Shown in pieces: positions 1 to 64,000 of a DNA stretch of 64,000 bases. The first letter of the stretch is position 1, and each line of letters starts with the position of its first letter. The notes beneath the pieces were generated by a model that was given only the letters and a program-made list of their open reading frames with translations, ran no database searches and was not told the DNA's origin. This DNA comes from Mytilus trossulus (Eukaryota): NCBI RefSeq assembly GCF_036588685.1, contig NC_086381.1, positions 21,018,001 to 21,082,000 of the forward strand, given 5' to 3'. The translations under genes were made by a program, and so were the position numbers.

Positions 1-146
1 TGTATTTTTTTTTCGTTATCATTATTTTTACCTTATTTTATTGTTCAACATTTATTTTAAATTCATTATTGTTCATTTAGTACTAATTAATTACCTGTTT
101 TATGTGTAAGCAGTTTTTCCTAATTGTTTATTTTAATACACAACAG

Positions 147-2495
147 GTATAAAACTGCCTTGAAGAAATTCTTTAAACAAATAGGGAAGTCAGTTGTATT
201 TTTTGAAAGGAATTATAAAACTCAGCACTTACAAATTCAGGTATGTTAATGTGTGTGTATAAATAGCTTTTATATAAGAAGATGTGTTATGAGTGCCAAT
301 GAGACAACTCATCCAAGTCACAATTTGTAAGACTAAACCATTATATGTCAAAGTACTGTCTTTAACACAGAGCCTTGGCTCACACAAAACAGCAAGCTAA
401 AAAGGGTTCCAACAATGACTCGTGTAAAACCGTTCAAATGGGAAAACCAACAGTCTAATCTATATAAAAAATGAGAAACGAATTACACTTATGAACCATA
501 TCAACAAACAACAGCTTCTGAACATCAGATTCCTGACTTGGGACTAGTGCAAACAAATGCAGCAGGATTAAGCATTTTAAAAGGTACCCACCTTCACCCC
601 ATCTGAAATATTAGTGTAACATCAACATAGAAAGTATAGGTAAAGTTGCAGTAACAGAATATCACCTAAAATTCCATTGTTTATATGTGTTGACGTTGCA
701 TTGTTCTGTGTAATACTTGTTATTTGACATTACTGTTCAAATTGCAGGATCAATAGCAACTGTAGCTGCAATCAAAAATTGCTCACACCATTTGCTAACT
801 GCCTTAAAGACCAATATTTACCCAACCTAATAATTAGCAATTAACTTTTTTAATGAATATGTGTTCTGAATTTCACATTGATGTGATCATACAAACAGCC
901 TTCAGCATTTTATGGTTGGCCATTATACTATGAGAGTGGTTAATGGTGACTTAACACTCATTTTCATAAAACTTTATATTATTCAAAAGATGTTACCATG
1001 ACTTTAAAGATGGTCAAACCTTCTATATAGCAACTATTCGGAATTTCAAATTAAAAAAAAAATGCATTCCAAATCTACTTTCATGGACTATAAATGTTTT
1101 TTGGTCATGTTGAGAAATAACAACTATTTTATATTTAACAGGTAGTTCCTGTGCCTATAGATTGTGTTCAGGAGTTAAAAGATGCCTTTATGCAGTGTTC
1201 AGAGGAGGAAAATGTTGAACTCAATGAAATACCGAAACATTCTGACTTAAAACAGGTATTTTAAACTCAACCATGGCTTCCATCAACATCCTACTATCCA
1301 GGCTTGAGTGAATTATTTTTGAGTTTGACCATCTGGAATATCAGTTTACCTGCCAGAACTAAATTTCTTAATTCATGGTTCAGAAAATATTGAGGTTTAA
1401 GCTATCTAATCAGTGGCGGATCCAGGCATTTTCATAAGTGGGGGCCCACTGACTGACCTAAGAGGGGGCCCGCTCCAGTCACGCTTCAGTGATTCCCTAT
1501 ATAAGCAACCAAATTTTTTTCCAAAAAGGGGGGCCCCTTGGCCCCCCCCTAAATCCGCCTCTGCTAATTTTTTCTAAACCATCTCCTTTAAACAGACACT
1601 CTTTGCCACTGTTTTGGTGGGTTCAATGTGTAGTACATCTTCCTATATCGAATAATTTAATGACTGCTTTCAATCATATCCTAGTAACATGCATGTTTAA
1701 GAAAAATATCATCTGTTATTTGATATATATGTTTCTTTAAAAATTTATAATGAAAAATGTTCAAATTGTATATTTCAGATTAATAAGTGAAAAACTGACT
1801 TAAAATATTAACGATACATCATTTAATTGAATGACATATTCCTTTTTGTATTTCCAGATTGTTCCATCAGGAACACCATATTTTTATGCTGAAATTCCTT
1901 CAGGAGAAAAGTTACTTCACAGAATCAAGAAACAGTTTCCGATTCAGTTTGGAAGGTAAAGCAAAGACAAACTTCTCTTAGGATATGATACAGTTTTAAT
2001 ATTTTAGAAACTTTCATTTCCAGTGGGCCAAGTTAAGCTTTTCTCATCACTTGATTATCGTTGTTCGTCTTCATCGTCAGTTACATGAAACGTTACAAAA
2101 TATTTTTTCTAAAATTACTGGACCAAGCTTAACAGGATGGATGATTAGTCAACTTTCTACTAACATTCCTTATTTTACCTTGATTGTTTTGTAGCTTCGG
2201 TGGTAAACAGTTCCCATCATAACCATTTTGATCCACTTAAGATCAATTTTGTGTATATTCTTTCTGAACATATTCGAAAAATTGTCGTGTATATATCCAT
2301 TCCATTTTCATATTATTGGTGATATATATAAAATGAAAACTTTTCTATTTCAGAGATGTTCTTTCTAGTGTACAAGTTCTGAACATGCCAGAGAGAGTTG
2401 ATTGGAGGAACTGTAAAATATCAAAAGATAAAGAGGCACGGCTAGCGGCAAAGTTTAAAGAGGACTTCAAACAATTTGATTTGAATTTGGACTGA
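147..2495 (+). CDS. CWF19L1: CWF19-like protein 1, last four coding exons (5' part lies outside the window)
   Basis: Exons 147-240, 1142-1255, 1858-1955 and 2354-2495 have AG/GT boundaries and consistent phase. They give [47 protein letters not shown].../[14 protein letters not shown]...FPIQFGR/DVL...ERVDWRNC...FKQFDLNLD*, matching the CwfJ C-terminal motifs (FERN..HLQ.Q.VP; PYF; FP.QFGR; DWR.C). AATAAA at ~2530. Confidence 0.92.
1411..1563. mobile_element. Short non-autonomous TIR element (hAT5-like MITE)
   Basis: Termini CAGTGGCGGATCC...AATCCGCCTCTG with a 5-bp TSD CTAAT. Related copies at 59484-59647 (TSD ACTTT) and partial at ~55478. Confidence 0.7.
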
Positions 2496-3656
2496 TGATC
2501 ATACATACATTTACCATTTTTTCAAAACAAATAAATTCTTTTTATATACACATAACGAAAGTATTTTCTATTAGTAATTTCATCTTTTGTAATATTTAAG
2601 AATATGGTATGAGTGGTACACCAGAGTATCAGGATCTGAATTATGCGTCAATATTTTGGCTTTGTTTTTAATGTTATTTTGTTAATTGTCTGGAGTCCTA
2701 AAGAAAGATTTTCTCTCTGTTTTATTTTATTCTTGTCAAAAAAGAAAAATACACATAGAAGACTTTAAAATCTACATTTACTGCTTCTACACCAAGCATA
2801 ACATTTAAGATTGTAAGCAAAAACTGATCAAAATAATGTCATGTATTCTTAGAGACGATTTAATACCAAGTCAGCTGGCAAAAAAAAATAGTCATTGTAA
2901 TATTTGTGATTTGACATTAAGCAGCCATTGATTGTTCCATCTTTACACACCTTGTGTTACATAGAAAGTTTCCTAGACCAATTCTTAGTTGCTGTGTAAC
3001 CCAGATGTATATAAGTGTTGAAATGCTTCTTAAAAGAGTCTGAAAGTATGGCATCCTGTTCTATTTACTTCATTAACTGACTTATATCAAGATTAAGTTA
3101 AAGTAGCAAAGAAATGCAACCCTAAGTAATGCTTCACTGATTTTAATTGGGTTTCAAAGGTTAATCATGAAAATCATCAAGTATTAAATTTTTGATGAGT
3201 ATGACATCTATATACTTTTTTGGGACGATCAATGAAGCTGAATGTGGACATGTAGTTGGAACCCCCTGCCTTTGTCCTGGGTTAGGACCCCCCCCCCCCC
3301 CCCCCCCCCCCCCTTTTTAAAATGGCTCGATCCGCCCCCGATATATATGGGATTTACTTATTGTTGTAGTCAATACAGTGAACTATAGTTATTTTAACAT
3401 CTACATCATTTTGGTCTTTGGTTGATAGTTGTTGCATTTGCAATTATACCACATCTCCTTTAATATTGTATACAGCTTTCTGACATTGACATGACAGTAT
3501 AAATAGTAAAACAACAATAAATTTTATACTTTAATCTATAAATATCAACATAACAAATAAATCAGCTCTTTCAGTTCATGTTACATTAGGAATTGTTGTC
3601 TTGTAGACAGCATAGGTCTCATTGACACTTCTATAACGCTCAACACATTCTTGTTT

Positions 3657-6600
3657 TTAAGCTGGAACAAATTTCGACTGTTGTGGTAGCCTAAACTCAG
3701 ACATATCATTGTCTATATCATAATAAGACAGATCATTATACTGGTAGTATTCTATTGATTTATACTGGGAGTTGTCAAATGGCTCTGAAAAACATAGGAT
3801 ATAAAATAGTATAATATTATATTTAAAATCCCATTAAAATATACATTTCGTGTAAAATGTGGATGTGCCAGAATTGTTTGAAATGTGAAGACCTATAAAA
3901 TACATGTACAAAATGTACTATGTTCTTGATAAATTGTCAAACTACATGTACTCCTTTAAGGAGTTAATGTTCTTGAAAAACTATTTTTTTGTATTTTCTA
4001 ATTTTGTGATTTTTTTGTGGAAACTATTGAAAATTGATAGAAACTGAATTAAGTCAGCAAAATAAGAGCATGACATCTACAAATACCACAACATAGCTAA
4101 AATCATCAGTAGACTCCTTGTTGAAATTATTTCCCTTCAATGCAGATTTTCCATGATAATATTTTTGCAGAAATTGTAGTATATAGCAACTGTTATTAGT
4201 ATAGTCTGTAGACAGTCGACCCTCATTGACGGTTTAGAAGCTTCATTAACAAAAAACATCATTTGAAGAACAGTTTTCTTTATTTTTTTTATTTTACTGA
4301 TTTGACTGATAATTAACTTATTTTTTGTGAGCTATTATTTATGTTTGTACTCTGTTGTGTCTGTTTAAACACTTCAACTTCTATTTATAAAGGAACAAAT
4401 TCACAGGGTATTGTATGTTAGGTATGCACTATAATTATTATATGGTAAAATTTAATAATACCAGTCTTAGATTCTTTAGCTTTGGCAACAGTTTCCTTCT
4501 TGGCAGGTTTCTTTTCTTTTGCTGGACCTTTATCTTCACCTGTACTGTACAGCCGTGGCAAATATCCCTGTAATGTATGTAAATAACATGTTATTAGATC
4601 ATGACATGGACAGACCTTTATCTTCACCTGTACTGTACACCGTGGCAAATATCCCTGTAATGTATATAAATAACATGCTATTAGATCATGACATGGACAG
4701 ACCTTTATCTTCACCTGTACTGTACAGCCGTGGCAAATATCCCTGTAATGTATATAAATAACATGTTATTAGATCATGACATAGACGGACCTTTATCTTC
4801 ACCTGTACTGTACACCGTGGAAATATCCCTGTAATGTATATAAATAACATGTTATTAGATCATGACATAGACGGACCTTTATCTTCACCTGTACTGTACA
4901 CCGTGGAAATATCCCTGTAATGTATATAAATAACATGTTATTAGATCATGACATAGACGGACCTTTATCTTCACCTGTACTGTACACCGTGGAAATATCC
5001 CTGTAATGTATATAAATAACATGTTATTAGATCATGACATAGACGGACCTTTATCTTCACCTGTACTGTACAGCCGTGGCAATTATCCCTGTAATGTATA
5101 TAAATAACATGCTATTAGATCATGACATGGACAGACCTTTATCTTCACCTGTACTGTACACCGTGCAAATATCCCTGTAATGTATATAAATAACATGCTA
5201 TTAGATCATGACATAGACAGACCTTGATCTTCACCTGTACTGTACAGCCGTGGCAAATATCCCTGTAATGTATATAAATAACATGTTATTAGATCATGAC
5301 ATAGACAGACCTTTATCTTCACCTGTACTGTACAGCCGTGGCAAATATCCCTGTAATGTATATAAATAACATGTTATTAGATCATGACATAGACAGACCT
5401 TTATCTTCACCTGTACTGTACACCGTGGCAAATATCCCTGTAATGTATATAAATAACATGTCATTAGATCATGACATGGACGGACCTTTATCTTCACCTG
5501 TACTGTACACTGTGGAAATATCCCTGTAATGTATATAAATAACATGTCATTAGATCATGACATGGACAGACCTTTATCTTCACCTGTACTGTACACCGTG
5601 GCAAATATCCCTGTAATGTATATAAATAACATGTTATTAGATCATGACATAGACGGACCTTTATCTTCACCTGTACTGTACACCGTGGAAATATCCCTGT
5701 AATGTATATAAATAACATGATATTAGATCATGACATAGAGACCTTGATCTTCACCTGTACTGTACACCGTGGCAAATATCCCTGTAATGTATGTAAATAA
5801 CATGTTATTAGATCATGACATGGACGGACCTTTATCTTCACCTGTACTGTACACCGTGGCAAATATCCCTGTAATGTATATAAATAACATGTCATTAGAT
5901 CATGACATGGACAGACCTTTATCTTCACCTGTACTGTACACTGTGGAAATATCCCTGTAATGTATGTAAATAACATGTTATTAGATCATGACATAGACAG
6001 ACCTTTATCTTCACCTGTACTGTACAGCCGTGGTAAATATCCCTGTAATGTATATAAATAACATGTTATTAGATCATGACATAGACGGACTTTTATCTTA
6101 ACCTGTACTGTACAGCCGTGGTAAATATCCCTGTAATGTATATAAATAACATGCTATTAGATCATGACATAGACGGACCTTTATCTTAACCTGTACTGTA
6201 CAGCCGTGGTAAATATCCCTGTAATGTATATAAATAACATGCTATTAGATCATGACATAGACGGACCTTTATCTTCACCTGTACTGTACAGCTGTGGCAA
6301 ATATCCCTGTAATGTATATAAATAACATGCTATTAGATCATGACATAGACCGACCTTTATCTTCACCTGTACTGTACACCGTGGAAATATCCCTGTAATG
6401 TATATAAATAACATGCTATTAGATCATGACATAGACGGACCTTTATCTTCACCTGTACTGTACACCGTGCAAATATCCCTGTAATGTATATAAATAACAT
6501 GTCATTAGATCATGACATAGACGGACCTTTATCTTCACCTGTACTGTACAGCCGTGGCAAATATCCCTGTAATGTATATAAATAACATGCTATTAGATCA

Positions 6601-9600
6601 TGACATGGACAGACCTTTATCTTCACCTGTACTGTACACCGTGGAAATATCCCTGTAATGTATATAAATAACATGCTATTAGATCATGACATAGACGGAC
6701 CTTTATCTTCACCTGTACTGTACAGCCGTGGCAAATATCCCTGTAATGTATATAAATAACATGCTATTAGATCATGACATGGACAGACCTTTATCTTCAC
6801 CTGTACTGTACACCGTGCAAATATCCCTGTAATGCATATAAATAACATGCTATTAGATCATGACATGGACAGACCTTTATCTTCACCTGTACTGTACAGC
6901 TGTGGCAAATATCCCTGTTATGTATATAAATAACATGCTATTAGATCATGACATAGACGGACCTTTATATTCACCTGTACTGTACACCGTGCAAATATCC
7001 CTGTAATGTATATAAATAACATGCTATTAGATCATGACATAGACGGACCTTTATCTTCACCTGTACTGTACACCGTGCAAATATCCCTGTAATGTATATA
7101 AATAACATGTCATTAGATCATGACATAGACGGACCTTTATCTTCACCTGTACTGTACACCGTGCAAATATCCCTGTAATGTATATAAATAACATGTCATT
7201 AGATCATGACATAGACAGACCTTTATCTTCACCTGTACTGTACACCGTGGCAAATATCCCTGTAATGTATATAAATAACATGTTATTAGATCATGACATA
7301 GACGGACCTTTATCTTCACCTGTACTGTACAGCTGTGGCAAATATCCCTGTAATGTATATAAATAACATGCTATTAGATCATGACATAGACGGACCTTTA
7401 TCTTCACCTGTACTGTACAGCCGTGGCAAATATCCCTGTAATGTATATAAATAACATGCTATTAGATCATGACATAGACGGACCTTTATCTTCACCTGTA
7501 CTGTACAGCTGTGGCAAATATCCCTGTAATGTATATAAATAACATGCTATTAGATCATGACATAGACGGACCTTTATCTTCACCTGTACTGTACAGCCGT
7601 GGCAAATATCCCTGTAATGTATATAAATAACATGTCATTAGATCATGACATGGACAGACCTTTATCTTCACCTGTACTGTACACCGTGGCAAATATCCCT
7701 GTAATGTATATAAATAACATGCTATTAGATCATGACATGGACAGACCTTGATCTTCACCTGTACTGTACACCGTGCAAATATCCCTGTAATGTATATAAA
7801 TAACATGCTATTAGATCATGACATAGACGGACCTTTATCTTCACCTGTACTGTACACCGTGGCAAATATCCCTTTAATGTATATAAAATAACATGCTATT
7901 AGATCATGACATAGACAGACCTTTATCTTCACCTGTACTGTACAGCTGTGGCAAATATCCCTGTAATGTATATAAATAACATGTCATTAGATCATGACAT
8001 GGACAGACCTTTATCTTCACCTGTACTGTACAGCCGTGGCAAATATCCCTGTAATGTATGTAAATAACATGTTATTAGATCATGACATAGACAGACCTTT
8101 ATCTTCACCTGTACTGTACACCGTGGCAAATATCCCTGTAATGTATATAAATAACATGCTATTAGATCATGACATAGACAGACCTTTATCTTCACCTGTA
8201 CTGTACACCGTGCAAATATCCCTGTAATGTATATAAATAACATGCTATTAGATCATGACATAGACGGACCTTTATCTTCACCTGTACTGTACACCGTGCA
8301 AATATCCCTGTAATGTATATAAATAGCATGCTATTAGATCATGACATAGACGGACCTTTATCTTCACCTGTACTGTACACCTTGGCAAATATCCCTGTAA
8401 TGTATATAAATAACATGCTATTAGATCATGACATAGACAGACCTTTATCTTCACCTGTACTGTACAGCTGTGGCAAATATCCCTGTAATGTATATAAATA
8501 ACATGTCATTAGATCATGACATGGACAGACCTTTATCTTCACCTGTACTGTACAGCCGTGGCAAATATCCCTGTAATGTATGTAAATAACATGTTATTAG
8601 ATCATGACATAGACAGACCTTTATCTTCACCTGTACTGTACAGCCGTGGAAATATCCCTGTAATGTATATAAATAACATGTCATTAGATCATGACATGGA
8701 CAGACCTTTATCTTCACCTGTACTGTACAGCCGTGGCAAATATCCCTGTAATGTATATAAATAACATGCTATTAGATCATGACATAGACAGACCTTTATC
8801 TTCACCTGTACTGTACAGCTGTGGCAAATATCCCTGTAATGTATATAAATAACATGCTATTAGATCATGACATAGACAGACCTTGATCTTCACCTGTACT
8901 GTACAGCCGTGGCAAATATCCCTGTAATGTATATAAATAACATGCTATTAGATCATGACATAGACGGACCTTTATCTTCACCTGTACTGTACACCGTGGC
9001 AAATATCCCTGTAATGTATATAAATAACATGCTATTAGATCATGACATGGACGGACCTTTATCTTCACCTGTACTGTACAGCCGTGGCAAATATCCCTGT
9101 AATGTATGTAAATAACATGCTATTAGATCATGACATAGACAGACCTTTATCTTCACCTGTACTGTACAGACGTGGAAATATCCCTGTAATGTATGTAAAT
9201 AACATGTTATTAGATCATGACATGGACGGACCTTTATCTTCACCTGTACTGTACAGACGTGGAAATATCCCTGTAATGTATATAAATAACATGTTATTAG
9301 ATCATGACATAGACGGACCTTTATCTTCACCTGTACTGTACACCGTGGAAATATCCCTGTAATGTATATAAATAACATGTTATTAGATCATGACATAGAC
9401 GGACCTTTATCTTCACCTGTACTGTACACCGTGGAAATATCCCTGTAATGTATATAAATAACATGTTATTAGATCATGACATAGACGGACCTTTATCTTC
9501 ACCTGTACTGTACACCGTGGAAATATCCCTGTAATGTATATAAATAACATGTTATTAGATCATGACATGGACGGACCTTTATCTTCACCTGTACTGTACA

Positions 9601-12600
9601 GACGTGGAAATATCCCTGTAATGTATGTAAATAACATGTTATTAGATCATGACATAGACAGACCTTTATCTTCACCTGTACTGTACACCGTGGAAATATC
9701 CCTGTAATGTATATAAATAACATGTTATTAGATCATGACATGGACGGACCTTTATCTTCACCTGTACTGTACAGACGTGGAAATATCCCTGTAATGTATG
9801 TAAATAACATGTTATTAGATCATGACATAGACAGACCTTTATCTTCACCTGTACTGTACACCGTGGAAATATCCCTGTAATGTATATAAATAACATGCTA
9901 TTAGATCATGACATGGACAGACCTTTATCTTCACCTGTACTGTACACCGTGGAAATATCCCTGTAATGTATGTAAATAACATGTTATTAGATCATGACAT
10001 AGACAGACCTTTATCTACACCTGTACTGTACAGACGTGGAAATATCCCTGTAATGTATGTAAATAACATGTTATTAGATCATGACATAGACAGACCTTTA
10101 TCTTCACCTGTACTGTACACCGTGGAAATATCCCTGTAATGTATATAAATAACATGTTATTAGATCATGACATGGACAGACCTTTATCTTCACCTGTACT
10201 GTACAGCCGTGGCAAATATCCCTGTAATGTATATAAATAACATGCTATTAGATCATGACATAGAGACCTTTATCTTAACCTGCACTGTACAGCCGTGGCA
10301 AATATCCCTGTAATGTATATAAATAAGATGCTATTAGATCATGACATGGACAGACCTTTATCTTCACCTGTACTGTACAGCCGTGGCAAATATCCCTGTA
10401 ATGTATATAAATAACATGTTATTAGATCATGACATGGACGGACCTTTATCTTCACCTGTACTGTACAGACGTGGCAAATATCCCTGTAATGTATATAAAT
10501 AACATGCTATTAGATCATGACATAGAGACCTTTATCTTCACCTGTACTGTACAGCCGTGGCAAATATCCCTGTAATGTATATAAATAACATGCTATTAGA
10601 TCATGACATAGAGACCTTTATCTTAACCTGCACTGTACAGCCGTGGCAAATATCCCTGTAATGTATGTAAATAACATGCTATTAGATCATGACATAGAGA
10701 CCTTTATCTTCACCTGTACTGTACAGCCGTGGCAAATATCCCTGTAATGTATATAAATAACATGCTATTAGATCATGACATAGAGACCTTTATCTTAACC
10801 TGCACTGTAAAGCCGTGGCAAATATCCCTGTAATGTATATAAATAACATGCTATTAGATCATGACATAGACAGACCTTTATCTTCACCTGTACTGTACAC
10901 CGTGGCAAATATCCCTGTAATGTATGTAAATAACATGTTATTAGATCATGACATGGACGGACCTTTATCTTCACCTGTACTGTACAGCCGTGGCAAATAT
11001 CCCTGTAATGTATATAAATAACATGCTATTAGATCATGACATAGACAGACCTTTATCTTCACCTGTACTGTACAGCTGTGGCAAATATCCCTGTAATGTA
11101 TATAAATAACATGTCATTAGATCATGACATGGACAGACCTTTATCTTCACCTGTACTGTACAGCCGTGGCAAATATCCCTGTAATGTATGTAAATAACAT
11201 GTTATTAGATCATGACATAGACAGACCTTTATCTTCACCTGTACTGTACAGCCGTGGAAATATCCCTGTAATGTATATAAATAACATGTCATTAGATCAT
11301 GACATGGACAGACCTTTATCTTCACCTGTACTGTACAGCCGTGGCAAATATCCCTGTAATGTATATAAATAACATGCTATTAGATCATGACATAGACAGA
11401 CCTTTATCTTCACCTGTACTGTACAGCTGTGGCAAATATCCCTGTAATGTATATAAATAACATGCTATTAGATCATGACATAGACAGACCTTGATCTTCA
11501 CCTGTACTGTACAGCCGTGGCAAATATCCCTGTAATGTATATAAATAACATGCTATTAGATCATGACATAGACGGACCTTTATCTTCACCTGTACTGTAC
11601 ACCGTGGCAAATATCCCTGTAATGTATATAAATAACATGCTATTAGATCATGACATGGACGGACCTTTATCTTCACCTGTACTGTACAGCCGTGGCAAAT
11701 ATCCCTGTAATGTATGTAAATAACATGCTATTAGATCATGACATAGACAGACCTTTATCTTCACCTGTACTGTACAGACGTGGAAATATCCCTGTAATGT
11801 ATGTAAATAACATGTTATTAGATCATGACATGGACGGACCTTTATCTTCACCTGTACTGTACAGACGTGGAAATATCCCTGTAATGTATATAAATAACAT
11901 GTTATTAGATCATGACATAGACGGACCTTTATCTTCACCTGTACTGTACACCGTGGAAATATCCCTGTAATGTATATAAATAACATGTTATTAGATCATG
12001 ACATAGACGGACCTTTATCTTCACCTGTACTGTACACCGTGGAAATATCCCTGTAATGTATATAAATAACATGTTATTAGATCATGACATAGACGGACCT
12101 TTATCTTCACCTGTACTGTACACCGTGGAAATATCCCTGTAATGTATATAAATAACATGTTATTAGATCATGACATGGACGGACCTTTATCTTCACCTGT
12201 ACTGTACAGACGTGGAAATATCCCTGTAATGTATGTAAATAACATGTTATTAGATCATGACATAGACAGACCTTTATCTTCACCTGTACTGTACACCGTG
12301 GAAATATCCCTGTAATGTATATAAATAACATGTTATTAGATCATGACATGGACGGACCTTTATCTTCACCTGTACTGTACAGACGTGGAAATATCCCTGT
12401 AATGTATGTAAATAACATGTTATTAGATCATGACATAGACAGACCTTTATCTTCACCTGTACTGTACACCGTGGAAATATCCCTGTAATGTATATAAATA
12501 ACATGCTATTAGATCATGACATGGACAGACCTTTATCTTCACCTGTACTGTACACCGTGGAAATATCCCTGTAATGTATGTAAATAACATGTTATTAGAT

Positions 12601-15600
12601 CATGACATAGACAGACCTTTATCTACACCTGTACTGTACAGACGTGGAAATATCCCTGTAATGTATGTAAATAACATGTTATTAGATCATGACATAGACA
12701 GACCTTTATCTTCACCTGTACTGTACACCGTGGAAATATCCCTGTAATGTATATAAATAACATGTTATTAGATCATGACATGGACAGACCTTTATCTTCA
12801 CCTGTACTGTACAGCCGTGGCAAATATCCCTGTAATGTATATAAATAACATGCTATTAGATCATGACATAGAGACCTTTATCTTAACCTGCACTGTACAG
12901 CCGTGGCAAATATCCCTGTAATGTATATAAATAAGATGCTATTAGATCATGACATGGACAGACCTTTATCTTCACCTGTACTGTACAGCCGTGGCAAATA
13001 TCCCTGTAATGTATATAAATAACATGTTATTAGATCATGACATGGACGGACCTTTATCTTCACCTGTACTGTACAGACGTGGCAAATATCCCTGTAATGT
13101 ATATAAATAACATGCTATTAGATCATGACATAGAGACCTTTATCTTCACCTGTACTGTACAGCCGTGGCAAATATCCCTGTAATGTATATAAATAACATG
13201 CTATTAGATCATGACATAGAGACCTTTATCTTAACCTGCACTGTACAGCCGTGGCAAATATCCCTGTAATGTATGTAAATAACATGCTATTAGATCATGA
13301 CATAGAGACCTTTATCTTCACCTGTACTGTACAGCCGTGGCAAATATCCCTGTAATGTATATAAATAACATGCTATTAGATCATGACATAGAGACCTTTA
13401 TCTTAACCTGCACTGTAAAGCCGTGGCAAATATCCCTGTAATGTATATAAATAACATGCTATTAGATCATGACATAGACAGACCTTTATCTTCACCTGTA
13501 CTGTACACCGTGGCAAATATCCCTGTAATGTATGTAAATAACATGTTATTAGATCATGACATGGACGGACCTTTATCTTCACCTGTACTGTACAGCCGTG
13601 GCAAATATCCCTGTAATGTATATAAATAACATGCTATTAGATCATGACATACAGACCTTTATCTTCACCTGTACTGTACAGCCGTGGAAATATCCCTGTA
13701 ATGTATGTAAATAACATGCTATTAGATCATGACATGGACGGACCTTTATCTTCACCTGTACTGTACAGCCGTGGCAAATATCCCTGTAATGTATATAAAT
13801 AACATGCTATTAGATCATGACATGGACGGACCTTTATCTTCACCTGTACTGTACAGCCGTGGCAAATATCCCTGTAATGTATATAAATAACATGTTATTA
13901 GATCATGACATAGAGACCTTGATCTTCACCTGTACTGTACAGCAGGGCAAATATCCCTGTAATGTATATAAATAACATGTTATTAGATCATGACATAGAG
14001 ACCTTGATCTTCACCTGTACTGTACAGCCATGGCAAATATCCCTGTAATGTATATAAATAACATGCTATTAGATCATGACATGGACGGACCTTTATCTTC
14101 ACCTGTACTGTACAGCCGTGGCAAATATCCCTGTAATGTATATAAATAACATGCTATTAGATCATGACATGGACGGACCTTTATCTTCACCTGTACTGTA
14201 CAGACGTGGAAATATCCCTGTAATGTATGTAAATAACATGTTATTAGATCATGACATGGACGACCTTTATCTTCACCGGTACTGTACAGACGTGGAAATA
14301 TCCCTGTAATGTATATAAATAACATGTTATTAGATCATGACATAGACAGACCTTTATCTTCACCTGTACCGTACAGCCGTGGCAAATATCCCTGTAATGT
14401 ATATAAATAACATGTTATTAGATCATGACATAGACAGACCTTTATCTTCACCTGTACTGTACAGCCATGGAAATATCCCTGTAATGTATATAAATAACAT
14501 GTTATTAGATCATGACATAGACAGACCTTTATCTTCACCTGTACTGTACAGCCGTGGCAAATATCCCTGTAATGTATATAAATAACATGTTATTAGTTCA
14601 TGACATGGACGGACCTTGATCTTCACCTGTACTGTACACCGTGGCAAATATCCCTGTAATGTATATAAATAACATGCTATTAGATCATGACATAGACAGA
14701 CCTTTATCTTCATCTGTACTGTACAGCCGTGGCAAATATCCCTGTAATATATGTAAATAACATGTTATTAGATTATGACATGGACAGACCTTTATCTTCA
14801 CCTGTACTGTACAGCCGTGGAAATATCCCTGTAATGTATGTAAATAACATGTTATTAGATCATGACATAGACAGACCTTTATCTTCACCTGTACTGTACA
14901 GCCGTGGCAAATATCCCTGTAATGTATATAAATAACATGTTATTAGATCATGACATTGACAGACCTTTATCTTCACCTGTACTGTACAGCCGTGGCAAAT
15001 ATCCCTGTAATGTATATAAATAACATGCTATTAGATCATGACATGGACGGACCTTTATCTTCACCTGTACTGTACAGACGTGGAAATATCCCTGTAATGT
15101 ATGTAAATAACATGTTATTAGATCATGACATGGACGGACCTTTATCTTCACCTGTACTGTACAGCCGTGGCAAATATCCCTGTAATGTATATAAATAACA
15201 TGTTATTAGATCATGACATAGACAGACCTTTATCTTCACCTGTACCGTACAGCCGTGGAAATATCCCTGTAATGTATGTAAATAACATGCTATTAGATCA
15301 TGACATTGACAGACCTTTATCTTCACCTGTACTGTACACCGTGGAAATATCCCTGTAATGTATGTAAATAACATGCTATTAGATCATGACATAGACAGAC
15401 CTTGATCTTCACCTGTACTGTACACCGTGGAAATATCCCTGTAATGTATATAAATAACATGTTATTAGATCATGACATGGACGGACCTTTATCTTCACCT
15501 GTACTGTACACCGTGGAAATATCCCTGTAATGTATATAAATAACATGCTATTAGATCATGACATGGACGGACCTTGATCTTCACCTGTACTGTACACCGT

Positions 15601-18600
15601 GGAAATATCCCTGTAATGTATGTAAATAACATGTTATTAGATCATGACATGGACGGACCTTTATCTTCACCTGTACTGTACAGCCGTGGAAATATCCCTG
15701 TAATGTATATAAATAACATGCTATTAGATCATGACATAGACAGACCTTGATCTTCACCTGTACTGTACACCGTGGCAAATATCCCTGTAATGTATATAAA
15801 TAACATGTTATTAGATCATGACATGGACGGACCTTTATCTTCACCTGTACTGTACAGCCGTGGCAAATATCCCTGTAATGTATATAAATAACATGTTATT
15901 AGATCATGACATAGAGACCTTTATCTTCACCTGTACTGTACAGCCGTGGCAAATATCCCTGTAATGTATGTAAATAACATGTTATTAGATCATGACATGG
16001 ACGGACCTTTATCTTCACCTGTACTGTACAGACGTGGAAATATCCCTGTAATGTATGTAAATAACATGTTATTAGATCATGACATAGACAGACCTTTATC
16101 TTCACCTGTACTGTACAGCCGTGGCAAATATCCCTGTAATGTATATAAATAACATGTTATTAGATCATGACATAGACAGACCTTTATCTTCACCTGTACT
16201 GTACAGCCGTGGCAAATATCCCTGTAATGTATATAAATAACATGTTATTAGATCATGACATGGACAGACCTTTATCTTCACCTGTACTGTACACCGTGGA
16301 AATATCCCTGTAATGTATATAAATAACATGCTATTAGATCATGACATGGACAGACCTTTATCTTCACCTGTACTGTACAGCCGTGGCAAATATCCCTGTA
16401 ATGTATATAAATAACATGTTATTAGATCATGACATAGACAGACCTTTATCTTCACCTGTACTGTACACCGTGGAAATATCCCTGTAATGTATATAAATAA
16501 CATGTTATTAGATCATGACATAGACAGACCTTTATCTTCACCTGTACTGTACACCGTGGAAATATCCCTGTAATGTATGTAAATAACATGTTATTAGATT
16601 ATGACATGGACAGACCTTGATCTTCACCTGTACTGTACACCGTGGCAAATATCCCTGTAATGTATGTAAATAACATGCTATTAGATCATGACATGGACAG
16701 ACCTTTATCTTCACCTGTACTGTACACCGTGGCAAATATCCCTGTAATGTATATAAATAACATGCTATTAGATCATGACATGGACGGACCTTTATCTTCA
16801 CCTGTACTGTACACCGTGGCAAATATCCCTGTAATGTATATAAATAACATGCTATTAGATCATGACATGGACGGACCTTGATCTTCACCTGTACTGTACA
16901 GCCGTGGCAAATATCCCTGTAATATATGTTCATAGCATGCTATTAGATCATGATCACCTATTCTCAGAATAAGTGTCCACGCTTGTGAAATCCTTGTCGC
17001 TGATGCCCGAGGGGAGTATTACAGCATATATCTGTCAATTATTGTGATTTTTATACGAAGATATATATAATTTAATGATTTCAATCAATTTATTTGACTT
17101 GCCTACATTAGTTCAGTAAAATTTTAGTGTCGAAAGTACGCTAATTTCACCAAAAATGCATGTCGCCAGGCATAGGGCTATAATGAAACAACTGCCAAAT
17201 AAAAACCAATCTATAGTTCTGAACAATGTAAAGTGTTTTCTTGTAGCATATTAACGTTACAACAAAGTGAAAAAAACAGTTCTCATTCAAATATATACAT
17301 TTTTTCAATACACCTTTTTTTGCTGATGTCGCCGAAAACTATGTAATCTACGTTGTTAAGCTTAAAATTTATACAATTTTACTACATATAGTATTTAACG
17401 AATGTTAACTAGACCAAACTTATTTTAAAAGTATTGCTGTTAAACATATGTACAAACTTTGTCTTGAAATTCATTGAAATATTTTTTTTTACATTTTATG
17501 AAACCGAAAACGAGCGTTGCTATAAGCTTGTAAGTTACGTTATAGCGATTACTAACATAAGTATGTGAATTAATGCTTATTGTTTGCCTTAAAAGGTACA
17601 CCTTATTGTAAAGACCAATTAAATACCCGGTGTTTTAGATTTGAGGCTTTAGAACTTGCTGAAAAATTGAAAATAGATGGTGGTTGTAATTTACGTTTTG
17701 TAAATTACGTTACCTGCTATACAATATGACAATAAAACGCGACGTTAGTACAGAAATTTTGACGTTATTCTACCGCCAGTGGTTCTTTGTTTTCATATTT
17801 CGTCTGACGTCATATAAGGAAAGCGTCATTTGACCTTCAAGGTTTTTCAAAATATATGAATGTGGAATACTCAGCTTAAATTCAGGTAAGGAGTTTATAT
17901 TGTCTTTCGTTGTGATTCAAGATTATATATAAAGTTAAATGCATATTTATCAAACCTTTTGTGATGCATTCATTAGAGGCTATAAGCATTTACAGCATGT
18001 ATTTTCAATTTAAAAACACTAGAAAAATTGGTAATTTACGTGATCAGTAGTGTCCGAATGTTATGACTACAAATAAGGTACAAAGAAGTTAGCATCCCAA
18101 AAATTTATAAAAATAGACATAATTGTTCATGAATTTTGCAAACTTATTCCATTGTGTATCCAGATGTGTAAATATATTGCATATTTGCTCCTTTGAATCC
18201 CTGATAACGTAGCTTACTTATGGCTACAGAAAGGCTTATAATTTATAACATTTCTTTTGCTGTGTCAAGTCAAACATGTTTTGAAAGCATGTAAACAACA
18301 GCAAGGGTGTTTATCGTTATTTTAACGGCTTCATTGCTATTTAATTTCCAAGTATCCTCTCATTTAATGTGTGCAAAATGTTATAACGTAGACTACACAA
18401 CTTGATAACGTAGATTACACATTCTTATTAAGAGTATATCAAAGAATTTCTACCATCATTTCAGATAGCTGGCTTTATAATGCTGTAGTTAATTTGTGTT
18501 CTGTTGATTTAATCAAATTTTATTTTATTTTCAGAAATGGGAAAATCAAAGGCTGAAATTCAGAAAGCCTATAGAGAGCGAAAAAAACAGAAAGAAGGAG

Positions 18601-21600
18601 AAGCTTATCTTAAAAAAGAAAGAGAAAGAGTCAAAGGATACTATGTGCCAATAGAAGAAAAGCCACAAAGAAAGGCAAATGAAAGGCGTAAAAAGGTTCG
18701 TGAATGGGTTCGACAACATAGGCTAAAGAAAAAGAATCTTACCAAAACAGTAGCTAATAATTTGGAGCAAACCAAAACAGTAGCTAAATAACTTGGAGCA
18801 ATGTTCAGAAATATCATCATCATCAGATGTCACATCTACAGTTAACATTGTGACTGAACAATTGATAGTTAAGTTACCGTCACTGGCTACAAAGAAAAGA
18901 ACCAGAACTAGAGTAAATCGTGACCAACGCCAAACATAGAAGAACAATAGCAGACCTGACAGACAAAAATGAACTACTCAATAGAAAAATTAGGACCGTA
19001 TCAAAGCGATATCAGAGATTAATAAACAGGGAAAAGAAAACACAAACTATCATAAGAAATCCTACTACATCATCCTCCTCCAGAAATAGCCCTTCTACAT
19101 CAACATCAATTGCTCTGACACCTAGAAAAAGAACTATACAAGAAATCAGAGAAGAGGGTCTGACACCACATAAGGTTCCAAAAAAGATCCAGGAAAAACT
19201 ACTCTTTGCAAATGTTATAACAGAAGAGATAGGGGCTGCTTGGAAATCAAATGGGTTGAAGGGAAAACACGTTTTGAAGAAAATTGTTAACGGAGAAATA
19301 ATCAAGAAGTACAAGATGAAGAAAATGTTAGGCATCAAATCCGGAATAAGACGTCATCACTTCAAGGCCACAGTGTGTTCCAACAAATTGCTCTCTTTTC
19401 CTTTATTGAGGAAGCGTGTAGAATCAAGAGAAATACTTCGTGGAGACGTCGTCACATTCTTAGAAAGAGACGATAATAGCAGAATGATGCCTGGCAAAAA
19501 CGATAAAAAGAAAACTGAAACCGGTCATATACAAAAAAGAGTTCTTAACGACAGCATGTTATTTTTGCATCTCAAATTCAAAACTGAGTCACCGAAGAAA
19601 ATTTCACTTGCTACCTTCTGTCGTTTGAGACCAAAGCATATATGCCTGACCAAACATTTAAGTAGAAATAAATGCCTCTGCCAAAAGCACCAAAACATGG
19701 CGTTAGCCCTTAAGAACATGAAAACGTCAGGTGCCAACGTAACCATCAATCCCGATGAATTTGTAAGGCAGCTAAAAGACAAGCCACTCCCAGAGATACT
19801 CTCAGAAATTCGAAATGAAAATGTCAGGTATGAACAGTGGAAAAAGGTTGAGATGGCAGATGGCAAAAAAAGAACAAAAATTGTTGAGAGAGAGGAAACA
19901 AGGGACAGCTTCATTTCAATTGTACATACTCAAGTTCGTGATTTTCAAGAACACGTGTCAAGAGTTCGACTTCAATACCAAGCCTTAAACAATCTGAAAG
20001 AAAATTTACCGTGTGAAAATGTAATCGTGCAGATGGACTTTGCCGAAAACTTTTCATGTACTTCAGCCGATGAAGTTCAGAGTGCATATTGGAATTCGAG
20101 TGCTGTTACCCTACATCCAGTTGTTGTTTATTTCAAGAACGAACAGAAGGAACTTGAACATAAAAACTATGTCTTCGTTTCCGACGATCTTGGGCACAAC
20201 ATAGGATCTGTTTATACCATCATTCAAAAGCTTTTGTCTGAAATAAAGAATCATGTCAATAATCTGAAGGTTGTTCACTACTGGACAGATAGTCCAAGTT
20301 CACAATATCGTAACAAGACGGCCTTCTACATTGTGTCTGATCATAGAAATATATTTGGTGTCAATGCCATTTGGAACTATTTTGAAACCGGGCACGGAAA
20401 AGGGCCATGCGATGGCATTGGGGGAACATCAAAACATACCGCAGACCTCGCCGTCAGACAAGGAAAAATAACAGTACAGGATGCACCTGAGTACTTTGAA
20501 AGAGTGCAAAAGCACCACACGAGTGCTAAATACATTTATTACAATTCAACAGAATGCACAGATAGCAGGTTAGAGATTTCAGAGTTCAACAAACACATAA
20601 TTCCATTGAAGGGAACAATGTAGGTCCACTGTGTGGTTGGTGTATCTAAAGGTATAGTCAAGACGACCGTGACTTCCTGTTACTGTGAGGAATGTTTGAT
20701 AGGTAATTTCCATGATTACTCAGAGTCAAACATATTGAAAGGAGAGAATGCTGGTCGTGTTGTAGTACCAGAAAAAGAGGCCAATATAAATCAAAATGAG
20801 CATGTTGAAACAGCTGAAGTCGAAGCTGACAGGATTGAGATAACCATCGCCGTCGACCAATTTGTTGCGGCAATATATGATAATGCATGGCACGTTTGAA
20901 AAATAACAGACATCGATGAAACTGATAAAGAATGTCAAGTTAATTTTTTGCGGCCAAGTCAAGGAAGGAATACTGGAAATCCTTTGTATAAATGGCCAAA
21001 TCCAGAAGACAAAATATGGTTACAGGTCACAGACATATTGTGTAACATTAGAGAGCCCAATAAAGTTGGACGGAGTGGTCGAAGCTTTGAAATTGATCCT
21101 CAGGACTATAGAAATGCCTGTAGTTTGTTACAGTTAAGATCTAATACTTAAACAGATGCTTAAAAACTGAAAATCAAGAAAGAACGTTCTTTTTTTATAA
21201 AGTGTAATTTACGTTATATTTGTAAAACATTTACAGTTTAATGATAAAACACCCAAAATGTTGTTACAATATTTCTTTTTTCATACATTTTGAAAGAATT
21301 CAGGAAGAAGGATGAAACAATCCTGATTATGAGAGAATTTTTCTTTGTAAGATACGTTACAGTTTTGTGTAATTTACGTTATTGTTTCATTGTTGGCAAT
21401 CCAAGTTTGTTATGAAAACATTTTAAAAAGATGTGTAGTAATTATTTTTTCATCAGATGAGAGGCAATACACAACATGTAGAGTGTTTGCATACACTGAG
21501 CATGTTTTTTAATACTGAAAATGTAAGCTGTCATATTATTGTCATGTTTTATACCAAATTTTTATCAGTTTATATTTCGATCCAATGTTTTTTTTTAATA

Positions 21601-22644
21601 GGAATTTTGAGGAGAAACTTTTACAGTTATTTGACTGTATTATTATCAGTTTATTTAGCCATTGAAAACTATTCAAATTTACAAAATATGTTTGAACTAT
21701 TCATTTGAATCTATGCATAAGTACCTGAAACGTAGATTACAGCATACTCTATACCCATATTTTGGCATTGTATTTTCTTTTTTATGACTATTGGTTGAGA
21801 TCTGCCGTTTTGCATTTTGATTTGTTGTATGCTTATGTTTGAAATAAAATATAAATATTGATGTTTGTTACAACTTTTTGAATTAGAAATTATTTTCCAA
21901 CCGTGGACACTTATTCTGAGAATAGGTGCATGACCATGATGACATGGACAACTATTTTTTTTAAAGTTTAAGATGTTGGCTTTCTGTCTTACTGCTAGAT
22001 ATTGTCCAATTTAATGGATTTGATTATATATTGAAACAGTTTCATCAGAATTCAAACTGGAAAAAAATTGGATTCGCCTAGGCTATGACTATGAGCATTG
22101 TGCTTAAGTTTTATAACATTTAGTGTAGGCAAAATTCAGCATTTTTTCCATTTGTAAAGGGGCATAACTCTAGAACTGTAAATTCAAAACCGATCTGTAT
22201 GTTGTGGTAGTTAGCATTGTGTATAAGTTTCATAACATTTGGTTGAGGCAGGAACATATATTTTATATTGTTCCAAAGTTGAGGCAAACTAAAGTTTCGA
22301 GAAGAATTGAGTGTGTCTGGCATTACTGTAAATCCACTTAAAAAATAATGCATATGTGAGCTATTCCATATGAATCAAGAGCAATCAATGATAAATACAA
22401 ACGACATACTGTACTGTGTACAAAAACATTCAAGGTTGACTCTATCATATTCAACACATGCATGGCCATGGGAAAGGTCAAATGATAATGTTTCTATCTG
22501 TTTATCAAACAGGAAAAGAAGAAAGCGCAGTGTTGGTTAATCTCGTGATAAAATGGAATGCTATAATGAATCAATATTTTGTAAACCTACTCGTAAAACA
22601 CTGGAATAGCTTGCCACTTTTCTTGTTAAAGCAGAAGAAGTCAT
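3657..22644 (-). CDS. NDUFV3: NADH dehydrogenase [ubiquinone] flavoprotein 3, mitochondrial (95 aa, 3 coding exons)
   Basis: Exon 1 22644-22591 (MTSSALTRKVASYSSVLR, donor GTAGGT); exon 2 4567-4462 (GYLPRLYSTGEDKGPAKEKKPAKKETVAKAKESKT); exon 3 3784-3657 (EPFDNSQYKSIEYYQYNDLSYYDIDNDMSEFRLPQQSKFVPA*). Phases are consistent. The C-terminus matches the NDUFV3 EPFDN..Y...Y...D....S.FR.PQ motif. The N-terminus is an Arg/Ser-rich presequence with an R-x-Y|S-like cleavage site. Confidence 0.88.
4524..16953. repeat. Tandem array of 86-88-bp units, about 142 copies, derived from the NDUFV3 intron1/exon2 junction
   Basis: Unit (+): GACCTTTATCTTCACCTGTACTGTACA(G)CCGTGG(C)AAATATCCCTGTAATGTATRTAAATAACATGYTATTAGATCATGACATRGACR. 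Copy number estimated as 12.43 kb / ~87.3 bp. The first unit is continuous with real exon 2. Confidence 0.97.
16954..21929 (+). mobile_element. Full-length DNA transposon (Sola2-like), ~28-bp TIRs, 4-bp TSD
   Basis: Left TIR tCACCTATTCTCAGAATAAGTGTCCACG (16954-16981); right TIR CGTGGACACTTATTCTGAGAATAGGTGc (21902-21929). ATGA flanks both ends (16950-53, 21930-33) if one terminal mismatch is allowed. Encloses a transposase pseudogene. Superfamily call is from recalled motifs. Confidence 0.85.
18537..21151 (+). pseudogene. Disrupted DDD-type transposase (Sola2-like) with C-terminal Tudor-like domain
   Basis: Motifs DFAENF, QSAYW..VTLHP, SDDLGH, WTDSPSSQYRNK, WNYFETGHGKGPCDGIGG. Frameshifts near 18787 and 18922; in-frame stops at 20621-23 (TAG) and 20897-99 (TGA); terminal TAA 21149-51. 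A 5' UTR intron is likely (donor CAG|GTAAGG ~17885, acceptor TTTCAG ~18534). Confidence 0.85.
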
Positions 22645-22902
22645 GACTTTCGGTAGGTCGGGTAGGTACCTGTGGACTATGGTAAATCCAAAGAAGTTAC
22701 AAAAGGGATTAAATAAATTTAGAAACAATGTAGGTGAAGATACGAATAGTTTACGAATAGTTTACGCATATTCATTAATATTTCATTCAAATCAACCCTT
22801 GTTGAATAAATTTCTACTTTTATAACCAAGTCGTAAATATCGAGAGTAATTGATTTCCATTAATTTGATGTGTTTTCAAGAGCTTTTGATTTTTGCCATT
22901 GG

Positions 22903-23279
22903 ATAATAAATAATTTATAACTTAATAATATTAATTCAAAGCATGAAAACACATTTGTATATACATTACTAAATATATTTTTTATCCAAAACAGGAACTA
23001 CACATTACACTGGTTTCCTTTGAATCTGGTTTTGTAACAATTGCAAATGTGAAATCATGTGTCTTTTTGAAATTCGTAGCAAACAACTTTTAATATTGTC
23101 TTTTTTATGATGTACATAGTTTTACATAATACTATTTTTATAGCATAGCAGGATATTTAAACCATAGATTTGGACATCTTTTTAATAAATATTTCAGAAA
23201 AAAATATATTTAGTAATGTATATACAAATGTGTTTTCATGCTTTCAATTAATATTATAAAGTTATGAATTATTCATTTA
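22903..23279. mobile_element. AT-rich foldback element / MITE with ~80-bp inverted arms
   Basis: 22903-22985 (…AAAGCATGAAAACACATTTGTATATACATTACTAAATATATTTT) is the reverse complement of ~23197-23279. Confidence 0.7.
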
Positions 23280-23494
23280 TGAACATCTTCAAAATGTTAT
23301 TTTTGATTGTACTGTATTTTTAATGCTTGATATTGTGATTTAATGATTTTAAATTATTATTAAGCTTTTTTATTCTCTACTAATCACATCGATGAACAGT
23401 TTTATTCAGTGCCGGCTAAATAGCAAATTTGCTATTTTGCCGGTGCCGGTCAAATAGCAAATTTGCTATTTAGCCGGTGCCGGTCAAATAGCCA

Positions 23495-24290
23495 CTGCCA
23501 AGATTATATCCTACACAGCCATGTTCGGGAGAGAGTATCGCCTGCAAATTATCTTGGAGTTGCCATCAGCTCAGATTTAAATTGGAGCACCCATTTACAT
23601 AACATCTGCCAAAAAGCAAATAAAAGATATAAAACTATTGGGTTCTTAAAAAGAAATCTAAACATCAACAACAAACCGGACTGTCGGAAAGAAAATGCAT
23701 ACAACACTATATAGAATGTGCAAGCGCAGTTTGTGACCCCTATCAACAAAACAACAAGAACAAAAATGAGTATGGTACAACGCAGAGGGGCTAGATGTGT
23801 TACCAACAAATACCGTAACACCTCATCAGTAGACACCATGATAAAGCAACTTGAGTGGCAACCATTAGAAGAGAGGAGGTCAACAACAAGGATGTGCATG
23901 ATGTACAAAATTACTAATTGACTAGTTAATATAGATGCAACATCTATGCTTATTCCAATAAGCCGAGCATCAAGAACACCTCGTACTGGTTGTTTCCAGG
24001 TTCCTCTTTGTACAACTTATAAGGAAAATGTCATTTAATCCAAAATCCATACGGGAATGAAATGCCTTATCACTTTCCACTACCACCGCCCCGAGTCGTG
24101 AATGATTCAAGGCTAGGCTAAAAAAAATTTAGACAAAAACACTGTGTTTAAGATCGAGCGCCTGTATATAAGGATTTTAACCTTCACAAAATGTAACATA
24201 ATATAATTAAATTTTCTTGGGACTTCATGCGCAACACACAGTGGCAAGATACTCAGACAGTTGATAGCGGCCGCTTAATTGGAAGAAGAA
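23495..24290 (+). mobile_element. Degenerate 3' fragment of a CR1/L2-group LINE
   Basis: Broken frames encode YLGVAISSDLNWSTHLHNICQKANK..GFLKRN and VQRRGARCVTNKY..SSVDTMIKQLEWQPLEERR..RMCMMYKI, typical of the post-RT region. Short GAA-repeat tail near 24282. Confidence 0.8.
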
Positions 24291-24486
24291 AAGACATATC
24301 TCGGGTCAAATATAAATTAATATGTTCCTGGGATTAAAAATCACATTTAACTTCATATTGCACATTCACTCTTTAAATGTTACAATAACAAAATTCTGGG
24401 CAAACCATCAGCTCTTTGTCTATTACATCAAATATGATTTATTACACATTTTTGCAACACTCATGACTCGTATAATTACATGAAAG

Positions 24487-25303
24487 TGCCACGGCGGTCG
24501 AGTATCTTTAAACTTTCTGGTCAGGCCGGGCATATTGCAATAACAGATATTTCAGAAACAAATATCCAATAATCTATAGTCTTGTTGTCAAAGAAATACA
24601 CAAGTAAATTCACTAATCTATTTAATAAAATTCCATTCCGGACACTATTTACATAACATATAGTTTACAAAATGTATAGTTCATATATTCATTGGCACAT
24701 TACTTTCACATATCACAAATGGATTTCATTACAATTCCGCATCAAAATCAGCAACAGTGTCCAATACTGTGCACACCACAGAAAAACGCCACATGCATAG
24801 TGTTCCAAACCACGCAACAGTCTGAGCGGACAAAATATCCAAAATACATACAGTTGAATAGTAATGACACAACTTTCTATGAATCTATAAAGTTCTCCAA
24901 AATAAATCGACTAAAAACTGCCCAGAATAATAAAATCCTTTTAACGTTTCATAATGTATAGTTCCTTTCTCATCTACAATTCTTCCTCCTTTAAATAACT
25001 TTTTACATTGTATTGTTCTTAAATGTCTTGCCTTCAATTCCCTCCAAACACTAAAACAGAAAGCTCTTATATACCTATGATCTCCAAATATTCTCCAACT
25101 GACCTAAATAATCTCCAAATATTCTCAAACTCTTTGTTTACAAAAATAAAACATATAAATCAAATAAAGGTGTTTACTATTTGACCTTGGAGAACATGCA
25201 ATGCTAATCTCTTATAGCAGTATAGTAATGACTTTAACAGATGATAACCAAAACATTAATATGACAAAATTAAATACAGTGGACATAAAATTACACTTGT
25301 ACA
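24487..25303. mobile_element. Probable solo LTR (Gypsy-like), 817 bp
   Basis: TG...CA termini with 4-bp TSD AAAG (24483-86, 25304-07). An uninterrupted paralogous site CATGAAAGTTAATGCTGAGC occurs at ~25527. Confidence 0.7.
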
Positions 25304-25685
25304 AAAGTTAATGCTGAGCATTATATTGTCCATTAGAGAACAACCGTACGGTGACCTATAAATGTTAATGTTTGTGTCATTTTGGTCTTTTGTGGATAGT
25401 TGCCTCATTGGCAATCATACCACATCTTCTTTTTCATATACAAGTCCCAGATAAGACCATTAGCTCTTAGTCTTTAACCTTAAATATGATTTATTACACA
25501 TCATGGCAACACTCATGACTCGTATACATGAAAGTTAATGCTGAGCATTATTGTTAATTAAAGAACAACCATACAAGTCCCTGGTAAAACCATCACTAGA
25601 GTAAGTCTGCTCAGTTTGGGACCCTTACTTATAACAAGGCATAGACATCATTGGGCGGAGAGCCCAAATATAGAGAGGCTGTCCG

Positions 25686-26365
25686 TTTTTGTCGAGCATT
25701 AAAAAAAAGCGAGCTAGACATGGCAATCCTAAATCCTGTCAGCGTCGGCGATGGCGGCGTCCACAAATTTTTACTCTGTGGTTAAAGTTTTTTAAACTAT
25801 CCTGGATGTGTACCAAACTAAGGCAGAAGCTTGTTTATGATCATAAGATATCATGATATCCAGAAGAAAATGATGTAAAAAAAATCCATTTATTCAGTAT
25901 TTTACTTATAAATGGACTTAGTTTTTCTGCAAAGAAACATAACATTCACATAACTAGGTGGTTAAAGTTTTTAAAATTTTAATAACTTTCATGAACTATC
26001 CTGGATTTGTACTAAACTTGGACAGAACTGCGGCTTGTTTATGATCATGAGGTAGAATCCACAAGTAAATTTGTTCCAAAAAAAAATCCCTTTTTTTTCC
26101 GTATTTTACTCTTTTAAATGGACATAGTTTTTCTGTCATGAAACAACATTCACTTGAGATGTGGTTATTTTTTTTTTAATTTGAATAACTTCTTCATAGA
26201 TACTAGCTTTTGATCATAAATAAGCTTCTGTCCAAGTTTGGAATAAATCAAGGGTAGTTTAAAAAAGTTATCAAAATTTCAAAAACTTTTACCACTGAGT
26301 GAATATTTGTGGATGCCGCCGCCGCCGCCGACAACGAAGGAATATAGGATCGCTTTGTCTCGCTA
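25686..26365. mobile_element. Two inverted partial HINE/Helentron-type non-autonomous elements
   Basis: TTTTGTCGAGC...GCGTCGGCGATGGCGGCGTCCACAAAT plus core repeats on +; the same 5' end is reversed at ~26200-26365. Related element at ~52640-53085. Confidence 0.6.
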
Positions 26366-27122
26366 AGGAGACTCGAGGATACCGTCGGTGTGAAAAATTT
26401 CAGAAAAAAATTTAAACAATTTTTTTTTTCATTACAAATTTTACTTTTTACTTCTAGTTGTTACTTTATCATATGGTAAAAAAATCATTTAAAAAAAACT
26501 ATTTGTTTTGGCCCCAGATGACTTTAAAAATGTATATATCATTATAAAAGCTCCAAATTATATCCCTTTGGTGCAAAAATGCCATTTTTTGGAGGAGGCA
26601 TTAATATTGAAATATTTTTTAAACTCGGCATCGGTGAACTATATTATTTTCTATTTCAGGCTTTTTTTTTTCAAATAAGCTGTACTCAAACTAAACTATT
26701 GTAAAATTTGGACGATTTCTGTAATTTAGTTTTATTTTTTATTTCGATATAACCCGCTTTATTTGATCTTATTTCAATATTACATCTATTTGTCCTATTA
26801 GGGACGACCTCAAAGGTTCACTGTAGGATGAGGAAAAAAACTCTATACATAAACAGTATTTTCACTGACACCCCTGGCTAACCCACCCCTTGGCCTCTCT
26901 TAATTTAATGTGGCGGAAATTATTGACCAATAAAGATATAGATAAAATTGATGTCAATTAAACAAAACTTACAGCAATTTTGACCCCCATCCCAAACTAT
27001 TTGAATTAAGTCTTTTATCCTTCATTGATTTTTTTATGTCGTCCCTTAGTTCAACAGAAATTCCTATAATGTAGCTTATTGGACGATGGTGCACCTAATT
27101 GGGAGGTAATACGAAACAGAAG

Positions 27123-27155
27123 TATAAATAAAAGCGCCCTCTTTCGGCCTTTTTC
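27123..27155 (+). promoter_or_regulatory. RPS11 core promoter: TATA-like box and polypyrimidine TCT/5'TOP initiator
   Basis: TATAAATA at 27123-27130, then CCCTCTTTCGGCCTTTTTC just upstream of ATG 27167, as expected for a ribosomal protein gene. Confidence 0.7.
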
Positions 27156-27166
27156 AACAAGCCAAG

Positions 27167-30100
27167 ATGGCAGAACAGGTACAGTCCACATGGCCGTCAA
27201 AGAAATGTGTCTATTTGCACGTTTTCTACATATTATTCGTGTTTTATTAACAGTTTAATTACAATTAAAAAGTATGAATTATCAAAACATGAAATTGAAC
27301 ATTCTACAACAGAAGTAACGCATGTAAACTCAGTAAAGTTAAAGGAAACAAATAAAAGGGGGGTTGTTGGGGCACTAGTTCAAGTCTGTACACAAGTTTG
27401 TCCATCACTAAATATAGAACTGCGTTGCGCCGAAACTTCTTTAAATTAAAATCATTAGAATTTTATTAAGAACGAAATTTTCTTAAACCATGCATTATAT
27501 CGTATTCTCAAAACTTGAAATTTCAGACAAAATGTCTTCCTCTTGCAATGTACAAAATTATACTATGACTATGTGGGGATGCCGTACACACGATTTAGAA
27601 TAATTTTACACATAATACATAGATAATTGCTTTTATATTAAACTTTAATATGTATTTAATTATTTGCTATGTAGTCGCCAATACGGCAATAGCGTGTCAG
27701 CATAGGACCTGCAAGTTTACTGAAAATTATATTCATGAAAAGATAGTAAATGGGCTCAATCTTCTCAAAATGCAAACAATAAGGTGTCGGGCTTGTTTTG
27801 AATTGATTACATTAAATAATAAGTTGATTGGTTTATTGTGAAACACTAGTCCAAATAATTGACGTTTGGCAAGGCTATTTCTTTTTCTGGGACGCCTTCC
27901 TACAACGTCATAACGCCGAAGCCATTTTTTACGTCTGGAGTTAAAGAGCAAATTTTGGGGGAAACTTTGAAACCTAATTTTGACCAACAATTTTTATTGC
28001 CGGTTGAAAAAATTTACGTAGTTACAAAGCCCTACCTTTTTTGTGCTTATTGGTGTAAAATATTTCCAGAAATATCCAAAAGAAAGGATAAAACAAGATA
28101 AGATTCCATTTGAAGTGGGGGAATATTTATTTTGTTTGGCAAAGATTTCCCACAATTACCAACGGCACGTGACTTCGGGTGAATATAAAATTTGAAATCC
28201 AGTAAATTTTAATGGCTACGAATTTCCGGAACGTTCGATTTACATTATCCATAAATTCAGGTCTGTCAAATTTTATATTCAGTAGAAGTCACGTGCCGTT
28301 CTTACAAAAATTGCCAATCCTGCATCACGCTTAACCCACAATTGATCAAAACAATGAAAAGAATTTAGTCCTTCATTTACTAATCCCAAAGACACATTTT
28401 ATAAATTTTCATTAGCAAAATATTAGGGATAAGTATTTTGAGAAACCTTTTGCTCTATAAAAAGCAATGATTCTATCATGCATCTTATATTTAACAACAA
28501 TTCATACACTAGTAACAGTGGACTAATTTAAATGTAATTCAAATTTCTATTTAACAGACAGAAAGGTCGTTTCAAAAGCAGCACACAGTGTTTATGAACA
28601 AGAAGCAAGGTGCTGGAAAAAAGAAGACTCTTAGACATTATTTCAGTGTTGGTCTGGGGTTCAAAACACCCAGAGAGGTAAGAATGTTTACATGTACATT
28701 TATTGCAACCAAAAATTTACATTGTGCCAGTGTGTTGGGACTACAAAAAATTTATTCAGTCATCACAAGTACTTACAAGCCTAGTCCTTTGACCAATGTG
28801 AATGTGTTTTATTAAAGTTGATAACTTGACCAAATGGGACTACTTGAACTTCAAACACAATTGTTTTTGTTTGTACTTTACACTAGAACAAGCCTACACG
28901 GGAATAATGTCGGAATAATTCATGTCTATGGAAAAGTTTGAATAAAGCTGTAAATGATGTTTTATCACGATGGTCTACTGATATCATTGATGAGATGCCT
29001 TATGGCTTTTTTCTGATCCAGCTTTATTCAAAAGATTGCTAGACATCCATGCATATATACATGTACTTCACAGTTTTTGTACCTTTTTTCAAAACAAAGG
29101 GCTAAGAATAGATGTAAGAGGATGTGGTATGAGTGCCAATGAGACAAATCCGTTACAGACATGTTGGAACAACTAAAGTGAACACCACTTGAGAATAGAA
29201 GGAGAGGCGCTATCAATAGGGACTATCAATGCTGTATAAAATCAGGAGGTCATTGTTGCAGCCAGCCACAAACTCATTCCACCAAACCCCACTGTTAAAT
29301 ATTTGTATAGCACCTTTTTGTTTTTGTTTCATATTTAAAAAAATGTAAATAGTATTCATTTTGAGCTCACTGGCTTAAAAGAACATACTTTTCAATATTT
29401 TACCCCTTCAATAATTATTAGACTTTCTATTTTTCTTTTAGAACCAATTCAAGTCCAATTAAAAGCATTGAAATAAATGACTGTCATTTCATAGATATGT
29501 CTACAGTGTATTAAGTCTAGCTGTAAATGATGTTTTATCACGATGGTCTACTGATATCATTGATGAGATGCCTTATGGCTTTTTTCTGATCCAGCTATTA
29601 AATCATTCTAAATATAATCAAAATTTACCTTTGCATTGTTAGATTGATTACTTGAAGCCTTTAAAATCTGAGAACTTCCAATAAGGACTTGTAAATGTAC
29701 ATGTGTTCTGATGATCTTTCATTTCCCTATCAAATATATCTATATAAAAGTTTGATATTTTAACCTTCAACTAACCAAAAAATTAGTGTCATCTTGGAAA
29801 CTTGTCTGAATGTAATCTCAAAATTTTATGTTGTAACAATATTTATTTATTTTTTTTAATATTTAGTTCACCGTCTCAAAAAAACATACTTCTCAATATT
29901 TTAACCCCATTGGCCTGAGTTCGTGAAATCTTTTTTTCCCTGGTGGTCCTTGAAGAAAATCTGCTGGTCCTCACTATTAACTCCATTGAAAAATACTAAA
30001 ATTGTGTCAGTCCTATGCAATATTTTGGTGGTAAAATCCTGAGATCCACCACTTTTCACGAACTAGCTGTAAATGATGTTTTATCACGATGGTCTACTGA

Positions 30101-33100
30101 TATCATTGATGAGATGCCTTATGGCTTTTTTCTGATCCAGCTAATATTAAATCATTCTTAATATATATAAAATATAATTTGAAGTTTCCCTGTGCATTGT
30201 TAGATTGATTTATTGCTGCCTTTAAAATCTGAAAACTTCCACTAAGGGTTTGTGTTCTGATTATCTTTCAGTTTCCTTTCAAATTTATCTGTATAAAAGT
30301 TTGATATTTTTATACCTTCAACTAACAAAAGCACTCATGTTAGCTTTGAAACTTCTCTGAATAAAGTCTTGACTTGTTATCTTGTAATCATATTTCTTGA
30401 CATTTGCCTTATTATATGACATTATCTGAGTAGATCTATATTAATAAAAACAAAAAACGTAAAAAGTATTCATTTTTAGCCCCTTGGCCCAAAAGAACAT
30501 ACTTTTCAATATTTTACCCCTTCAATAATTTTTAGATTTTCTATTTTTCTTTTAGAACCAATTTAAGAAGTCCAATTAAAAGCATTGAATAAATGACTGT
30601 CACTTCATATGTCTAGAGTGTGATTAGTCTAGCTGTAAATGATGTTTTATCACGATGGTCTACTGATATCATTGATGAGATGCCTTATGGCTTTTTTCTG
30701 ATCCAGCTATTAAATCATTCTAAATATAATCAAAATTTACCTTTGCATTGTTAGATTGATTACTTGAAGCCTTTAAAATCTGAGAACTTCCAATAAGGAC
30801 TTGTAAATGTACATGTGTTCTGATGATCTTTCATTTCCCTATCAAATATATCTATATAAAAGTTTGATATTTTAACCTTCAACTAACCAAAAAATTAGTG
30901 TCATCTTGGAAACTTGTCTGAATGTAATCTCAAAATTTTATGTTGTAACAATATTTATTTTTTTTTTTTAATATTTAGTTCACCGTCTCAAAAAAACATA
31001 CTTCTCAATATTTTAACCCCACTGGCCAGAGTTCGTGAAATCTTTTTTTCCCTGGTGGTCCTTGAAGAAAATCTGCTGGTCCTCACTATTACCTCCATTG
31101 AAAAATACTAAAAATGTGTCAGTCCTATGCAATATTTTGGTGGTAAAATCCTGAGATCCACCACTTTTCATGAACTAGCTGTAAATGATGTTTTATCACG
31201 ATGGTCTACTGATGTCATTGATGAGATGCCTTATGGCTTTTTTCTGATCCAGCTAATATTAAATCATTCTGATTAAAATCAGTCACTGTGCACTATTCGA
31301 TTTTCAATGTACAAATGTATTTGTTGCAGTCTGAAAAATTTGAGAACTTTCTATATTTTAACCTTATTTCTTGAATTTTTGTTATATTATGGACTGACCT
31401 GATTTTAAACATTCCATAATGAATAAACAGCATTTTTGCATTGTTTTATTCAGTTGAAGCTCACCTGGCCAAAGAGAATATACATCTCAATATTTTATCC
31501 CTTCTTTAATTTTTAGGTTTCCTGTTTCTCATTTCCGACCATTCCAACAAGTCTTAACCAAAGAGATTAGTATAGCTGTAAATGATGTTTTATCACGATG
31601 GTCTACTGATATCATTGATGAGATGCCTTATGGCTTTTTTCTGATCCAGCTAATATTAAATCATTCTGATTAAAATCAGTCACTGTGCACTATTAGATTT
31701 TCAATGTACAAAATGTATTTGTTGCAGTCTGAAAAATTTGAGAACTTTCTATATTCTTACCTTGTTTCTTGAAATTTTTCTTATTTTATGAACTGACCTG
31801 ATTTAATCGGATGAATAATAATATTCTTACATTGTTTATTCATTTTAAGCTCACCTGTCCAAAAAGAATATACGTTGATGAATAAACAGTACATGTATTC
31901 TTATATTGTTTTATTCATTTTAACCTGACCTAGCCACTATGAATATACATCTCATCCATTCACAATATTTTATCCCTTCTTTAATTTTAAGATTTCCTAT
32001 TTCTCATTTCGGACCATTAGGAGAAGTCTTAACCAAAGATATTTGTGTAGCTGTAAATGATGTTTTATCACGATGGTCTACTGATGTCATTGATGAGATG
32101 CCTTAAGGCTTTTTTCTGATCCAGCAACAAAATCATTCCTACTTTAATTAGAACTCTAAATGTGCACTGGTAGCTTTAACTTGCCGCCTTTAAAATTAGA
32201 ACTTGGAAAAAGGGGTTTGGTTCAGATTTCCCATTTCTCGTTTCTTGTCATAGTTAAGAAGTCTGAATAAAAGAAATAAAAATGATTTCATATGTCTACA
32301 GTGTATTAAGTTGAGCTGTAAATGATGTTTTATCACGATGGTCTACTGAAATCATTGATGAGATGCCTTATGGCTTTTTTCTGATGCAGCAATAAAATCA
32401 TTCCTATTTTAATTAAAACTTTAAATGTACACTGGTAAATTTGATTGTTGCAGCCTTTAAAATTAGAACTTCGAAAAAGGGGTTTGGTTCAGATTTCCCA
32501 TTTCTCGTTTTTAGCTCACCTGGCCCGAAGGGCCAAGTGAGCTTTTCCCATCACTTTGCGTCCGGCGTCCGTCGTCCGTCGTCGTTAACTTTTACAAAAA
32601 TCTTCTCCTCTGAAACTACTGGGCCAAATCAAACCAAACTTGGCCACAATCATCATTGGGGTATCTAGTTTAAAAAATGTGTGGCGTGACCCGGTCAACC
32701 AACCAAGATGGCCGCCAGGGCTAAAAATAGAACATAGGGGTAAAATGCAGTTTTTGGCTTATAACTCAAAAACCAAAGCATTTAGAGCAAATCTGACATG
32801 GGGTAAATATGTTTATCAGGTCAAGATCTATCTGCCCTGAAATTTTCAGATGAATCGGTCAATCGGTTGTTGGGTTGCTGCCCCTGAATTGGTAATTTTA
32901 AGGAAATTTTGCTGTTTTTGGTTTTTATCTTGAATATTATTATAGATAGAGATAAACTGTAAACAGCAATAATGTTCAGCAAAGTAAGATCTACAAATAA
33001 GTCAACATGACCAAAATGGTCAGTTGACCCGTTTAGGAGTTATTGCCCTTTATAGTAAATTTTTAACCATTTTTCGTAAATTAAAGTAATCTTTTACAAA

Positions 33101-36100
33101 AATCTTCTCCTCTGAAACTACTGGGCCAAGTTAATCCAAACTTGGCCACAATCATCTTTGGGGTATCTAGTTTAAAAAATGTGTGGCGTGACCTGGTCAA
33201 CCAACCAAGATGGCCGCCACGGCTAAAAATAGAACATGGGGGTAAAATGCAGTTTTTGGCATATAACTCAAAAACCAAAACCTTTTGAGGAAATTTGACA
33301 TGAGATAAAAATGTTTATCAGGTCAAGATCTATCTGCCCTGAAATTTTCAGATGAATCAGTCAATTGGTTGTTGGGTTGCTGCTCCTGAATTGGTAATTT
33401 TAAGGAAATTTTGCTGTTTTTGGTTTTTATCTTGAATATTATTATAGATAGAGATAAACTGTAAACAGCAATAATGTTCAACAAAGTATTATCTACAAAC
33501 AAGTCAACATGACCGAAATGGTCAGTTGACCTGTTTAGGAGTTATTGCCCTTTATAGTCAATTTTTAACCATTTTTTCGTAAATCTTAGTTATCTTTACA
33601 AAAATCTTCTCCTCTGAAACTACTGGGCCAAATTAATCCAAACTTGGCAACAATCATCTTTGGGGTATCTAGTTTAAAAAATGTGTGGCGTGACCAGGTC
33701 AACCAACCAAGATGGCCACAAAGGCTAAAAATAGAACATAGGGGTAAAATGCAGTTTTTGGCTTATAACTCAAAACCAAAGCATTTAGAGCAATCTGACT
33801 TGGGGTGAATTTGTTTATCAGATCAATATCTATCTGCCCTGTAATTGGAAGATGAATCTGACAACCTGTTGTTGGGTTGCTGCCCGTGAATCGGTAATTT
33901 TAAGGAAATTTTGCTGTTTTTGGTTATTATCTTGAATATTATTATAGATAAAGATAAACTGTAAACAGCAATAATGTTCAGCAAAGTAGGATCTATAAAT
34001 AAGTCAACATGACCGAAATGGTCAATTGACCCCCTAAGGAGTTATTGTCCTTTATAGTCAATTTTTAACAATTTTCATAAAATTTTAAATTTTTAATTAA
34101 CATTTCCACTGATACTACTGGGCCAATTTCAATATAGATAGAGATAATTGTAAGCAGCAAGACTGTTTAGTAAAGTAAGATTTAAAAACACATCACCATC
34201 AACAAAACACAATTTTGTCATGAATTCATCTGCTTCCTTTGTTTAATATTCACATATACCAAGGTGAGCGACACAGGCTCTTTAGAGCCTCTAGTTTGTC
34301 ATAGTTAGAAGTCTGAATAATAAAAATAAGAATAAAAATAACTTTTTTATTTTTATATGCCCATATTGCATTTAGTCTAGCTGTAAGGCCACTTTTTTTT
34401 TATTAGTTGGTTTACGGATCCGCCGACCCTGTTTTTCACGATATTGAAATAAAAATAAAAACGATTTTGAAGATTTTTTTTAATTCCGCCGACCTTTTTC
34501 AGTTTGAAGAAGTACAAATAAAAATAAAAACATGATTAAAAAAGACCGGTCTTTCTTCTTCCAGTCGGAATACCCTCGGAGTGGATTCGGAAATCCCGTG
34601 CGGTTCCCTGTTCAGTGAACGTTTCATGATGATCTAATGTGGTGAAAAGGAACCAGTTGAAAGGCGGTTCCCTGTTCAGTCAACGTTTCATCATGATTTA
34701 ATGCGGTGAAAAGGAACCAGTTGAAAATGGAGGCAACTTCCAAGCAAGGACCGAAGCTAATAAACTCGGCAATCAATGTTACACGCAGGACATCGGGAAA
34801 GTTCGGAGAGCCGACAACCTTGCTTCAGAAGTTGAAATGGAGAACCAGATACGACAGATACGATTTTAATATTGTTGCCTTGGAGAATTTCGGTGTAAAT
34901 CTAACGGTTGAACAAAATAAACATCGCAGTCATGAATAATAAAAATGAAAATTATTTTTGAGATGGTTTGGGAAGTTTGGTTTAAAAGGTCGAACAACCA
35001 CTAACTTGAAACCCTGTTTTAGACAGTCAGTGAGGTTGACGGCAGGTCAACTTTGGTTCAAGTGTTGATCAGAAAGTCTGAAACCCGTCGAAAGGGGTTG
35101 TTTTAGTTTCTTGAGGATTGAGCTCCATTTGTCATTACATATATGAGGTATTAGTCCAAATAATTATGACGTCTGGCAAGGCTTTCTGGCATCCAAGATT
35201 TGTTACAAATAGCCTTGCCAGACGTCACTCAAGGGAAGAATCTTTTAACTTGCTGCCAGGGATGGGTGTCTGATTAATTGGCCTTATTATATAAATACCT
35301 AAATACCATCCCACCGTACCCATTAAGATTTAATGGAACAGAGATGGGATATGGTGAACAGTGTAAAATAGCATAAAAAGCCAAAGAAGGACATGTTTTC
35401 ATGTACCACATATGAAGGCATATGACATGCAGAGCACATATGGTATTTCCTCAATAAGATAGTATTTTCTTATGAGGAATTTTGTCACTCCCTGATCTAA
35501 ATTTGATAAATAAATACACAGAACAAAGAGAAATGCAATCGGTAAAGACACATCCCTTTCATCAGGGACATGCTTTCATCAATCTACATTGACATTGGAC
35601 TCCTTGTAACACATTAAATTTAAATTAAAACAGCAAGAATCAATACCAAATTATGAAACGATCTGCATACATGTTTAGTACAAAATGCATAATACTATCA
35701 TATCTATCTATCTATCTATCTTCCCGTCAAGGAGTGGACTCATTTTTGAGTGTATATACTCCAGCGATTATATTACTATTATATAGAGTAATGTCATTGT
35801 TTGTTTCTCTCCATTTTTGGTTAAAAAAAAACAGTATTCATTCCAATTTTTATTTTTATTTATTTTTCGACCTCCTACCCTACATTTTTTCATTGTTTTT
35901 ATTTTTATTTTTTTTTCGACCTCCTACCCTTCCTTTTTTAAGAAGTATCCCGTAAACCAACTAATAAAAAAAAAGTGGCCTAAATGATGTTTTATCACGA
36001 TGGTCTACTGATAACATTGATGAGATGCCTTATGGCTTTTTTCTGATACAGCACCAAAATCATTCCTATTTATAAACCTAACTTTAAATGTACACTGGTA

Positions 36101-39026
36101 ATTTTGATTGTTGCAGCCTTTGAAATTAGAACCTAGAATAAGGGAGTGGGATCACATATCCCATTTCTGTTTTTTTAGGAGTGAATAAAAGAAATAAAAT
36201 TAAAAAAAAAAAAATGACTGTCATTTCATATTTCTACAGTGTATTAAGCCTAGCTGTAAATGATGTTTTTTCACGATGGTCTACTGAAATCATTGATGAG
36301 ATGCCTTATGGCTTTTTTTCTGATCCAGCTATTAAATTTATCGCTTACCAGTCGTCATTATGAATATTAAATTGATAAAACATTTTAATCCTATAATGTA
36401 TAAACTTTCATTTCAGGCTATTAATGGAACCTACGTTGACAAGAAGTGTCCATTCACTGGTAATGTTCACATTAGAGGAAGAATCCTGTCAGGTGTTGTC
36501 CTCAAAATGAAGATGATGAGGACCATCGTCATCAGAAGAGATTATCTTCATTACGTCAAGAAGTACAACAGATTCGAAAAGAGACATAAGAACATGTCTG
36601 TCCATTGTAGTCCAGCTTTCAGGTATGCTAAGCTTTTCTTGCTGGATCTTTTTGTTATGTACACTTTATTCTTGAGAGAGCAGACAGTTAACCATTACAG
36701 TAAACATTATTTGCACAGACATCACATTTGATATAAATACATCCTCTTTATAGACTTGCAGTATTACAAATATTGCCTTATTTCCTTATTCAATCAATTG
36801 ATTTTGTGCCATCTTGATTAATAAAATGGCTATATGACTTGTATGCCAATGAGGAAAATTCTTGTCAGAACTGTGAAGAAAACGCACGTCAGTCTGAGGC
36901 ATATTTTAGCTACATAAAAGTAGTCCTTGAAATTTCATGATATTAGTTCTATGATTTTCTCTCTATATGCACATCACCAAAAGTGAGGGGGGATAGGAGG
37001 GGTCCTGATCCCAAAATCCCGGGCTTAAAAATACGGAATCCAGAGGTCCCCAAATCTGAAAAAAGAATTCACAGATCCCGAAACGGTAAATTCCGAAATC
37101 CCAAGCTTAAAAACACCCGATTATTTGCACAGACAACACATTTGATATAAATACATCCTCTTTATAGACTTGCAGTATTACAAATATTGCCTTATTTCAT
37201 TATTCAATCAATTGATTTTGTGCCATCTTGATTAATAAAATGACTCTGCAACTTGTATGCCAATGAGGAAAATTCTTGTCAGAACTGTGAAGAAAACGCA
37301 CGTCAGTCTGAGGCATATTTTAGCTGTTAAAGAAGTCATTGAAATACAATAAATAATTAATTGTATAATGACATTAGTTCTATGATTTTTCTCTCTATGC
37401 ACATCACCAAAACTTGTTATAACATTCATTTTCAAGCAAGATAGAATGAACCCCCTTTTCCTATATATATATGCATCTTCCAATTTATCATGCTTATACA
37501 ACATATTTTATCAACCTATACTGTCTTCATGCAGACACAGGTCATACTCTCATTTGTAGAAAATTTTGTCTGTATTGGAAATTAACTAGCTTTTGGGCCC
37601 ATGACCAAGCCTGTAGATATCATAAAGTCCTGACTTTTTGGTTACACAATGCAAAAGTACAAAATTTAAGATAAAGATAAATATATAAGCTTTCCTTCCT
37701 AATTCAAGCATTTGATTACATGTAATCATGTTTATAGAGTTGATTAACTTGTGTGCCAATGAGGAAATATTTTTTCTGAACTATGAAGAAAACGCACGTC
37801 AGTCTGAGGCATATTTTAGTTGTAAAAGTAGACATTGAAAGACTAGTTATTCTGTTATCAATAGCCAGTCAACAGAGGTTGTGAGTTCGAACCATGCTTA
37901 TGTGGGTGCACTTGACTCCAATCTAAATCGACTAGTATTGTCAGTTTTCCTATAGGTTTGGTTTTCCCCTGGCACTATGGGCTTCATTCACTTATTAAAA
38001 TAACTGCTAAGAAATAGCCCAAATGTGGTGCTTAAAAGTGGTGTTAAAACACCAACAATCAATCTATCTTATACATTTTGTGAATTAATAAGGCAAAAGA
38101 CATGAATTTCTTTTTCTTCCTCCTTACCTATCCTATACCTATTCCACATATGATATGAATAGGTATTGTTGAGCACCATATAATTCCATGGATAATTAGT
38201 CTTGACAATGAACTTTTGTGGCCTTGGACCTAATCCTCATTTTTTTGGAAAATTTGTCTATGTTCTATTGGGATATACATTTAGTTCTAAAATATTTAAA
38301 TATAACTTGTGTGCCAATGAGGAAAATTATTTTCAGAACTGTGAAGAAAACGCACGTCAGTCTGAGGCATATTTTGGCTGAAAAAGCAGATATTTTAGTT
38401 CACTTGTATTATTCTCATTCTAAACATTTATGGCCAAGGGTAAAGACAGTCTTTACAAGTCCAGAATTAAAAACGAATATATATAAGTTATAAACCATGC
38501 CTTCCTAATTTAAACAAGATTTTTGTCCATCAATGGTTAAAGAATAAAATATAATTTCTATGCCAATGAGGAAAATTCTATTCAGAACTGTGAAGAAAAC
38601 GCACGTCAGTCTGAGGCATATTTTAGCTGAAAAAGAAGAGATTTTAATTCTAGAATTTCCTCACTATGAACATCTACCAACTGGCTATAACATTCAATTT
38701 TTCCCCTTTATTTTGTTTTCAAGTTAAGTATAAATAAATTGCAAATGTCTTTGATGTAAATTTACAGGCTTATTTTAATAAATAAAAAAAAAAAACACAT
38801 TGGCTATTGATGTGCTAAATTTCATGCACTCTTTTGAACTAGATATAGATATGTATTTGTGATGATTGGTTAAAAAAAATATGTATTTTTTTTATTTTGC
38901 AGAGATCTGATTGTTGGAGATGTTGTCACAGTAGGAGAGTGCCGACCTCTGAGTAAAACTGTACGATTCAATGTTATTGGTATCAAGAAGACAGGTTCAT
39001 CCAAAAAAGGATTCAGAAAATTCTAA
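27167..39026 (+). CDS. RPS11: 40S ribosomal protein S11 (uS17), 153 aa, 4 exons
   Basis: Exons 27167-27178 (MAEQ), 28558-28677 (TERSFQKQ...[10 protein letters not shown]), 36417-36622 ([24 protein letters not shown]...[14 protein letters not shown]), 38903-39026 ([24 protein letters not shown]...GFRKF*). Total 462 nt in frame, all GT-AG. AATAAA overlaps the stop codon. Confidence 0.97.
28161..28300. mobile_element. Small MITE with ~35-bp TIRs in RPS11 intron 1
   Basis: AACGGCACGTGACTTC..TGAATATAAAATTTGA / TCAAATTTTATATTCA..GAAGTCACGTGCCGTT. Confidence 0.65.
28946..29023 (+). ncRNA. SNORD35: Box C/D snoRNA, SNORD35/U35 (snR73) type, copy 1 of 10
   Basis: AGCTG stem, C box ATGATGT, guide TCACGATGGTCTA followed by D' CTGA, C' TGATGA, D CTGA, CAGCT stem. 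The guide is complementary to conserved 28S UAGACCGUCGUGA. Human SNORD35B is also hosted by RPS11. Confidence 0.9.
29519..29596 (+). ncRNA. SNORD35: SNORD35-type snoRNA copy 2
   Basis: Body identical to copy 1; TAGCTG/CAGCTA stem. Confidence 0.88.
30065..30142 (+). ncRNA. SNORD35: SNORD35-type snoRNA copy 3
   Basis: Identical body. Confidence 0.88.
30631..30708 (+). ncRNA. SNORD35: SNORD35-type snoRNA copy 4
   Basis: Identical body. Confidence 0.88.
31177..31254 (+). ncRNA. SNORD35: SNORD35-type snoRNA copy 5
   Basis: One substitution between D' and C'. Confidence 0.88.
31574..31651 (+). ncRNA. SNORD35: SNORD35-type snoRNA copy 6
   Basis: Identical body. Confidence 0.88.
32049..32125 (+). 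ncRNA. SNORD35: SNORD35-type snoRNA copy 7
   Basis: Boxes and guide intact; two substitutions outside them. Confidence 0.86.
32314..32390 (+). ncRNA. SNORD35: SNORD35-type snoRNA copy 8
   Basis: Boxes and guide intact; GCTGTA/TGCAGC stem. Confidence 0.86.
32511..34296 (+). mobile_element. HINE / non-autonomous Helentron-type element with three ~500-bp internal tandem units
   Basis: 5' TTAGCTCACCTGGCCCGAAGGGCCAAGTGAGC hairpin, (CGTC)n microsatellite, units starting ~32590/33092/33595, 3' AGGTGAGCG plus AGGCTCTTTAGAGCCT hairpin and CTAGTT. Inserted in a T-rich site whose empty version is at ~32235. Confidence 0.85.
34387..35980. mobile_element. Non-autonomous TIR transposon (Zator or PIF/Harbinger type), TSD TAA, inserted into snoRNA copy 9
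   Basis: TIRs GGCCACTTTTTTTTTATTAGTTGGTTTACGG / CCGTAAACCAACTAATAAAAAAAAAGTGGCC. TAA at 34384-86 and 35981-83. Removing the element restores AGCTGTAAATGATG. Confidence 0.88.
35981..36052 (+). ncRNA. SNORD35: SNORD35-type snoRNA copy 9 (5' stem strand displaced to 34379-34383 by a TE)
   Basis: C, guide, D', C' and D intact, but the terminal stem is split by a 1.6-kb insertion. Confidence 0.75.
36252..36330 (+). ncRNA. SNORD35: SNORD35-type snoRNA copy 10 (acceptor-proximal)
   Basis: Intact; ends ~86 nt upstream of the exon 3 acceptor, the usual position for an intronic C/D snoRNA. Confidence 0.9.
36842..36903 (+). ncRNA. Box C/D snoRNA, snR72-like guide (28S Am876-equivalent), copy 1 of 5
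   Basis: TATGCC/GGCATA stem, C box ATGAGGA, D' CAGA, C' GTGAAGA, guide GCACGTCAG-T, D CTGA. The guide is complementary to conserved LSU CUGACGUGC. Confidence 0.8.
37256..37317 (+). ncRNA. snR72-like C/D snoRNA copy 2
   Basis: Identical to copy 1. Confidence 0.8.
37752..37813 (+). ncRNA. snR72-like C/D snoRNA copy 3
   Basis: D' is CTGA; D guide invariant; C-D' segment diverged. Confidence 0.8.
38310..38371 (+). ncRNA. snR72-like C/D snoRNA copy 4
   Basis: Boxes and D guide invariant. Confidence 0.8.
38559..38620 (+). ncRNA. snR72-like C/D snoRNA copy 5
   Basis: Boxes and D guide invariant. Confidence 0.8.
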
Positions 39027-41410
39027 ATAAAAAAAAATGGACATGTATTTATATTATTGTCTTAAATTGCCATCACTAGAAAGAAAGAAAAATATCAAAC
39101 CTTGGTAACTCAGGAAAGTTCTATATAACTGCATGATTCTGCCAACACTTGCTTGGTGATAACATTGTGATAGCATCCTTATTGTCAGTTCATCAACATA
39201 ATTTGCAAAGTGCAGCTAAACAAACAAATCTTGTTGGGCTCAGTGTATTTATTAATTTTTCGGTGATTCAGGAAAACTACCATTTTACATGGATATTTGG
39301 ATTTCATGGTTTTTGTCAAATCTCTGCATTCAAAGCTTATTGATAATTGTTTAATCAGTTAACATTTGAATTCATAGTTCAGCAGTTTCCACAAAACCCA
39401 TGAAAATGGTATCCAACGAATAATAATGAATCCACAATATTAGTCCTACAAGAGATAGCTAAAGCTCCATGTCCAAAGAAAGTATTCTACACTTGCCTGA
39501 TGCCTTCTGCTTATGATGTGTTTTCCTGTTATGGGGAAATAAAGTCTTGCATAGAGCCGATTCCTTGTCCCAGATTGGTTTTATATTTGCATTAAGTTTT
39601 TGACTTGGAAAATATTATGGTCTCTAGCAACACTAAATGTTGATCTTTTCTTTTTTTAATCTGCCCCTATAATGACATTAATGATACCAATTTTCCTGCA
39701 CCAGATGCGCATTATGACCATACATGTCTCTTCAGTGATGCTCGTGGCCAAAATATTTGTAATCCAAAGCTAATTTAAAAGATAAAGAGCTATAGTCTAA
39801 TAGGTCCAAAAAGTATAGCCAAATTCAGAAAGAAATCCGAGCTTTGCATGAGGGAGATACATTCTATAAAAGTTAATTATTTATTCAAGGTACTTTTCTA
39901 TGCTGTTGTTAAATCAATTTGGTCCAGATATTCATTACCAATAGGTTTTAAACTTTTTTAAGATAAGTGCCAAACAATGGTTTTGACCTATATTTTGTGG
40001 TTTACTGGTCATACAATAACTTCAACTGTACTAAATCTAGTTTTATTGCACCATATGAGTATTTCAAAATTTCAGGACGCTTCAGTGCTGTTGGAGGCTA
40101 AAATACCTGAAGTCCTGAACATAAGGCAAATATAAAACCAATTCAGGACAAAGAATAGACTTTATGCATGACTCCATTTCCCCTAAACATGAGTAGAGGC
40201 AAAAAACAGAAGAGCATTTAGGGGCAGTGATCAATCTTCAAAGGCCTTGGTTTTCCCTAAGAGAAGTAAAAATTATGTTATATAAATGAGAGATTGCTAT
40301 GATTGCCAATGAGATACTTTCTCCACCATTTGACGTCGAGGTTTACAGCTATTGTTCACTGTAAGCCATCAACAAGGAGTAAAACCCATATTGCATAGTT
40401 CTTGTGATTTACATACACCCATTTATAGTAATGGATATAAATAGATAAGAACTCTCCATCCAAGTCATAATTTGTAAAAGTAGGCCAAAGTTAGGTCTTC
40501 AACACAGAACTTGCACTGATATAGCTATAAAGCTATAAAGGGCCACAAAAAATGATTTGGTGGAAAACCAATGGTTTTATCTATGAAAAACAAGAATCAT
40601 TTATCAACCACAGGTTCCTTACCAAGGACATGTGAAAGGGAATGCCATAGCAGATGCTTTTTCATGTGGGAAGGATTGTCTTCAATTCATAAAATGGGAT
40701 TTACATTTTATAATAGCAAATATGTTGTTTCAAACGTTGCAGGACATCTGTTTTAGTGCTCGAGCTTCAGTGAACTTGGTATTTGGATCTCATGGACTGG
40801 GAGACATGGCAGTTTCAGTAGATATATTGTCAATGAGTTGCTATGAATTCTTTTGCTGTTGCATTTTCTTCAGGCATAATGATCAGAGAATTAACTCTGG
40901 AAGGGAAAAGTTTCATGTTTACTAATATTAGCACAATGTTGCCTCGAAAGTGATGATTAAACTACATAATATGAGAGTTCTTAAAAGCTTATGACTTTTA
41001 ATGTCTAAAAACATATACTACAAAAGGACCCCCCTCTTAACAAAAAACCAACACAGGCTATAATCATTTCAAACCAGCAAAAAAATCAGTACACAAATAG
41101 TTAAAAATGCAAGGTATATTACTTGACAGCTGACGTGTTCGGATTTAGCACCAGTTTTATATTAATGTTAACATTATATTCAGTGAAAACTATTTTTCCC
41201 CAAGTCCTAAGGCTGCGACACAGACGAACATAAACTGAACTGAATGGATCTATATTCTGCCATTGAGGCCCTTCATAAAACAAATATATGTTGGTTGACA
41301 ATTAGAAGAACTGTGAACTCACAACACTGTTTGATTTAGCCAAAAATGGGTGGATAAAAAAAACCGAACCGTGATGACACCGACTACTGAACAAAAAAAT
41401 TATCAACATT

Positions 41411-43042
41411 TTAATGTTTCATTTCATAAATATACAATAAACCTTTTTCGTTTGCAAAATTAAGTCGTTTTCTTGTTCTGTCGAACGAAAGTGCTCTAGG
41501 TAATGTCATCCGAAGTTTTTTTTCTGTAATTATTTGTCTGTGTTGTGCGCCATCTGATGATAATACAAGCACGTTTAAGGTACGACCACCTGCAACATAT
41601 ACATTTCCCCTTCCATCAACCCCGATCCCGTACGGTTCTTTCAAAATATCTTCATTTTTGAATTCCCATTTAATAACACCGTTCATATCGCAACACAATA
41701 CTCTATTGTTTGAGGAGTTTGTGATGTATATGTTACCATTGTATTCATCTATAAATGCCCCCTCACTAATTTCACAACGGATGATGTCTAATGGCTTAAG
41801 TGTAACTTTATTCAACATCTGAATACCCTTTCCTTTGATGGCAACAAACAAAAGTTCTTCATTAGATGTTATTCCGTATGATTGTCCTGAAAGTTTAATA
41901 AACTTGATAAATTTTCCTAAACTGATATCTACGATGCTTATACCATGTTTCTTTTTATTTCCTGACGTAATAGCAACAGTTGTATCACTAAGAAGCACTA
42001 TATCGAAAACACCGAACGATTTCAGTGAAATTATAAATTTCTGTGACCCATTACTTGTAAGTAACATAATTTCACTTGTCTCCTGGCAAGTGAAGATGTA
42101 TTCATCTTGAACAGTTACACACACGCCAGAAATACTTGAAAGCATGCCGGTAATATTTAAAGCGGTAACATACTCTGGTTGTATATTTCTTATTGATAAT
42201 AAATTTGGTGAAATCATCACTTGTGCTTGTTTTTGTTGCTTTCTATCGATTTTCACATTACTTGACCTCGAAAGCATCGTTACCGAGCCTAAACTTTTAA
42301 TATTTAGAAACTCTGGATGAATAATACATTCAATATACGTTTTTTTTAAGTTGATATCAATAAAAGACTGAAGAAATTCTTCATGTTGAGCCAGTTGAGT
42401 TTGTGCATTTTTCATTTTCATAAAAGTCTGCAATTCTGAGGCATTCTTTTTCATATAAACAAGAGCAGTATACATTTCATTTACGTCTACCATATTTTGA
42501 CCAATTTGTTGTACAAGTTGATTAAGTCTTTTAGTTTCGTTACTTTCAGCTTCTTTTAGTTCATCTAGCATTTGTTTTTCTATGTCATCTAGATGACCAA
42601 CAATCTTTCTTCGTATAGCAATAATATCTTCTGCAAAATTTCGTCTCTGTTCTGCTATATCTAAAATGTTCTTTTCTTTTTCACTCTTTATCGCCTTTAA
42701 ATTTTCTTCCAACTCTTGCAGTGATTGTATAATGACCTGCAATCCATCGGATCCTTTAACGTTTGAAATAGCATCTTCTAAAGGGACAATATCACAGCAC
42801 CCATTATGTTTCTTTATACATTGTTTGCAAAGTGGACAGTCGTGATTTATACAGAATGATGAATACTCGCAAATATGATTGGAACAATCACAGTATTCTT
42901 TTATATCAGAAATTTTTGAATGTTTCTCTTTTTGGTCGATAGAAATTGATTTTAAATGGCTGCTTGGTACTTCCTCACATGCTGTGCTGTTTGATGTCTT
43001 TGATGGAAGAACTTCCTCGCATGCAGTGGTGCTTGTTGCCAT
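41411..43042 (-). CDS. TRIM-like B-box / coiled-coil / NHL-type beta-propeller protein (543 aa from MATSTT; single coding exon)
   Basis: Uninterrupted ORF 41411-43087. B-box CSNH..FCINHDCPLCKQC..KH, long coiled coil, NHL-like repeats (PYGIGVDGRGNVYVAG). Likely start ATG 43042 after acceptor TTTTCAG (~43066); upstream UTR donor CAG|GTAAGG at ~43486. Confidence 0.85.
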   Translation of the reverse strand: MATSTTACEEVLPSKTSNSTACEEVPSSHLKSISIDQKEKHSKISDIKEYCDCSNHICEYSSFCINHDCPLCKQCIKKHNGCCDIVPLEDAISNVKGSDGLQVIIQSLQELEENLKAIKSEKEKNILDIAEQRRNFAEDIIAIRRKIVGHLDDIEKQMLDELKEAESNETKRLNQLVQQIGQNMVDVNEMYTALVYMKKNASELQTFMKMKNAQTQLAQHEEFLQSFIDINLKKTYIECIIHPEFLNIKSLGSVTMLSRSSNVKIDRKQQKQAQVMISPNLLSIRNIQPEYVTALNITGMLSSISGVCVTVQDEYIFTCQETSEIMLLTSNGSQKFIISLKSFGVFDIVLLSDTTVAITSGNKKKHGISIVDISLGKFIKFIKLSGQSYGITSNEELLFVAIKGKGIQMLNKVTLKPLDIIRCEISEGAFIDEYNGNIYITNSSNNRVLCCDMNGVIKWEFKNEDILKEPYGIGVDGRGNVYVAGGRTLNVLVLSSDGAQHRQIITEKKLRMTLPRALSFDRTRKRLNFANEKGLLYIYEMKH

Positions 43043-44084
43043 TTCAGACAGATTGCTTTTGTTTTCTGAAAAGATTTTGAAATGCATTATGTTACAGTGG
43101 GTTAATACTGATATGCTTAGTTTAATGACTCATGATTTTCAACAACAAAAATACGTTTGATGTTTCAAGCTATTTCAAGCATCAGGGAAATTGCGCATGT
43201 GCTTGTGTAGTTAAACGATATTTAGTTGATCCTGGTCTTGTGAATCTCTTTGTAGGTCGAACGTTTTTCTCATCGACAATGATTTAAATGATCGATCTTT
43301 TACGTTGCTGTACATAAGCAGGATTTTTATCAAGCAGGTAATGAAGTTATCCCTCGAAACCGTGATGGAGCCTATTATTGTTTCTCCGAACCCACTGAAT
43401 ATAAAATCTGTATAAAATACTTGCATACATTATTTAGCCACACACAACATTGGATAAATAATATAAATAGTACGTGAAGGCCTTACCTGGCTATATATGT
43501 CTTTTAGATTACACAGCTCAAATCGAACCTGTATGTGATTACAGATTTTTCTCAAGTCAGGCATGAAAAAGTCTAGAGGGTCGGACCTATAATATAACAA
43601 ACACAGAAAAACACGGAAGTTCAACTCCAAATATTAACTATAAATATGGATTGAAATATGTTCCATATTCACCTGTGTTACACACGAACGTTTTTTAAAT
43701 GATTTAAACTAAATACGCTGAGTATATATATACGGTTTGTTGACTGGTAACCATTGGATTTGATGATGGTGACAAAGATCCTTTTAGTAATCAATTGGGG
43801 GGAAAATAACCGATTTCTGGAATCTAGATAGCTAAAAGTAAAATGTCGGCTCTCTCAGCAAACATGTTCGACATGTTGCCATGAAGTAAAGCGCTATCTT
43901 ATTTCCACAGGGAAATATTCATACCATAGATAGTTATATTGAATGCGGCGCATGCAATGTTATCATGACTTCATTAGAATACTGAGTCTCATACATTTTC
44001 TTGTTTGTATTGCTTTGTCAGTTAAAATTGTATCTCGTTGTCTGTTTGGCCTTTCCTGGTATATTGTTGTATATAATATGATAA

Positions 44085-44808
44085 ACAAACAGGCCTATAC
44101 ATGATCATACATCAACGCAAAGAAAACTAAATCAATGAGGCTAAATACAAACCAGCAAGATTGTCTTAAGATCGACGACTCTACTGTTAAAGATATACAA
44201 CAATTCACCTATCTTGGAAGTATTGTCAGTACATCAGGAGGCACAGACGAAGACATATCGGCAAGAAAAAAGAAAGCACAACAGGTATTTTCCATGCTTA
44301 ACCCTATTTGGAGGAGTAATGCTTTAAGAACTAGCACAAAGTTTAGGATATTTACCACCAATGTCAAATCTGTACTCTTATAAGGATCAGAAACCTGGAG
44401 AGAAACAGCTGCATCCATGAAATCTATCCAGACTTTTGTCAATAAATGTCTGAGAAACATCCTCAACATCAGATGGCCAAACAAAATATCCAACAATGAG
44501 CTATGGAGAAGAACAAAACAACAGCCAACAACCCAGACAACTAGAGCAAGAAAGTGGAAGTGGATCGGACTTACCCTCAGAAAAAAGACACACACATTAC
44601 CAAGCAAGCCCTGAAATGGAACCCCCAAGGACATCGAAAAAGGGGAAGGCCAACAAACACCTGGCGCAGGGGACTAACAACCGAGCTGAGTAAAATTGGG
44701 ATGACCAGGAAAGAAACAAAACGAACAGCCTTGGACAGGAAGAAATGGAGAGAAACTGTAGGCGCCCTATGTCCCCCTTTGGACGAAGTGGATTTAGTCA
44801 AGTAAGTC
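44085..44808 (+). mobile_element. 5'-truncated RTE-clade LINE with 10-bp TSD
   Basis: Frames encode [56 protein letters not shown]. Tail AGTCAAGTAAGTC; TSD AATATGATAA at 44075-84 and 44809-18. Confidence 0.9.
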
Positions 44809-45339
44809 AATATGATAATAACGATTAAACCATTTTTATTTTAATCGTAGACTGTAAATTTTAAAAAGTTTTTTTTGTTAGAAAGCTCCCAGAATGGAAA
44901 TAGTCTTTTAACATATTATAAGGTAGTAAGTATTTATGTCTATCTAAGAATATCTACATACTATCTGTTTATCATTTTAAATTAATGGTGTGAAAATCCC
45001 GCGCCTCATCTTTAACCAGTGAATGGACATCACCTTTCACAGATTCTTCAAAACATAATGGCACTGTGGACTTTCCTATTTTACTTTTTGATCAGAACTG
45101 CTTCTGGGGTTGTGAGCTCCAACTACTTCTAGCGTAATAAGATATGTTGATATTTATACGTTGTAACCCTTAGACTTAGATAATTGAGAATAAAACAACT
45201 TCGTCCTGCTTCTGATATATCATTATTGTTGAAAATCTCGACATAGAGATAGTGACTGGGAAGCGAAGGTGTTAACATACTTATTAAACGCTTAATACTG
45301 CAGAAGGGAGAAGAACTGGATGCTTCATTCTTTGTCATT

Positions 45340-48250
45340 AGATGCCTTATCTTATGAAGTTCGACTGCCATGTGTCCATTGTCCTTGCCCTTATTTTCAT
45401 GGTTCAGTGAACAAAGTTAAGATTTTTAACATTCTTTATCAAGTTCATTCTTATTATTATTAACAGGATAACTTTATTTGGTAGGTGCGTTCCTTGCAAG
45501 GTTCCCATGTCTGACATGTATGTCAGACAGTTTTCACTTGACCTAGGTTTAGGTGAAGTTTTATGTTTTGGTCTGTTTTTCTAATACTAAAATTGAGAAT
45601 GGAAATGGTGAATGTGTCAAAGAGATAACAACCCGACCAAATAAAAAAACAACAGCAGAAGGTCACCAACAGGTCTTCAATGTAGCGAGAAATTCCCGCA
45701 CCCGGAGGCGTCCTTCAGCTGGCCCCTAAACAAATATATACTAGTTCAGTGATAATGAACGCCAATGCAATGTCAAATTTATTTTGTGTATTAAAAGATT
45801 TTACGATGTATATGTCAGGCTGGCCTGTTCTATTTGACATTGATCTCATGTTTACTGCTCAATGTTAAGTTTCTGTTTTAGGTCTGTTTTTCTTATACTT
45901 CAACAGTAATAGGTCAACTATATATATTTGGTGTGTGGAATGATTCTAAGATGTATATGTCTGTCAGGTAATTATCATCTGACCATGACCTAATGTTCAT
46001 GGTTTATTTGTCAGTCTTACTTTTTCCTGTTTATTAGATACTATATATATGTGTAATTGGTCGACTATATTTATATGGAATGATTGTAAGGTGTATATGT
46101 CTGTCAGGTAATTATCATCTGACCATGACCTAATATTCATGGTTTATTTGTCAGTCTTACGTTTTACTGTTTATGTTTGTTTCTTACATTCTATATGTAA
46201 TTGGTCAACTATATTTATATGGAATTATTGTAAGGTGTATATGTCTGTCAGGTAATTATCATCTGACCATGACCTAATATTCATGGTTTATTTGTCAGTC
46301 TTACGTTTTACTGTTTATGTTTGTTTCTTACATTCTATATGTAATTGGTCAACTATATTTATGTGGAATTATTGTAAGGTGTATATGTCTGTCAGGTAAT
46401 TATCATCTGACCATGACCTAATGTTCATGGTTCATTTGTCAGTCTTACGTTTTCCTGTTTATGTTTGTTTCTTACATTCTATATGTAATTGGTCAACTAT
46501 ATTTATATGGAATTATTGTAAGGTGTATATGTCTGTCAGGTAATTATCATCTGACCATGACCTAATATTCATGGTTTATTTGTCAGTCTTACGTTTTACT
46601 GTTTATGTTTGTTTCTTAGATACTATATGTAATTGGTCAACTATATTTATGTGGAATTATTGTAAGGTGTATATGTCTGTCAGGTAATTATCATCTGACC
46701 ATGACCTAATGTTCATGGTTCATTTGTCAGTCTTACGTTTTCCTGTTTATGTTTGTTTCTTACATTCTATATGTAATTGGTCAACTATATTTATATGGAA
46801 TGATTGTAAGGTGTATATGTCTGTCAGGTAATTATCATCTGACCATGACCTAATATTCATGGTTTATTTGTCAGTCTTACGTTTTACTGTTTATGTTTGT
46901 TTCTTACATTCTATATGTAATTGGTCAACTATATTTATATGGAATTATTTTAAGGTGTATATGTCTGTCAGGTAATTATCATCTGACCATGACCTAATAT
47001 TCATGGTTTATTTGTCAGTCTTACGTTTTACTGTTTATGTTTGTTTCTTAGATACTATATGTAATTGGTCAACTATATATATGTGGAATGATTGTAAGGT
47101 GCATGTATATGTCTGTCAGGTAATATTCGTGGTTCATTTGTCAGTCTAACGTTTTCCTTGTTATGTATTTGTTTCTTAGATACTATATATGATAGGTCAA
47201 CTTTATATATGTGGAATGATTGTAAGGCACATGTATATGTCTGTCAGGAATGATCATCTGACCATGACCTAATGTTCATGGTTCATTCGTAAGTCTTACG
47301 TTTTCCTTGTTTATGTATGTGTTTTTAGATACTTTATACGATAGGTCAACTTATTTATGTGGAATGATTGTAAGGTGTATAGGTCTGTCGGGAATAATTA
47401 TCTAACCATGACCTAATGTTCATGGTTCATTTGTTAGTCTTACGTTTTCCTGTTTATGATTGTTTCTTAGATACTATATGTTATAGGTGAACTTTATATA
47501 TGTGGAATGATAGTAAGGTGGATATGTCTGTCAGGTAATTATCATCTGACCATGACCCAACATTCGTGGTTCATTTGTCAGTTTTACATTGTCCTGGTTA
47601 TGTTTGTTTCTTAGATACTATATACAATAGGTCAACTATATTTAAGGTATGTAATGATTGTACTGTGTACATGTCTGTCTGGCAAGGTTTGTCGGACCCT
47701 GATCTCATTTTTACAGTTCATTTTACATTGCTCAATGTTAAGTTTCTGTTTTTAGATCTGTTTTATAATACTTATAATACAACAGTAACATGTCAACTAT
47801 ATTTGGTGTGTTGAACGATTGTAAGTGTAACAGTAAATTTGGTCCAGTAGTAAAATTTGTCTGGCAGACTTTTTTTCCTAGTTAATTAAGTCCATGTCCA
47901 TGATTTTACTAGGAGAATGTGAGTCCAATGTCAGACAAATTTATTGTAATTATTGCAAGGTATGCATGTCTGTCTGTCAGGGTTTCATCTGACCTTGACC
48001 TCATTTTCATGGTTCATTGATAAATGTTAAGTTTTCCTCGTTAAGTTTACTCAAATATGCAATTGGTCAACCATATCTAATAAAAATTTTGTGTATAAAG
48101 TGATTGTTAGGTGTAAATGTATTTCTAATTTGGTTTATCTAACCTTGATCTCATATTCTTGGATCAAGTTTAGTTTATGTGATAGTTGTAGTAATGCTTC
48201 ATATCTAGGAATATTAACATAAAGGTGAGACATTTCAGCATGTGCACATG
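45340..48250 (+). repeat. ~144-bp tandem satellite (about 12 clear units at ~45950-47650) inside a decayed HINE-like element
   Basis: ATATGTCTGTCAGG recurs at ~46095, 46239, 46383, 46527, 46671, 46815 and 46959. TGACC(A/T)TGACCT motif; degenerate units on both flanks; HINE-like 3' end GGTGAGACATTTCAGCATGTGCAC at ~48224. Confidence 0.8.
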
Positions 48251-49813
48251 TTTTTGTTGTCTATTTCTACAGCTTCTTTGTAAGTGTAGTGATCATGCTT
48301 TTACCTTATCACGAGTTCGGTTAGCTTTTGAGAATGTCTCTCCCATTATAAAAGATTCCAAAAAGTGGTTTTTACATTGATGTTCTTTTTTTCATAGATT
48401 CAGAAATATCATTGGGAGTGTTAACCCTTAGAGACCAAATGTGAGTAGGTTGCATTTCTTTTTTTTTTTTCATTAACTGATTAATTTTTTACCTCAGTGA
48501 TTGCATCAGACAGAACATGTCATGCAAAATGTAAGTTTTTAAGGACTTTTGGAAGTATTTCTTTCAAGATCAAAACAGATTATGTGGTGTTTTGAAAACC
48601 ACTACTCAAATAACTTCTGAATAGAATTCCAAAAGGGGTTGACTACCTTTTGAGGTCCATATACTTTTATTATAAAAAAAAACAACAATAGAAACGGCAT
48701 TCAATATATATGCAGATTATTATAAAAGGTGAGCAACACAAACTGCTTTGGGCCTGTAGATAATTATTTACCTTCCTGTCCGCCAATTTCAGACCTTTAC
48801 TTACAATAGAAAGTTCATAGTTGGTATAGAGATGGTTTAGTGAATCAAAAACTAATCTAATTATGATAGCTTTGGATCAAGCAGATGGATCAAGCTCAGG
48901 TCACACGATATTTAACTCATTCATAAAACAAACTCAAGATTGGTCCATTACAAGAAAAACAATTATTTAGGGACACATGTATTAGGATTAAGGTAAATAG
49001 AATGGTGTTTTGGTTACAATAAAAAGAGCAAATTTATGATGTTTTATCCCATAATACTTATCCAAATTATTAAAAGTGTCAATAATGTTGTCACTTTTAT
49101 AAATTTCCTGTTTACAAAACTTTGAATTTTTCGAAAAACTAAGGACTTTCTTATCCCAGGCATAGATTACCTTAGCCATATTTGGCACAACTTTTGGGAA
49201 TTTTGGATCTTCAATGCTCTTAAACTCTGTACTTGTTTGGCTTTATAAATATCTTGATATGAGGTTCACTTGATGAGTCATATGTAGACGAAACGCGCGT
49301 CTAGCGTACTAAATTATAATCCTGGTAACTTTGATAACTATCAGTAAAACTTTTGAATGGACAACTTCAACATAAAGATTTTAAACTCTTGGTTCAATAA
49401 CTTTCTTGGTCTGGTAGTTGTCTCTTCGAAATATTCCCCATTCCCATTCTCAATTTTATAACACACATATCAAAATTTCTTAATAAAATCTTTTCACAGT
49501 TTATATACATGTACAAAGATAATCTTATAATTTCCTTTAGTTGTATTGTATCCAGCTCGAGAAAACAACTGAGACTCAAAGAATGAAAAAGTATGCATTG
49601 AATTAATGCATTGAGAGTCTTTTATTGCATAAGAAATGTAATATTATGTCAGTAATACAAAATAGATATTCAGAACTTTTAAAAGCAATTGTAAGGATTT
49701 GTAAAAAAGAGAAGAATTGACAGTGATTTGTTCTTTTGAATATTTTTAACAACAGAGGAGAATTTGAAAAGTTGTATCTGTTTAGTGTTCATTGATTTTT
49801 TGTCAGACGCTGA

Positions 49814-52800
49814 CTACACTGTAAAGGATCCAACATAAACAATGCTGGTATCTTCCATGTTAGGCATGATATTGAGTCTCCACATTCCTGGACCAAATAC
49901 CACTGAAAAAATACAATAATAAAATCATTAGTCTTTACTTCTATCAGTAAAACTTTTTTAAATTATTTATACATGTAATTATCAAAGTCAAAAGGACTTC
50001 ATTAGTATAGTTATTGATTTCTATATATTTTGCATCTTGCATCAGATCTTTCAACTGATGAGGAAACTAGTACTCTTTTCATAATGGTACACCACACAGT
50101 CATGACAGGAAGCAATTAGTTCAAAATTCATTTAAACTGGAAGTTTACTGAGGAAATATTGGTGTAAACAAATCGATTTATGTTTGAGGCTATATTTTAA
50201 GTTACAACTGGTCATAATTCTTGTGAAAAAACATAACTAGCATAATATTCTGCACATCAGGTGTTATTCCTCAAGCAATTGCATCACTCAATAAAACTTT
50301 TCATTCATGATAACATGTGGTCCCACAATAGAGTGCATAGGTGAATTGAAAAAAAAAGTTATAAAATTTATTTTTTTCATGATCATAGCTAATAAATTTA
50401 ATTATAAGTATTGAATGCTTCTTTTTGGAACTTCATATGGTTGTAAAAGCATTGACCGTGTGCACATTTTTAGAATGAATTGCGGAACAAAATGTACTTC
50501 GTTCAACGCTTTTACACCCCAATAAATTTACAAAAAGTAGCATTCAATTCTTAAATAAATTTCCCTGGGATAATACTGGTATATTAGATATACAGAAGTT
50601 TTGCCTGGAAACAGGTCACCTACGAAGTTATTAAATGATGTAAAATATCATTTCGAATAAAACTGTTGCTCATATATTTTGACCAAAAACTATGCATGAA
50701 GTGGCCAGTTCAGGTCAAATTTTTATGTAAAAAAATATGGGAATGAGGGGTAGGCTCTTTTTATGGCAATCACCCATACAATTGCATGTTTCTTTGCATA
50801 TATAAGCAATCAATTTGAACATCATAACCTACCCCAATACAAAAATAATTCCAACCCAAGAATTCCCCCTTTTTATTTTTATTTCTGGAATAACCTTTAC
50901 AACAAAATTCTAACCACTTACCTATATCTCCTTCTTTCAGGTCAACATGGAGAGGGGAACAAACATCACTGCATTCTTGTACTGAAGAAAATACAGCCTT
51001 TCTGTTTCCCTTCACTATGGAAACAAATACAGCTTGGTAGAACCCTCCAATCTATAAAAGAGACCATAAATATATTCTCAAATCAGCTGTATAAGTCAAA
51101 CGTATTTTCAGATCTAAACAGAAGGCCAAACATATTCACAAATCTGTTATACAGGCTATATTTATTCTTAGATCTGTGCCATAGACCATTAATATTCTCA
51201 AACCTGTCATATAAGCCATACATCATGTACATATTCTGAAATCTGTTATATAGTCCATACATATTCTCAAATCAGTTGTATGCTGATAAGCCAAACATAT
51301 TATCAAATCTGATATATACTGTGAAAGTACTTTTATTCGTGGGGTACCAATTTTTGTGGTTTTCGTGGGTGACTCTATCCAAGAATTTAAGTGACCAACG
51401 AAATAAAACAACCATTGTCCACATCAAGACATGGAAAGATCCTCATCTGTATTTTGACTACTGATATGATGTTTTAATTCTCATAAAAAATAGTTTTGAT
51501 CGATAAAAGTAAGATTTCCGGTATTGATATGCTAGTATGATAAAGTGTTCATTTTAAATCCTCATAGTTCTCGTACACTATAAGAAATAATAATTTCATG
51601 CTGGGCTTGATTTTGATAAGAATTATTTGACAAATCAAGATACGTTTATAGCATTTATTTATGTTTCAGTTTTCTTAAGGTGACATCTTTATGGCCTAAT
51701 TAACACCTTTGATGGTCTTTAATCTGTGGATCACTTTATCATGGGTTAGTTACACCGCCAATGTTTACTTTGCAATTTCCTTCAATCCAGACTATTTGTC
51801 ACTTTCGTTTCTATAATTTTTCAATTATTATTTTTAAGAAAAAGAAAATCCACGAATTTAAAAACCCACGAACATGTAAATATTGCTAAAACTACGGAAA
51901 TTGATACCCACGAATTAAAGTACTTTCACAGTAAGCAACAACATCTTAGGAGATTATATAATGATATCGGAAGGTATAAATCAACTTATTGCAACGACTG
52001 GTAAAACATATAGAGAAACAGACTCATTTATCACTAATTATCTTTTTAACATATGTACATTTCAACTCTATAAAACATTCAATTTAACCTTAATTTATAC
52101 CTAAAAATGTAGCTCTAGTGTGTATGTGTGTATATCAATTTTACTTGATGTTTTTTAAAAACTTTCTACAGCGCTCATAGTCCTGGAACTTTTTCTGCTT
52201 GCTTTTCAAAAATATTTTTCTACATTGGCAGTAACGCCCATTTTTGCCCTCAAACATTTGTCGAAGTTCAAAGATCAAACAATTTCAAAGTACAGTGAAG
52301 TAGAGTAGAGATAAAAAAGAATCAGGTGGCTATTTAAAGCATAACCTTTCAACCCTAAAAAACACAAATACACATAATCAAATGAATTATATTGTTTTGC
52401 TCTTTTAAACCTACTATTTCAAATAGTTGTGACCTTGGACCATCTATGTACAGTGTCTTCTCTAATGCCACTTCTGATTCTGGGGGAACAAATTCTGGTC
52501 TTGGAAACATCTTCCTCAATATCTGGCTACTAGCCATGTTCTTCGATACCCTGAAGAAGAACATAATATGTGGCAATGAAATTCGGTCCCAAGACTGGTA
52601 TTTTTCACATAATTACACCTTATGTAATCCTGATTGAATGTAGTTGTTTCCTGGCAGAAAAACTAAGTCCAATTATGAGTAAAATACTGAAAGAATAGAT
52701 TTTAATTTTTTACAAAATATACTTTTGAATACGAACTATCTTATGATCATAAACAAGCTTCTGTCCAAGTTTGGTAGAAATCCAGGATATTTTAAGAAAG

Positions 52801-55800
52801 TTATTAAAATTTTAAAAACTTTGAGTAATGTTTCCTGGCAGAAAATTAAGTCTACTTAATATAAGTAAAATACGGAAAAATAGATTTTTGTATTTACAAC
52901 ATATTCTTCTGGATACTATCTTATGATCATAAACAAGCATCTGTTTGGTAGAAATCCAGGATAGTTTGATAGAGTTTTAAATATCAAAAACTTTAACCAC
53001 AGGGTGAATATTTGTGAACACCACCGCCGACAGAATGTAGGATCGCTATGTCTTGCTTTACGACTAAAGTTGAAGGCTCGACAAAAAGGTTTCTTATGAA
53101 ATTACGACAAAAGTTGAAGGCTCGACAAAAAGGTTTCTTATGAAATTACGACAAAAGTTGAAGGCTCGACAAAAAGGTTTCTTATGAAATTACGACAAAA
53201 GTTGAAGGCTCGACAAAAAGGTTTCTTATGAAATTAGAACTCACAAATTATTTTTATATATTATTTAGAGACAGATCAAGGGCCATTCACAGACAATTCA
53301 GCTAAATACCTAAGAGTGTAAATATGTCTATTGCTTTGCTTTTTTTTTCTAGAACACACATACAATGTATTACCAGTGCACACTTAATCCTGTTTTCTTC
53401 TTTAGGTTATCATTGTCTTTTAATCCAAACAAACTGCCAATGTCCGGTACTTCTTGGTCTGTGGAATAGAATCTGGCCACTGATGTATCAAGGACATCTT
53501 TGTTTTTGTTGTACAGATCTACCACGTCCTCAAAGGTTACAGTTGGAACCATTTTTGGCTAAGTAATGTAAAAAAATTATAACATAAATACATAAATACA
53601 GGTCTGAATCTAAAGGCAAAATCATTAACACATCGACAGAAGATGCTGATATTAAAATGATCAGTGAATTTTTAATTTGGTATAATTATTTTTCTCATAT
53701 AAATTTAAAATTTCTTGGCATTTTTTAAACTTAGCACAATCTCTTCATATCATAGAGTTATCAAGTTCTCTGAATTTTTACAAAGTATGCTTTAAACTGT
53801 ATGTAATAGTCAGGATACTCCTAGAACTAACTTTTGTGGTCTAGCAATTTTCACCCTTCTCACGTACAAATATGTCATGTTTGTGAAATGTTGTAACTTC
53901 AGAAACAAGTACATAAATGTTAGAAAAAAATACACTTTATCTCTACTTAGTCCAATTTGGAAAAAAAACAGTCATTTAAACAACTTCCTGTTTAGAGGAG
54001 GAAAGAGGAAAAATTTTAAAAGTGATCAATAGGAAACTTTGATAGATTATGATTCACTTTTATAAAACTCAAATTATTATCAAAAAATATTTTGTTTGAA
54101 GTATTTACGATGGTTTAAACAGGTCTCATTAAATACAATCATGCATGGTGCAGTGTTTAAACAGGGTCCAAAATAGCTTTAACTAGATAAGAAAGTTGTG
54201 TAATTTTAGAACTTATCCGGAATCGAAAAAATAGCGATTAGGTGTATATGAACTATCAAAACTGTTTGAAGAGCTCACAAATGTATACCATAACTCAATC
54301 CTGCCCACTGTCTTTTGAATACTAGTAGACATGGCAGACAATATTTTCATGTAGAAAACTCAATTATTCGGATATTCTAATGACAGTGCCCTAGGCATCA
54401 GAACATTTCGAATCGATCAATTAATTTTCTGCAGCAGCCCCTTAAGTGTTGTTGTTTGTTATAAGGCTTTCTAAATTTTATTTGAATAAAAGAATTGCTG
54501 CAGGTGGTGCACAATGCTATTTTGTTTTCAAAGATACGAAAAGACAAGTACTATAATGACTATGATCAGTATATTATATAAATTGTATACCTTGAAAACA
54601 AAAGGTTGTTGTTGCTGGCAGTGTCTCTTGACAACCCAATGTATGGGTTCAGTCATCAGCTTGACTTCATGGGTATCCATACACAGGTCACATTCCTGGA
54701 TCGGCTCCCTAAAGAATGGATTGTCCAATAGACATTCTGCATCATAATAAGCTGAAAAACATTTCAATTGAGGCTGGTAATCATGATGAACAATATTAAA
54801 TTGCCATTCTAAACTTTACAAACACTTACAGTATTCAATTAATTTAGTAAAATATATATACTCTTTTTTAGGCAATATTGAGCTTCCAAAGAAAATGTTG
54901 GAAAAGTCAAATATTTTTACAACCAATAAGATATATATTCTGTCAATTCAGCTGTCAACAAGTAAAAACTGCCAAATCTTTTCAGGAAACCTAAAGGACT
55001 TTAACAGTAACTTTACCTTCCGCAATAAACTACATCAAACAGGCTATTATTTGAACTTGAAATTATTTTTAATTATGGAATTTGCATAATTTCTAGTGCT
55101 GGAATTTTTTTAATAAATTCCATGTTTATTTTGTACTCAAATGTTCTGTGCTGCACACAACACTGTCTATTACAAAGGAGATAGTACATTTTCAATAGAA
55201 TGAACTGTGCTGCGCACAACACTATCTATACAAAATACATTGTATGGAAAGTGTTATGATCCGCTCAAAACATTATACGGTAATACATTTTTTTACCAAA
55301 TAAGCATAGAATTTATTAAAAATTTCCAGCACTAGAAATTATGCAAATTCCATAATTAAAAATTTTCCAAGTTCAAATAATAGCCTGTTATCAGCACAGA
55401 TTAATGAAATACAGAGAGACAATTAAAGCCACGAGATATAAACCATTGTTTTGTATGTAGAATGAAGAAGACTTATCAGTGGCGGACCCAGAACTTATCA
55501 TAAGGGAGGCCCGCTGACTGACCTAAGGGGGTCCCACTCAAGTCATGCGTTTAGTCTTAGAGGCATGATTTTTTTATTAGTTGTTAGTGGCTTTGAACTA
55601 GCTGTCAGATAACCGTGAGTACTCTCAGATCTGTTTCAAATTTCAAGTCAAGAGAGTTTGAGAAAAAGAGAGTTAGCGCAAGCAATATTTTATTATGAAG
55701 TATAATAAATTTCAATATATATTCATATTCAGAAACAAGCAACAAGTGTTGTTCAATGTGAGCCAAGGCTCTGTGTTGAAGACCATACCTTGACCCATAA

Positions 55801-58058
55801 TTGTTTACCTTTTATAAATTGTGACTTTGAAGGTGAGTTTTCTCATTCATTTGTCACTGGCACTCATACTGCATCTTCCTAGCTCTAAATATTGTGTTAA
55901 TCTATCTGCAAGCTTATTATGTTAATCTATCTGCAAGCTAACAATATAGGACTTTGGGCAAGTCCAGTAAAAATTGGTTTGGTCCAGTTAAGTGACATGC
56001 ATAACTGACAAATATTTTTTAATGTTTGTTCAAATGATATGTCAAAGCATCTGGTCCTTTTGAGAATGGTTTACTAGACCAAATCTTCAGTAGATTTATC
56101 ATTTAGCCTTGGGAACTGATGGACTATTTCTAAAAATTCTTTTCATACATTTTTGTACTTTTGAATATTATCAATATGCCATTGTTTTTTCTTGATAATA
56201 GTTAATCAAATCATGCTTTATAACAACATCTGGTTTTAAAAAGGTCTCATGTTTCTTTTTTTCAATTTTAGGTTTACATTACTTGTAGTATATAACATCA
56301 TGTTACAATGTATTATTGATTTTGGAAATTCAATATTTATCATGTACATGTATATAAAATCTTACATGTTTATTAAAATTATTTTCCATCTACACATTCT
56401 TTGGCTTATCGAATAAGAATTATCTAACACTATTGATACCCCACTAAGAAATCTCTTTTTTTTGGATTTTCATCCAGAACAAAGAACATTGGATATATGT
56501 TTTCCATATCATTTCCCTTTCATGAAACAATTGCAGCCCCACTGTCTATATACATGATATATATTGTTTGTCTTAATTTAATAGGAACTATATCTGTTCA
56601 AAATTAAGTGATCAGTAATCTTTGGATTTTTCTCTCGCTTACAAGGTTGGATGTTTCGATCAGATCACTTGTTTACTGCATTTTGGCCCAGGCATATAAT
56701 ATATATATAAATGAAAAATATTAAGAAATAAAACTGCTAAAATTGTTGTATTACAAATACATTTAAGTCTTTCTGAACTTCTTTTAAGGTCATTATTAGT
56801 ACATACAGAAATAAACATTTAAATTAATTAAAAGTTTTAAATAATGTCATGAATAACATGCAATAAATCTCATGCATATTGCAGCCTTAATCATCATGAT
56901 CATGGTAATGAAATATACATGTATATTATAGGTGGACAATTAATTCAATTACCTGTAATTAGGACTGATCACAGGTGTTAACAATGATAACAGTGATCAA
57001 CAATTTGACAGTTTATGCTAATCACTTATGTAATGCCTTTGATCAGGGACATATATAAGTCCTTGCTTTGATGCAAGAATAAAGGACTAAATTCCATAGA
57101 CAAATAAAGAAGGATACACATGTGGATGGCTGGATAACATCCAGTGGGAAATTAAATAAATATTCAATAGGAAATATGTTAATATGCACTGTGAATATGA
57201 ACATGCATAATTGCTTTGTCATAGAGGGACAAGCTGACATGTCAACTTACCTGCTATATATTGCTTATTTTTTGTGCTGGGAGCTAAATTAAGAAGCTTT
57301 GAATTTCTTTAATTTCCAAGTCATTAGTTTGACCCGGCAAGGGATTGAACCCATGTCCTCCCAAACTCTACATGCTCTAAGAACAATGAAGAGTGCAACA
57401 AAGAGACCACCAGGGGCAATACGAGAAAATATATAAAACTAAATAAAACAATTCTTGAGATAGGTTAGTCCAAATAACACTGAATAAATTGGGAAAAGCT
57501 TGGAAAAAGTGAGGATATGTGAAGCAACCATGGTTAAAAAATTGAACATCAACATAAATTTGGTGATAGACCTAGATTCCTTGTGTACAGGCCTGACTAT
57601 AGAATCTATTAAACACTATACATAAGTGAACCAACAATAGTAACTACAGTTTTTGAATTATTGTTCCTCTTACATGTTATGTTCACTATCTTGTGTAGAG
57701 GCAGTGTGGCAAGACGAATCGCACGAAACACCTCGTATCCATAAGGCTGTAGAACCTTCATTACGTAATTTCCAGTTGCTTCATGGTAGGATGCTAACAT
57801 AAAAACGCAAAACAAGACAGTAAATGTGATTAAAATCACTTTGAACATTAATTTCACACCCTGGCTAAATCTTAGCCATATTTCCATTGCTGTAATCCTA
57901 TTCTCGTTTTCCCTTGGGACATCAGCCTCATTTTCTAGTGCTTTGTCAATGCATGCATTGATCTCATCTGTTGTCATGCCCCATTCTGAACCAAGTCTCT
58001 TTAATTCAGAGACATTCCTTTTCAAAAAGAACATAAATTCGACTGCTTCCGTGTCCAT
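49814..58058 (-). CDS. C6orf89 / bombesin receptor-activated protein-like, single-pass membrane protein, 361 aa, 6 exons
   Basis: Exons 58058-57674, 54751-54591, 53558-53374, 52550-52415, 51051-50922, 49902-49814; all GT-AG, 1086 nt in frame. TM segment, ECLLDNPF..CDLC, LRKMFPRPEFVP, C..VC..LHVDLKEGDI..W. Family assignment from recalled motifs. AATAAA (-) at ~49621. Confidence 0.8.
51055..51315. repeat. Degenerate ~30-bp tandem repeat abutting the exon 5 acceptor
   Basis: About 8 units like AGGCCAAACATATTCTCAAATCTGTTATAT. Confidence 0.65.
51319..51931. mobile_element. Tc1/mariner-type MITE, TA TSD
   Basis: TA|CTGTGAAAGTACTTTTATTCGTGGG ... CCCACGAATTAAAGTACTTTCACAG|TA. Confidence 0.8.
53058..53235. 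repeat. 44-bp x4 tandem repeat of a HINE terminus plus flank
   Basis: TTACGACAAAAGTTGAAGGCTCGACAAAAAGGTTTCTTATGAAA at 53058, 53102, 53146 and 53190, continuous with the reversed HINE at ~52640-53085. Confidence 0.85.
55038..55389. mobile_element. Foldback MITE with ~90-bp TIRs and 4-bp TSD ATCA
   Basis: AACAGGCTATTATTTGAACTTG... / ...CAAGTTCAAATAATAGCCTGTT, flanked by ATCA (55034-37, 55390-93). Confidence 0.8.
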
Positions 58059-58331
58059 GTTGTCAGTAAATAATGTCCTCGGTATTCTTCTGTGTATCAG
58101 TAAAAAGTCCGGAAAGCTTCCGAAAACAACACAAACAAATGATAACTTTTATAGTTTTCATTTTACAATTTTTTGTTTCATTCAACGAATAATTTCCATT
58201 AGTAATATCAATATCTTAATAAATTAAATCAACTAAACAAAATATTAAAGAAAAGAATCATCTACAGTGTAAATATAATGGATGATAACAACATCATTTT
58301 TATTGATCTTTTATGATTTTGATAAACAAGC

Positions 58332-58432
58332 ATGGCGTATATTGACAGCCTCCGGTTGCAGAAAAAGTTTCCCAGTTTACCGGAGACTGAAACTTCTAAG
58401 CAAGTTCAAGAAACAGTTTTAAAATTATCATG
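58332..58432 (+). CDS. Probable first coding exon of an unidentified gene divergent from the C6orf89-like gene
   Basis: AAGCATGG start, open frame MAYIDSLRLQKKFPSLPETETSKQVQETVLKLS, donor TG|GTAAAT, CpG-richer context. No downstream exon confidently found. Confidence 0.5.
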
Positions 58433-59483
58433 GTAAATATAACGTGAATAAATTGATTGGTTTAGACCATTGTCATTTTACCTTGATATTTAAAACTATA
58501 AAGTGCCCGTGTTTACGACGACGTTCGCGTAAATTAAAATATTTTAATGGATATTGCATGTATTCCTTACGTTTTAATTGAAGACTTATCACATGCATAA
58601 AATGTTTTTAAAGAAACCTGCACGGTTGGTTAAATGTTCAATTCATAGGAAAAGGGTCTAGTACGTTAATGTAATTAGGTCAAATAAACGAAGGCAATTG
58701 GAGTCTATTTATAGATGCCGTAGCGAACAACGGAGCCGCGGCAAGAGTTCACATTGATTGACAGATGAATGCAATTATAAATATCCAGATGTTTATCCCC
58801 AAGGCGTAGTGTGTAGACTGCAGTTATTAAGTGTGTGAAAATCTTATGTTACAAAATTTTATTAAGCTGTTGAGTAAATGTACCTGTATGCAAGTAATGT
58901 GTGTGATTTATAGAGCTGGTATAATTTGAGGTAAACTACATGATCACAGTGACACACAATACAACATATTATATACTAACATTTTCATTTGATGATTTCC
59001 CTATTGACCTAATATTCAATTTTATATTTTGTACGTCATGGTAGGAAAATAAAATTTGAATATTCACTGTGCGGAGGTTTTATTGCGTGTTGCACAGTGT
59101 TGCACAACTTATGGTTAACAAAGGCAAAGGTTGGGTTTTGTATGAATGTTCCACGGCTGGCAGGTACGGTAATGTGCCTATTCAAAGTCTGCTGTTGTTG
59201 AAAATATTTTGTTCAGTGTTGATTGTTTACATGTTTATATCCATCTGTTTTTTTCATCGGACAAAGCAGGGACTTCACAGACTTTCTAATAATTGTCGCC
59301 AGAAATATTATCCTTTTCCTTTCTCTTTTTTTCAGTCATGAATTGCATATTATTATAACTTTATACATATATGCTTCATATAAAGTTATATCATATCATG
59401 CATTTCAGGTTTAAAATTTTTAGTTACAGATTTCCATTCTCATCATAAACCCTTCCAATAAAACCTTTCATACATGTAACTTT

Positions 59484-59647
59484 TAGTGGCGGATCCAGAA
59501 ATTTTCATAAGAGGGGACCACTGGCTGCCTAAGAGGGGGCCAGCTCCAGTCATGCTTCAGTAATTCCCTATATGAAATGTAAGCAACCAAATTTTTCCCA
59601 CAAAAAAGGGGGGGGGGGCCCTGAAAAACCCTCTAAATCCACCTCTG
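59484..59647. mobile_element. hAT5-like MITE, same family as 1411-1563
   Basis: Alignable along its length; 5-bp TSD ACTTT. Confidence 0.7.
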
Positions 59648-62181
59648 ACTTTGATAATAATTAAAGCAGATCATAGACATCTGTTTGAATTGAAACAGGG
59701 AATTTGGTTTGTTTTTAAAAGTAACAAATAAAACATTAATTATACTTTTTTTACTCTTTTTCTCTTATTGAATTGATGACAATTATTGGTCAAAAAGGGT
59801 GATTATGACCAAATGATCAACAGATGCTTGTCTTGGTCAATCAGTTGCAAATTTATTTACACAGCAATATTAAGTGACATTTATATTGTTTGATAATAAA
59901 ACTTTAACGGATCAGGAAACCATCTATATATAGACCCACTTGTTTCACAGATACAAATTTTGTTTATCAATGTTTTTCTAAATTTTTTTTCAATTTCCTG
60001 TCTATTTGTATTACTTTATTAACGTTTTTAATGTTGACTTTTTGTTTTCTAGCAATGAGCAGTTTACTATCCATATATGGACCATAATTTGGTATTCGGC
60101 CTTTGGTTTCTTTTGGTTTCCTTTTTTATAAGTTCTAAAACTTTAACTTTTATTCTGTGGGTTGTGTTGGTGTTAGAATAGTATGAATGGAACAATTGAG
60201 TTTTTCAAGAAAAAATTAATACATTTTGATTCAACGTTTACGTGACAGGAAACCAAGCAGGAAACCAATCTTTATTTTCTTTATTTTGCACAATATATTT
60301 CAAAAGACATAAATGAACACCATTACTAGTGTTACTTGCTTCATGTTAATATTTTAAATCTATTTTCAATGTTAAATTAAAGTTTTTTTTAAATGCGACA
60401 GGAAACCATAAGAAACCGAAAGCATTTTTTAAGTTTTATTTTATTGCAAAATCTGCTTAAAATAATCTGATCAGTATACTTTTTATTAAAATCCATCTTT
60501 AATGTAACAGTATTATAAAACTCCTAAATATGTGCTTGTTTTGAAAACAATTAGTACAATTTATTCAGAAATTTCTATTTTTTCTTTATTGATACAGGAT
60601 ACCATAATCGTTGTATCTTGATGTTTAAGCCAAAAAAATGTATTTATATTTGGTTTTGAAATTCCAGTTATATACAATTTATTCCAAATCATTGGCAATG
60701 TAACATTCTTTAAATCCAGTAAAGAAAAAAACTTTTAACTTGGAATTAAAATCTTTAAAATAGGCACAATGTGATACTTGTGACCTGTACACCATCTACA
60801 TGGTTTCCACATTTTAACCTACTTTAGTGGGTTAAAATCAATAAAGTTCTTCTTTTCAAGTCATGCATGGTAAAAGTTTACTTCTCCTTTGACAAGTATA
60901 TTGCGTTTCTGATGTGTTTGCAGAACATGAATAAAAAATAATAATTAAAAATTGTGACAAAGATGCCAACTTTGTACATTCCAAGTGTAACGATATATTA
61001 ACATGTATTTTTTATCAAATTATATTTATTCGCATAAAATATCCAGTAATATTTACTGCTGAAGTTAAATCAATTCAACGAGCATTGGTACAATGATAAG
61101 AGACGTAATTTCGATTGATTTTTCCAAGGACTCTTCACATCGTTATCGGTAAACAAAGTGTGTTCTAACATCTGTCAAATCTGTAATCGATTTTGTCAAG
61201 TCATTGGGCATCCATTTTCACACAGGATCGTATGTAACATTATGCACATAGGAAAAATAACAGACCACCTGCGCAATCTTTTTGACAATTGTATTTTCCT
61301 CTTTTAAACAAGACGAAACAAATCTACATATTATGTTTGCTAACATCCCGTTGGAAACAAAAACAATGTTTAGACCTAGTATTTCGTACATCCAGCCGTA
61401 ATGGCGTGATCACATGTTAGTCACATTTTTCACGTATGACCGGAAATGAATAGACAAACAATTTTTATTAAAAAAAAAGGAAATAACTGGACTTCTGTTT
61501 CGTGTGAGATGTAACACATAACGATAACGTCATTTTCTAACTTAATTATTACGAAGAACAGAACTAGAATGTAAATCCTCTCTGATTTACCTGTTTGAAC
61601 ATCTCACGAGAGTTCATATTTGCATATTGTTATAAAGAATTCTATTACAACAAAGCAGATTACATCATCTTAAATTTGCATTACGAAATCAGACTCCAAA
61701 GTAACGCAACTGGTCTTACACCTGCTACTTATAATTCTCGGCATTTTCTTCAGACAATTCTTATTGGTCGATGTTCTTTATTATTTGAAAGCAAAAGTTA
61801 CGAATCTGCCGGTGACGATTATCTATAAATCAGTCAGCGTTATGCACTACGGAAGCGGAAAGTAACATTAGAAACGACACAAAAATACGGTCGTATAATC
61901 TTTGAAATTTGTTAATTTCAATTTTTTTTCTAGGGAAGAGTAGCATACACTTGTATGTTGATAAAAATAAAGGCTTCTTTAGATGTAGTTACGAGTTTTC
62001 TTACAGTAATACACATTTTTATCACTTTTCTATAGTTATAGGAAACGAGCCCAATAGCAAATTATGGTCCATATATACGCATATTAAAAAATTCTAAAGG
62101 GATCTAAGTAGCCATTTTGAATAGCTTGCCCAGCTTTAGGTAAAAAATAATTAAAATATTTCTATGTGTCCAAGTACCTTA

Positions 62182-62482
62182 GGCCAAAAAAAATTACATG
62201 TCTGTTTCCTGCTGCCAAGGCAAATAAATCAGGGTCGGTAGGTCGGGATTTTTTATTTTTATTTTTGCACCTGTCAGATTTGCAGTTGGTTAAATGTCAT
62301 GTTTTGTTAGGGTCAAGCTTTAATTGAATAATCCTCCCAGTGCCAACATTTTTTAAACCTTAATTGTAGCACATTTGTGCTGGGAGCAGCCATTTTATTG
62401 TTTAGGCATAGTACAACACTGGTCGGGGGGTTTGAGTCAGGGTCGGTCAGGAAACAGGAAACAGACATATTTTTTTTTGGCC
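62182..62482. mobile_element. Zator/PIF-type MITE, TSD TTA
   Basis: TTA|GGCCAAAAAAAA..ATGTCTGTTTCCTG ... CAGGAAACAGACATATTTTTTTTTGGCC|TTA; internal GGGTCGGT motifs. Confidence 0.8.
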
Positions 62483-62588
62483 TTATAAAGACGCTCATTT
62501 TATACTGAAACAATTTTTCCTTCAAAAGCATGCATTTTATTTATCAACGACACCCTTACTCAGCTATCATTTCATTCGTTTCAAATTA

Positions 62589-63885
62589 TTAGCTCACCTG
62601 GCCCGAAGGGCCAAGTGAGCTTTTCTCATCATTTGGCGTCCGTCGTCGTCGTCTGTCATCGTTAACTTTTACAAAAATCTTCTCCTCTGAAACTAATGGG
62701 CCAAATTAAACCAAACTTGGCCACAATCATCATTGGGGTATCTAGTTAAATAAATGTGTGGCGTGACCCGCCAAACCAACCAAGATGGCCGCCATGGCTA
62801 AAAATAGAACATAGGGGTAAAATGAAGTTTTTGGCTTATAACTCAAAAACCAAAGCATTTAGAGGAAATCTGACATGGGGTAATATTGTTTATCAGGTCA
62901 AGATCTATCTGCCCTGAAATTTTCAGATGAATCAGACAACCCGTTGTTGGGTTGCTGCCCCTGAATTGGTAATTTTAGGGAAATTTAGCTGTTTTTGGTT
63001 ATTATCTTGAATGTTATTATAGATAGAGGTAAACTGTAAACAGCAATAATGTTCAGCAAAGTAAGATCTACAAATAAGTCGACATGACCAAAATGGTCAG
63101 TTGACCCCTTTAGGAGTTATTGCCCTTTAAAGTCAATTTTTAACCATTTTTTCGTAAATTTTAAATATCTTTTACAAAAATCTTCTCCTCTGAAACCTTT
63201 GGGCCAAATTAGTCCAAACTTGGCCACAATTATCTCTGGGGTATCTAGTTTGAAAAATGTGTGGCGTGACACGCCAAACCAACCAAGATGGTTGCCATGG
63301 CTAAAAATAGAACATAGGGGTGTAATGCAGCTTTTGGCTTATAACTCAAAAACCAAAGCATTTAGAGCAAATCTGACATGGGATAAAATTGTTAATCAGG
63401 TCAAGGTCTATCTGCCCTGAAATTTTCAGATGAATCAGAGAACCCATTGTTGGGTTGCTGTTCCTGAATTTGTAATTTTAAGGAAATTTTGCTGTTTTTG
63501 GTTATTATCTTGAATATTATTATAGATAGAGATAAACTGTAAACAGCAATAATGTTCAGCAAAGTAAGATTTACAAATAAGTCAACATGACCAAAATGGT
63601 CAATTGACTCCCTAATGAGTTATTGTCCTTTATACATGTAGTCAATTTTCATAAAATTTTCATAAAATTTGTAAATTTTTACTACCGGTAAAATTTTCCA
63701 CAGAAACTACTGGGCCAATTTATTATAGATAGTGATAATTGTAAGCAGCAAGAATGTTCAGTAAAGTAAGATGTACAAACATATCACCAACCAAAACACA
63801 ATTTTGTCATGAATCCATCTGCTTCCTTTGTTTAATATTCACATAGACCAAGGTGAGCGACACAGGCTCTTTAGAGCCTCTAGTT
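62589..63885 (+). mobile_element. HINE / Helentron-type element, same family as 32511-34296, two internal units
   Basis: Same 5' hairpin, (GTC)n, ~500-bp units at ~62667 and ~63170, same 3' hairpin and CTAGTT. Confidence 0.85.
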
Positions 63886-64000
63886 TTAATTTCCCAGTAA
63901 AAGCAATGTAACTGGATAATGTGTCATGTTTATATAAGAACATAGACCAAAAAATAAATTCAAATCATGTAACCAATCTTAAGTTCTTTGACTAAAGTTA

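What the first reader, a model, noticed from the sequence alone, without database searches (positions are those of the whole stretch)
4462..16953. About 142 tandem copies of NDUFV3's own branch point + 3' splice site + exon-2 start
Seen: on the transcribed (-) strand each unit reads gtcYgtcYatgtcatgatCTAATaacatgttatttaYatacattaCAG|GGATATTTGCCACGGCTGTACAGTACAGGTGAAGATAAAG. That is a CTAAT branch-point match ~27 nt upstream, the acceptor, and the first 40 nt of exon 2 (GYLPRLYSTGEDK, spanning the predicted presequence cleavage site). Only the last unit runs on into the rest of exon 2 and its donor. Reading through from an upstream acceptor hits a stop within one or a few units (e.g. ...GEDKGPSMS*). 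Inference: the spliceosome must skip ~141 near-identical acceptors, presumably by exon definition. Array length could therefore tune productive versus NMD-bound splicing of a complex I subunit. This is a satellite born from a splice junction, not a generic intronic repeat.
Basis: partly seen in the sequence, partly recalled or inferred. Interest (0 to 1): 0.85.

Follow-up and report, generated by a model that had tools for sequence, protein, structure and literature searches.

The report
Splice-acceptor minisatellite in mussel NDUFV3 intron
Intron 1 of the single NDUFV3 gene of the mussel Mytilus trossulus ends in about 142 tandem copies of its own 3' splice site plus exon-2 start; this is a very large example of a known oddity ("mirage" minisatellite), and nothing here shows that it regulates the gene.

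Summary
An 86-88-bp unit is repeated 142.9 times (window 4525-16953). On the minus strand it gives 143 CAG|GGAT acceptors, and only the last one (4567) runs on into exon 2.

The gene is NDUFV3.

Both halves of the unit occur nowhere else in the 1.3-Gb genome. The exon-2 start (GYLPRLYSTG) is conserved in four other Mytilus NDUFV3 proteins. So the array was born from this junction.

- Only 63 decoys have a 40-nt exon part, and only 35 are identical to the true one.
- Each decoy also carries a donor-like AAG|GTCYGT.
- A 2,608-bp block of 30 units is duplicated exactly, so the copy number may be recent or an assembly artefact.

This kind is known: amphioxus "mirage" minisatellites, and the human F7 intron-7 VNTR for donors. 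This scan has already noted many such arrays elsewhere in the same genome.

Splicing "tuning" remains untested speculation.

Best reading: a near-neutral junction minisatellite. The decoys are ignored because they lack the purine-rich exon body.

The parts
22591..22644 (-). NDUFV3 exon 1 coding part (ATG to donor CGA|GTAGGT), 18 codons, phase 0
   Evidence: Sequence. The translation MTSSALTRKVASYSSVLR equals residues 1-18 of P0005.
16954..22590 (-). Unique 5' part of intron 1 (about 5.6 kb), upstream of the array
   Evidence: Apart from a 2-copy 30-bp repeat at 18741-18801, there is no tandem array here.
4525..16953 (-). Array of 86-88-bp units. It holds 142 decoy copies of branch point, 3' splice site and first 38-40 nt of exon 2. 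The 143rd copy is the true junction.
16866..16953 (-). First (edge) unit, with its acceptor at 16916. It is among the most diverged units (91% identity to the true junction), and its intron half differs from the consensus.
8383..13651 (-). Exact tandem duplication of a 30-unit block of 2,608 bp. The 2,661-bp exact repeat is at 13651-10991 and 11043-8383.
4616..4654 (-). Exon-like part of the last decoy. Its unit is 87 nt (29 codons), so use of the acceptor at 4654 would add 29 residues in frame.
4593..4597 (-). CTAAT branch-point match of the true acceptor (branch A at 4594, 26 nt before the intron end)
4462..4567 (-). NDUFV3 exon 2 (106 nt). The first 44 nt are shared with the repeat and the last 62 nt are unique and purine-rich. 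The donor is CTG|GTATTA.
3785..4461 (-). Intron 2
3657..3784 (-). NDUFV3 exon 3 coding part with the PF15880 domain and the stop codon (3657-3659)

Best explanation
This is a splice-junction ("mirage"-type) minisatellite.

Origin. An ~88-bp segment spanning the last ~48 nt of intron 1 and the first ~40 nt of exon 2 of the single-copy NDUFV3 gene of Mytilus trossulus was duplicated in tandem. It then expanded to about 142 copies (12.4 kb), by unequal exchange or replication slippage. Because only the downstream edge copy adjoins the rest of exon 2, all other copies lie inside intron 1.

Splicing (inferred). The exon-1 donor is joined to the last acceptor. Only that acceptor is followed by a full-size exon of 106 nt, with a GAR-rich, purine-rich body and its donor. 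By exon definition, the complex built on the exon body engages the nearest upstream branch point, pyrimidine tract and AG.

The decoys are followed only by a 38-40-nt exon-like stub, a donor-like AAG|GTCYGT and a 46-48-nt spacer. That spacer is too short to serve as an intron between neighbouring units.

Consequence. The array is most likely near-neutral or slightly costly, not a regulatory device.

Shown: anatomy, gene identity, uniqueness to this locus, exon model. Inferred: silence of the decoys and the reason for it.
For: Anatomy:
- Array and its register.

Gene and exon model:
- PF15880 hit in exon 3, the only hit over the cut-off in the whole genome.
- P0005 scores 42.7 bits against PF15880.
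- The exon-by-exon translations match RefSeq M. trossulus XP_063400984.1 residue for residue.

Born at this locus:
- A 26-mer of the exon half has 141 matches at up to 2 mismatches in the 1.3-Gb genome. A 34-mer of the intron half has 141 at up to 3 mismatches.
- The window alone accounts for all 141 in each case.
- GYLPRLYSTG at the exon-2 start is conserved in the M. edulis, M. galloprovincialis and M. californianus proteins and in a fourth Mytilus record whose species name is cut off in the output.

Minisatellite turnover:
- 79 unit variants.
- The first edge unit is among the most diverged (91%).
- An exact 30-unit block duplication.

Discriminator between true site and decoys:
- Unique exon body: 69% purine, 5 GAR triplets in 62 nt. 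Behind the decoys: 46% purine, mean 0.007 GAR.
- RNA folding gives no occluding structure (z = -0.87).

Precedent:
- Amphioxus mirages in Adh3, globin, TnC and PGBD5 duplicate splice sites without disturbing mRNA splicing (PMC3087553; PMC3902484).
- In the human F7 IVS7 VNTR, only the donor next to the exon is used (PMC1557585).
Against:
- I could not inspect the evidence behind the RefSeq model, which is a computed annotation.
- By a simple count of matches to CAG|GTAAGT, the decoy donors (6/9) are no weaker than the true exon-2 donor (5/9). So donor strength does not explain the choice.
- The decoy signals show no decay: 8 of 9 signal positions are invariant, against 54 of 88 positions overall (permutation p about 0.04). 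This is compatible with youth and homogenisation, but it does not exclude constraint.
Confidence: 0.7

Rival explanations
1. Decoy acceptors compete with the true one. A length-dependent share of transcripts is spliced to decoys and removed by NMD, so array length tunes NDUFV3 (complex I subunit) dosage.
For: - 141/142 decoys keep CAG, and all keep CTAAT at the same spacing.
- They are transcribed before the true site.
- Read-through meets a stop after a median of 18 codons.
- The gene is single-copy, so any loss is not buffered by a paralogue.
Against: - There are no RNA data.
- Published arrays of this kind are reported not to disturb splicing.
- An unchecked note of this scan on a 32-copy acceptor array in the same genome reports that transcripts use only the last copy.
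- Many unrelated genes in this genome carry such arrays. That points to a mutational process, not gene-specific regulation.
Confidence: 0.07
2. Low-level noise. Decoys are used in a small fraction of transcripts, giving frameshifted products with 38- or 40-nt micro-exons, or in-frame 13-residue (39-nt micro-exon) or 29-residue (acceptor 4654) insertions in the presequence. This has no adaptive role, and the array is a mildly deleterious load.
For: - Each decoy has acceptor and donor-like signals. AAG|GTCYGT is present in 125/142, and consensus matches equal those of the true donors.
- 39 decoys are stop-free 39-nt units.
- The unit at 4654 reads in frame into exon 2.
Against: - 38-40-nt exons are below the size that is usually defined efficiently (established knowledge of exon definition, not tested here).
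- C at donor position +3 is rare in real donors.
- No such isoform appears among the five Mytilus NDUFV3 proteins found.
Confidence: 0.18
3. Reverse direction. A pre-existing intronic satellite supplied the acceptor and the first 40 nt of exon 2 (exonisation of a repeat), not the junction seeding the satellite.
For: From the structure alone, the direction cannot be read: the true junction is simply the edge unit.
Against: - The unit is absent from the rest of the genome.
- The encoded GYLPRLYSTG is conserved in all five Mytilus NDUFV3 proteins, including the more distant M. californianus.
- It lies where a presequence cleavage motif (R-x-Y|S) is expected, which is an inference from the known R-3 rule.
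Confidence: 0.03
4. The copy number is partly an assembly artefact. The exact 2,608-bp (30-unit) duplication is a mis-assembly, and the true array has about 112 units.
For: The two 2,608-bp blocks show 0 differences, while random unit pairs differ by about 5%.
Against: - A very recent unequal exchange gives the same picture.
- The rest of the array has 79 distinct unit variants in a non-periodic order. A collapsed or artificially expanded assembly would not be expected to produce that.
Confidence: 0.2

Closest known systems
"Mirage" minisatellites of amphioxus (Adh3: Canestro et al. 2002, Nucleic Acids Res 30:2871, cited in PMC3087553; globins BflGb6/BflGb9: PMC3087553; TnC and PGBD5: PMC3902484)
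   Same: - Tandem repeats whose unit spans an exon-intron boundary.
- BflGb6 duplicates the 3' end of an intron plus the 5' part of exon 2, exactly as here.
- Many units keep their AG/GT signals.
- The authentic junction is the edge copy.
- There is concerted evolution, with a diverged boundary unit.
- Regular splicing is reported as undisturbed.
   Different: - Phylum: mollusc versus cephalochordate.
- Scale: about 142 copies and 12.4 kb here, against 3-6 copies in BflGb6 and units of 10-160 bp.
- Here each unit also has a donor-like site, so it mimics a whole micro-exon.
- Splicing was not tested here.
Human F7 intron 7 37-bp VNTR (Borensztajn et al. 2006, PMC1557585)
   Same: - The first element of the minisatellite spans an exon-intron boundary.
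- So the authentic splice site sits beside several identical pseudo-sites, which stay silent.
- The site adjoining the exon body is the one used.
   Different: - F7 repeats a donor, downstream of its exon. Here an acceptor is repeated, upstream of its exon.
- F7 has a handful of copies.
- The F7 mechanism (5'-to-3' scanning from the exon) was shown with minigenes. Here the mechanism is inferred.
Other splice-junction arrays noted by this scan in the same M. trossulus genome (s1-818517 PHGDH acceptor x32; s1-820760 acceptor x28; s1-820509, s1-829917, s1-820772 donor arrays of 58 to about 120 copies)
   Same: Same genome and same architecture: the working exon is the edge copy of an array built from its own junction.
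   Different: - These are unchecked notes and I did not re-test them.
- The present array is the largest acceptor-type case among those listed.
Recursive splice sites / RS-exons in long introns
   Same: Intronic 3' splice sites inside a long (18-kb) intron that could be used before the final exon.
   Different: After joining, the exon-1/unit junction reads CGA|GGATAT. No GT 5' splice site is regenerated, so a decoy cannot be removed again. This is not a recursive site.

Membership tests
Mirage / splice-junction minisatellite | Head-to-tail tandem array | tested here: met
   TRF: period 88, 142.9 copies, 95% matches. Unit spacing is 85-89 nt.
Mirage / splice-junction minisatellite | The unit spans an exon-intron boundary of the host gene (intron end plus exon start) | tested here: met
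   Each unit has 46-48 nt of intron (CTAAT ... TTACAG) plus 38-40 nt identical or nearly identical to the start of exon 2. The exon model equals RefSeq XP_063400984.1.
Mirage / splice-junction minisatellite | The authentic junction is the edge copy, continuous with the rest of the exon | tested here: met
   Only the unit at 4567 continues into the remaining 62 nt of exon 2 and its donor.
Mirage / splice-junction minisatellite | The repeat is local to the gene, not a dispersed element | tested here: met
   Each half of the unit has 141 genome-wide matches, all inside the window.
Mirage / splice-junction minisatellite | Regular splicing is not disturbed (only the authentic copy is used) | not testable with these tools
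The only indirect evidence is that the annotated protein corresponds to the last acceptor.
Mirage / splice-junction minisatellite | Length instability or polymorphism | tested here: inconclusive
   The exact 2,608-bp block duplication indicates either a recent change or an assembly error. No second haplotype or individual was available.
NDUFV3 (Pfam PF15880) | C-terminal NDUFV3 domain scoring over the curated cut-off | tested here: met
   44.1 bits on window 3672-3776, cut-off 25. P0005 scores 42.7 bits over residues 57-91.
NDUFV3 (Pfam PF15880) | N-terminal mitochondrial presequence | not tested
   No targeting predictor was available. R-L-Y|S-T fits the R-3 cleavage motif, from established knowledge only.
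Recursive splice site | A 3' splice site immediately followed by a regenerated 5' splice site (AG|GT) | tested here: not met
   All units read CAG|GGAT.

The most novel reading that the evidence does not exclude
The 142 intact decoy acceptors act as a kinetic trap. A measurable, array-length-dependent share of NDUFV3 pre-mRNA is spliced to decoys. The products would be NMD substrates, or in-frame presequence variants of +13 or +29 residues. Length polymorphism of the array would then modulate the dosage or import of a complex I subunit among mussels.
Probability: 0.07. Interest if true: 0.7.

Novelty: new member of a known kind. Interest (0 to 1): 0.38.

Why it matters
This is a natural experiment in 3' splice-site choice. 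There are 142 copies of the authentic branch point, pyrimidine tract, AG and first ~40 exon nucleotides. They lie upstream of the real site and are transcribed before it, in a single-copy mitochondrial complex I gene.

If transcripts use only the last copy, then positions -48 to +44 are not sufficient to define this acceptor. The deciding information must lie in the exon body or in proximity to it.

Together with the many sister arrays noted in this genome, it suggests that mussels are a rich system for junction minisatellites, which so far are described mainly in amphioxus. If the array is silent, as I expect, it is a curiosity of genome turnover and not a regulatory element.

Tried and rejected
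I made no further tries, so read laying was never used.
I cannot say whether they carry the array.
- BLAST-type search of the own genome with two to three units failed: too many candidates. I replaced it with pattern searches. One pattern was too long for the tool.
- Array-derived ORFs. A protein search with a 98-aa ORF covering two units plus exon 2 found only the two NDUFV3 clusters.
- Occlusion by RNA structure. Rejected: z = -0.87 for three units plus exon 2.
- Recursive splicing. Rejected: no GT after the AG.
- Selection on the decoy signals. Marginal only (p about 0.04), against a background where 61% of positions are invariant. Not convincing.
- Joined spliced model. Exons were translated separately by reference and compared with P0005.
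- Literature. A search for the phenomenon in Mytilus found nothing in the held library.
Full report
**Observation**

Tandem Repeats Finder reports a single large array at window 4525-16953: period 88, 142.9 copies, 95% matches, 1% indels. Read on the minus strand, the region contains 143 matches to TTACAG|GGAT, spaced 85-89 nt apart. The first acceptor is at 16916 and the last at 4567.

It has a 46-48-nt intron-like part carrying CTAAT, with the branch A 26 nt before the intron end. The unit ends in TTACAG, followed by 38-40 nt that match the start of exon 2. Among the 142 decoys, CTAAT is present in all and CAG in 141.

Only the last unit continues into the remaining 62 nt of exon 2 and the donor CTG|GTATTA at 4462/4461.

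**Gene and exon model**

A search of the whole 1.3-Gb assembly with Pfam PF15880 (NDUFV3) gives one hit over the curated cut-off. It lies at window 3672-3776 on the minus strand and scores 44.1 bits against a cut-off of 25. The gene is therefore single-copy in this assembly.

The exons are:
- Exon 3 starts after tttcag at 3784 and stops at 3657.
- Exon 1 is 22644-22591 and exon 2 is 4567-4462.

Translated separately by reference, exons 1, 2 and 3 give 18, 35 and 41 residues. Together with the split codon G|AG (Glu), these equal the 95-residue RefSeq protein XP_063400984.1 of Mytilus trossulus, residue for residue (P0005). P0005 scores 42.7 bits against PF15880.

**Origin of the array**

A 26-mer from the exon half of the unit has 141 matches in the whole genome at up to 2 mismatches. 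A 34-mer from the intron half has 141 at up to 3 mismatches. The window alone holds 141 of each. The repeat therefore exists only here.

The exon-2 start encodes GYLPRLYSTG. This is conserved in the NDUFV3 proteins of M. edulis, M. galloprovincialis and the more distant M. californianus, and in a fourth record whose species name is cut off in the output. So the junction seeded the satellite, not the reverse.

The residues R-L-Y|S-T fit the R-3 presequence cleavage motif.

**Fine structure**

- The exon part comes in three lengths: 40 nt in 63 units, 39 nt in 41 and 38 nt in 38.
- Only 35 decoys carry the exact 40 nt of the true exon.
- No decoy is identical to the true junction over -40..+44. 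The mean is 95% and the best is 99%.

Other features of the array:
- Variation sits in about ten high-frequency positions, and 54 of 88 positions are invariant.
- There are 79 distinct unit variants.
- The first edge unit is among the most diverged, at 91%. The same is described for amphioxus arrays.
- Units 39-68 and 69-98 are an exact 2,608-bp duplicate; the exact repeat runs 2,661 bp, at 13651-10991 and 11043-8383. This is either a very recent unequal exchange or an assembly error, so the true count could be about 112.

The exon-like part of each decoy ends in AAG|GTCYGT in 125 of 142 units. By a simple count this matches CAG|GTAAGT at 6 of 9 positions. The true exon-1 donor also scores 6, and the true exon-2 donor scores only 5. 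Each unit therefore mimics a whole micro-exon followed by a 46-48-nt spacer.

The consequences, if decoys were used, would be as follows:
- Unspliced read-through from a decoy acceptor meets a stop after a median of 18 codons.
- The unit at 4654 is 87 nt long and reads in frame into exon 2, which would add 29 residues.
- 39 decoys are stop-free 39-nt micro-exons, which would add 13 residues.
- The 38- and 40-nt forms shift the frame.

**What distinguishes the true site**

Donor strength does not explain the choice, and RNA structure does not either (z = -0.87 for three units plus exon 2). Two things differ:
- Exon size: 106 nt against 38-40 nt.
- Exon body: the unique 62 nt of exon 2 are 69% purine with 5 GAR triplets. 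The 62 nt behind the decoys are 46% purine with essentially none.

This fits exon definition through a purine-rich enhancer and proximity. It is an inference.

Recursive splicing is excluded, because the units read CAG|GG and no 5' site is regenerated after joining.

The decoy signals show no decay, but the test against the highly invariant background is only marginal (p about 0.04).

**Comparison with what is known**

Tandem repeats that span an exon-intron boundary were named "mirages" in amphioxus Adh3 (Canestro et al. 2002, cited in PMC3087553). They have also been found in amphioxus globin, TnC and PGBD5 genes. One of them, BflGb6, duplicates an intron 3' end plus the exon-2 start, as here.

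Those papers report that many units keep their AG/GT signals, that regular splicing is not disturbed, and that the arrays show concerted evolution with diverged edge units.

The donor-side analogue is the human F7 intron-7 37-bp VNTR. There only the site next to the exon is used, although the pseudo-sites are functional (PMC1557585).

I found no description of this in Mytilus in the held library.

Unchecked notes of this scan list many sister arrays in the same genome:
- Acceptor arrays of 28 and 32 copies.
- Donor arrays of 58 to about 120 copies.
- For the 32-copy acceptor case, a follow-up reports that transcripts use only the last copy.

I did not re-test these notes. They gave me the term "mirage", which I then checked in the literature. 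They also suggest a genome-wide mutational process, not a device specific to NDUFV3.

**Limits**

No RNA or read evidence could be obtained:
I stopped there, and read laying was never used.

Whether the decoys are truly silent, whether the array is polymorphic, and how old it is all remain open.

**Verdict**

The claim that it was born from a splice junction is well supported. The claim that it tunes splicing is unsupported.

It is a very large new member of a known kind. The acceptor-type arrays I could find described or noted have 3 to about 33 copies. I rate interest at 0.38.

Noticed in passing
window 8383-13651: Inside the array, a 30-unit block of 2,608 bp is duplicated in tandem with zero differences, while random units differ by about 5%. 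This is either a very recent unequal exchange or an assembly artefact.
   Followed up: partly
window 4616-4654 (acceptor at 4654): The last decoy unit is 87 nt (29 codons) and reads in frame into exon 2. Use of this one acceptor would give a 29-residue in-frame insertion, not a premature stop.
   Followed up: partly
window 4525-16953, every unit: Each unit contains the perfect palindrome CTGTACAG (or a variant lacking the C) in its exon-like part. A fold of three units showed no significant structure (z = -0.87).
   Followed up: partly
window 45934-47723: A second sizeable tandem array with a 144-bp unit and 288/432-bp higher-order periods, 81-95% matches depending on period. Its unit contains CATGACCTAAT, loosely like the CATGATCTAAT of the NDUFV3 unit. 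I did not examine whether it spans a splice junction.
   Followed up: no
window 53058-53236: A 44-bp tandem repeat with 4.1 copies and 99% matches.
   Followed up: no
window 3288-3313: A run of 26 C on the plus strand (G on the gene's strand), about 350 nt downstream of the NDUFV3 stop codon. Polyadenylation-signal-like hexamers lie at 3535, 3464 and 3147, so the run may lie in or just after the 3' UTR.
   Followed up: no
window 28937-38620: Other first-stage notes place an RPS11 gene with tandem C/D snoRNA arrays here. TRF shows a 64-bp two-copy repeat at 34600-34726. Not examined.
   Followed up: no
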